64,000 nucleotides of DNA, taken from Planctomycetota bacterium (GTDB lineage Bacteria; Planctomycetota; B15-G4; SIAN01). This document shows positions 1 through 64,000 of the stretch, piece after piece (within the stretch, counting starts at the first letter, position 1; each line of letters starts with the position of its first letter). The notes under the pieces are model-generated. The model was not told the DNA's origin and searched no databases. It worked only from the letters and a program-made list of their open reading frames with translations. The stretch lies in contig JANNXA010000055.1 of NCBI GenBank assembly GCA_031409275.1, positions 466,024 to 530,023 of the forward strand, read 5' to 3'. Both the position numbers and the translations under genes were made by a program.

Positions 1-4
1 CGCG

Positions 5-1204
5 CTACCACGCGCCCAGCGTGAGCGTCATCTCGCGACGCTCGAGTCGACGCACCACGTCGAGTCGGATCGTCTCGCCAGGAACACTGCTCGCCAGGTG
101 ACCCAGCATCGTGTCGACCGATCCGATCGGCGCACCGTTCCAGGCCAGCACGACATCGTGCGGCTCGAGTCCGGCCAGCAGCGCGGGGCTGCCCTCGAAT
201 ACGTGCTGCACGACGATCGCGCCGCTCGCGCCAAGTTGCCCCAGGAACTCGCTTTCGCCCAGATCCATCGCCCCGAAGCCGAGCCACGCGCGCGGCGCGA
301 TGGCCGGTGCAAGCGGCTCGAGGCGAACCTCGGTTCCTTCCGCATTCTTGCGCGCCACCGCGTCGATGCCGCGTCGCAGCGCCGCCGCCGGCAACGCAAG
401 GAGGGGCTGCGTGGCTCCCGTGGTGAACTCGCCCGTCGGCGGCTGCAGGAGCAGACCGACGACGCTGCCATCCTGTTGCGCGATCACGCCGCCGCCGCCC
501 GTCGGCGATCGCGCGAGGGTCACCCGCAAGAGCTGGTCGAAGCGGCGGCGGCCAAGCACCTGATCCTGCAAAGGCTCGTGCAGCCAGCCCAGCGAGAATG
601 CTCCCGGTTCGCCATCGGCGGCGGCGCCAAAGAGCGTCACGACGTAACGCGCTTCGCCATCGCCTGGCGCCGCGTCGGCCGCGGGCTCGCGCAAGAACGC
701 GGGCTCGCCGGCCACGGTCAGCGACGGCAAGTCGACCGGGCCGATCGACAAGAGTCCGACATCGGTCGCTTCGTCGATCCCAACGACGCGCGCGCGGCGC
801 GGCCGCAACGACGGTGCATTGCGGAAGTAGACGGCGATTCGGCCGGCGTGCTCGATCGACGAGCCGATGGTGACGATGTCCCCCGCTTGATTCAGCACGA
901 GACCGCTGGCTTCGAGCGCGTAGACCATGCCGTCGCCCACGCGCCGCTCGATCGACAGCGAGACGACGTTGCCGCCGAGCTTCTCGGCGCTTCCTGCCAA
1001 GCGGCGTCGCACCTCGAGCTTGCGCCCGCCTTCCAGCACGGCGGGCCGCTCGATCCGAAGTTCGATCCCGGACCGCACTTGCGTCGGCGGCACCGGCGCG
1101 ACCGCGGGAGGCGGTGCCGAGTCCGATTGCGGCGCAGCCGGCGCGACGGCTTCGATCGCTGCCAGCAGCCACATCGACAGAAGAGAGATCCGGCGCCCGA
1201 CCAT
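5..1204 (-). CDS. HtrA/DegP-like trypsin-fold + PDZ domain protein, probably catalytically inactive
   Basis: Signal-peptide-like N-terminus. Trypsin-like segments ASGLVLNQAGDIVT and VVGIDEATDVGLL. C-terminal PDZ (WLGFG..VFEGSPALLAGLEPHDVVLAWNG). Third gene of an ECF operon. Confidence 0.8.
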   Translation of the reverse strand: MVGRRISLLSMWLLAAIEAVAPAAPQSDSAPPPAVAPVPPTQVRSGIELRIERPAVLEGGRKLEVRRRLAGSAEKLGGNVVSLSIERRVGDGMVYALEASGLVLNQAGDIVTIGSSIEHAGRIAVYFRNAPSLRPRRARVVGIDEATDVGLLSIGPVDLPSLTVAGEPAFLREPAADAAPGDGEARYVVTLFGAAADGEPGAFSLGWLHEPLQDQVLGRRRFDQLLRVTLARSPTGGGGVIAQQDGSVVGLLLQPPTGEFTTGATQPLLALPAAALRRGIDAVARKNAEGTEVRLEPLAPAIAPRAWLGFGAMDLGESEFLGQLGASGAIVVQHVFEGSPALLAGLEPHDVVLAWNGAPIGSVDTMLGHLASSVPGETIRLDVVRRLERREMTLTLGAW

Positions 1205-1226
1205 GGTCACGATCCCCCGCGCGAAG

Positions 1227-1748
1227 TCAGAAGTTCCGCGAACGCGGGTTGCGGCGCGTCGACGGCGTGATCGCACCGCCTCGTCCGGCCCCGTTCGGCA
1301 GCTCATCGAGCTGGCGTCCGAGTTCGTCGCCGATGGTCCGGATCAGCGACGAATCGATGTTGGGCTGGCTCTCGACGATGCGAGGCGAAGAACGCTCGGG
1401 ACGCGGGGCCGGATCGCGCCAGGCGCCGAGCCCCAGCGTGACCGCGAGCAGCACCGCGGCCGCCCAGCCGCTCACCAAGGTGAGTCGCGGCATCCAGCGC
1501 ACCGCGGGAGGTGGCGGCCCGTCGATCGCCCCCATCACGCCGGCCACGATCGACTCGCCCATCGATTCGCTGCGCAACTCTCGGCGCGACGAGGCACGCA
1601 CGGTGCCGAGCACTTCGCGCAGCTCGCTCCATTCGCGAAAGCACGCCAGGCAGCCGCGCAGATGGGCATCGACCCGCGCGCCTTCGCGAGCATCGAGGTC
1701 GCCACCGGCGTGGAGGTCGAGGAGAGGATGGATCTTTCGGCAGTCCAT
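1227..1748 (-). CDS. Zinc-finger (zf-HC2/ZAS) transmembrane anti-sigma factor
   Basis: MDC..HLRGCLAC motif, one TM helix, directly downstream of an ECF sigma. Confidence 0.85.
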   Translation of the reverse strand: MDCRKIHPLLDLHAGGDLDAREGARVDAHLRGCLACFREWSELREVLGTVRASSRRELRSESMGESIVAGVMGAIDGPPPPAVRWMPRLTLVSGWAAAVLLAVTLGLGAWRDPAPRPERSSPRIVESQPNIDSSLIRTIGDELGRQLDELPNGAGRGGAITPSTRRNPRSRNF

Positions 1749-1771
1749 GGTTCGCGGTTCTCTTGCAGCCA

Positions 1772-2458
1772 TCACGGTTGGGGGGCTTGATCGGACGAGT
1801 CCTGCGGGGCTCCGTTCGCCTTCGCGTCGTGATGCGCCAGGCGATCGAGGCGATCCCACTGCTCCTTGAACATGCGCCGCGCGACGTGCAATCGCCAACG
1901 CACGGTGGCGTGGGTCGAACGCACGATCGTCGCGATCTCCTTGCACGAAAGCTCATCGAGCTCGCGCAGGGTCATCACCGTTCGATACTTCTCGGGAAGC
2001 CTCGCGAGCACGTCGCGGACGCGCGCGACCGTCTCCTGCGATTCCATGCGATCGCCGGGTCCGGTCGTCGGCCCGTCCGGTTGCGCAAGGCTTCCCGCCA
2101 CGTCGTCGAGCGCCACCGGCTTCATGCGCGAACGCTTTCGCATCGCGTCGATCGCGAGGTTGACGACGATGCGGTAGAGCCACGTGTAGAAGCTCATCCC
2201 GAAGTCGAAGCGAGCGAGCGCCTTGTACGCGCGCAGGAAACCGTCCTGCACCACGTCGCGTGCCTCCTCGGCATCGCCGAGCAGGTGGTAGGCCGCCCAC
2301 CAGGCGCGCTCCTCGTAGCGGCGGACGAGCCCCTCGAACGCCTGACCGTCCCCGGCGAGCGTTCGCTCGACGAGCACGTTGTCAGCAGCGTCCGGAGTGC
2401 CGCTGCCCTCCGCGCGCAGATTTCGCATCGAAGCGAAGGCTCCCGCTCTGGCGCTCAT
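1772..2458 (-). CDS. ECF RNA polymerase sigma-70 factor
   Basis: Region 2 (AFEGLVRRY..DVVQDGFLRAY..FYTWLYRIVVN) and region 4 (LPEKYR..SCKEIA..TVRWRLHVAR). Start may be 2458 or 2428. Confidence 0.92.
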   Translation of the reverse strand: MSARAGAFASMRNLRAEGSGTPDAADNVLVERTLAGDGQAFEGLVRRYEERAWWAAYHLLGDAEEARDVVQDGFLRAYKALARFDFGMSFYTWLYRIVVNLAIDAMRKRSRMKPVALDDVAGSLAQPDGPTTGPGDRMESQETVARVRDVLARLPEKYRTVMTLRELDELSCKEIATIVRSTHATVRWRLHVARRMFKEQWDRLDRLAHHDAKANGAPQDSSDQAPQP

Positions 2459-2519
2459 CGACCCCAAGGCTCCCGGCCGCGTCCCCGTTGGCCCCCGCGG
2501 CCATCGTGGACTCCTTCTC

Positions 2520-2545
2520 TACGACTTGCTCGGGGAGACGTTGGC
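2520..2545 (-). promoter_or_regulatory. Putative ECF-type promoter GCCAAC-N16-CGTA
   Basis: AAC/CGT ECF consensus with a 16-nt spacer upstream of the ECF operon. Confidence 0.4.
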
Positions 2546-2573
2546 CCGGAGTTTCGCCGTGACGCGCGCTCCC

Positions 2574-3596
2574 TCAGCGCCCGGGCGCGGCGTCGCTCTC
2601 CATGCGAAACTTTCCGATCGCCCGGTACTTGGCGTAGCGGCGGTCGAGCAGTTCGTCGACGGGCAAGGCAGAGAGTTCGGCGAGGTTGCGCTCCACCACT
2701 TCGGCCAACGTCTTCGCCATGGCCACCGGGTCGCGGTGCGCGCCCCCCGCGGGCTCCTCGATCACCTCGTCGACGACGCCGAGGTCGAGCAGGTCGGGCG
2801 CGGTCAGCCGCAACGCCTTCGCGGCCTCCCCCTTCTTCTCGGGATCCTTCCACAAGATCGCCGCGCAGCCTTCGGGCGAGATCACCGAGTAATAGGCGTG
2901 CTCGAGGATCAGCAGCTTGTCGGCGACGCCGATTCCGAGCGCCCCACCGCTGCCGCCCTCGCCGATCACCACGCTCACCACTGGCACGCGCAGCGTCGAC
3001 ATCTCGAGGATGCTCGTCGCGATCGCGCCGGCTTGTCCGCGCTCCTCGGCGCCGATGCCGGGAAACGCGCCCTGAGTGTCGATCAGCGTGACGATCGGCA
3101 CGTGGAACCGTTCCGCGAGACGCATCTTCAGCATCGCCTTGCGGTAGCCCTCGGGATGAGCGCACCCGAAGTTGGCGGCGACGCGCTCCTTGGTCGTCTT
3201 GCCTTTGCGGTGGGCCACCACCAGCACGCGCCGCTCGCCGAGATTGGCGAGCCCGCAGACGATGGCGCGATCGTCGCCGAAGACGCGGTCGCCGTGCAGT
3301 TCGAGGAAGCCGCTGAAGGCGTGCTCGATGTAGTCGGTCGAGTGCGGGCGGCGCGGGTGGCGGGCGAGTCGCACGCGGTCCCACGGCGTGAGCTCCGCAA
3401 AGATCTTGCGAATCAGCTTGTCGCGCAGGTTCTTGAGCGGCCCGACCTCGGTCGCCACGTCCTGCGCCGTCAGCGCCGTCGGCGACGAAGTGGCGAGTTT
3501 CTCGATCTCCGAGATCTTCTGGTCGATCTCGGCGATCGGCTTTTCGAAGTCGAGCCACTCCTTCGAGTCGTTGCCACTCGCCACCCGAATCTCCAC
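2574..3596 (-). CDS. accA: Acetyl-CoA carboxylase carboxyltransferase alpha subunit
   Basis: WLDFEKPI, LARHPRRP, PEGYRKA, IDTQGAFPGIGAEERGQ, GEGGSGGALG motifs. Confidence 0.97.
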   Translation of the reverse strand: MEIRVASGNDSKEWLDFEKPIAEIDQKISEIEKLATSSPTALTAQDVATEVGPLKNLRDKLIRKIFAELTPWDRVRLARHPRRPHSTDYIEHAFSGFLELHGDRVFGDDRAIVCGLANLGERRVLVVAHRKGKTTKERVAANFGCAHPEGYRKAMLKMRLAERFHVPIVTLIDTQGAFPGIGAEERGQAGAIATSILEMSTLRVPVVSVVIGEGGSGGALGIGVADKLLILEHAYYSVISPEGCAAILWKDPEKKGEAAKALRLTAPDLLDLGVVDEVIEEPAGGAHRDPVAMAKTLAEVVERNLAELSALPVDELLDRRYAKYRAIGKFRMESDAAPGR

Positions 3597-3709
3597 CGGT
3601 CATCCAGAAGCGCGGCCCACCGTGCGGCGGCGCTGCCGAGGCCGTCACGCTGCGGTGCGCGACGGCCGCGGCTTCTTTGCGAAGCGCGGGCACGATAAAG
3701 AATCATCCA

Positions 3710-6640
3710 ATGGCGCCGAATCCCTCCTCCCCGTCCACGTTCCTGCGGGTCGAAGTCGCGACCCGCAGCGGTTTCCCCGATGCCGCCGCGAAGAAGCTCG
3801 CGGCCGAGATCGGTCGCACGCTCGAACGCCCGGTGCAAGTCGAGCTCGTGCGCGGCTACAGCATCGCGTTCGCAGGCGCCGCGCCGCGCGACGACGCGCT
3901 GGCCGCGAGGCTGCACGCCGTGCTCGCCGATCCGGTGCTGCACTCCTCGCAGCTCCTGTCCGGCGACGCGCCCGTACCCACTCCGTCGGCCGGCTTCCGA
4001 CGCCTCGATGTCGTGCGCCGGCCGGGCGTGATGGATCCCGCCGCCGCCTCGGTGTTGCGCGCACTCGAGGCCGTCGGTCTCGCACCGCGCTCCATTCGGA
4101 CCTACCGCGCCGTGCTCGTGAAAGGTGCCACGAGCGACAGCGAGCTGCAGCGAATCGGCGCGCGCTGCCTCGCCAACCTCCTCGTCGAAGAGGTGCGACT
4201 CGATCCGCGCGAAGCGATCGCGCCCTTTGGCGAACTTGCGCCGGCACCGTTTCGCCGCGTCGAGGTTCCGCTGCGCGCCGCCGATGACGCGGCGCTCGTC
4301 CGGCTCAGCAAGGAAGGGATGCTGGCCCTCGACCTCGCCGAGATGCAGGCGATCCAGGCCCATTTCCGCCAGGAGGGGCGCGACCCCACCGACGTCGAGC
4401 TCGAGACGCTGGCGCAGACCTGGTCGGAGCACTGCAAGCACAAGACGCTGACCAGCGCGGTCGAACTGCACGGCGATGGCGCCCCGCGCCGCTACGACAA
4501 CCTGCTGAAGGAGACGATCTTCGCTGCGACGCAGCAGCTCGCGCTGCCGTGGTGCCTCTCCGTCTTCCGTGACAACGCCGGCGTCATCGAGTTCGACGCC
4601 GAGTACGCGGTGACCTTCAAGGTCGAGACGCACAACCACCCCTCCGCGCTCGAGCCGTACGGCGGAGCCGGCACCGGGCTTGGCGGCGTCATCCGCGACA
4701 CGCTCGGCACCGGGCTCGGCGCCAAGCCGATCTTGTCGACCGATGTCTTCTGCGTCGGCCCGCTCGCGCTGAGGGACGATGAGCTGCCCGCCGGCACGCT
4801 GCCGCCGCGCCGCATCCTGCAGGGGATCGTCGCGGGAGTTCGCGACTACGGCAATCGAATGGGGATCCCCACCACCAACGGCGCCGTCTTCGTGCACGCC
4901 GACTACCGAACCAACCCGCTGGTCTTCTGCGGCAACGTCGGCCTGATCCCGCGCCACAAGATCCAGAAAGCCGCTCGCAAGGGCGACCTCGTCTTCGTGC
5001 TCGGCGGACGGACCGGTCGCGATGGCATCCACGGCGCGACCTTCTCGAGCTTGAGCCTCGACAGCTCGAGCTCGACGGTGGCGTCCGGCGCCGTGCAGAT
5101 CGGCAACGCCATCGAGGAGAAGAAGCTCCTCGACGCGGTGCTCGACGCGCGCGACCGCGGTTGGTTCTCCGCCATCACCGATTGCGGCGCTGGCGGTCTC
5201 TCGTCGGCGATCGGCGAAATGGGCGAGGAGCTCGGCGCCGACGTCGAGCTCGCCCGCGTGCCGCTCAAGTACCAGGGACTCACCGCCGGCGAGATCTGGA
5301 TCAGCGAAGCGCAAGAACGCATGGTCCTCGCCGTGATGCCGGAACATGCCGAGGAGTTGCGCGCGCTCTGCCGCATGCACGGCGTCGAGGCGACCGAACT
5401 CGGCACGTTCACGGGGAGCGGCCGATTGCGGCTCACCTTCGAGGGCAAGCCGGTCGCCGACCTCTCGATGCAGTTCCTCCACCACGGGCTGCCCAAACGC
5501 ATGCGCCGCGCGACCGCGACCCGGACGGCTCCGCGTCCCGCGCCGCTGCCGCTCGACGTCGACTGCAATCGCCTGCTGCTGCAATTGCTCGCTTCGCCCG
5601 ACATCACCAGCAAGGAAGAGATCGTCCGTCAGTACGACCACGAGGTGCTCGCTGGCTCGGCGGTGAAGCCGATGGTGGGCGCAGGTGGCTTCGGGCCATC
5701 GGACGCTTGCGTCGTCGCGCCGCGGCTCGGCTCGCGCAGGGCGATCGCCGTCGGCTGCGGCATGTCGCCGACCACCGGCGCAGCCGATCCGCACGCGATG
5801 GCGCTGCTCGCCATCGATGAAGCGGTTCGCAACGTCGTCTGCGTCGGCGGCCGCTTCGATCGCCTGGCGCTGCTCGACAACTTCGCCTGGCCTTCGGTCG
5901 ACGACGAAGCGACGCTCGGCTCGATCGCTCGCTGCGCCGAAGGGTGCCGCGACGTCGCGCTCGCCTACCAGACACCGTTCATCTCCGGCAAGGACTCGCT
6001 GCACAACCAGACCCGAACGAAGGACGGGGTGATCCGCATCCCGCCGACGCTGCTCGTCTCGGCCATCGCGCTGATGGATGACGTCACCGGCGCCGTCACC
6101 ATGGACGCCAAGCGCGCCGATCACCACTTGATCCTCGTCGGCGAAACGCGCGACGAGTTCGGCGGCGCGCGCGCGCTGGCGCTGCTCGGCCTCGACGCGG
6201 GGGGAGCCGCCGGCACGGTGCCGCGCGTCGACCTCCCAAGCGCGCGCCGTCTCCACGAAGCGGTCGCGCGAGCGATCGCGTCGAAGCGCGTGAAGAGCTG
6301 CCACGACCTCTCCGAGGGCGGCCTCGCGGTCGCCGCGGCCGAGATGTGCCTCGCCGGCGGGCTCGGTGCGGCGCTCCACCTCGGCAACGTGCCGCGCCCG
6401 GCGGGCCTTGACCACGACGCGACGCTCCTCTTCAGCGAGAGCGCGCCGCGCTACCTCCTCGAAGTGGCGTGGGAGGACCTCGATGCCGTGAGCCGACTGC
6501 TGGCCGGCATCCCGCACGGCGTGATCGGCACGCTGACCGAGAGGCCGGTCTTCACGGTGAGCGGCCTCTCGCAGAAACCGCTGTTGCAGCTCGACGTGGC
6601 GAAACTCACTTCCGCGTTTCGAACGGGGCTCGACTTCTGA
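3710..6640 (+). CDS. purL: Phosphoribosylformylglycinamidine synthase PurL with N-terminal PurS-like extension
   Basis: QTWSEHCKHK, KVETHNHPS, GRDGIHGATFSS, SEAQERM, QYDHEV, ISGKDS motifs. N-terminal ~170 aa with PGVMDP is PurS-like. Confidence 0.96.
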   Translation: MAPNPSSPSTFLRVEVATRSGFPDAAAKKLAAEIGRTLERPVQVELVRGYSIAFAGAAPRDDALAARLHAVLADPVLHSSQLLSGDAPVPTPSAGFRRLDVVRRPGVMDPAAASVLRALEAVGLAPRSIRTYRAVLVKGATSDSELQRIGARCLANLLVEEVRLDPREAIAPFGELAPAPFRRVEVPLRAADDAALVRLSKEGMLALDLAEMQAIQAHFRQEGRDPTDVELETLAQTWSEHCKHKTLTSAVELHGDGAPRRYDNLLKETIFAATQQLALPWCLSVFRDNAGVIEFDAEYAVTFKVETHNHPSALEPYGGAGTGLGGVIRDTLGTGLGAKPILSTDVFCVGPLALRDDELPAGTLPPRRILQGIVAGVRDYGNRMGIPTTNGAVFVHADYRTNPLVFCGNVGLIPRHKIQKAARKGDLVFVLGGRTGRDGIHGATFSSLSLDSSSSTVASGAVQIGNAIEEKKLLDAVLDARDRGWFSAITDCGAGGLSSAIGEMGEELGADVELARVPLKYQGLTAGEIWISEAQERMVLAVMPEHAEELRALCRMHGVEATELGTFTGSGRLRLTFEGKPVADLSMQFLHHGLPKRMRRATATRTAPRPAPLPLDVDCNRLLLQLLASPDITSKEEIVRQYDHEVLAGSAVKPMVGAGGFGPSDACVVAPRLGSRRAIAVGCGMSPTTGAADPHAMALLAIDEAVRNVVCVGGRFDRLALLDNFAWPSVDDEATLGSIARCAEGCRDVALAYQTPFISGKDSLHNQTRTKDGVIRIPPTLLVSAIALMDDVTGAVTMDAKRADHHLILVGETRDEFGGARALALLGLDAGGAAGTVPRVDLPSARRLHEAVARAIASKRVKSCHDLSEGGLAVAAAEMCLAGGLGAALHLGNVPRPAGLDHDATLLFSESAPRYLLEVAWEDLDAVSRLLAGIPHGVIGTLTERPVFTVSGLSQKPLLQLDVAKLTSAFRTGLDF

Positions 6641-7422
6641 TGGCTGCTCGCCCGCGCGCCCTGATCGTCCGATCCGCTGGAACCAACTGCGACGCCGAGA
6701 CCGCGTTCGCACTCGAGAGCTGCGGCGCACGCGCCACCATCCTGCCGGCGCAGCCATTCCTCGAGCGACCGGAGATGCTCTCCGACTACCAGATCCTCGC
6801 CATCCCCGGTGGCTTCTCGTACGGCGACGACATCCTCGCCGGCAAGGTCTTCGGCCTCGAGCTCGCGGCGCGCGCCGGCGAGCAGATCGTGAACCTCGTG
6901 CAGCGCGGCGGCGTCGCCATCGGCATCTGCAACGGCTTCCAGATCCTCGTGCAGATGGGGCTCCTGCCCGGGATCGAGCGGCCCTTCGGCAAACCCGAGG
7001 TGACGCTCACCGACAACGATGTCCACAAGTACCAGGATCGCTGGGTGCGCATGCGCGTCACGAGCGACCGCTGCGTCTGGCTCAAGCAAGGCGAGACGCT
7101 GTTCGCGCCCGCTGCGCACGGCGAGGGCAAGTTGATCCCGCGCGACGAGGCGCTGCGGCGCGCGCTGCACGAGCAGGGGCGCGTCGTGCTGCGCTACATC
7201 GGGCCGCAAGGCGAGGACGACCCGCCGTTCCCCCATTGCCCCAACGGCGCGGTCGACTCGATCGCCGGCCTCACCGATCGCACCGGTCGCATCCTCGGCC
7301 TGATGCCCCACCCCGAGCGCCACTTCCTCCCGTGGCACCACCCGACGTGGACGCGCGACGGCCTCGCCGACCTCCCCGACGGCAGAAAGCTCTTCGAGCG
7401 CGGCGTGGGCGCGGTGAGCTGA
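6640..7422 (+). CDS. purQ: FGAM synthase glutaminase subunit
   Basis: GTNCD, PGGFSYGD, GICNGFQ, AHGEG, GLMPHPER. Start overlaps the purL stop. Confidence 0.96.
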   Translation: MAARPRALIVRSAGTNCDAETAFALESCGARATILPAQPFLERPEMLSDYQILAIPGGFSYGDDILAGKVFGLELAARAGEQIVNLVQRGGVAIGICNGFQILVQMGLLPGIERPFGKPEVTLTDNDVHKYQDRWVRMRVTSDRCVWLKQGETLFAPAAHGEGKLIPRDEALRRALHEQGRVVLRYIGPQGEDDPPFPHCPNGAVDSIAGLTDRTGRILGLMPHPERHFLPWHHPTWTRDGLADLPDGRKLFERGVGAVS

Positions 7423-7441
7423 GCGCGAGCGAAGAGGCGCT

Positions 7442-7855
7442 TCAGCGCGTCTGCACGGGTGGTGGCGCTAGGAGCATGTCGATCCACGCTGCAAGCGGCG
7501 CGAGCACGGCATCGAGCAGTGACAGGAAGCCCGACACGCGGTCGCGATCCTCGAGGATCCAGCGTCGTTCGCCGAGTTCGCGCGCCGCCGCCAGAGCCGC
7601 CGCCAACGCGCCACGCAGCGGAATCGCCAACGGCGATGGGCCAGCGTCGAGCGCTGGCCTCAACAGCCCTTCGAGCTCCGCGAGTTCCGCCACCAGGTCA
7701 TCGTCGAAGAAGAGCAGCTTCACCGGAAAGTAGTGCGGCAGTGGACGCGTCACGACCGTCACCGACTGATTTGCGGCGAGCGCGCCATCGAGACAGCCTG
7801 CCGCGCGCACGAGTCGAAGCTGCAGCCGCCGCAGTTCCTTCAGCGTCGTCTCCAT
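7442..7855 (-). CDS. Hypothetical protein (137 aa)
   Basis: ATG just after the upstream stop, plausible composition, no recognised motif. Confidence 0.55.
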   Translation of the reverse strand: METTLKELRRLQLRLVRAAGCLDGALAANQSVTVVTRPLPHYFPVKLLFFDDDLVAELAELEGLLRPALDAGPSPLAIPLRGALAAALAAARELGERRWILEDRDRVSGFLSLLDAVLAPLAAWIDMLLAPPPVQTR

Positions 7856-7859
7856 CGCT

Positions 7860-10748
7860 TCAGCGCCCTTCGCGCAGTCGACGCATCGCGTCGCGCGCGG
7901 CGCCCATGCGCGCATCGAGCTTCAGCGCTCGCTCGTAGCGGACGATGGCGTCGCTCTTCTTTCCCTGCAGCTCGAAGAGGCGGCCGCGCTGGAACTCGCT
8001 GGCGGCACTGCTGCCCGCCTTCGCCTCCAGCCGATCGAGCGCGCCATTCGCGTCGCTGAAGTCGCGGCCGCGTGCGTACTCCTCGGCGACCTGCACGAGC
8101 AGTGCGGGCGCGCGTCGCTCGAGCTCCGCGAGCCGGCGCGTCGCCTCGGCCGCATCGCCGCGCTTCTTCGCCGACAGCCAACGCCAGAACGACAGCCGCT
8201 CGAGCGACGGGTCGCGATCGTACGCCTCGGCCAACAGCGGCTCGGCGAGCGGCGCGGCCTCATGCATCAGCGCCGACGCGGCCACGTCGCGAAACAGCGG
8301 CGCGAGCTCGGCGGCGGGCAGCGCGGCGATCAGCTCGGCCTGTTGATAGAGCGGCGTCCGGCGCGCGGCGAAAAGGCCGCCGAGGATCGCATCGATCGAG
8401 TTGGCCTGCATGTGGCGCGCAGCAGAGAACTCGAGGAACGGCACGTCGTCGCGAATCAGGCGCGGACCGCCATCGGCGAAGGCGCGCGCGTCGCCACCGG
8501 CCAGCAGCATCATCGGCGCGAGCTGCGCGGCGAGCGACGCGTTGCTGCCGGCGAGAGCCGGCGCCAGCCAGGGGCGCTGCGCGGAGCGCTGCGCCAGCGT
8601 CGCCGGGTCGAGCGCGAGCGGCTCCATCGCGCCGACCATCAGCGTGTCGCCGCTGGTCGTCTTCCAGATCGCGACATGCGGGAAGACGCTGCCGAGCGTC
8701 GCGAAGATCGCCTGGTAGTCGTCCGGACTGCTCCAGTAGAGCTGCACCCATTGGCAGAGGACGCCGCCCGGCGCCAGTCGATCGCGGCAGAGCTCGTAGA
8801 ACTCGACGGTGAACAGGCCGGCCATGCCGGCGAGCCACGGATTGCTCGGTTCCGTGGTGATGACGTCGTAGCGGACTGGCGCGCGGCGCAGCAGCGCGCG
8901 ACCGTCGTCGGCGATCAGCGTCACGTTGGGATCGGCGTGGGCGTTGCGGTTCACGTCGGCGAAGCGAGGCGAAACGGCCAGCACCTCCGCCTCGATCTCG
9001 GCGCAGACGACGCGCCCGCCGTAGCGCGAGGCGGCGGCCGCAGTGACTCCGGCGCCGTAGCCCAGCACGAAGACCTCCTTCGACTCGCGCGCCAGCAACT
9101 GCGGCAGCCACGCCAGCAGCAGCTGCGTCCCCATGTCGCCCCGCGACGTCGCATCGACCTTGCCGTTCACGGCCAGCGCGCGCTCCTGGTTCTGCTCGAA
9201 GACGGCGACGCTGCAGGAGGCGCCATCGCGCACTTCGAGGAGCATGCGCTCCGCAGCCAACGCGCGTGGCCCGTAGAGGCCGACGCCGCCATAGATCGCG
9301 CGCGGATCCCAGCGGCCCAGTGCGCGCGAGGCGAAGCCGCCGCCGGCGACGCCTGCCAACAGCAGCAGCGCCAGCAGCAGCTGACGCGCGCCGCTGCGGA
9401 CCGCGCCGCGCGCCGCCGCGACGAGCACCGCGCCTAGCGCGCCGACCGCGAGCGACGCCGCGAAGAGCGTCCCTTCCAGTCCGAAGCGCGGCAGCAACCA
9501 GAAGTGCGTGGCCAGCGAAGCGACCACTCCGCCGAGCGTGGAGAGCAGATAGGAGGAGCCGATCCCACGACCGAGTTCACCGGTCGCTGCGACCCGCAGA
9601 TCGGAGAGCGCGGGGAAGGCGATGCCGAGCAGCAGCGACGGCACCAGCACCAGCGCCCCGCCGAGCTCGAGCGCGAGACGCGCGCGCGCGCCGGTCGCTG
9701 CGGCGTCGGCGTGCGCGGTCGCCTCGTAGAGCGCCCCGCCGACCGACGCGACGAGGTCGTCGACGAACGGCTGCAGACCGAGCAACAGAAGCGCGAGCAG
9801 GAACTGCGCGGCGATCAGCACGCGCAACGCGGTCGCGCCGCGCCGCACCAACGTCGCATAGACGAGCGCGCCCACCCCAAGTCCGGTGAGGTAGAGCGCC
9901 AAGACGATCGAGAACGCGTAGGTCGTGCCGCCGACGCCCAGCGCCATCAGCCGCGTCCATCCGAACTCGAGCACGATCGACAGCGCGGAACTCACGATCA
10001 GCGCGCCTGCCCAGATCGGCCACGCCAGATCGAGCGTCCGCGGCGCGACGAGCGGCACCTGCAGCGCGCGCGGCGCGCTCGACCGCTGCGCCCCGCCCGA
10101 CTCCACGTTGGCACCGGCGCGCGACGCCGCCGCGACCGCTCGGCGGTCGAGCCGCCAGGCCAGCGCCGCCAGCGCGAGATTGAACGCCGCCGCCACCAAC
10201 CGGCTCTTCCACAGGCCGACCTGCTCCACCAGCACGAAGCCGGCGAGCAGGCAGCCCGCCACCCCGCCGAGCGTATTCCAGCCGTAGAGGCGGCCGATCA
10301 ACGCGCCGCTCTTCTCGCCGCCGCCAGCGAACGCCGTGCAGAGCACCGGCAAGGTCGCCCCCATGCACGCCGTTGCGGGCAACAGCAGCACGAACGTCGC
10401 AAGGAAGCGCACCGGCGTCGCCAGGCCGTGTTCGACCAGCGACGGCCACCACGGATCGAGCAGCGTGCGATCGAGTCCGGCGATGAGCCACGGCGCCAGC
10501 GGCGCGAACAACGCGATCGCGATCTCGAGCTGCGCGTAGCGACGCAGCAGGCCGGGGCCGTTTCGGACGCGTCGCCCGGCAACGAAGGCGCCGAGCGCAA
10601 GGCCGGCCAGGAACGCCGCCACCACCGCCGAGAGTGCCTGCGCCGAGCCGCCGAAGAGGTAGCCCAGGTCACGAACCCAGAGCACCTCGTAGACGAGGGC
10701 GGCCATGCCGGAGACGAACATGTAGCGGGCGGCAATCGCCGTCGGCAT
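7860..10748 (-). CDS. Fused multi-TM / spermidine synthase-like SAM-dependent domain protein with C-terminal TPR
   Basis: SGMAALVYEVLW TM region, VLGYGAGVT, EIEAEV, DGRALL, YDVITTEPSNPW, then TPR-like helices. Confidence 0.88.
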   Translation of the reverse strand: MPTAIAARYMFVSGMAALVYEVLWVRDLGYLFGGSAQALSAVVAAFLAGLALGAFVAGRRVRNGPGLLRRYAQLEIAIALFAPLAPWLIAGLDRTLLDPWWPSLVEHGLATPVRFLATFVLLLPATACMGATLPVLCTAFAGGGEKSGALIGRLYGWNTLGGVAGCLLAGFVLVEQVGLWKSRLVAAAFNLALAALAWRLDRRAVAAASRAGANVESGGAQRSSAPRALQVPLVAPRTLDLAWPIWAGALIVSSALSIVLEFGWTRLMALGVGGTTYAFSIVLALYLTGLGVGALVYATLVRRGATALRVLIAAQFLLALLLLGLQPFVDDLVASVGGALYEATAHADAAATGARARLALELGGALVLVPSLLLGIAFPALSDLRVAATGELGRGIGSSYLLSTLGGVVASLATHFWLLPRFGLEGTLFAASLAVGALGAVLVAAARGAVRSGARQLLLALLLLAGVAGGGFASRALGRWDPRAIYGGVGLYGPRALAAERMLLEVRDGASCSVAVFEQNQERALAVNGKVDATSRGDMGTQLLLAWLPQLLARESKEVFVLGYGAGVTAAAASRYGGRVVCAEIEAEVLAVSPRFADVNRNAHADPNVTLIADDGRALLRRAPVRYDVITTEPSNPWLAGMAGLFTVEFYELCRDRLAPGGVLCQWVQLYWSSPDDYQAIFATLGSVFPHVAIWKTTSGDTLMVGAMEPLALDPATLAQRSAQRPWLAPALAGSNASLAAQLAPMMLLAGGDARAFADGGPRLIRDDVPFLEFSAARHMQANSIDAILGGLFAARRTPLYQQAELIAALPAAELAPLFRDVAASALMHEAAPLAEPLLAEAYDRDPSLERLSFWRWLSAKKRGDAAEATRRLAELERRAPALLVQVAEEYARGRDFSDANGALDRLEAKAGSSAASEFQRGRLFELQGKKSDAIVRYERALKLDARMGAARDAMRRLREGR

Positions 10749-10815
10749 CGACCAGCTCCACCTCGAATCGCGGCGCAAAGCTAGCATGCGCCGCTTTTGC
10801 ACCGTGAAGGTCTCC

Positions 10816-13296
10816 ATGCCGCTGCCCGATTCGACTGGCCTGCCCGCCGCGCAGCTGCGATGGCGCTGCCTCTTGCCCGCCTCCGCGCTCGAAGTCGGCA
10901 GCGACGAGCTCGACCGTCTCGGCCAGCGTCGCGCGCTCGATGCGTTGCGGCTCGGCCTCGAGATCGACGCGCCGGGCTACCACGTCTTCGTCTCGGGGCT
11001 GCCAGGCACCGGCCGCGTGCAGGCGGTCCGCCGACTGCTCGCCGGTCTTTCCGATCGCTGTGCCGTCGTCACCGACAAGGCCTTCGTGCACGGCTTCGCC
11101 GACCCGGCGCGGCCGCGCCTGCTGGAACTGCCGGGTGGCCGCATGCGCGCCTTCGCGACCCGCACGGAGGAGCTCGCGACCGACCTGATCGCCCGCCTCG
11201 ACGCGCTCGGCGACGATGAAGCGCACCTGCGCCGCCGCCGCCGCCTCGAACAGGCGCTCGCCGAAGCGAGCACGCGTCAGCTCGCCGAGCTCGCGGCGGC
11301 GGCGCAGCCAGCCGGCCTCTCGCTCTACGAAGTGAAGGAGCACGGCTTCACGCGACCCGCGCTCGGCGTCGCCGACGGGGACGAGATCTTCCCGATCGAG
11401 GCGCTGCGCATGCTGGCGCAGCAGGGTCGCATCGAAAGCAGTCGCGTCGACGCCATCGAGGAGGCGGCGCGGCCCGTGCAGGCGCAGTTGGAACGCACGG
11501 TGATCGAGCTGCGGCGCGCGGCGCGGGCGCGCGCGCGCGAGCTTGCCGCGTTCGATCGGGACCAGGCGCGCTCGGTGATCCGACCGGAGCTCGACGAAGT
11601 CGCCGCCGAGTTCCCCTTCGAACCGGTGGCAAAGCTTCTCGCGCAGGCCGAACAGTGGATCCTCGACCGCATGGCGCATCCGCGCGGCGAGCGTTTCGCG
11701 CGTGCGCTGCGCCGCCGACTTGCCGTCAACGTCGTCCTCGACCACGCGGCGCGCGACACGACTCCGATCGTCGTGGTGAACCACCCGACCTACGCCAACC
11801 TGTTCGGGTCGATCGACGTGCGCACGGCCCGCTCCGGCGCGATGCGCGCCGACCACCGCGGCATCCGCGCGGGCGCGCTCGTCGAAGCCGATGGCGGCTA
11901 CCTCGTCCTGAAAGCCGGCGACCTGCTGGCCGAAGAGGGCGTCTGGACGGCGCTGCGCCGCGCACTGAAGCAGGAACAGGTCGATATCGCGGCGCGCGAC
12001 ACGCTGATCTCGCTCAAGCCCGAGCCAGTGCCGACCAAAGTGAAGGTCGTGCTGATCGGCGAAGCCGAGCACGAGGAGTTCCTCGAAGAGCACGACCCCG
12101 AGTTTCGTGCGATCTTCAAGGTGCGCGCCGAGTTCGACGATCAGATCGAGCGAACCGACGAGAACGTGGCGCGCTACGCCGCGCTGCTGCGAAGGCTCTG
12201 CTCCGACGAGCGGCTGCTGCCGCTCGCCGACGATGCCGCCGAGGCGCTGCTGGAGGAGGCGGCGCGGCGCGCCGGGCGCGGCGGGGTCCTCACGACGCGG
12301 CTCTCGCCACTCGCCGACCTCGCGCGCGAAGCGAATCTCTTCGCGCAGCGCGACGCGGCGCGCGCGATCGGCGGCGGCCACGTTCGCCTCGCGTTGGCGG
12401 CCGCCCGCGAGCGCGAGGATCTGCCCGAACGGCGCTACCACTCGCAGGTGCGCGCCGGCACGCTGCTGCTCGCGACGCGCGGCGAGAAGATCGGGCAGGT
12501 GAACGCACTCACTGTGGTGACCGGCGGCGCGTTCGACTTCGGCCGCCCCGCGCGGATCACGGCCACTGTCGCGGCCGGTGACCACGGCCTGCTCAACATC
12601 GAGCGCGAGGTGCAGCTCTCGGGCGAGATCCATGACAAGGGCGTCTTCATCCTGACGTCGCTGCTGCGCGAGCGCTTCGCGCAGAACCATCCGCTGGCGC
12701 TCGCGGCGAGCCTCTGTTTCGAGCAGAGCTACGGCCCGATCGATGGCGACTCCGCTGCCTCGGCGGAGTGGTTCGCGCTGCTCTCCGCGCTGGCCTGGGC
12801 CCCGTTGAAGCAGAACCTCGCGGTGACGGGCTCGGTGAACCAGAAGGGCGAGATCCAGCCCGTCGGCGCCGTGAACGAGAAGATCGAGGGTTTCTACGAC
12901 GTCTGCGCGCTCGAAGGCCTCGACGGCACACAGGGCGTCATCATCCCGCGCCGCAACGTGAAGGACCTGATGCTCGCGGAACGCGTGGTGCAGGCGGTCA
13001 CGGCCGGACGCTTCCGCATCTTCGCCATCGACCACGTCGACGAAGGGATCGAGCTCTTGACCGGCATTCCCGCCGGCGCGTTGGGCAGCGACGGCCGCTT
13101 CCCCAAGGAGTCGATGAACGGCCGCTGCGCCGACCACCTCTGGTTCCTCTCCGAGGCCGCTCGCGACGCCAAGGCGCCGCCTGAGCCCGCGGCGAGCAGC
13201 GCAGCGCCGGCGGCGGCCGGCCCCTCGGCGTCGGGTGCACCAGGTGCACCGAGCGATCCCACGCCCCCGGTCGAGCCTCCGGCCGAGGCGCCATGA
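10816..13296 (+). CDS. Lon-like (S16, AAA_32/LonC-type) protease
   Basis: GQRRA..G, degenerate Walker A GLPGTGR, GQVNAL, FEQSYGPIDGDSA (Ser), GAVNEKIEGF (Lys). Confidence 0.92.
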   Translation: MPLPDSTGLPAAQLRWRCLLPASALEVGSDELDRLGQRRALDALRLGLEIDAPGYHVFVSGLPGTGRVQAVRRLLAGLSDRCAVVTDKAFVHGFADPARPRLLELPGGRMRAFATRTEELATDLIARLDALGDDEAHLRRRRRLEQALAEASTRQLAELAAAAQPAGLSLYEVKEHGFTRPALGVADGDEIFPIEALRMLAQQGRIESSRVDAIEEAARPVQAQLERTVIELRRAARARARELAAFDRDQARSVIRPELDEVAAEFPFEPVAKLLAQAEQWILDRMAHPRGERFARALRRRLAVNVVLDHAARDTTPIVVVNHPTYANLFGSIDVRTARSGAMRADHRGIRAGALVEADGGYLVLKAGDLLAEEGVWTALRRALKQEQVDIAARDTLISLKPEPVPTKVKVVLIGEAEHEEFLEEHDPEFRAIFKVRAEFDDQIERTDENVARYAALLRRLCSDERLLPLADDAAEALLEEAARRAGRGGVLTTRLSPLADLAREANLFAQRDAARAIGGGHVRLALAAAREREDLPERRYHSQVRAGTLLLATRGEKIGQVNALTVVTGGAFDFGRPARITATVAAGDHGLLNIEREVQLSGEIHDKGVFILTSLLRERFAQNHPLALAASLCFEQSYGPIDGDSAASAEWFALLSALAWAPLKQNLAVTGSVNQKGEIQPVGAVNEKIEGFYDVCALEGLDGTQGVIIPRRNVKDLMLAERVVQAVTAGRFRIFAIDHVDEGIELLTGIPAGALGSDGRFPKESMNGRCADHLWFLSEAARDAKAPPEPAASSAAPAAAGPSASGAPGAPSDPTPPVEPPAEAP

Positions 13297-14276
13297 ATCG
13301 CGCGCTGCTCTGGTGCGTGCTGGCCAACGTGATCGGCGGATCGACCTTCGCCGCAATGGCCGCCGCTCACGCCTGCGGCCTGCCCACCGTCACCTTCAGC
13401 TTCCTGCGCACGCTGCTCTCGACGCTGCTCTTCGCGCTGTTGGCATGGCGCGCCGGCGAGCTGCGCCCACGTTTCAGCGGGCGCGACTGGGGACTGTTGC
13501 TGCTGGTGGCGGTCCCCGGCTTCGCGCTGCCGCTGATCGTCGGCATCCGCGGCGTCGCACTGTCGACGCCGGGCCTCGGCTCGATCCTCGCGCTGCTCGA
13601 ACCGATCGTGATCGTGCCGCTGTCGGTGCTCTTCCTGCGGGAAGCGCTGCCGCGCACACGCCTGCTCGGCATCGTGATCGGGCTGTTCGGTGCGTTGCTG
13701 GTCGTGATCGGCGGCGCGAGCAGCGGCCCGCTGCCGGGCAGCGGCGCGGCCGGCGCCAACGCTCATGCCGCCACCACGCTCGGCAACGTGCTGCTGGCGC
13801 TGCAGGGCAGCCTGTGGGCCGTCTACACCGTGGCCGCCAAGCCGCTCTGCGCGCGTCACTCGGCACTTTCGATCAGCACCTGGTCGACGGCGCTCGGCTG
13901 CCTCGCCATGGGGCTCGTCGCACCGCTCGAGTGGAGCGCCCTGACGCCGAACGCGCTGGCGCCGCTGGCCCGCGCGTTGGCGCTCGAGCAAGGGCCCGCG
14001 ACGTGGGAGGCGACGCTCGCCGTCGCGCGCGCCGCCGCACCGTGGATGGGCTACCTCGCGCTCTTCGGCAGCTTCCTCGGAGTCCTGCTCTGGAACGCCG
14101 GCTTGCAAGGCGTCGCCGCCAGCCGCATGGCGGCGTTCATCTTCCTGCAGCCCGCCGTCGGACTCCTGCTCGACGCCATCCTTGGCGCGCCCGCGCCCGG
14201 CCTCTACGCCTGGCTCGGCCTCGGCTGCATCGCGCTCGCGATCGCCTTCGTCAGTCGCGAGCCCGCCATGCCCTGA
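13293..14276 (+). CDS. EamA/DMT family transporter
   Basis: About 10 TM helices with two EamA-like repeats (LFLRE; LWNAGL..AAFIFLQP). Confidence 0.85.
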   Translation: MNRALLWCVLANVIGGSTFAAMAAAHACGLPTVTFSFLRTLLSTLLFALLAWRAGELRPRFSGRDWGLLLLVAVPGFALPLIVGIRGVALSTPGLGSILALLEPIVIVPLSVLFLREALPRTRLLGIVIGLFGALLVVIGGASSGPLPGSGAAGANAHAATTLGNVLLALQGSLWAVYTVAAKPLCARHSALSISTWSTALGCLAMGLVAPLEWSALTPNALAPLARALALEQGPATWEATLAVARAAAPWMGYLALFGSFLGVLLWNAGLQGVAASRMAAFIFLQPAVGLLLDAILGAPAPGLYAWLGLGCIALAIAFVSREPAMP

Positions 14277-14715
14277 GCGCGTCGAGCGGACGCACGAAGG
14301 CAATGGGATGGACTGCCGCCGCGCGCACCACGAAGCGGCCGTCGCTGCGTGCCTCGAGCAGGAACGAGGCGCGCGCCGCAAACCGCTGCGGCCACGCGAC
14401 CCCGAAGGCGCGCGCGAGTTCGAGTTCCGGGTCGCCGATCGCGTGCAGCGCCGCACCTCCGACCTCGTCGAGGAAGCGGCGCAGATGAGCGAGGCCGTCG
14501 ACGCTCGCGACCACGATCGGGCAGCCGGCGCCGCTCCATTCTGAAGCGATCGCAGCGAGCTGCTTCGCGTCAGGCGTGCAGACCGGAGCGCCCGCCAGCG
14601 GCAGGAAGCAGAGCAGCGCGCGGCGCGGTGGCGTCGTCAGCGCCGGCCGGGCGGCGGACCACGGCAGCGACGGAGCGAGCGCCCCGACGGCGAGCGGAAG
14701 GAGGGCACCGTTCAT
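14251..14715 (-). CDS. AhpC/TSA redoxin-like protein
   Basis: VGALAP, FLPLAGAPVC, VVASVD, IGDPELELARAFGV, ARASFLL. ATG overlaps the galK stop. Confidence 0.7.
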   Translation of the reverse strand: MNGALLPLAVGALAPSLPWSAARPALTTPPRRALLCFLPLAGAPVCTPDAKQLAAIASEWSGAGCPIVVASVDGLAHLRRFLDEVGGAALHAIGDPELELARAFGVAWPQRFAARASFLLEARSDGRFVVRAAAVHPIAFVRPLDALRAWRARD

Positions 14716-15881
14716 GCGTCGAGGACCTCGCCGGGCGTGCGGCCGAAGCCGAGCGGATGGACCTCGGGACGCTGGCCGAAGCGCTGCTCGAAGCCGGCGA
14801 CGACATGCGCGCAGAACGACTCGACTTCGCCCGGACGCACCACGGCCAGCGCGCAACCGCCGAAACCGGCGCCAGTCAGGCGCGCGCCGTAGCACGCGGG
14901 ATGGCCGAGCGCGAGCTCGTGCAACGCGTCGAGCCGCGGCGTCGACACCTCGTAGAGATGGCGCGAGGAGAGGTGCGAGAGCCACATCAGCTGGCCGAAC
15001 TCGAGCAGTTCGCCGCGCAGCAGCAGCTCGCGCGCGCGACGCACGCGAGCGACTTCGGTGACCACGTGCCGCGCGCGCTGGAACGGCAGCGCGTCGAGTG
15101 CGCCGCGCAGGGAATCGAGCTGCTCGACCGAGACGTCGCGCAGGCAAGTGATCCCCGGCAGATGGCGGCGCAGGGTGGTCAACGCCGCGGTCGATTCCGC
15201 GACCCGTTGATTGAAGCCGCCTGCCTTGAGTTCCCGTCGCGTCATCGAATCGAGCATCACGAAGGCGAGGCGATCGGCCGGAAGCGGCACGTAGTCGAAA
15301 CTCTGGTCCTTGCAGTCGAGCCACAGCGCGTGGCCGGGCCGCCCGAGTGCACTGGCGAACGGATCCATGATCCCGCACTGCACTCCGACGAACGTCGTTT
15401 CGGCGCGATGAGCGAGGCGCGCCGCAGCGAGCGGAGAGAGCGGCGCTCCCGCCAGCGTGGAGAGCGCGATGGCGCTCGCGACGAGCACGGCAGCGCTCGA
15501 GGACATGCCGGCCCCGGGCGGCAGATCGCCGGCGAACGTCAGGTCAGCGCCCGGCAATTCGAGCCCCTCCTCGCCGAGCAGCTTGGCGATGCCGACCGGG
15601 TACGCGGCCCAACCCGCCGCCGCAGCCGTCGGCAGCGCATCGAGCGCAACATCGACCGTGCCTGGGAACTCGGCGGAGACGAGCCGCAGCCGCCGTTCAG
15701 CGCGCGGCCGGGCCACGACGGCGACCCCGCGATCGACGGCGACCGGCAGCACGCAACCGCCGTGGTAGTCGATGTGCGCGCCGAGCAGGTTGACGCGCCC
15801 GCTCGCGAAGAAGAGGCGCCCAGCCCGGTCGCCGTGCGCACCGGCGAGCGCGCGAACCCGGCTGAAGAGAGGGCAATCCAT
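14712..15881 (-). CDS. galK: Galactokinase
   Basis: GRVNLLGAHIDY, PPGAGMSSSAA, CGIMD, RARHVVTE, GARLTGAGFGGC. Confidence 0.93.
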   Translation of the reverse strand: MDCPLFSRVRALAGAHGDRAGRLFFASGRVNLLGAHIDYHGGCVLPVAVDRGVAVVARPRAERRLRLVSAEFPGTVDVALDALPTAAAAGWAAYPVGIAKLLGEEGLELPGADLTFAGDLPPGAGMSSSAAVLVASAIALSTLAGAPLSPLAAARLAHRAETTFVGVQCGIMDPFASALGRPGHALWLDCKDQSFDYVPLPADRLAFVMLDSMTRRELKAGGFNQRVAESTAALTTLRRHLPGITCLRDVSVEQLDSLRGALDALPFQRARHVVTEVARVRRARELLLRGELLEFGQLMWLSHLSSRHLYEVSTPRLDALHELALGHPACYGARLTGAGFGGCALAVVRPGEVESFCAHVVAGFEQRFGQRPEVHPLGFGRTPGEVLDA

Positions 15882-16005
15882 CGACGATCTTCCGGACGAT
15901 GTCGGCACGAATCGAAGCGCGCGCACGCCGTCGGCTCCCGGGGAAAGCGGCGCAAGCGAGTGCGAGGCGCCGGGTAATTGAGCGCCTCCCCCGCCGAAAT
16001 CAACG

Positions 16006-16033
16006 TTGCATGGGGCCGCGTGGCCGCTAGGTT
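16006..16033 (+). promoter_or_regulatory. sigma70-type promoter for tRNA-His
   Basis: TTGCAT-N16-TAGGTT, 22 nt upstream of the tRNA. Confidence 0.55.
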
Positions 16034-16054
16034 TTCGGCCCGTTTCGTCGCGAT

Positions 16055-16132
16055 GGTGGGTGTAGCTCAACTGGTTAGAGCACCAGACTGTGACTCTGGG
16101 GGTTGGGGGTTCAAGTCCCCTCACTCACCCCA
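16055..16132 (+). tRNA. tRNA-His (GUG), with G-1 and encoded CCA
   Basis: Cloverleaf with GTGGGTG/CACTCAC acceptor, anticodon arm CCAGA-CTGTGAC-TCTGG and GGTTCAAGTCC T-arm. Confidence 0.97.
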
Positions 16133-16205
16133 TGGCGACTTCTCCGACTCGGCCGCGCTCGACGGCGTTGACCTTCCACTTCGGTGCGTCGGCGCAAGCG
16201 CTCTC

Positions 16206-16233
16206 TTGACCCCGGAGCGCGCCGGAGTAAGGT
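16206..16233 (+). promoter_or_regulatory. sigma70-type promoter for tRNA-Arg/tRNA-Lys
   Basis: TTGACC-N16-TAAGGT. Confidence 0.6.
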
Positions 16234-16250
16234 TCCCCGCCTCGTTTCGC

Positions 16251-16327
16251 GCGCCCGTAGCTCAACTGGCTAGAGCGTCGGGCTTCGAACCCGAAGGTTG
16301 CAGGTTCGAGCCCTGCCGGGCGTACCA
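16251..16327 (+). tRNA. tRNA-Arg (UCG)
   Basis: GCGCCCG/CGGGCGT acceptor, TCGGG-CTTCGAA-CCCGA anticodon arm, CCA end. Confidence 0.96.
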
Positions 16328-16395
16328 GTCGTCCTTTCGACGGCCGGAGCGTTCTTCATCGGCGCGCGGAACGACGAACGATCGCTGCAAGAGGT

Positions 16396-16472
16396 GCTCG
16401 CGTAGCTCAGCTGGCTAGAGCAGGTGATTCTTAATCACCGGGTCCTAGGTTCGAATCCTAGCGCGGGCACCA
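16396..16472 (+). tRNA. tRNA-Lys (CUU)
   Basis: GCTCGCG/CGCGGGC acceptor, GGTGA-TTCTTAA-TCACC anticodon arm, CCA end. Confidence 0.96.
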
Positions 16473-16831
16473 TTTTGAGCTATCTGCGCCGACGACCGTG
16501 GAAGTCGCCTCGGCTGCGGTGCTTGACCGCCGTCGGCGCGAGCTTCCGTGCCGCCTGTCCGACTCAATCCAAAACCGCGCTCGAATCGACTTCGACGTCG
16601 GAATCGATTGCCGTTCGGCCCGGCCCGCAAGATCGGGGGCAGGGCCCGCGCGCCGGGCTGTGACTATCCGGGAGGACCATCCGCGGGGTGACCGTCAGCG
16701 ACGTCCTGGCGAACTTTTTTCGCGAGGCCAGCCGAAGTTCGGGCTCCAGTTTTCGGGTCGACTTGCGTCTACTTGGCAGCCGTCGGTTGTGCTACCTGCG
16801 AGTTGCCCTCCCTGCACGTCGGAAATCACCC

Positions 16832-18175
16832 ATGTCGCAACACTTGTCGCATCGCGCCACCTCGGTCCTTCTCCTCGCTGCCTCGCTGGTTTCCGGCGGG
16901 TGCAACCGCGGCGGGAGCCAGAATCGCCGCGTCGTCGGCGGCCTCGCCAACTTCGGCGCGCTCACATTCGATCCGGCGCGCCAGTGGTTCTCTGCCGCCG
17001 ACTCGGTGTCCGGCCGACTCGTCGCCATCGACCCCGCCGACGGCACGACGCGCTTCGACGTTTCCACTGTCGGTGGCAGCGTCGGCGGTCTGTTTCAGGA
17101 TCACTGCAGCGACAGCTGCTTCACTTCCGTCACCAGCCGCAACCGGATCGACGTCTTCGACCCGAGCCTGTACTTCCGCCGATCGACGATTCGCTTGCGC
17201 GCGGCGCCGTACGCGATCGCCGAAGCCGCCAACCATCACCTCCTCGTCGTGACGGGCGCCGGCTTGATCGAACTCGATCCGAAGGCGCTGACGCAGAACA
17301 CGCTCCTGCCGAGCGTCGATCGCGACGCCTTCGTGCTTTCCGACCGCGAGCTGCGCGCCGGCTTCCTGGTCGAGACGCTGAACAACGGCGCCGTCGTCAA
17401 TCGCTTCGACCTGCAGAACGTCACCGGTGCGCCGGTGACCAGCGCGCCCGGGAGCATGGCTGGCCGCGTGGTCGGCGCTGCGGTCGACTTCGACGGCGAA
17501 GTGCTCTACGTCGGCACCGACGTCGCGCCTGGCATCTATCGACTGAACGCCGCGACCCTCGCGCTGATCGACACGATCGACATCGGTGACGGCCTCTCCA
17601 GCATGGCGCTCAGCACGACCGGCTTGCGGCTCTTCTATTCGACGACCGGCCCTCTCGTGGAGAGCGTCATCATCGAGCCACGTTTGACGGGGCCGAGCGT
17701 CACTCTCAGCGACACGCCTCGTGAGCGCGGCGTCGTGATGGCGGCGACCAATCAGGACATCGCGGTTTGGGCCGATGACGGGTCGATCTCCACGTACGGC
17801 ATCTTCGACCTCAAGATGCGCGCGCCGGCCGTGCTCCGTCAGGGCGAAGCTGGCGCGCTCACGCTGGAAGGTCGCCCCAACGCGTTCTACTTCGTCTTCT
17901 TGTCGGGTGGCCCGGCGCCGTTGCTGCTCGACAAGCGAAGCAAGCCCGAACCGCGCATGCTCGAGCTGTCGTTGATTCTCGGCTACGCGCTGGTCTCTTC
18001 CGGGCAGCTCGACGGCAACGGCCGCGCGACGATCGAAGACATCGTGCCGGCAGGTGCCGGGTTCGGTGTGATCGACTCGGTGTGGCAGGCAGCACAGACC
18101 GACGCGATCTTCCCGCCGCGCTACGACCTCAGCAACGCGATGGCCATCCGCTTCCTCGGTCCCGACTGCCCGTAG
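16832..18175 (+). CDS. YncE-like beta-propeller lipoprotein with C-terminal Ig-like domain
   Basis: Lipobox-like LVSGGC, repeated beta-propeller blades (FDPARQ, VDFDGEVLYV, LSTTGLRLF). Confidence 0.7.
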   Translation: MSQHLSHRATSVLLLAASLVSGGCNRGGSQNRRVVGGLANFGALTFDPARQWFSAADSVSGRLVAIDPADGTTRFDVSTVGGSVGGLFQDHCSDSCFTSVTSRNRIDVFDPSLYFRRSTIRLRAAPYAIAEAANHHLLVVTGAGLIELDPKALTQNTLLPSVDRDAFVLSDRELRAGFLVETLNNGAVVNRFDLQNVTGAPVTSAPGSMAGRVVGAAVDFDGEVLYVGTDVAPGIYRLNAATLALIDTIDIGDGLSSMALSTTGLRLFYSTTGPLVESVIIEPRLTGPSVTLSDTPRERGVVMAATNQDIAVWADDGSISTYGIFDLKMRAPAVLRQGEAGALTLEGRPNAFYFVFLSGGPAPLLLDKRSKPEPRMLELSLILGYALVSSGQLDGNGRATIEDIVPAGAGFGVIDSVWQAAQTDAIFPPRYDLSNAMAIRFLGPDCP

Positions 18176-18274
18176 AGTCCGGCTCGACGAACCGGTTCGG
18201 GATCGGGGCCGCTTCCTCGCTGAACGCGACCGGCAACTGGCTTCCGTCGCGCTCGACGCCAGAATGGCCCGCGC

Positions 18275-18359
18275 GCGAGGATGGCGGAATTGGCAGACGC
18301 GCTGGACTTAGGATCCAGTGGGGCAACCCGTGGGGGTTCAACTCCCCCTCCTCGCACCA
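18275..18359 (+). tRNA. tRNA-Leu (UAG)
   Basis: GCGAGGA/TCCTCGC acceptor, CTGGA-CTTAGGA-TCCAG anticodon arm, long variable arm, CCA. Confidence 0.97.
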
Positions 18360-18711
18360 TGCATGCGCCGGCTGACGCCATCGGTTCGTGCGCTGAGTGG
18401 TGGCACCAGTGTTGGCACTCGTCGCCCCGAGGTCCTCGCAGAACGGCGGCGCGGTCGACGACAGCCTTCCGCTCGATCGCGGTCGGCGGCGTGACGGACG
18501 TCATCCGCTGCTCCCACGCGGTCGTTCAGCCGCAGGATCCGCGTGCGGCCCTGAGGGTCCCGACCAGCACGGTCGCGATTGCAGGTGCCACCGAGCTCGC
18601 GACTCGCTCGCGTCGTCCCGAGTCAACTCCAACGAGCGGCGCGGGCGACCACGCTCTCGTGATGGCGCCCGCGCCATCTCGGTGAGTTCTCTTTCGTCGC
18701 GCGCAGCGTGA

Positions 18712-19200
18712 TCAGTTCGATCCGTCCCCTTCCACCGGCTTGGGTGGCGCGGGCGGCCGCGGCGGATGGCCCGGCGGCGGCGTTCCCTCTGGCGGCGGCG
18801 GCGGCGGACCACCCTCGGGGCCCGTCTCGGGACGCTCGCCCGGCTTGCCATGCGGGCGGCCGTGCGGACGCCCCTTGCCGGGCTTCTGCGGGCGCTCGCC
18901 GGGATCGCCGTCTTTCTTCTTCTTGGCGTCCTTCAGCGTCTTCAGGAACTCGCGCACGCGCGCTCGCGTCTGTTTTTCGTCGAGCCCTTCGGCCCGCGCC
19001 TGCTCGACGATCTTCTCGATCTGCTCCTTCACCTCATCTCGCGGTCCCGGTTTGCGATCGTCCTTCGGGCGCTCCTTGCCGCCGCGAGGAGGCCGGCCGT
19101 CCGGCTTGCCTCCCGGTGGTCCGCCCTGCGCCATCGTCGGCGCCGCAAGAGCCGCGAGCAGCAGCCACGCCGCGCCGCCCCTCGTGAAGATTCGCACCAT
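18712..19200 (-). CDS. Secreted Pro/Gly/Lys-rich protein with short central helical domain
   Basis: Signal peptide, GGAG RBS, Lys-rich composition unlike shadow ORFs. Confidence 0.7.
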   Translation of the reverse strand: MVRIFTRGGAAWLLLAALAAPTMAQGGPPGGKPDGRPPRGGKERPKDDRKPGPRDEVKEQIEKIVEQARAEGLDEKQTRARVREFLKTLKDAKKKKDGDPGERPQKPGKGRPHGRPHGKPGERPETGPEGGPPPPPPEGTPPPGHPPRPPAPPKPVEGDGSN

Positions 19201-19331
19201 GCCGCGTCTCCCAGGTCGTCAGGGTCCATCCGAACATCGTCACGCGACGACGTTGCAGCCTGCTGAACCCCAACCCGCTGCAAAGGTTTCGCTGGTCTGG
19301 AAGAAGGGCGGCGCCTTCAAGTGCGGCGCCG

Positions 19332-20942
19332 TCACGACCCGGCGGGGACGTTCCACGCCGAGAGCACGAACCGCAGCTTCCCCCGCACGCCCGGAGTCGT
19401 CTCGCTGTCGAACGGCAGGCTGACCTCGACCCGCCCCTTGGTGAGTTCCTTGGGCGAGATCGGCGTGTCGGCGACGCTGACCGCCTTGCCCTGCCAGGCG
19501 TACTGCACTTGCCAGTCGCCGTCCGGATCGTTCTGCGGCGGCACGAGCTCGACCACCACGGAGTCACGGAAGAGGTAGCTGCCCTCGTAGTGCTGGTCGA
19601 ACCACAGCTTCTTCTCGATCTCGTAGTCGGGCGCGCGCACGCCCAGCGTGACGCTGTAGGCGAGCGACGGACGCCCCTCGTTGACGCGGGCGCGATTCGA
19701 GAGGAAGACCGTGGAGAGGTAGAGGCGCCCCTCCTTCTTCGGCGCACGCATCCAATCGGCGTGGCTGAGGCACGCGACCGAATCCTCTTCGGCGACCCGG
19801 CGCGTCAAGTACCAGAGCTTGCCGCGCGGCGAAGCGAGCAGCTCGACCTGGTAGAGCGCCCCGACCTTCGCACCACCCGCTTGCGCGGCCGCCACCTTCG
19901 CGGGCAGCAGGATCTCGTCGAAGTCGACATGGATGTCAGCGCGCACGTCGCCGAACAGGAAGCGCGCGAGGTTCTGGTAACCCTCCTCGCTGTTCACGAT
20001 GCCGAAGAACCCCGAGTGCGCGCGGTACGTGAACGCCTTGGCGCACGACTCGCCCAGCTGTCCATTGGCTTTCAGCCCCTTCGTCGTCGCGTTCTCGATT
20101 CTCACCAGTCCGTCACTGCCATGGCCCACGAAGGTTCGCGAGGCGCCGAACGCGGCCTCGTAGTCGAGCCGATTGGTGCCGACCAGGCAGAAGACGCGGC
20201 TGGAGGGGAAACGCGATTCGGGGATCAAATCGACCCGCTCGCTCGACTTGTACGCCGGCTTCAGCGCGAGGTAGTCCGCCATCCGATCGCGATTGAAGTT
20301 GTCGACGTCGCCGATTCCTAGCCACTTCGGGACGTTGCCGCCCATCAGGTCGATGCCGTTGTGAGGCGTCGCATAGGTGAAGAACTTGTCGACGCAGCGC
20401 AGCGCCGCGTCGCTGCCGAGCTTGGGGTTTTGCAGGAAGGCGCGGCAGACGAGACCGCCCATCGAGTGGGCGACGAGATAGCAGCGGAAGTCGCCCGGCG
20501 CGAGCTCGTTGGCGGGATTGGCGCAGACGAGGTCGCGCACCTTCAGGAGGAGCTCGCCGAGCTTCTTCGCGAACGTCTCGATCGGCGGCGTCTTCGCGAC
20601 GCCGAGCAGCGTCGAAGCCTCGTCGTAGTAGCGGTAGATGACGATCGAGCGGCGCGTGAGCACGTTCTTCGGATTCGCCTGCCACTCAGGGTCGAGCAGG
20701 TCGTAACCGTCCTCATAGACGTCGCGGTAGCCGAAGTCGGACGCCAGGCGCACCACCGGCGACTCGAAGACGTATTTGCGCGGCGGACGGTTCCGGTCGG
20801 GCACCGCGCGATAGACCGTCGAGCCGAGGTTGAAGCCGCAGAAGGGGTCGGCCGTCGTGTCGTCGATCTCGCCGCGACTCATCGCGAAGCCGCGCACGTA
20901 GACGATCGGGCAGAAGCGCGGATCGGGAGCGTCGGTGCCCAT
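19332..20942 (-). CDS. Alpha/beta hydrolase (PGAP1/lipase-like) with C-terminal beta domain
   Basis: Nucleophile elbow LVAHSMGG, TYATPHNG, SDGLV, AHS. Confidence 0.8.
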   Translation of the reverse strand: MGTDAPDPRFCPIVYVRGFAMSRGEIDDTTADPFCGFNLGSTVYRAVPDRNRPPRKYVFESPVVRLASDFGYRDVYEDGYDLLDPEWQANPKNVLTRRSIVIYRYYDEASTLLGVAKTPPIETFAKKLGELLLKVRDLVCANPANELAPGDFRCYLVAHSMGGLVCRAFLQNPKLGSDAALRCVDKFFTYATPHNGIDLMGGNVPKWLGIGDVDNFNRDRMADYLALKPAYKSSERVDLIPESRFPSSRVFCLVGTNRLDYEAAFGASRTFVGHGSDGLVRIENATTKGLKANGQLGESCAKAFTYRAHSGFFGIVNSEEGYQNLARFLFGDVRADIHVDFDEILLPAKVAAAQAGGAKVGALYQVELLASPRGKLWYLTRRVAEEDSVACLSHADWMRAPKKEGRLYLSTVFLSNRARVNEGRPSLAYSVTLGVRAPDYEIEKKLWFDQHYEGSYLFRDSVVVELVPPQNDPDGDWQVQYAWQGKAVSVADTPISPKELTKGRVEVSLPFDSETTPGVRGKLRFVLSAWNVPAGS

Positions 20943-21048
20943 CGTTCACTCCATCGGTGGTTTCGCCGCGGGTCGCGCGCGAACCGCGTGGCGGTGCCTT
21001 CATCCTCTCAGCGTCGACGCAGCGCCGATGTGACGTCCGCGCCTCGAA

Positions 21049-21714
21049 TCAGCCCTGTGGCTGCATCTGCTCGATGAAGCGGTTGGCCTCGGCGATCGAC
21101 GCCTCCATGTCCGCGACGAGGCGCGAGACGTCGCTCTTCAGCACATCCACGCTCTGCTGCAGCGAGGCGATCGCCTGCGCATTCAGGTTGTGCTTCAGGA
21201 AGAGCACCTTGTCGTGGAAGGTCGCGAGGACCGGTTCCATCTTGCTGGCGGCGTTCTGCATCACTACCAGCAAGCTCGCGTACTTCTTGCGAGTGTCCTT
21301 CAGCTGCGCCTCGCTGCTGCTGCGCAGCGCCGGATCGGAGTACTGGTTCAGCTCCGCCTCCCACTCCTTGAAGAGCGCGCCGGAGACCGCCTCGACCTTC
21401 TCGATGCGGCTCTTCACCTCGTCGGCCGCATCGACGCTGCCTTCGTACTCGTCGTTCAGCTTCTTGTAGACCTTCTCGAGTTCGCCGCCATCGATCCTGG
21501 TGACGGCAAGGAACTGTTCGAGGGCCGACTTGAACTGCTGCTTGGCCTCCTCCTGGCCATCACGCGCCTCCTGCACCCGATCGACGAGCTGTTCGCGCTT
21601 GGCGTAGCCGAACTTCTCGCGGATGGCGATGGCGGCGCTGTTGCAGCCGGGCAGCAACGTGAAGGCGATCAGGCCGGCGATCACGAACGGACGGGCGAAG
21701 CGGGAAGCGGGCAT
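21049..21714 (-). CDS. DUF2959-like lipoprotein
   Basis: LLPGC lipobox, EKFGYAKREQLVDRV, LFLKHNLNAQAI. Confidence 0.85.
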   Translation of the reverse strand: MPASRFARPFVIAGLIAFTLLPGCNSAAIAIREKFGYAKREQLVDRVQEARDGQEEAKQQFKSALEQFLAVTRIDGGELEKVYKKLNDEYEGSVDAADEVKSRIEKVEAVSGALFKEWEAELNQYSDPALRSSSEAQLKDTRKKYASLLVVMQNAASKMEPVLATFHDKVLFLKHNLNAQAIASLQQSVDVLKSDVSRLVADMEASIAEANRFIEQMQPQG

Positions 21715-21763
21715 CAATGCAGTCCTCGTCGAAGCGGTTCCAGGGATCGCGACGCGACGCAAC

Positions 21764-22486
21764 TTAGCGAGCGGCGAGCGGCGTCAGCTCGACGCGACGG
21801 AACTCGCAAGGTGCCCCTTCCGCCTGGAGGGCGATCTGGCCTCGATCGGTGGTGCAGTCGCGGCCGCGGTTCACCTCGACGCCGTTCACCCACACCGCGA
21901 TCTCGCGTCCGCGGCACTCGATGACCATCTCGTTCCACTCGCCCGCAGGCTTCTCGGAGCCATCGGTGAGGTTCTTGATCCGCCGCGCCTTGTCGCCATC
22001 GACGCCCCAGTTCTCCTTCGGGCCGCGGCGCGCCTCCATCTCGGGCACAGTGACGTCCTCGCCGATGCACCAGAAGTCGCCGGCGTTGCCGACGTGGAGC
22101 TGGCACTCGATCGACTGCGGGAACATCCCGTAGAGGCGGCGCGGCACGGAGCTGTGCACCAGCACGCCGCAGTTCCCCGGCTCGCCGGGCCAGCGCCACT
22201 CGACCACAAGTCGATAGTCGTGGAACGACGCGTCCGTGATCAAGTGACCTTCCGGCGAGCCGCAGCTCACGAGCAGGCCGTCGCGCACGACGAACGACGG
22301 TTCCACCTTCGCGCCGCCATCGGCGGCCGGTACGTCTGCGTGCCAGCCGGCGAGCGAACGGCCATCGAAGAGCGCGAGCGGTCGCGAAGATTCTTCCGCG
22401 TGGACTGCGTCATCGGATCGGCAGCCGGCGACCGCCATCGCCAATCCCGCCACCATCGCCAGCGATCGAATCGGTCGGCACGACAT
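21764..22486 (-). CDS. DUF1080 (3-keto-disaccharide hydrolase-like) lipoprotein
   Basis: LFDGRSLAGW, YRLVVEWRW, GNCG, KPAGEWN, WVNG, GQIALQAEG. Confidence 0.88.
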   Translation of the reverse strand: MSCRPIRSLAMVAGLAMAVAGCRSDDAVHAEESSRPLALFDGRSLAGWHADVPAADGGAKVEPSFVVRDGLLVSCGSPEGHLITDASFHDYRLVVEWRWPGEPGNCGVLVHSSVPRRLYGMFPQSIECQLHVGNAGDFWCIGEDVTVPEMEARRGPKENWGVDGDKARRIKNLTDGSEKPAGEWNEMVIECRGREIAVWVNGVEVNRGRDCTTDRGQIALQAEGAPCEFRRVELTPLAAR

Positions 22487-22687
22487 GGGGAGTTCCTCCG
22501 AGAAATGGGGCCAGAGCGCAGCCGAGACCGCCGCGAGTGAGCGCAGCATCGTGGCGGAATCGCGGCGCGAATCAACCGCGCCGCCCCCACGCCGATCGAA
22601 CCAAGCCCGCGAGTCGCCGACTTCACCACGCGAGCGGCTCTGACCGAGATTCGGGACACCTCCCCCATCGCCTGGAAGAGATGCCCG

Positions 22688-23518
22688 ATGCGACTGCTCA
22701 CCCTCTGCACCGCTCTGATCGCACCCTTCGGCTTCGCCGCCGCGACCCCGCGGGCGGCCAACGAGCGCGCCCCGTCGGCCGGCTTCGAAGGACGGCTCGA
22801 AGCCTCGCAGAACGTCCTGGTCGGCAGCTCGGGCGAGGGGCTGCTGCACGAACTGCGCGTCGAACTCGGCGACGTGGTGGAAGCGGGTGCCGAGATCGCC
22901 TGCCTCGATCCACGCCCGCAGCAGCTTCAGGTCGAGCTGGCGGCCGCCCGTGCTTCGCGCACCGCGGGCAACCAACGCGCCCACGCGGCGGTCGCGGAAC
23001 TGGATCGTCAGCTCGCGCAACGCGCGGCGCTGTTCCAGGATGGCCTGATCGCTGGAAGCGAGAAGGAAGAGCTGCTCGCGAAGCGCCGCCAGGCCGAGAT
23101 CGACCTGCTTGAAACAGAGGAGACGCTGGCGCTCGATCGTCTGGAGCACCGCCGAGCGCTCCTCGACCTCGACGCCACGCGGATTCGCGCGCCGATCCGC
23201 GGCGTGGTGGCCGAGCGCTGCCACTTCGTCGGTGAGTACATCAGCCGCGGCGATCCCGGAATCGTGCGATTGCTGGCGCTCGATCCGCTGATCGTCGAGG
23301 TCGCCTTGCCGGTGCAGATGCTGGGTGCCGTGACCGTCGGCGATCGCGCCACGCTGTCGTTGGAGCACGCCCCCGAAACGCTGCTCGAAGCGACCGTGAA
23401 GGTCGTCGAGCGACAGGTCGACACGGCGAGTTCGACCTTCGTCGTGCGCCTCGAACTGCGAAATGAGGGCGAGCGGATTCCCGCCGGACTCCGCTGCCAG
23501 GTCCGTTTCGCGAAGTGA
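22688..23518 (+). CDS. Membrane fusion protein / RND-HlyD periplasmic adaptor
   Basis: Signal peptide, biotinyl-lipoyl halves (VELGDVVEAG; IRAPIRGVV), coiled coil, VDTASSTFVVR..PAG. Confidence 0.9.
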   Translation: MRLLTLCTALIAPFGFAAATPRAANERAPSAGFEGRLEASQNVLVGSSGEGLLHELRVELGDVVEAGAEIACLDPRPQQLQVELAAARASRTAGNQRAHAAVAELDRQLAQRAALFQDGLIAGSEKEELLAKRRQAEIDLLETEETLALDRLEHRRALLDLDATRIRAPIRGVVAERCHFVGEYISRGDPGIVRLLALDPLIVEVALPVQMLGAVTVGDRATLSLEHAPETLLEATVKVVERQVDTASSTFVVRLELRNEGERIPAGLRCQVRFAK

Positions 23519-26500
23519 CCGAACCGCAAAACGGTGGCGCGCGCGCCACCGCGGAGATCCGCATGGCGACCGATTCCTCCAGGCCCGACGCCTCCCTTGC
23601 AACTCCCAAGCGACCCGACGAACCGGCCCCGGCTCCGCTGAATGCGGTTCCAGTGCGGCCGGCCCGCTCGTTTGAAGTGGAGAGCCTCGAGAATCGCGTC
23701 CTGCTCTCGGCGACCTGGATCGACCCGTCGACGCTGGAGGAGCAGTCCGGCGCGACCGAACACGACGACGCATTCAGCGGCGACGAGGGTGCAAACGAGG
23801 CGCATGGCCTGGGCGGTGACGACCACCTGACGGGCGGAGGGGGCGACGACGCGCTGTTTGGCGACGACGGCGACGACACCCTCGACGGCGGCGCCGGCGA
23901 TGACACGCTCGATGGCGGGGAGGGCCGCGATGCGGCGGACTACTCGCATGCCGAGAAGGGAGTGACCGTCGACCTCGGCACGGACGGGGGTCAGGACACC
24001 GAAGGGGCTGGGAAGGACACGCTCGTCTCCATCGAGGACGTGATCGGGTCGAGCCACGACGACCGCCTCACCGGCAACGATGCGGACAACCTGCTGGCCG
24101 GCGGCGCTGGCGACGATCGCCTCGAGGGCGGCGCCGGAGATGACACGCTGCGCGGTGGCGCAGGGAACGACCGACTCGACGGCGGCAAGGGGCACGACAC
24201 GGTCGACTATTCCGACGCCGAGAAGGGCGTCCACGTGGACCTCACGCTCGAGAAGGAGCAGGACACCGGCGGCGGCGGCACCGATCGGCTCACCGACGTC
24301 GAAGGGGCGATCGGCAGCAACGAAGCCGACCGTTTCTCATTCAGCGGAGCGGCGGCGGACGATCACTTCACGATCGACGGCGCCGGCGGCCACGACACGC
24401 TCGATCTCCGTTCCTTTTCGAGCAAGGACGCGGAGGTTTCGACCAAGGACGGTCACGTCACCGTCTTCCTCGACGCCAAGCACCAAGAGAGCTTCACGAT
24501 CGACTTCGCGAACGTGGAGAGCCTTGAGTTCGCCGACGGCGTCGTTTCCACGATCGACGACGTCAACGTGGCGCCCACGGCGGACGCCGGCGCCGACCTG
24601 ACCGGATTCGAGGGAGCGTCCGTCACGCTTCAAGGCAGTGGCCTGGACGCGGATGGCGACGCGTTGACCTACACATGGACGCAGGTCAGCGGACCGACCG
24701 TCACCCTGAATGATCCGCACGCGGCCACGCCGACCTTCACCGTACCCGCAGGCGGAGCCGGTGCCGCGGTCGTCTTCCAACTGACGGTCAGCGATGGGAC
24801 CCACACGGCGACCGACTCGGTATCGGTCGATCTCACGAGTCCGGCGTGCGAGGCCGTCCGCGCCCTGCCCTACACGAGCTTTCGCACGCTCACGCCGGCT
24901 CAGGTCGACTACCTCACGCCAGCTCAGCTCGCCACGATCCCCAACACCGACTGGTTCGCGACCATGTCCGCCGACGCGCGCGCCTCGCTCAACGCGACGC
25001 AGGTGCAGGCGCTCAACACCGCCACCGTCTCGATTGGCTACCTCACCGCCGATCAGCGCGAGTCGCTTACCACCACCCAGATCGGGCGGCTCACCTACGG
25101 CAACTTCCGCTACCTCTCCGCCAACGGCGCCGACCACCTCACCACTACCCAGCTCGCGACGATCCCGAATACCGATTGGTTCGCGACCATGTCGGCCGAC
25201 GCGCGCGCCTCGCTCGACGCGACGCAGGTGCAGGCGCTCAACACCGCCACCATCTCGATTGGCTACCTCACCGCCAATCAGCGCGAGTCGCTGACCACAC
25301 CGCAGATCGAGCGGCTCACCTACGGCAACTTCCGCTACCTCTCCGCGAGCGGCGTCGACCACCTCACCACCACCCAGCTCGCGACGATCCCGAATACCGA
25401 TTGGTTCGCGACCATGTCGGCTGACGCGCGTGCCTCGCTCGACGCGACGCAGGTGCAGGCGCTCAACACCGCCACCATCTCGATTGGCTACCTCACCGCC
25501 AATCAGCGCGAGTCGCTCACCACACCGCAGATCGAGCGGCTCACCTACGGCAACTTCCGCTACGTGCCGGTGAGTCGGATCACGGAGCTGACAACGACCC
25601 AGCTCGGGACGATCCCAAGTGCGGACTGGTTCAACACGTTGTCGAGTGGCCAGCGCGCGGCGTTCACGGCCGATCAGCGACTCGCCCTTTCGAGTTCGAT
25701 CTCAGGCGTCGTCTTCGCTGGAGGGTCAGGAAATGACGTCCTCACCGGCAACTCGAGCGACAACGTGCTGCGCGGTGGCGACGGCAACGACACTCTTTCG
25801 GGCGGGGCCGGGAACGATCTCCTCGATGGCGGGTCGGGCGCCGACACGCTGCTCGGCGGAAGCGGCAACGACCAGCTTCGCGGCGGCGCCGGCAACGACA
25901 CGCTGATCGCTGGTGGCGGCAACGATTCGCTCGACGGCGGCAGCGGCAACGACACCTTGTCGACGAGCGGCGCCGTCGCTGGCGATCGACTGACGGTGGA
26001 GGGAGGTGACGGAGACGACCTCCTCGATCTCGGGACGATCCGTTCGGATCAGGTGACCTACGGCACCAGCCAGGTGATCGTGACGCTGCAAAACGGTGGC
26101 ACGGTCACCATCGATCACCACGGCGTCGAGCGGGTGCGCTTCAGCGATCGTGAGACGGCGCTTCCGACCGGCCCCGTCGCACCGGTCAACACGGCTCCTA
26201 TCGCAGTCGCCGGCGCGGGCACGATCAACGAAGACGGCACGGCCACGATCACGCTTCAAGGCAGTGATTCCGACAACGGCGATTCGGTCGAGGCGTTCCG
26301 CGTCACGACGCTGCCCGAACACGGCACGTTCCTGCTGAACGGCCAGCCGGTGGTGGCGGGCGGAATGATCACCGCACAAGCCATCGCGACGGGCTCACTG
26401 ACGTTCCAACCTGACGCCAACTGGAATGGCGACGCGACGATCGCGTTTCAGACGTTCGATGGTGAGGCGTGGTCGTCCAATGTCGGCACCTTCACGGTCC

Positions 26501-27714
26501 ACGTGCTCCCGGTCAACGATGGCCCGACTGCCGAAGCGGGCGCGCCGCAATCAGTCGCTGAGGGCGATCAGGTCACGCTCGCAGGACATGGCAGCGATCC
26601 CGAAGGCACCCCGCTCACCTACCAGTGGCGGCAAGTGAGCGGGCCTGCCGTGGTGCTCAGCGACGCGCGCGCCGCTGCTCCGACCTTCACCGCCCCCGAA
26701 GGGCTCGTCAACACCGCCATCGTCTTCGAGCTCTCGGTCAGCGATGGCACCACCACCTCTCTCGACAGCGTCACCGTCACGGTCGCCGCCGATGACGATG
26801 CCCCCACTGCTGAAGCGGGGGATCCGCAGCGCGCCGCTCCGGGCACGTCGGTCGTCATTCGCGGCAGCGGGGCGGACGTCGACAGTCCAGGACTCACCTA
26901 CACGTGGCGCCAACGCGATGGCGCTGCCGTCACGGTCGAGAGTCCTCACGATTCCACGCTGAGATTCGTCGCACCCACCGTGTCGCAGGATCAGGTGCTG
27001 CGGTTTGAACTCGAGGTGAGCGACGGTACTTCGAAGTCGTTCGACGAAGTGTTCGTCTACGTGCGCGCTCAGCCGACCGAGGCAACGCCGCCCGCCCCGA
27101 TGTCCGAGGGCGACGACGAACCCGTAAGTTCCGTGCAGCCGCCAGTCGCGCTCGTGCCCGAGAGTGTCGATCCGGCGATCGAGCCCGGCGACCTCGCGAT
27201 CCTCGACGCGACGCTCCCGGGCGTCGAAGCGGGGCGCATCGAGGATGCTCCGGAACTCGACGCGGCCACCGATCGAACGGGCGACGGGCCCGGTCTGAAC
27301 GCGCGAGCGCCTGCCATGTCGTTGGGCGGCTTCACCTTTGACCCTGAACGCGTCGTCGTGGAGCCTCTCGAGGTCGCGCCGGTGCTAGGCGCAACGGGCG
27401 CCCCCAGCTTCGAGACTCTCGAGGGGCGCGCACGCACGCTCGAGGAGCGCTGGACCCCGGTCGACCCGCCAGCGTCTTTGAGTCTCGATACCGCGGTCGA
27501 CCGCGGGCCCGCCGATCCGCGTACGGATCTCCCACGCCCCGGTCGCGACTCCGACGTCCCCGCGGCCGCCGACGCCCCGGGAGCCCCTCCAACGGGATGG
27601 GTAGGTTCACTAAACGCACTACTCCAGGGTGCGAAAGCGACTTGGCTGACGACGCAGGCGCCTCCAGACCAGCGCGATCTGAGCCGCCGCCGCAACGACT
27701 CATCTCGTCCTTGA
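23515..27714 (+). CDS. Large secreted adhesin: LEPR-XLL leader, RTX Ca-binding repeats, PKD/cadherin-like domains, 75-aa tandem repeats
   Basis: FEVESLENRVLLS, two clusters of GGxGxD nonapeptides, three APTAxAG..LTYxWxQ PKD-like domains and an INEDG cadherin-like domain. Alternative start is ATG 23563 (GGAG RBS). Confidence 0.88.
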   Translation: MTEPQNGGARATAEIRMATDSSRPDASLATPKRPDEPAPAPLNAVPVRPARSFEVESLENRVLLSATWIDPSTLEEQSGATEHDDAFSGDEGANEAHGLGGDDHLTGGGGDDALFGDDGDDTLDGGAGDDTLDGGEGRDAADYSHAEKGVTVDLGTDGGQDTEGAGKDTLVSIEDVIGSSHDDRLTGNDADNLLAGGAGDDRLEGGAGDDTLRGGAGNDRLDGGKGHDTVDYSDAEKGVHVDLTLEKEQDTGGGGTDRLTDVEGAIGSNEADRFSFSGAAADDHFTIDGAGGHDTLDLRSFSSKDAEVSTKDGHVTVFLDAKHQESFTIDFANVESLEFADGVVSTIDDVNVAPTADAGADLTGFEGASVTLQGSGLDADGDALTYTWTQVSGPTVTLNDPHAATPTFTVPAGGAGAAVVFQLTVSDGTHTATDSVSVDLTSPACEAVRALPYTSFRTLTPAQVDYLTPAQLATIPNTDWFATMSADARASLNATQVQALNTATVSIGYLTADQRESLTTTQIGRLTYGNFRYLSANGADHLTTTQLATIPNTDWFATMSADARASLDATQVQALNTATISIGYLTANQRESLTTPQIERLTYGNFRYLSASGVDHLTTTQLATIPNTDWFATMSADARASLDATQVQALNTATISIGYLTANQRESLTTPQIERLTYGNFRYVPVSRITELTTTQLGTIPSADWFNTLSSGQRAAFTADQRLALSSSISGVVFAGGSGNDVLTGNSSDNVLRGGDGNDTLSGGAGNDLLDGGSGADTLLGGSGNDQLRGGAGNDTLIAGGGNDSLDGGSGNDTLSTSGAVAGDRLTVEGGDGDDLLDLGTIRSDQVTYGTSQVIVTLQNGGTVTIDHHGVERVRFSDRETALPTGPVAPVNTAPIAVAGAGTINEDGTATITLQGSDSDNGDSVEAFRVTTLPEHGTFLLNGQPVVAGGMITAQAIATGSLTFQPDANWNGDATIAFQTFDGEAWSSNVGTFTVHVLPVNDGPTAEAGAPQSVAEGDQVTLAGHGSDPEGTPLTYQWRQVSGPAVVLSDARAAAPTFTAPEGLVNTAIVFELSVSDGTTTSLDSVTVTVAADDDAPTAEAGDPQRAAPGTSVVIRGSGADVDSPGLTYTWRQRDGAAVTVESPHDSTLRFVAPTVSQDQVLRFELEVSDGTSKSFDEVFVYVRAQPTEATPPAPMSEGDDEPVSSVQPPVALVPESVDPAIEPGDLAILDATLPGVEAGRIEDAPELDAATDRTGDGPGLNARAPAMSLGGFTFDPERVVVEPLEVAPVLGATGAPSFETLEGRARTLEERWTPVDPPASLSLDTAVDRGPADPRTDLPRPGRDSDVPAAADAPGAPPTGWVGSLNALLQGAKATWLTTQAPPDQRDLSRRRNDSSRP
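24868..25690 (+). repeat. Tandem 225-nt (75-aa) coding repeat, ~3.5 copies
   Basis: CAGCTCG..ACGATCCC anchor recurs at 24925, 25150, 25375 and 25600. Confidence 0.95.
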
Positions 27715-27796
27715 GTCGCGGCCGAAGAGAGCGTCACACGCACTCAGGCTCCGTTGCAGCCGATTGACGCCTGCCGGACGGACGGACGAGGTCCTC

Positions 27797-28216
27797 ATGT
27801 TCGACTCCGAATCAACGACCTCGCCCTCTGCGCTCGACCAGGAGACGCTCCGGTCCCTCGAGAAGCAGACCGCCCCCGAGATCGTCCGCGAGCGCGGCAG
27901 CGTCCGCATCGAGCACAAGCTGAAGGTGGTGGTCCGCTCGGGCAACTCGAGCGCACTGCTCGCCTTCAAGATCCAGGGCCTGACGGCTGACTTGAGTCGC
28001 GGCGGTTGCCGTCTGCTGCTCCCGCTGCCGCTCGGCGTCGGTGACATCTATCGACTCGACTTCGACGACAGCGCGCACAAGCTTCCGCAGCTCTTCGCTC
28101 GCTGCGTGCGCTGCCGCCTCCTGCGCGAGGATGCGTTCGAGGCGGGCATGCAGTTCTTCACTCCGGTCGATCTGCCCGCCTCGCTGCAGCCGCAAGGCAA
28201 GGACCTGCTCGATTGA
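27797..28216 (+). CDS. Single-domain PilZ protein (c-di-GMP receptor)
   Basis: RxxxR (RGSVR) and DxSxxG (DLSRGG), C-terminal AGMQF. Confidence 0.85.
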   Translation: MFDSESTTSPSALDQETLRSLEKQTAPEIVRERGSVRIEHKLKVVVRSGNSSALLAFKIQGLTADLSRGGCRLLLPLPLGVGDIYRLDFDDSAHKLPQLFARCVRCRLLREDAFEAGMQFFTPVDLPASLQPQGKDLLD

Positions 28217-37773: not shown

Positions 37774-38265
37774 GTGCCTCGCCCCTCGAAGCGCTCCGCC
37801 TCATCCCCTGCGGCTCCTGCCTCGAACGGCGCGCGCCACGGCCGCAGTGGCTGTTTCGGCTGCGACCCGCGCGTCGCAGGCGGCCTCGCCCTGCGCTTTC
37901 GAGCGCAAGTGGATCAGCCGGCCGGCAGCGTGGTCGCGGCTTGCCGCTTGAGCCGCCGTTTCATGGGACCGCCGGGCTACGCCCATGGCGGCGTGATCTC
38001 GGCGCTGCTCGATGAGGCGATGGCCAAAGTGACGGCGTCGCTGGGCGTCATGGCGTTCACGAGCCGCCTCGAAGTGAAGTTCCTGCGGCCGGTGCCGCTG
38101 GGAGTCGCGCTGGTCGTGCGTGGCTGGCCACGCTGGCGCCGAGGACGGGTGCTGGCGCATGCGGCGGCGATCGAGGACGCCACCGGTCGCTGCCTCGCGA
38201 CGGCGACCGCGCGCTTCGTCGAGCCGCGCGAGCCGTTGAGCAGCGCCGTCCGGACCCGCCGATGA
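37774..38265 (+). CDS. PaaI-family thioesterase
   Basis: CFGC, GPPGYAHGGVISALLDEAM, FLRPVP. Start uncertain. Confidence 0.88.
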   Translation: MPRPSKRSASSPAAPASNGARHGRSGCFGCDPRVAGGLALRFRAQVDQPAGSVVAACRLSRRFMGPPGYAHGGVISALLDEAMAKVTASLGVMAFTSRLEVKFLRPVPLGVALVVRGWPRWRRGRVLAHAAAIEDATGRCLATATARFVEPREPLSSAVRTRR

Positions 38266-39545
38266 GCGGCACCACGATCGCCGCGCTGCTCATCTTCGCC
38301 GTGACCTACGTCCTCGCCTCGATGCGACGGGTGCCGTTCTTCAACCTCGATCGGCCGGGCGTCGCACTGCTCGGCGCGGTCGCGATGGTGGTGAGCGGCG
38401 CGCTGCCGCTCGACGAGGCCTACCAGGCGATCAACCTCGACACGCTGGCGCTGCTGCTCGGAATGATGGTGCTCATCGCCTACCTGCGCCTCGCCCGCTT
38501 CTTCGAGGCGCTCGCGGCCGCGATCGTCCGTGTCGCGAAGACGCCGCGTCAGCTGCTGGTCGGCCTCGTCTTCGCTGCCGGCATCCTCTCCGCGCTCTTC
38601 GTGAACGACACGATCTGCCTGCTCTTCACGCCGATCCTGTTGGCGGCGACACGCAGCGCCGGCCTGCCCCCGATTCCCTACCTGCTGGCGTTGTGCACCG
38701 CGGCAAACATCGGCAGCGTCGCCACGCTGACCGGGAACCCGCAGAACATGCTGATCGGCATCTTCAGCGGCATCAGCTACGGTCGCTTCCTCGCGGTGCA
38801 GCTGCCCGTGGCGCTCTTGTCGCTGCTGATCCTGGCGCTCTCGTTGTTGTTCCTGTTCCGCCGCGAACTGCCGGCGCACTACCCACGCGCCGCGGACTCG
38901 AGTCGCCGCGTCCATCGCCCCCTGGTGCGCCGCCTGCTCGCGGTGGTCGCGTTGGTGCTGGCGGGATTCCTGCTGCCGATCGAGCGGCTGGTGCCGGGCC
39001 TCTCCGCCGGCCAGAAGCTGCCGCTGGTGGCGCTCTTCGGCGCGCTGCTGGCGATGCTGGTCGGCCGCTACCGGCCCGCGCGCGCATTCGTCCATGTCGA
39101 CTTCGGGCTGCTGCTCTTCTTCGCCGGCCTCTTCGTTGTAGTGGCCGGCCTCGCGCGCACCGGACTGCTCGATCAGTTCCACGCCGCGCTCGCGCCACGG
39201 ATGAGCGGCAGCCTCGGGCGCGAGGTGACGCTCTTCTCGGGCCTGACCGTGGTCGGCAGCAACCTGGTCTCGAACGTCCCATTCGTGCTGGTCGCGCGCG
39301 ATTGGATCGGTGCCTTCGCGCGGCCCGAGCTGATGTGGTTGGTGCTGGCGACCGCCTCGACCTTCGCGGGCAACCTGACGCTGGTGGGGTCGGTGGCGAA
39401 CCTGATCGTCGCCGAGCAGGCGCGCGACGTCGCTCCGATCGGCTTCCTCGCCTACCTGCGCGTCGGCTTGCCGGTGACGCTGATCACCACGACCTTCGCC
39501 ATCGCGCTGCTCACCGCCATCGCGACCTCGACCCGGTGGATCTGA
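38262..39545 (+). CDS. ArsB/NhaD/CitM-superfamily anion permease
   Basis: SALFVNDT, ANIGSVATLTGNPQN, SNLVSNVP, GNLTLVGSVANLIV. Confidence 0.9.
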   Translation: MSGTTIAALLIFAVTYVLASMRRVPFFNLDRPGVALLGAVAMVVSGALPLDEAYQAINLDTLALLLGMMVLIAYLRLARFFEALAAAIVRVAKTPRQLLVGLVFAAGILSALFVNDTICLLFTPILLAATRSAGLPPIPYLLALCTAANIGSVATLTGNPQNMLIGIFSGISYGRFLAVQLPVALLSLLILALSLLFLFRRELPAHYPRAADSSRRVHRPLVRRLLAVVALVLAGFLLPIERLVPGLSAGQKLPLVALFGALLAMLVGRYRPARAFVHVDFGLLLFFAGLFVVVAGLARTGLLDQFHAALAPRMSGSLGREVTLFSGLTVVGSNLVSNVPFVLVARDWIGAFARPELMWLVLATASTFAGNLTLVGSVANLIVAEQARDVAPIGFLAYLRVGLPVTLITTTFAIALLTAIATSTRWI

Positions 39546-39562
39546 CCGCTCTCTGGCGGCCG

Positions 39563-40327
39563 CTACTTCTTGCGCGCGCGGTCGAGGAACTCCCCCATCC
39601 GGCGCATCTTCTCCTCCGACTCGAACAGCACCGCCTGCGCCATCGCCTCGCCGATGTAGCCGGCGCCGGGTCGCGCGGAGCCATCGAGGCGAAACAGCAG
39701 CTTGGCGAAGCGCACCGCGAGGCGGTCCTGCTTCAGGATGTCGGCGCAGAGCTGCCGCCCCGCCGCCACGACTTCAGCGTCGGGGTAGACATGGTTCACG
39801 AGGCCGATCTTCAGTGCCTCCGCAGCATCGAGGATGCGGCCCGTGAAGATGAGCTCGCGAGCCTTGGCGGCGCCGACGACGCGCGGCAGCCGATAGGTCG
39901 CGCCGGCCCCCGGCACGATGCCGAGCGAGACTTCGGGCTGGCCGAACTTCGCCGTATCGCCGGCGACCCGCAGATCGCAGGCGAGCGCGAGTTCGCTGCC
40001 GCCGCCGAGGCAGAAGCCGCGGATGGCGGCGACGGTCGGATAGGGCGTTTCCTCGAGCCGCTGGAACAGGCGCGAGTTGATCGACTGCAGCGCCTCGCGC
40101 CGCCGCCGATCGCGCAACTGCGCGATGTCGGCCCCTGCCGCGAACGCCTTGTCGCCGGCGCCGGTCAGCAGCATCGCGCCCACGGTGTCGTCCTCGGCCA
40201 GCGCGTCGAGGACGCCGTGCAGCGCGTCGATCATCGCCTTGTCGAGAGCGTTGCGCCGCTCGGGACGATTCAGGGTGACGACGGCGAGCGCGCCATCGCG
40301 TTCCAGCTTGACCACCGGCTCTTCCAC
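39563..40327 (-). CDS. Enoyl-CoA hydratase/isomerase
   Basis: LNRPERRNAL, AFAAGADI, LGGGSELALACD, FGQPEVSLG. Confidence 0.93.
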   Translation of the reverse strand: MEEPVVKLERDGALAVVTLNRPERRNALDKAMIDALHGVLDALAEDDTVGAMLLTGAGDKAFAAGADIAQLRDRRRREALQSINSRLFQRLEETPYPTVAAIRGFCLGGGSELALACDLRVAGDTAKFGQPEVSLGIVPGAGATYRLPRVVGAAKARELIFTGRILDAAEALKIGLVNHVYPDAEVVAAGRQLCADILKQDRLAVRFAKLLFRLDGSARPGAGYIGEAMAQAVLFESEEKMRRMGEFLDRARKK

Positions 40328-40387
40328 GATTCGCTCCTCTTCGCGCTGCTCAACGTTGCTGCAGAGTCACCATCCCGAACGTCGGGA

Positions 40388-41416
40388 TCAGAACACCAGG
40401 ACGACCTTCCCGTTCACGCGCCGCTCTTCGAGGAGGCGGTGGCCGGTCGCGACCTCCGCCATCGGGAGGACGCGATCCACCACCGGTCGGAACGTCCCGC
40501 GCTCGAAATGGGCGAGCACCTTGTGCAGCTCGCCGAGGCTGCCCATGGTCGAGCCGAGGATCGAGAGGCTCTTGAAGAAGATCAGGCGCACGTCGGTCTT
40601 CAGTTCCCCTCCGCTCGTGCCGCCGCACGTCACGAGGCGCCCGCCTTTGGCGAGGCAGCGCAGGCTGGCATCGAGCGTCTCCTGGCCGACGTGGTCGATC
40701 ACCACATCGACCCCGCGCTTGGCGGTGACCTGGCGAACCTCTTCGGCGAATGACTTCTGCCCGTAGTCGATCGTCTCGTGCGCTCCGAGTTCACGCGCAC
40801 GCGCGAGCTTCTCGGCGCCGCGCGCGGTGGCGACGATGCGCGCGCCGATCAGCCTGGCGATCTGGATCGCAGCGACCGAGACGCCGGATCCAGCGGCATG
40901 GATGAGGATCGTCTCGTGCGGCTCGAGCCGCGCGCGCTCCACCACCATGTGCCAAGCCGTGAGGAAGGTCAGCGCGATGCTCGCCGCCTCCGGGAACGAC
41001 AGCGCCAGCGGCTTGCGCAGGAGGTTGCGCGCGGGGGCCACCAGGAACTCGGCGCAGGCGCCGTCGCGGCTCTCACCGAAGATGCCGTAGTGACGGCAGA
41101 GGTGATCGGCGCCCGCGGAGCAGCGAGCGCATGCACCGCAGCCGATTCCAGGCGCGAGCAGCACCTGATCGCCGGGCTGCAGCGTGGTGACGCCGGGTCC
41201 CACCGCGTCGATCACGCCGGAGGCGTCGCATCCGGGGATGATCGGCAGCGGAAACTTGACGCCGGCGATGCCGCGTCGCACCCACGTGTCGAGGTGGTTC
41301 AGCCCGACCGCCTTGACGGCGAGGCGCGCTTCGCCGGGCCCGGGAATGGGAAGCTCGCGCTCTTCGAAGCGGAGCTGATCGAACGCGCCGTGTTCACGGA
41401 TGGTGACGCAATGCAT
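40388..41416 (-). CDS. Zinc-binding (MDR) alcohol dehydrogenase / quinone oxidoreductase
   Basis: LNHLD, CGACARC..C structural Zn site, HAAGSGV, GSTMG. Confidence 0.92.
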   Translation of the reverse strand: MHCVTIREHGAFDQLRFEERELPIPGPGEARLAVKAVGLNHLDTWVRRGIAGVKFPLPIIPGCDASGVIDAVGPGVTTLQPGDQVLLAPGIGCGACARCSAGADHLCRHYGIFGESRDGACAEFLVAPARNLLRKPLALSFPEAASIALTFLTAWHMVVERARLEPHETILIHAAGSGVSVAAIQIARLIGARIVATARGAEKLARARELGAHETIDYGQKSFAEEVRQVTAKRGVDVVIDHVGQETLDASLRCLAKGGRLVTCGGTSGGELKTDVRLIFFKSLSILGSTMGSLGELHKVLAHFERGTFRPVVDRVLPMAEVATGHRLLEERRVNGKVVLVF

Positions 41417-41560
41417 GGCGCGACCATAGCAGCCCGTCTGGAGCGTCCGCGCGATCCCGTCAAAGCCGAGCCCCCCGCGTCGTCCGGCACCAGCCTCCCG
41501 TCGCCTCGCGACGGGGATCAGGAACCAGACGGGCTAATGTCGCGCGGCGAGGTCGCGCCG

Positions 41561-42586
41561 ATGAACCAGCCCGTCGACGAACGCTTCAGCCGCCAGCTCC
41601 GCTTCGCGCCGTTTGGCGCGGCGGGCCAGGCGCGGGCGCAATCGGCGACAGTGGCCGTGGTCGGGCTCGGCGGGCTCGGCAGCTGGATCGCCGAGCACCT
41701 CGCGCGCGCCGGAGTCGGCACGCTGCGCCTCATCGACCGCGATCTCGTCGAGACCAGCAATCTGCCCCGCCAGGGCCTCTATGGTGAAGAGGATGCGCGC
41801 CGCGGGACGCCCAAGGCCGAGGCCGCCGCGCAGCGCCTCGCCGCGATCGGCGGCCCGACGCGGCTCGAGCCGCACGTGGCCGAACTCACGCGCCGTTCGA
41901 TCGACGCGCTCCTCGGCGGCTGCGACCTCGTGCTCGATGGGCTCGACCACTTCGCCGGCCGCTTCCTCCTGAACGACTGGTGCCGCAAGAACGGCGTCAC
42001 GTGGATCTACGGCGGTGCCGTCGGCGGCGCCGGAAGCGTGTTGCGCATCGACGCGGACCAGGGCCCGTGCCTGCGTTGCCTCTTCCCGGCCGCTTCAAAT
42101 GCCGTCGGTGGCGAGACGTGCGACACGGTCGGCGTCCTCTCGCCGCTGCCGGCGCTGATCGCGGCGCTCCAGAGCAGCGAAGCGCTGCGCTTCCTCGCCG
42201 GCGATCGACGACCCGCGAAGCTCTGGCACATCGAGCCGTGGGAAGGGCGTACCCTCGCGCTCAAGCCGGGCGCACCCGCCGCCGACTGCCCGGTGTGCAG
42301 CCGTCGTGAGTGGCCCGCACTCGACCTGCAGCTCGACGCCGAGGAGACGAAGCTCTGCGGTCGCGACACGGTGCAGGTGGCGCCAACGAGCGGCGTGGCG
42401 CTGGACCTCACGCAGGTGGCGAAGCGCTGGCAGGGACTCGGCGCAGTCGAGCAGAGCCGCTTCCTGGTGCGTCTGCGCCTCGACGGGCTCGTGGTCACGC
42501 TGTTTCGAGATGGCCGCGCGTTGGTGCAAGGAACCGAGTCGCTGGAGCGCGCACGCGCCCTCTACGAGCGGCTGGTGGGTCGCTGA
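41561..42586 (+). CDS. ThiF/MoeB-family adenylyltransferase
   Basis: RFSRQ, VGLGGLG, DRDLVETSNLPRQ, CLRC, TCDTVG, CPVC, LCGRD. Confidence 0.92.
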   Translation: MNQPVDERFSRQLRFAPFGAAGQARAQSATVAVVGLGGLGSWIAEHLARAGVGTLRLIDRDLVETSNLPRQGLYGEEDARRGTPKAEAAAQRLAAIGGPTRLEPHVAELTRRSIDALLGGCDLVLDGLDHFAGRFLLNDWCRKNGVTWIYGGAVGGAGSVLRIDADQGPCLRCLFPAASNAVGGETCDTVGVLSPLPALIAALQSSEALRFLAGDRRPAKLWHIEPWEGRTLALKPGAPAADCPVCSRREWPALDLQLDAEETKLCGRDTVQVAPTSGVALDLTQVAKRWQGLGAVEQSRFLVRLRLDGLVVTLFRDGRALVQGTESLERARALYERLVGR

Positions 42587-42609
42587 CCGCAGCGCCGGCA
42601 CCGCGGCAT

Positions 42610-42655
42610 GAAACGGAAACTCCCCGCAGAAGGTGCATGACCATCTGCGGGGAGT
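42610..42655 (-). terminator. Intrinsic terminator of the large surface-protein gene
   Basis: 12-bp perfect stem ACTCCCCGCAGA/TCTGCGGGGAGT followed on the minus strand by TTCCGTTTC. Confidence 0.75.
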
Positions 42656-42707
42656 CGAGTGTTGCTGCTGCCGGACCGCGCGCGACGGCGAGCCGCCGCG
42701 CGAAGAC

Positions 42708-45482
42708 TCACTCCACGTCGACGTGATAGATCTGCAGGAATCCGGTGAAGCGGCCGCCCGAAAGCGCCGTCGTACCGACCTCATGCGTCCCGTCGTCGAA
42801 GTCGTAGTTCGCCGAGCCGTTGAGCGAGAAGTAATAGAACTCCGCGTCCGACGCGTTGTCGGTGCCGGTGTCGCCGATGGCGACGATCAAGCCCGGCGGC
42901 GCCGCGCCGCCCGTGTCGCTCGACGTCGCCGCGCGGACCCAGTCCATGGCCGAGATTGTCACCGTGGAGGTGAACACCGAGGCCGTGTCGCTGAGCGTGT
43001 CGCGGAAGAAGAAGAGCAGATCCTGGTACTGGTAGTCCGCGAGGTTCGAGGTCGAACGCGTCCACGCCCAAGTCATGCCCAGCGACACCGGGCTACCCGT
43101 CAGCGATTCGACGTTCTGCGCGACACCGGGGCTCTCGGCCGTGATCTGGATCGCAGCGGTCGGGAAGTTGGCGTCGAAGACCCAGATGTGCTGCGACGCG
43201 GGCGTCACGCCGTTGATCGCCGCGGAGAAGACGCAGAGCGACGGATAGAGCCCGCCCGCGTACGAGAGGTGCCAGCTGAAGTTGTCGTTGACGCCGGACG
43301 GGTTCGAGGTGTCCGACGTCGTGCCGCCGGCGAATTCGTTCCCCGTGACGTTGAACGCCTTCAAGGTCACCGTGTCGACGCCGACCAGGTTGGTCTTCGT
43401 ACTGGCCGCGGTCAGTGCGCGCGCGAAGTAGTAGTAGCGGCCGTTGGGCGACAGGAAGAAGCCTTCCGGAAGGATCGTTCCGGCCGTGGTGTACGGAGCC
43501 ACGAGCGTCGGGCGAGTGATGTTGCTGAGCAGCCCCGTCGACGGCCGGAAATGGAACAGGTCCATCGTCCGATCGGTCGCCGAAGTGTCCAACCCGTAGA
43601 AGAAGTAGAGGTTGTCGGCGTCGTGGAAGTAGAGGTCGATGGCGTCGTCGAGCGTGTTGCTCAGGCTTGCGCTGGCCATGCGCGAATTGATGGTGATCTG
43701 GCCGTCGACGAAGAGCGTGTCGCCCGCGTCGTCACCTTCCCCGTTGCCGTCCGCATCGGCGGTGCTGCAGACGTAGACCTCGTCGTCCTCGCCTCCGGTC
43801 GTTCCGTTCTCTTCGCTGTGGATCGAGACGAACGCGAGCTTGGAGCCGTCGGGAGTGAGCGACGCCTGGCCCGTCGCGCCGTTGTAAGCCTCGCCGGGCA
43901 CGACCATCTTCGGGGCGGTACCGGTCAGCACCGGATAGAGCCGGAACTTCGTGAGGTTCACGGCGACGGTTGGAGCCGACTCGTAGACGGCGTACCAATC
44001 GCCCTTCTGGACGTGATCGGGGACCTGGCCCGAGACGGCCACGAAGCTGTCGCCTGCGAGGAAAACGACCAACGCGGCGTCTTCGCTCGGTCGCAGGAAG
44101 GAGCGATCGGCAACGATGTCGACCTTCGCCGCGGCCGTGGTCGTGGCATATCCGGTATTGACCGGGATCGAGATGAGTTGCGGCGTCGGATTCACCGCAC
44201 GAATGTCGACGCTGAAGACCGTCTGGTCGAAGCGTCCGTCAGAGTCACCGTCCACCGCGACGTCGCGCGTGAACCAGAGGCGGTTGTCCGTGAAGATCGC
44301 CGCGCGCAGCGACGACGCAGATGCCGCCGCCTGGCTGAAGTTCTTGGTTCCCGAAGGCGTGACGTCGAGGAATCCGGTGGGACCGCCGCCCGAATTCCAG
44401 GGCTGGCTGCCATCCGTCGTGAAGATGAAGAGCTTCGGATCGCTGGCGGTGTCGTCGTAGATGCCGGCCGCCACGATGCCATCGGGGCTGACGAGGATCG
44501 AGCCCTTCCACTGGTTTGTCGTGGCGGCGGAGAGGTCCTTCTTGCGACTGCCGGTAACGGCGAAGACGTCGACGCCCGGGGTGTTGGGGTTGGCACCCTT
44601 GTTGATGACGAGGAAGAACCCTTCGCCCGTGACGTTGTCGAAGCAGCGCAGCAGCTCGCGCTGCGGAACGCCGCCCGACGCCGCTGGCAGCAGAATGCGC
44701 GGATACTCGTTGTTGTCGTTGTTCAGCGCGGGGCCGAACGTGGCATCACGGAAGTCGACCTCGCGCGGCTTGTCAGCGGCAGTTCCCGACTGATGCGTGG
44801 CCCACTCGTTGATGTCGGCCATCGAGATGCCGTCAGGAATGATGTTCGAGAGGCCGGACACCGCGGTGAACGTCGCACCGTTCGGATTGCCGCCGCTGAA
44901 CTGGAGAACGCCGAACTGAACCGCGTTCACACCGACGGCGCTCTGCGACACGACCGCGCGCGCGGCGGCACCCGGCGCAACGAAGTTCACCTCGACCGCG
45001 TTCGTGAAGTCGGTCGAGGTTCCCGACGACTCGAGCGCCACGGCCTGCAGGTAGATCGTTCCGGTCAGCGCCGATGGAATCCGGAAGTTGAGCGTCACGT
45101 TGCCGGAAACATCGAGGCGAAGGCGCGGATTGGGGCTGCGATCGGGCGAGATGTCGAGCGGCGGATAGTCCGCCTCGACGATGCTGGTCGCGACGCCCGT
45201 CACCAACGGGAACGGCTTCTTGTTGGTGCCGCTGTTCTCGTCGAGGAACCAGCCGGTCCCCGCCGCGTTGTTCGCGGTCGCCGCGAACAGCCCATACGGG
45301 CGTCCGGCCAGCGACGGATTCGAGATCGTCACCGACATCGTCGTGCCGCTCGGCACGTCGAGCGTCGACGAGTTGTCACTCGCCGTCGTCCCGTTGATGG
45401 TGAGTGTCGAATTCTGGGCGACCGCTGCTCCAGGCAGCGCCACGCAGGCGAAGGCGGCGGCGACCGCGCACAGGGGCTTCAA
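42708..45482 (-). CDS. Large secreted Ser/Thr/Asp-rich surface protein (~925 aa) with beta-propeller-like repeats
   Basis: TTG start after AAGGAG, signal peptide (..GAAVA-Q), SPDG/TPDG/SPNG blades, DxDxDG loops. Confidence 0.8.
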   Translation of the reverse strand: MKPLCAVAAAFACVALPGAAVAQNSTLTINGTTASDNSSTLDVPSGTTMSVTISNPSLAGRPYGLFAATANNAAGTGWFLDENSGTNKKPFPLVTGVATSIVEADYPPLDISPDRSPNPRLRLDVSGNVTLNFRIPSALTGTIYLQAVALESSGTSTDFTNAVEVNFVAPGAAARAVVSQSAVGVNAVQFGVLQFSGGNPNGATFTAVSGLSNIIPDGISMADINEWATHQSGTAADKPREVDFRDATFGPALNNDNNEYPRILLPAASGGVPQRELLRCFDNVTGEGFFLVINKGANPNTPGVDVFAVTGSRKKDLSAATTNQWKGSILVSPDGIVAAGIYDDTASDPKLFIFTTDGSQPWNSGGGPTGFLDVTPSGTKNFSQAAASASSLRAAIFTDNRLWFTRDVAVDGDSDGRFDQTVFSVDIRAVNPTPQLISIPVNTGYATTTAAAKVDIVADRSFLRPSEDAALVVFLAGDSFVAVSGQVPDHVQKGDWYAVYESAPTVAVNLTKFRLYPVLTGTAPKMVVPGEAYNGATGQASLTPDGSKLAFVSIHSEENGTTGGEDDEVYVCSTADADGNGEGDDAGDTLFVDGQITINSRMASASLSNTLDDAIDLYFHDADNLYFFYGLDTSATDRTMDLFHFRPSTGLLSNITRPTLVAPYTTAGTILPEGFFLSPNGRYYYFARALTAASTKTNLVGVDTVTLKAFNVTGNEFAGGTTSDTSNPSGVNDNFSWHLSYAGGLYPSLCVFSAAINGVTPASQHIWVFDANFPTAAIQITAESPGVAQNVESLTGSPVSLGMTWAWTRSTSNLADYQYQDLLFFFRDTLSDTASVFTSTVTISAMDWVRAATSSDTGGAAPPGLIVAIGDTGTDNASDAEFYYFSLNGSANYDFDDGTHEVGTTALSGGRFTGFLQIYHVDVE

Positions 45483-45563
45483 GATGCTCTCCTTTGCTCG
45501 CTCGGACTGCTTCGAGGACCGAAGCACGGGTTCGTGTTCAGCGCTGAACGGGAAAACCGCGGG

Positions 45564-45572
45564 AGGATAGCA
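45564..45572 (-). promoter_or_regulatory. Extended -10 promoter (TGcTATCCT)
   Basis: About 80 nt upstream of the TTG start. Confidence 0.45.
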
Positions 45573-45696
45573 ACCGCTCCCACCGGAGGTCACGGGGGAG
45601 CCGCGCCATCGCGGCCGCAAATCGGCCGAGTTGACCGGGCGTCGACGGCGTCACTGCAAGCGCTGCGCCAGCCCGCCGCCCTGCCCGTCCCGGGGC

Positions 45697-46548
45697 TCAC
45701 CGCCCCTCCACCATCGGCGCGCCCCACTTCAGGCGCTCGCGGATCGTGCGGAAGCGCGTGCGCGTGACGACCGTCGCGGCGCGCAAATCGGCGGCGGCCT
45801 CGACGACTTCGACGACGCTGCCCTCGTCGAGCGCCACCGTCTCCTGGCCGTCGATGGTCAGCGCCGTCCCGTGACGAGCGCGGTGGACCAGCAGCTCGAT
45901 GCGCCTGCTGCTGCGCAGCACCAGGGGTCGGTAGGTCAGCGCCTGCGAGTTGACCGGCGTCACCAGCAGGCAGCGGTCGGTGCGGTCGATGATCGGTCCG
46001 CCCGCCGCCATCGAGTGGGCGGTCGAGCCGACCGGCGTCGCCAAGATCATCCCGTCGCCGCGGAAGCGGGTGATGTCCTCGTCGTCGATCCGCAGCGTGA
46101 ACTCGACGAGGCGCGCGACCGTCGCTGCGGTCACCACCACCTCGTTCAGTGCCGGCGCGAACTCGCGCACGCGCCCGCGCGGCCCACGCACCCGCACCTG
46201 CAAGCGCATCCAGTTCTCGACCGCCCCTTGCCCCTCGACTAGTCGGGTGAGTCCTTCGTCCCAGTCCCCTGGCTCGAGTTCCGCCAGGTAGCCGAAGGTG
46301 CCGAGGCGAACGCCGACCAGCGGTACCTCCGCGCGGCCGATCGCGCGCGCGGCACGCAAGAAGGTCCCGTCGCCACCGAGCACGATGGCGAGGTCGGACG
46401 GCGCAACCTTGCGCACGCCGCGTTGCAGATCGACGCGCTTGACCGCGATCGATCGCCCCGCGAGCCACTTGGCGATACGCGCCGCCTCGGCGCGCGCGCG
46501 TGGATCGCGTCCATCAACCAGCAGCAGTGCCGAAGAAGGCAGTTTCAC
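45697..46548 (-). CDS. nadK: NAD+ kinase
   Basis: LGGDGTFL, GTFGYL, ALNE, GDGMILATPVGSTAHSMAAGGP. Confidence 0.94.
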   Translation of the reverse strand: MKLPSSALLLVDGRDPRARAEAARIAKWLAGRSIAVKRVDLQRGVRKVAPSDLAIVLGGDGTFLRAARAIGRAEVPLVGVRLGTFGYLAELEPGDWDEGLTRLVEGQGAVENWMRLQVRVRGPRGRVREFAPALNEVVVTAATVARLVEFTLRIDDEDITRFRGDGMILATPVGSTAHSMAAGGPIIDRTDRCLLVTPVNSQALTYRPLVLRSSRRIELLVHRARHGTALTIDGQETVALDEGSVVEVVEAAADLRAATVVTRTRFRTIRERLKWGAPMVEGR

Positions 46549-48469
46549 GGGTGAATCCGAGGATGGCGTCGCGCACGCCGGTCGCGTTCAGCCCGAGTTC
46601 GGCGAGCAACTCGGCGCGCGCGCCGTGCTCGATGAATCGATCGGGGATCCCGAGGCAGCGAACGCGGGCGTGCACTCCGTCTTGCCGTGCGGCCAGCTCG
46701 AGGAGCGCCGAACCGAATCCGCCATGCAGCGCCGCCTCCTCGAGCGTGACCACGAGGCGATGGTCGGCAAGGAGCCGTCCGTAGAGCGTCTCGTCAAGCG
46801 GACGCGCGAAGCGCGCGTTGACCACCGTGCAGCGGTGTCCTGCGGCTTCCAGCAGTTGCGCGGCTTCGAGCGCCGTCTCGCTCATCGCGCCGTAGCCGAC
46901 CAGCGCGATCTCTTCTCCCTCGCGGAGCACTTCGGCCGTGCCGAGCTCGATCGGCGCCACGGCGCGGCCCGGCGGCAGAGTGGTCGCTTTGGGGTAGCGC
47001 ACCGCGATCGGGCCGTCGTGGCGCAGCGCGAACCGGATCATCGCCTCGAACTCGCCACCATCGCGCGGAGCGAGCATCACGATGCCCGGGATCGCGCGCA
47101 TGAAGGCGATGTCGAAGAGCCCGTGGTGAGTCTGGCCGTCGTCGCCGGCAAGCCCGCCGTGCGACATCATCAGGACCACCGGGTTGCGCTGGAGCGCGAC
47201 CTCGTGGAAGACCTGATCGAAGCCACGCTGCATGAACGTCGAGTAGATCGCGCACACCGGCCGGCGCCCGCCGAGCGTCAGCCCGGAAGCGAACGCGACG
47301 CCATGTTGTTCGGCGATGCCGACGTTGAAGAAGCGCTCGGGAAAGCGCTCCGAGAAGGTGCGCAGCCCGGTTCCATCGGGCATCCCGGCCGTGATGGCGC
47401 AGATGCGCGGATCGAGGGCCGCCTCGGCCAGCAACGTGTCGGTGAAGACGCGCGAGAACTCGACCTTCGCCCCGCTTCCAGCCTTCTTCGCCACCGCCGC
47501 CGTCGGCATGTCGACCTTGTCGATCTTGCAGGCGGAGTCGCATTCGAGCGTGAACGAATCACCCGGCTTGGCGCCGTGCAGCGCGAGCGGATCTTCTTCG
47601 CACCCCTTCACGCCCTTGCCCTTCACCGTCAGGACGTGCAGCAGCTTGACGCCGGGCTGTTCGTGCATCGCCTGCAGCACCTCGACCATCCCGTCGAGGT
47701 CGTGGCCGTCGTAGACGCCGAAGTAGCGAAAGCCCAGCGCGTCGAGGATCTTGCCCGGCGCGATCACATGACGCAGATGGTCGGCGAGCTCGTGCACCGA
47801 CTTCTCGACCCCTTTGCCGATGCCGGGAATGCGGGCGACGAGCTCCTCGAGTTTCTCCACTGCGTGCTTGGCGCCGCTGTAGAGCTTCGACAGGCGCACT
47901 TTCGACAGCACGCGCGAAAGCGCGCCGACCGTGCGCCCGATCGACTGTTCGTTGTCGTTCAGGATGATCAGCAGGTCGCGATCGAGATGGCCGGCGCTGT
48001 TCAACGCCTCGAGCGACATCCCCGACACGATGCTCGCATCGCCGACCACCGCCACCGACTTGCGCTTCTCTCCCGCCAGCGCGTCGCCAAGACACGCGCC
48101 AAGCGCCATCGAGATGGCGGTTCCGGCGTGGCCTGAAGTCATCAGGTCGTACGGCGACTCATCCTTGTTCGGGAAGCCCGATAGGCCGCCCTTCTGGCGC
48201 AAGGTCTGGAAGCGGTCGAAGCGTCCGGTCAGGAGCTTGTGCGGGTAGCACTGATGGCCGGTGTCGAGGAACAGTCGATCGCGCGGGAAGTCGTAGACGC
48301 GATGGAGCGCGACGGTCAGCTCGACGACCCCCATCGACGAGCCGAGGTGGCCGCCGTTCTTGGTGACCGTCTCCAGGATCTTGCGCCGGATTTCGTTGCA
48401 GAGCTCCGGCAGCTGCCCGACCGGCAGTTGCTTCACGTCGCTCGAGTGGCGGAGCTGTTCGAGGATCAT
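46514..48469 (-). CDS. dxs: 1-deoxy-D-xylulose-5-phosphate synthase
   Basis: GGHLGSSMG, DTGHQCYPHK, GHAGT, GDAS..LNDN, GIAEQH, IYSTF, DGQTH. Confidence 0.96.
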   Translation of the reverse strand: MILEQLRHSSDVKQLPVGQLPELCNEIRRKILETVTKNGGHLGSSMGVVELTVALHRVYDFPRDRLFLDTGHQCYPHKLLTGRFDRFQTLRQKGGLSGFPNKDESPYDLMTSGHAGTAISMALGACLGDALAGEKRKSVAVVGDASIVSGMSLEALNSAGHLDRDLLIILNDNEQSIGRTVGALSRVLSKVRLSKLYSGAKHAVEKLEELVARIPGIGKGVEKSVHELADHLRHVIAPGKILDALGFRYFGVYDGHDLDGMVEVLQAMHEQPGVKLLHVLTVKGKGVKGCEEDPLALHGAKPGDSFTLECDSACKIDKVDMPTAAVAKKAGSGAKVEFSRVFTDTLLAEAALDPRICAITAGMPDGTGLRTFSERFPERFFNVGIAEQHGVAFASGLTLGGRRPVCAIYSTFMQRGFDQVFHEVALQRNPVVLMMSHGGLAGDDGQTHHGLFDIAFMRAIPGIVMLAPRDGGEFEAMIRFALRHDGPIAVRYPKATTLPPGRAVAPIELGTAEVLREGEEIALVGYGAMSETALEAAQLLEAAGHRCTVVNARFARPLDETLYGRLLADHRLVVTLEEAALHGGFGSALLELAARQDGVHARVRCLGIPDRFIEHGARAELLAELGLNATGVRDAILGFTRETAFFGTAAG

Positions 48470-48478
48470 CGAAGGGTC

Positions 48479-49393
48479 CTACGCGAGGCGTTCCTGCAAA
48501 CCCTGCGCGAGCTGAGCTAGCTCGGCCGGTCGCGGAAACGCCCTCGATTCCTGGCGCGCGCGTGCCGTGAGTTCGGCAGCGCGCGCGCGGGCCGTCGCCT
48601 CGCCGACCGCGGCAGGATAGGTGAGCTTCCCCCGCGCGTCATCCTTGCCGACTGGCTTGCCGGTGCGCTTGGGATCGCCGCACTTGCCGAGCAGATCATC
48701 CACGACCTGGAACGCAAGCCCGAGCGACTCCCCGTAGCGAGCGGCCGCGGCAACGAGGTCCGGCCCGGCGCCGGCGCAGCGCGCCCCCAGCGTCGCCGCC
48801 GCACGAAACATCGCCGCGGTCTTGCGCAGGTGGATCCAGCGCACCCGCTCCTCCGTCGGCAGCTGCCCCTCGCCAAGCAGGTCGCCCGCCTGGCCGTTCA
48901 CCATGCCGGCGACACCCGCCGCGGCCGCCAGTTCACGAACGGCATCGGCGACGATCGCGGGATCGGTGCCGAGTGCCAGCACCTCGAACGCGCGAGTGAG
49001 CAGCGCATCGCCGGCCAGGATCGCGATGGCATCGCCATAGACCTTGTGGCAAGTCGGCCGGCCGCGCCGGAAGTCGTCGTCATCCATCGCCGGCAGGTCG
49101 TCGTGGACGAGCGAATAGCAGTGGATCAGCTCGAGCGCCGCTCCCGCCGCCAGCGCCGCCTCGGCCCGGCCACCGCACGCCTCGGCCACCAGCAACGTCA
49201 CCACCGGACGCAGCCGCTTGCCGCCGCCCAGCACGGCGTACTCGCAGGCTGCCTTCAGTTGCGGGACCAACTCCTCATCGGCTGGCAGCAACCACTGCCG
49301 CAGCGCCATCTCGATCTGCTCGCGCAACGCGACGACGCGGCGTTCGAGCGCCTGCGTCGCCGCGGAAGTGGTTCCGGCTGCTGCTGGTTCCAT
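48479..49393 (-). CDS. ispA: Polyprenyl (geranyl/farnesyl) diphosphate synthase
   Basis: GGKRLRP, SLVHDDLPAMDDDDFRRG, GLAFQVVDD, GKPVGKD. Confidence 0.93.
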   Translation of the reverse strand: MEPAAAGTTSAATQALERRVVALREQIEMALRQWLLPADEELVPQLKAACEYAVLGGGKRLRPVVTLLVAEACGGRAEAALAAGAALELIHCYSLVHDDLPAMDDDDFRRGRPTCHKVYGDAIAILAGDALLTRAFEVLALGTDPAIVADAVRELAAAAGVAGMVNGQAGDLLGEGQLPTEERVRWIHLRKTAAMFRAAATLGARCAGAGPDLVAAAARYGESLGLAFQVVDDLLGKCGDPKRTGKPVGKDDARGKLTYPAAVGEATARARAAELTARARQESRAFPRPAELAQLAQGLQERLA

Positions 49394-49402
49394 CCGCGCC
49401 GC

Positions 49403-51097
49403 TCAGCGCGCGACCTCGGTCACCTTCCGTTCACGGATGAGGGTGACCTTGATCTCGCCCGGATACGTGAGCTCGTCCTCGATCTTCTTGGCGATGCTGC
49501 GCGCGGTGAGCAGCGCCATGTTGTCGTCCATCTTGTCGGCATCGACCATGACGCGCAGTTCGCGGCCAGCCTGAACGGCGTAGGCGGAGGAGACGCCGTC
49601 GAACGACGTCGCGGTCGCTTCGAGCTTCTCGAGGCGCTCGATGTACTGCTCGACGGAGTCGCGGCGTGCGCCTGGACGTCCGGCCGAGATCGCGTCGCCC
49701 ACCTGGGTGAGCACCGCGTAGGTCGTCTCGTACGGCATGTCCTCGTGGTGCGCGCCGATGGCGTTCCAGATCAAGCGCGGCTCGTCGAAGCGGCGGGCCT
49801 GGTCCGCGCCGAGAACGGCATGGCTGCCGTCGAGCTCGTGCGTCAGCGCCTTGCCGATGTCGTGCAGCAGCCCGCATCGCTTGCCGATCAACGGGTCGAG
49901 CTTCAGCTCGGCGCAGATCGAACTCATGATGTGCGCGATCTCGATCGAGTGCTCGAGGACGTTCTGGCCGTAGGACGTGCGGTACTTGAGGCGCCCGACC
50001 AGGAACTGCACCTGCGGGTGGACCTTCTGCAGTCCGAGGTCGGCGCACGCCTTCTTGCCGGTCTGGCGGATGTCCTCGTCGATCCCCTTCTTCTCCGCTT
50101 CGATCAGCTCTTCGATGCGTGCCGGATGGATGCGGCCGTCGCCGATCAGCTTCTCGAGCGCGCGCCGCGCCGTCTCGCGGCGGACGGCGTCGAAGCAGGA
50201 GATCACGATCACGCCCGGCGTGTCGTCGACGATGACGTCGACGCCGGTCGCCTTCTCGATCGCGCGGATGTTGCGGCCTTCGCGGCCGATGATCTTGCCC
50301 TTCATGTCGTCGCTGGGCAGATCGATGACCGAGGTCACCGTGTCGGAGACGTAGCGCACGGCGCAACGCTGGATCGCGGTGCCGACGATGCGCTGCGCGA
50401 TCTCCTCGGCGCGATCCTTCTTCTCCTCCTCCTTCTTGACGAGGTAGGCGGCAAGGTCGCTCTGACACGCCTCCTCGAACTTCTTCATGACGATGTCGCG
50501 CGCCTCGGGCGCGGAGAGCTGCGCGATCTGCAGGAGCTTGCTCTCCTCCTCGGCGAGCTTCGCCTTGAGCTGCTCGTCCTTCTCCTTCACTGCGACGTTC
50601 TGCTGCTCGAGCTTGGCGCGCTCCTGATCGATCTCCTTCTCGCGCACTTCGATCTTCTGCTTCTCGGCCTGCGTCTCCGCTTCACGGCGCGCGAGCTTGC
50701 GCTCGGCATCGAGGACCTTCTCGTGGTGCGCCTTCGCCTCGGCGGCGAGATCCGCTTCAGCGCGCTGGCGCCGCTCGCGCAATTCGGCTTCGGTGCGATT
50801 GCGCGACGCCTGAGCCGACTGCTCGATCTGCTGGCGCGACTGCTCCGCTTGCTGACGCGCCTGCTCGGCCTGCTGCCGCACCTGCTCCGATTGCTGGCGC
50901 ACGCGCTCCGCCTGCGCATCGGCGTCGGCGCGCACGCGGCGCGCCTCGGCCTGCGCCTTCTCGAGCTCTTGTTTGCTCGCCGGCACGTGCACGATCTGCG
51001 GCGGCGGTGGAGCCGCGGTCCCCGCCTTCTTGCGACCGAGGATGTAGGCAACGACGGCGGCGACCACGGCGCCGAGTCCGATGAGGATCTTGTCCAA
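49403..51097 (-). CDS. rny: Ribonuclease Y
   Basis: TTG start after AGGAGG, N-terminal TM, coiled coil, KH (KGKIIGREGRNIR), HD (YRTSYGQN..H; LLHDIGK), SAGRPGAR. Confidence 0.96.
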   Translation of the reverse strand: MDKILIGLGAVVAAVVAYILGRKKAGTAAPPPPQIVHVPASKQELEKAQAEARRVRADADAQAERVRQQSEQVRQQAEQARQQAEQSRQQIEQSAQASRNRTEAELRERRQRAEADLAAEAKAHHEKVLDAERKLARREAETQAEKQKIEVREKEIDQERAKLEQQNVAVKEKDEQLKAKLAEEESKLLQIAQLSAPEARDIVMKKFEEACQSDLAAYLVKKEEEKKDRAEEIAQRIVGTAIQRCAVRYVSDTVTSVIDLPSDDMKGKIIGREGRNIRAIEKATGVDVIVDDTPGVIVISCFDAVRRETARRALEKLIGDGRIHPARIEELIEAEKKGIDEDIRQTGKKACADLGLQKVHPQVQFLVGRLKYRTSYGQNVLEHSIEIAHIMSSICAELKLDPLIGKRCGLLHDIGKALTHELDGSHAVLGADQARRFDEPRLIWNAIGAHHEDMPYETTYAVLTQVGDAISAGRPGARRDSVEQYIERLEKLEATATSFDGVSSAYAVQAGRELRVMVDADKMDDNMALLTARSIAKKIEDELTYPGEIKVTLIRERKVTEVAR

Positions 51098-51099
51098 CG

Positions 51100-51350
51100 C
51101 TTCCCTCCTGACGCGGCGCGCGCGGCCGGATGCCGCCTTCGAAGCGCGCTCGCAGCGAGGGTGCAGCGCGCACCCACGCATGGCCCGCCACGACGCGCTC
51201 CAGGAGTCACCCCGTCCAGGCTTCACGGCCCGTTCGAGTGGAATGGACCTCGAACGACGACTCGCCCGTCACCCATGGCGACCGGCGAGTTCATGACTCT
51301 TGGCGAATCGTTGCGCCCCACTCACGCTGCTGACGCTGAGAGAGAGGCGC
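51100..51350 (-). ncRNA. Candidate structured 5' leader RNA of rny
   Basis: Several strong hairpins forming a multibranch junction closed by CCAAGAGUCAU/GUGACUCCUGG. Confidence 0.5.
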
Positions 51351-51354
51351 CGCA

Positions 51355-51383
51355 ACGATAGGCCCGAAAGGTACTTGGGCCAA
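51355..51383 (-). promoter_or_regulatory. sigma70-type promoter for the rny-ispA-dxs-nadK operon
   Basis: TTGGCC-N17-TATCGT. Confidence 0.55.
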
Positions 51384-51400
51384 GTGGCCAGACGTCGGAG

Positions 51401-52609
51401 TTAGGAGCCGGTCGAGCGGCGGACCGCGGGAACTCCCTGCCAGTGTTCCGGCGTCAGGTCGCGCAGCGCCACCCGCAAGCGACCTCGAAAGAGCGGCCGT
51501 TTCTGGCCGCCCTCGACCATTTCGCCGCCTTCGCAGCAAAGCTCGCCGTAGCGGTGCGTCGGATCGACTTCGAACCACGCGAGGTCTGCGAGCACCGTCT
51601 GGGTCGGCGCCCCGGTCGAATCGAACGCCAGATCGATGACCGCCTTCGACAAGGCTCCATCCACGAGCTCGCCGGAGGAGCGCAGGCGCATCACCAGCGA
51701 CTTCTCGAGGGCCAACGCGCGGTTGACCAGCGCGACGGCCGAGTCGCCGTCCGTGATCATCGCCGTCGCCCGAGGGTCGTCGAGTTGGAAGAGCTCGCGC
51801 AGGAGCGGCGGGACCAGCTCGACGGGCAGGACCCCCGGAATCTCCAGTCGGTAGCACGAGCCCTCATAGGCCACATCGACGCCGCCTTCGACGCCGTGAG
51901 CGCCCTGCGCGTCGAGCGCCGCAATCCCGGTGATCGGGTCGCGCTCGAGGCGGAGCGTCTTCGCGATCAGCGATCCGATGCCGGTGCCGCGCACCCCTCG
52001 CTGCGCGAGGACCACGTCCGCGAGGCAGTGGTTCGCTGCGTCGGGCCGCGCGGCCATCAGATGCCACCCGTCGAGCCCCGCATCGGCCAGCAGCTGGTTG
52101 AAGGCCGTCGTGGTCGCCGCGGCCGCTTCCTGCTCGAGGCGCTCCCGCTCCGCCTCGCGATCCACGACCGCTGCCGCATTCACCTCGGTCGACGTCGGGA
52201 CGTCGTCGGTGACCACGAGCGGCGCCGGAGCCGCCTCCCCCGCTCCAATCGCGGCGCTGATGCGATCGGCTCGTTCGATGGCGCGCGCCATCGTGGACTG
52301 ATCGACGCCCGTGCGACGGCGCGACGCGGCGCTGGTCGCGTCGACCGGCTTGCCGGCGAGCGACTCCGACGGCGAGGAGGTGACGGACGACACGCCGCTT
52401 TCGTCGGCGGGGTCGCGAGCCTGCGGACGTTCGAGTTCGGCCAGCCGTTCGAGCACCGCGGTCATCACGCGCCGCGACTCGCTCTCTTCGGCGACCCGGC
52501 GCCACCGAGCGTCGAGCGTCAGGTAGACCGCAGCGCCACCGACGAGGAGGCCGCCCACGAACGGGACGACCCAGCGCTGCTTGTCACTTCCCGCCGGTGC
52601 CGTCGCCAT
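51401..52609 (-). CDS. Single-TM protein with two beta-rich periplasmic repeats
   Basis: N-terminal TM (VVPFVGGLLVGGAAVYL), disordered linker, beta-rich C-terminus. Confidence 0.65.
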   Translation of the reverse strand: MATAPAGSDKQRWVVPFVGGLLVGGAAVYLTLDARWRRVAEESESRRVMTAVLERLAELERPQARDPADESGVSSVTSSPSESLAGKPVDATSAASRRRTGVDQSTMARAIERADRISAAIGAGEAAPAPLVVTDDVPTSTEVNAAAVVDREAERERLEQEAAAATTTAFNQLLADAGLDGWHLMAARPDAANHCLADVVLAQRGVRGTGIGSLIAKTLRLERDPITGIAALDAQGAHGVEGGVDVAYEGSCYRLEIPGVLPVELVPPLLRELFQLDDPRATAMITDGDSAVALVNRALALEKSLVMRLRSSGELVDGALSKAVIDLAFDSTGAPTQTVLADLAWFEVDPTHRYGELCCEGGEMVEGGQKRPLFRGRLRVALRDLTPEHWQGVPAVRRSTGS

Positions 52610-53951
52610 CGTCGCGCTTCTCCCCTGCCGTCGACTCGGCGCCAAGCGGTCCTCGATCCGTGGACGAAGGGCCGAGCAGCTGCTCGAACCCGGCACGCGA
52701 CGGCTGCGATCGGAACTCGTCCCAACGCACGGCACCCACTTGCGCGGAGGCGAGCGGAAGCGTCTCGGCGCCGTTCTTCAGCGCCAGCCGTGTGACCGTG
52801 GCGAAGTCGAGCTCGCCGGGCAGCACCAGCAGCAATCGCACCAGCTGGCCGCTCTTCAGCGGCGCAACTCCTGCGGCGCCAAGCTGCGCCCCGAGCACGC
52901 CCGCCTCGGCCGCGCTGCCGACGCCACGCAGCACCTCAGACGGCGCCAACGAGCGGAAACTTCCCGCGCCCGCCTCGCCCTCGACCGTGATCCCGTCCTT
53001 CGCCACCGTGAAAGCGGCCGGTTCGCCGAATCGAAACAACGTGAGCGCGAGGCAGCGGCGCGGCGCCACCGAACCGGTCTCGCGTTGCACCTGCTCCTGC
53101 AACCGCCGGTCGCGCGCCATGGCCGCGTGGTAGGGCGCCACCACGGCGAGCGTCTGCTCGTCGCACCAGCGCCAGAAGAGCGGAAGCGAGCCTTCGGTGC
53201 GCGACTCCGCTTGTTCCCCGCGCGTCGTGTAACGATCGCGTGGCTCGGCGCAACCTTGGGTGGCAAGCGCGGTCGTCACCGCCAGCAGCAGCACTCCGAC
53301 GCCGCTGGTCGGTCCCATCGGACGGTCGCCGCGGCGCTCCCCCAGCTCGTCGCGCGGGCGCTGGACGTCGTCGAGTCGCAAGACCTTGGTCTCGCTCCCC
53401 GGAAGAGGATCGTGGGCTGGCTCGGGCAGGATGTCGCCGCCCACGGGATGGAGCGTGTGCGCTTCGACCTTCTGCTGACGCCGCGTGCAGAGCCAGAAGG
53501 TCAGCGGGTAGCTGATGACCGCAAGGATCACGGCCACCGGCAGCGAGCCGAGGAAGAGCGGGAAGCCGACGTCGCTCGCGAGGTGGAGCACGCGATCCCA
53601 GTAGCTCGGGAACTTCGCCGAGACCGCTTCCCAATGGCGCCAGAAGTCATCGCGGCTGCCGATCGCCTGAGCGTCGAGCATCCAGGCGCCCACGCGGTAC
53701 TCGAAGTAGTAGACCGGCGGCACCGTCACCGGGTTGGTGAGCCAGGCCATCGCCACTGCGAGCGGCTGGCTCACTCCGAACAAGGTGGCCAGTCCGAAGC
53801 TGATCGGCATCTGCACGCCGACGATCGGCAGGAACGCGATGAAAACCCCGAGCGCGACGCCGCCCGCCTTCGAGCGGGGCGTGTCCTGGACGAACAGGAT
53901 CGGGCGGATCAGCCGCTCATAGACCAGTCGCTTGAGGCGTTGCCAGACCAA
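52584..53951 (-). CDS. DUF2062 domain membrane protein with C-terminal extension
   Basis: DTPRSKAGGVALGVFIAFLP, WLTNPVTVPPVYY..Y.VG, PLFLGS. Confidence 0.8.
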   Translation of the reverse strand: MVWQRLKRLVYERLIRPILFVQDTPRSKAGGVALGVFIAFLPIVGVQMPISFGLATLFGVSQPLAVAMAWLTNPVTVPPVYYFEYRVGAWMLDAQAIGSRDDFWRHWEAVSAKFPSYWDRVLHLASDVGFPLFLGSLPVAVILAVISYPLTFWLCTRRQQKVEAHTLHPVGGDILPEPAHDPLPGSETKVLRLDDVQRPRDELGERRGDRPMGPTSGVGVLLLAVTTALATQGCAEPRDRYTTRGEQAESRTEGSLPLFWRWCDEQTLAVVAPYHAAMARDRRLQEQVQRETGSVAPRRCLALTLFRFGEPAAFTVAKDGITVEGEAGAGSFRSLAPSEVLRGVGSAAEAGVLGAQLGAAGVAPLKSGQLVRLLLVLPGELDFATVTRLALKNGAETLPLASAQVGAVRWDEFRSQPSRAGFEQLLGPSSTDRGPLGAESTAGEKRDDGDGTGGK

Positions 53952-53981
53952 CGTTCAGCTCCGAAGCGCGAGAGGGTCGGG

Positions 53982-54752
53982 TCAGCTGCCGCCACCCGCC
54001 GCGGCGTCGGGCCACTTCTTGGTCTTGTTGTCGTTGAACCACTTCTGCGCCGCCGGCGCATCCTTGAAATCCTGTCCGGTGATCTTTTGCAGCGACGACT
54101 GGAACGCCTTCTGGACGACGTTGAGTCGCTCCTCGGCGATCCCGCGGTCCTTGTTGCTCCCTTGAGTATTCGAAGCGGCGGAAGCGAACTGCGCGTAGTT
54201 CTTCACCAGCTCCTCGCCGATCAGCTTGCGCGTCTTCTCCGGCTGATCACCGTAGTTCCCGAGCGCGTCCGCGGCGCCCGCCACGACCAGCGGCTCGTTG
54301 TGGACGAGGTAGTCGACGAGCGTCTTCACGTTGGCCGGGTTCTTGTGGAAGCCGAGCGATCGAAGCGCTGCCGCCAGGACGCCGCGTCGCTTGTCGACGT
54401 TCTGCGACTTGAGCGACTTGAGCGTCGCCTTCTGACCGGACTCGCCCATGTTGGCGTAAGCCGTCACGACCGCTTCGTAGAGCTTGTCGTCGCCCTCTTC
54501 GCGGCGCGCCGAGAGGCACTTCTCCAGCGCGCCGATCGCCTTCTTCTTGTCGTCCTCGACCATTCCCGCGAACGCCTGCGCGAGGCCATCGACCACGACG
54601 CTCGCCTGGTCGTCGCTCTTCTTCTTGACCAGCTCGACGAGACTCTCGATGCGGGCATCGACGCTGATCTGCGCGCGTGCCACGCGGCCGTTGCCGACCA
54701 TCAGCAGGACGGCCAGCACGGCCACGATCCGCACTTGCATCAGGGCCTTCAT
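53982..54752 (-). CDS. Secreted HEAT-repeat protein
   Basis: Signal peptide, AALRSLG, AADALG, SLQKITGQDF..W. Confidence 0.75.
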   Translation of the reverse strand: MKALMQVRIVAVLAVLLMVGNGRVARAQISVDARIESLVELVKKKSDDQASVVVDGLAQAFAGMVEDDKKKAIGALEKCLSARREEGDDKLYEAVVTAYANMGESGQKATLKSLKSQNVDKRRGVLAAALRSLGFHKNPANVKTLVDYLVHNEPLVVAGAADALGNYGDQPEKTRKLIGEELVKNYAQFASAASNTQGSNKDRGIAEERLNVVQKAFQSSLQKITGQDFKDAPAAQKWFNDNKTKKWPDAAAGGGS

Positions 54753-54866
54753 TGCATCCATCCTCGTTGCGGAGGCGCTTGACCAGCGCGCTCGCATCCT
54801 GGCGTCATCCATGGACAGGCCGCGATTCCTGCGCGCCCCCGGCCGAATGAAGCGGCCCGAATCGTA

Positions 54867-55601
54867 TCACCCTCCGGGGAGGAGCGCCGAATGGAGCCGC
54901 GCGGCGCGCGCGCGGCCGGCCCCAGTTCCGATCGCGCGGCCGTCGCACTCGTCGACGACGACCACGCCAATCCCGCTGCCGGTCAGCAACATCGCGTCGC
55001 AGCGCAGCAGGTCGGTCGCCGCGAGCGGCCGCTCGACCACGCGCAGGCCAAGCTCCGGCGCACGCGCCAGCAACTCGGCACGGACCACGCCAGGAACGAG
55101 GCCCGCGTCCGCGGGTGGCGTCGACAGTTCGTCACCGCGTTGCACGAAGAGGTTGCTGCGCGTTCCTTCCAGCAGTCCGTGAGCACCGTCCCAGACCAGC
55201 GTCTCCTCGACGCCGGCGACCTTGGCGAGCGCCACCCATCGGCGGTCGTGCTGCTTGTGGCGGCGAATCTCGATCGATTCTTCGCGCGCGGCCACCGCGA
55301 GTGCCACCCGCCAGCGAACGGGCACCGGCTCCAGGGCACGCGACGAAACCTCGATGCGCGGCGCACTACGACCGCTGCGTTGCAGGCATGCGACGCGAAC
55401 CAGGGTCGGCGTGGCGGCCGCGGCGATCGCGGCGCCGGTCACCTCGGCGAGGTCGGGCGCGGTGCCGCGAAACCACGTCGACCACGAAGCCACCAGGCGC
55501 TCCTGATGGCGCGCCAAGAGCGGCGCAGCGCGCGCGACGCAGCGGATCGTCTCGAGCAGGCCAGGCGAATCAGAGCCGGCGACGGCACGCTCCGTGAGAA
55601 T
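54867..55601 (-). CDS. Class IV aminotransferase (PabC/D-amino-acid aminotransferase-like); start uncertain
   Basis: GLLETIR..HQERL, HK (PLP Lys), EGTRSNLF, LSTPP..GLVPGVVR. Confidence 0.8.
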   Translation of the reverse strand: MLTERAVAGSDSPGLLETIRCVARAAPLLARHQERLVASWSTWFRGTAPDLAEVTGAAIAAAATPTLVRVACLQRSGRSAPRIEVSSRALEPVPVRWRVALAVAAREESIEIRRHKQHDRRWVALAKVAGVEETLVWDGAHGLLEGTRSNLFVQRGDELSTPPADAGLVPGVVRAELLARAPELGLRVVERPLAATDLLRCDAMLLTGSGIGVVVVDECDGRAIGTGAGRARAARLHSALLPGG

Positions 55602-55629
55602 CGCGGGCCGCGCAGAGTCGACCCCTGGT

Positions 55630-55658
55630 TTGACCGCACGCGCGGACGATCCTAGCGT
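55630..55658 (+). promoter_or_regulatory. sigma70-type promoter for xerC
   Basis: TTGACC-N17-TAGCGT, 10 nt before GTG. Confidence 0.55.
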
Positions 55659-55668
55659 CCGCCGCTCG

Positions 55669-64000: not shown

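Follow-up and report, generated by a model that had tools for sequence, protein, structure and literature searches.

A probable structured 5' leader outside Rfam ahead of the rny-ispA-dxs-nadK operon of uncultured Planctomycetota

The window analyzed here, a 64,000-nucleotide stretch of DNA (G000:C55:466024-530023), belongs to an uncultured planctomycete whose genome is labeled G000 in the comparisons below and whose family and genus are designated f1 and g1; g2 denotes a second genus, and f2, f4 and f5 other families of the same order. These hosts are known from metagenomes only, and the seven closest rny loci all come from metagenome-assembled genomes, six of them from Planctomycetota and one from an uncultured Phycisphaerales. 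On the minus strand of the window, rny (49403..51097) encodes a 564-aa RNase Y with RNase_Y_N, KH and HD domains (TIGR03319, 581.7 bits against a cut-off of 454), and is followed by an ispA-like farnesyl diphosphate synthase gene (48479..49393; NF045485, 283 bits, cut-off 275), dxs (46514..48469; TIGR00204, 671 bits) and a NAD kinase-like gene, here nadK-like (45697..46548), which matches NAD kinase models with E-values down to 2e-50, all under their cut-offs. The four genes are separated by gaps of ~10 nt or overlap. Downstream of nadK, the predicted product of 42708-45620 (minus strand) is 970 aa long, begins with a signal-like N-terminus and matches no NCBIfam model.

The gene order is well kept among related genomes, with ispA downstream of rny in all 19 related loci, dxs missing in one of these, and nadK missing in two, both of which stop at a contig end. 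Because the operon is conserved to this degree, its context cannot single out rny, as opposed to ispA, dxs or nadK, as the controlled gene. A ymdB gene lies between rny and ispA in all five f5 and f2 loci scanned (L114, L115, L117, L118 and L120), and a search of five family-f1 genomes (G000, G001 and G004-G006) found it in none; ymdB adjoins rny in B. subtilis as well. Upstream of rny, a gene of ~420 aa on the same strand (51401..52663) has no match among NCBIfam and Pfam profiles, and its relatives sit before rny in G001-G004.

The end of this upstream gene lies 18 nt ahead of the -35 box of a predicted sigma-70-type promoter (51355..51383, minus strand), in which TTGGCC (51383-51378) and TATCGT (51360-51355) are separated by a 17-nt spacer, as the initial annotation had placed them. 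The promoter recurs, its spacing unchanged, in G000, G001-G005 and G007 as well as in 7/7 metagenome matches, always upstream of rny, which amounts to nine distinct leaders of the family; it was not recognized in G006. Its identity to G004, the closest relative, is 83%, versus 69% at fourfold-degenerate sites (6457/9369), and the loose pattern TTG...TA...T stands before 10 of 60 tRNA, tmRNA and 6S genes of G000 versus 0.08% of random windows. A generic promoter scan of 50500-52500 returned no sites; it overlooks this promoter because only 8/12 consensus bases are matched. No terminator was detected in the same interval, including between the upstream gene and the leader. The -35 box also sits in a palindrome, CTTGG-N-CCAA (51375-51384, minus strand), which is kept in most family promoters, has a core with 12 occurrences in the genome and could be a regulator site.

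From the position of the promoter, transcription would start near 51350 (about 51350-51349), giving a leader of ~252 nt, 69% G+C, that runs to a Shine-Dalgarno sequence, AGGAGG (51104..51109, minus strand), 6 nt ahead of a TTG start codon with an equivalent start place in relatives. The stretch is thus very likely the ~252-nt 5' leader of the rny-ispA-dxs-nadK operon. Across the family, promoter-to-start lengths range from 172 to 387 nt, start codon counted. Four sequencing runs, out of 12 listed, were examined and none covers the leader; one metatranscriptome contig is an exact match to 51640-51862. A BLAST search of the genome gave no second copy of the leader among the matches listed, the best other match having E=0.002.

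Comparison with Rfam assigned the leader to no known family, at the cut-off or beyond chance at E<=10. In the window at cut-off, Rfam reports nothing except four tRNAs; a tRNA-Ala called by ARAGORN at 52806-52899 (minus strand), inside a DUF2062 gene, is absent from the Rfam results and is probably a false call. At E<=10, the leader region yields six chance matches (E 0.9-9.5), none of them to 6S RNA, and 20 related loci yield none at E<=0.5. 6S RNA is known from a site before rny, and the leader resembles it in having its own housekeeping-type promoter and a similar size. The genome's 6S RNA (RF00013) nevertheless lies elsewhere, at C51:192112-192300 (59.3 bits versus a gathering cut-off of 46.4), and among the 31 of 42 genomes with a 6S match none carries it on the rny-bearing contig. 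A 6S RNA is moreover a rod with a central bubble and paired ends, and the consensus fold here is branched: a hairpin, a four-way junction and more hairpins. Nor does the leader belong to rne5, the family of the E. coli rne 5' UTR, since Rfam reports no match and the gene is rny.

Every motif described in the initial annotation sits where it was placed, and the fold proposed there, a 5' hairpin followed by a multibranch domain, can be stated more fully with the help of relatives. The predicted 5'-terminal hairpin, H1 (51313..51350, minus strand, as are all elements below), begins at the inferred start, with arms at 51350-51346 and 51317-51313. It is followed by a long-range helix, P1, whose 5' strand (51293..51311) extends the previously proposed 51303-51293 by 8 nt and whose 3' strand (51190..51210) includes the earlier 51210-51200; P1 closes a predicted four-way junction around P2 (51260..51290, pairing probability 0.93-1.0), P3 (51230..51257, probability 0.93, its stem previously given as 51256-51231 and its loop not conserved) and a newly added four-pair hairpin, P4 (51212..51228). 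P5 (51159..51175, five pairs), likewise added, comes after the junction. Relatives support H1, P1 in its extended form (51311-51190), P2 and P3; in the host itself, P1 lies outside the predicted optimum of the full leader. The pseudoknot proposed between the P3 loop GUCCA (51248-51244) and UGGAC (51218-51214) did not survive comparison: only 2 of its 5 pairs are retained in G004, the sole alignable relative, and P4, a hairpin with a double change, shares bases with the 3' strand of the pseudoknot. Some 5-nt complement of the loop is also found in 45% of shuffled leaders, and this candidate was rejected.

As a single sequence the region folds with z = -1.68, 13 of 200 shuffles folding equally well, and the 255-nt leader with z = -2.14; across the seven leaders listed, z ranges from -0.2 to -2.1. 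On the G000 sequence alone, the predicted fold is thus only modestly beyond chance. The pairing probability of P1 in G000 is 0.84 for a 165-nt RNA versus 0.03 for the full leader, and 0.99 in G004. With 30 coding bases appended to the G000 leader, the fold containing both H1 and P1 lies 5.5 kcal/mol (ensemble 5.8) above the predicted optimum, in which a 9-nt CU-rich insertion inside H1, specific to G000 and lacking in relatives, pairs with the ribosome-binding site. These folding models suggest that the junction may form during transcription and be partly eroded in G000. In several leaders the ribosome-binding site is predicted to be paired, with partners that differ from leader to leader. As a separate observation, the -10/discriminator segment (51351-51359) is complementary to the end of H1 (51307-51315) in both G000 and G004, so that RNA reading through from the upstream gene would fold a longer hairpin.

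Comparison with G004 provides the first line of evidence for conserved structure. The two genomes align over 160 nt of the leader without gaps, at 70% identity versus a synonymous rate of 69%, whereas most other spacers of this pair are gapped. Their joint fold is the four-way junction described above, P1 (51311-51190) enclosing P2, P3 and P4, with P5 after it, and comprises 43 pairs: 33 the same, 6 with one-sided changes, 4 with double changes and none broken. P1 accounts for two double changes, and P4 and P5 for one each (U-A to C-G in both cases); P2 is kept with three one-sided changes and no double change, and P3 keeps seven pairs with one one-sided change. Identity is 72/86 at paired and 40/74 at unpaired positions. 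When substitutions were relocated at random in two null models, an equally stable joint fold arose in 2/300 and 1/300 trials, although the count of double changes was not above the null (160/300 and 178/300). The structure-conservation z is -2.71 for the leader and -1.65 for the opposite strand, and among control windows of the same genome pair, two of the 40 spacer-like ones and none of the eight coding ones scored below -2.71 (three coding windows had no alignment). Selection on the shape of the leader is likely, but the case is not overwhelming.

A broader comparison was made with six same-genus leaders (G000, G004, G001, L098, G003 and G002), which are related and not independent; their whole alignment misaligns the variable interior and was used for the 5' part only. 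In H1, 90.8% of alignment cells are paired and 4 of 11 pairs are changed on both sides, and its covariation of 0.436 was reached in 0/500 shuffles, with slid controls 34-47% paired, the structure having been derived from the same alignment. Per-sequence shuffle tests of H1 are weaker (18, 38, 3, 9, 46 and 7 of 200 in the six leaders). The 18-nt stretch just after H1 pairs with a distant partner better than expected from shuffles, the counts being 17 (G000), 77 (G004), 8 (G001), 5 (L098), 0 (G003) and 1 (G002) of 300 trials. The P1 anchor had been picked after folds were viewed, and for that reason was slid over 23 offsets; its mean z of -2.48 over the six leaders was the lowest, with only an overlapping neighbor near it. 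A P1 partner is present in 6/6 of these leaders, with partners chosen by energy and a register that can slip at bulges; of 11 helix positions, 6 show double changes and 3 are invariant. The interior enclosed by P1 varies from 121 to 256 nt, and the 3' end of P1 reaches the ribosome-binding site in G001 and L098. In G002, though not in G000 or G003, a different partner for the P1 5' strand beside the ribosome-binding site was spotted by eye; this candidate was dropped.

Three nearly identical leaders from genus g2 fail both the H1 and the long-range P1 tests, and in them the P1 5' strand folds as a local hairpin. These same leaders (L017, L018 and L092) carry at position 200 a 42-codon ORF with a ribosome-binding site, for which the near identity of the three sequences leaves no coding evidence. 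No conserved leader peptide is common to genus g1, and a 23-codon ORF of G000 is missing in G004.

A survey of the order covered 20 of 23 other rny loci; G011, G030, G008, G018 and G026 were left out, no promoter having been located. Among 16 long leaders, 8 have a predicted optimum that combines a 5' hairpin with a long-range helix starting from positions 28-52, versus 72 of 620 shuffles, the G006 leader having been trimmed to start at its hairpin; G000, which falls short on the hairpin, is outside these eight. The long-range helix begins at position 29-37 in G020, G014, G036, G028 and G006, with a similar GAUUC motif in four. When four family-f5 leaders were folded jointly with RNAalifold, the 5' hairpin was recovered and the long-range helix was not, although single-sequence folds place the latter in G020, G014 and G023. 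Two family-f2 genomes, G024 and G021, have leaders of 43 nt before the same operon, and a 398-nt leader persists in G017, in which the 5 kb downstream of rny hold no dxs. The family-f5 leaders are 375-398 nt long (L021:1008-1382, L022:394-770, L023:381-778 and L024:379-763), with z of -1.5 to -5.7 versus shuffles; they share the motif GAAUAGAU downstream of the 5' hairpin, and in some of them strong helices cover the ribosome-binding site. A motif model may be better built from these leaders.

The complement of RNA-decay enzymes in this lineage bears on how such a leader might act. RNase Y was found in 8/8 genomes of family f1 and RNase E/G in 0/8; outside f1, RNase E/G is present in 33 of the order's 34 genomes. 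Family f4 shows the complementary loss, with RNase E/G in 16/16 genomes and RNase Y not found, and both enzymes occur in f2 and f5. No RNase J was found, with TIGR00649 matching 0/42 genomes of the order and PF17770 giving no match in the host genome; at 58-95% completeness of these genomes, "not found" leaves absence of RNase E/G and J unproven. RNase III is present. A 461-aa beta-CASP metallo-beta-lactamase protein (G000:C49, L107:337-1722) could supply nuclease activity in place of RNase J.

The results support a structured cis-acting leader, real and uncatalogued, ahead of a conserved operon, as the initial annotation had proposed; its suggested analogy with RNase genes that control their own expression is also the best reading of the data, one we hold tentatively and with slightly less than even confidence. 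By this analogy the leader would act as a feedback device of the rne kind, setting the lifetime of the messenger in response to RNase Y itself. H1 would shield the 5' end of the messenger; the branched domain closed by P1 would form during transcription, presenting helices and short unpaired joints; these could recruit or guide RNase Y; and cleavage in the leader or the early coding region would follow, such that more enzyme would mean less rny messenger. As RNase J was not found, the cut messenger would have to be degraded as for rne, by additional endonucleolytic cleavage and 3' decay, in place of the RNase J1 route of B. subtilis. As in known autoregulatory leaders, the messenger of the nuclease itself carries a long 5' UTR (with a predicted start and a promoter kept in nine leaders), and structure is kept despite sequence drift in genus g1 and not in g2, in a set of few and related sequences.

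Two known systems frame this proposal. A preprint on the E. coli rne leader (PMC13692253) reports that its shape is kept at ~70% divergence, that most of the feedback comes from hp3, a four-way-junction hairpin to which RNase E binds, and that sequence conservation is highest in its functional parts. Like that 5' UTR, with its hp1, hp2 and branched hp3, the present leader is a long leader of the main decay-starting endonuclease and consists of a 5' hairpin followed by a four-way-junction domain; unlike it, it belongs to an unrelated enzyme and sequence, has no equivalent of hp2 between hairpin and junction and no sequence-conserved branch, and its feedback is putative. We infer that it works like the rne leader without being a member of that family. 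For B. subtilis, PMC10303841 describes an RNase Y that cleaves its own messenger in the 164-nt leader and the early coding region, with RNase J1 entering at the cuts, the main cut region being 76% A+U with one stem-loop. The leader described here is likewise a long leader (~252 nt) of the same gene, but is branched and 69% G+C, and the RNase J that would act at cut ends in a B. subtilis-type scheme was not found in the 42 genomes. In S. aureus, RNase Y is guided by a downstream helix and cleaves 6 nt ahead of it independently of sequence (PMC5449607). Nuclease recruitment with feedback is preferred here because an rne-like layout is found on rny where the RNase J route seems closed. Against it stand the position of the H1 and P1 fold above the optimum in G000, the weak single-sequence z, the lack of signal in g2, the 43-nt f2 leaders, the high G+C content and the absence of a conserved branch. 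The literature searched shows no published structured rny leader from Planctomycetota.

The reading that comes next, unlikely on the whole yet of real weight, is a structured leader that gives the messenger a fixed stability and translation rate, with a protective 5' hairpin and helices that keep a G+C-rich leader off the ribosome-binding site, and no feedback by RNase Y. It fits all the structure data equally well, including a shape that is kept while sequence is free and the length of the interior ranges between roughly 120 and 260 nt, and 5' structures are known as messenger stabilizers (PMC3997798). H1, which starts at the predicted first nucleotide, resembles the stabilizing stem-loops of ompA, papA and aprE described there; such stem-loops explain H1 only, however, and not the domain closed by P1, and fixed stability leaves unexplained the recurrence of a long branched domain before rny in three families. 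The energy needed to open the ribosome-binding site of rny is also ordinary, being exceeded in 23% of 150 control genes whose start codons were called roughly.

Processing by RNase III is the mechanism of the pnp and rnc leaders. Were P1 an RNase III processing stem, cutting would strip the protected 5' end and alter the stability of the operon, a scenario we consider improbable. The enzyme is encoded in the genome, P1 forms 14-17 pairs in an 18-nt window with invariant pairs near its base, and pnp and rnc are among the genes named in PMC3997798; yet P1 has a 2-nt bulge and mismatches, falls outside the predicted optimum and is replaced by a local hairpin in genus g2.

A somewhat poorer account still is that of an unconstrained G+C-rich spacer whose helices arise by chance. 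Leader identity equal to the synonymous rate, the weak single-sequence z, the few and related homologues and the energy-chosen P1 partners would all suit it, but it is hard to reconcile with the relocated-substitution null (2/300), with 160 gap-free nucleotides where other spacers are gapped, and with an H1 signal absent from 500 shuffles and a P1 signal specific to its position.

The initial annotation had also raised a riboswitch, and a metabolite sensor for NAD(P) or isoprenoid precursors, possibly with a pseudoknot, might seem natural in an operon that carries ispA, dxs and nadK and where two alternative G000 folds lie within ~6 kcal/mol of each other, in one of which the ribosome-binding site is paired with the 5' end. 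We consider it very improbable. The leader has drifted at the synonymous rate, unpaired positions are the least conserved, unlike an aptamer core, and there are no conserved loop or junction bases, no Rfam match and no terminator; the pseudoknot is broken in G004, and the run that pairs with the ribosome-binding site is the G000-specific insertion. A P1-P4 covariance model built from two training sequences matched in 4 of 41 genomes, and only the training sequences themselves were at rny. The other two matches (29.5 and 25.7 bits) fall over long ORFs away from rny and were taken as chance. With filters off, the model gave no clear match to other rny leaders, missing those of the same genus, and the long G017 leader persists without dxs nearby. 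Hardly more credible is the divergent non-coding RNA also suggested at first, a second 6S-like or other RNA released from the leader, for which the leader's own promoter and the self-contained domain closed by P1 would speak, and against which stand a 6S RNA above cut-off on C51, the location of 6S off the rny contig in all rny-bearing relatives, a branched and not rod-like fold, the lack of a terminator, and a fold that continues to the ribosome-binding site, where P1 ends in G001 and L098.

If RNase Y feedback does operate through this leader, genes for isoprenoid and NADP synthesis would be tied to RNA-decay capacity, and a layout recurring in three families of the order would be old. A more ambitious version, that RNase Y, in a lineage lacking both RNase E and RNase J, independently reached the rne solution of a hairpin, a nuclease-binding domain conserved in shape only and a feedback loop, we regard as doubtful. 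These leaders bear on the question of how RNase Y chooses its targets, self-control having been described for B. subtilis, where it relies on RNase J1, and shape-conserved leaders of 170-390 nt would be natural test substrates for structure-guided recognition by RNase Y. If there is no feedback, what is left is an uncatalogued leader motif of modest interest.

The comparison with G004 also brought out two features elsewhere in the window. Some 10 kb (22134-32307) are almost without counterpart in the otherwise collinear G004 contig and are likely an insertion or island. In the structure-conservation test against G004, the spacer that separates a glycosyltransferase gene from one for a CitMHS transporter (37700-37859, plus strand) reached z = -3.9, a stronger score than that of the rny leader.
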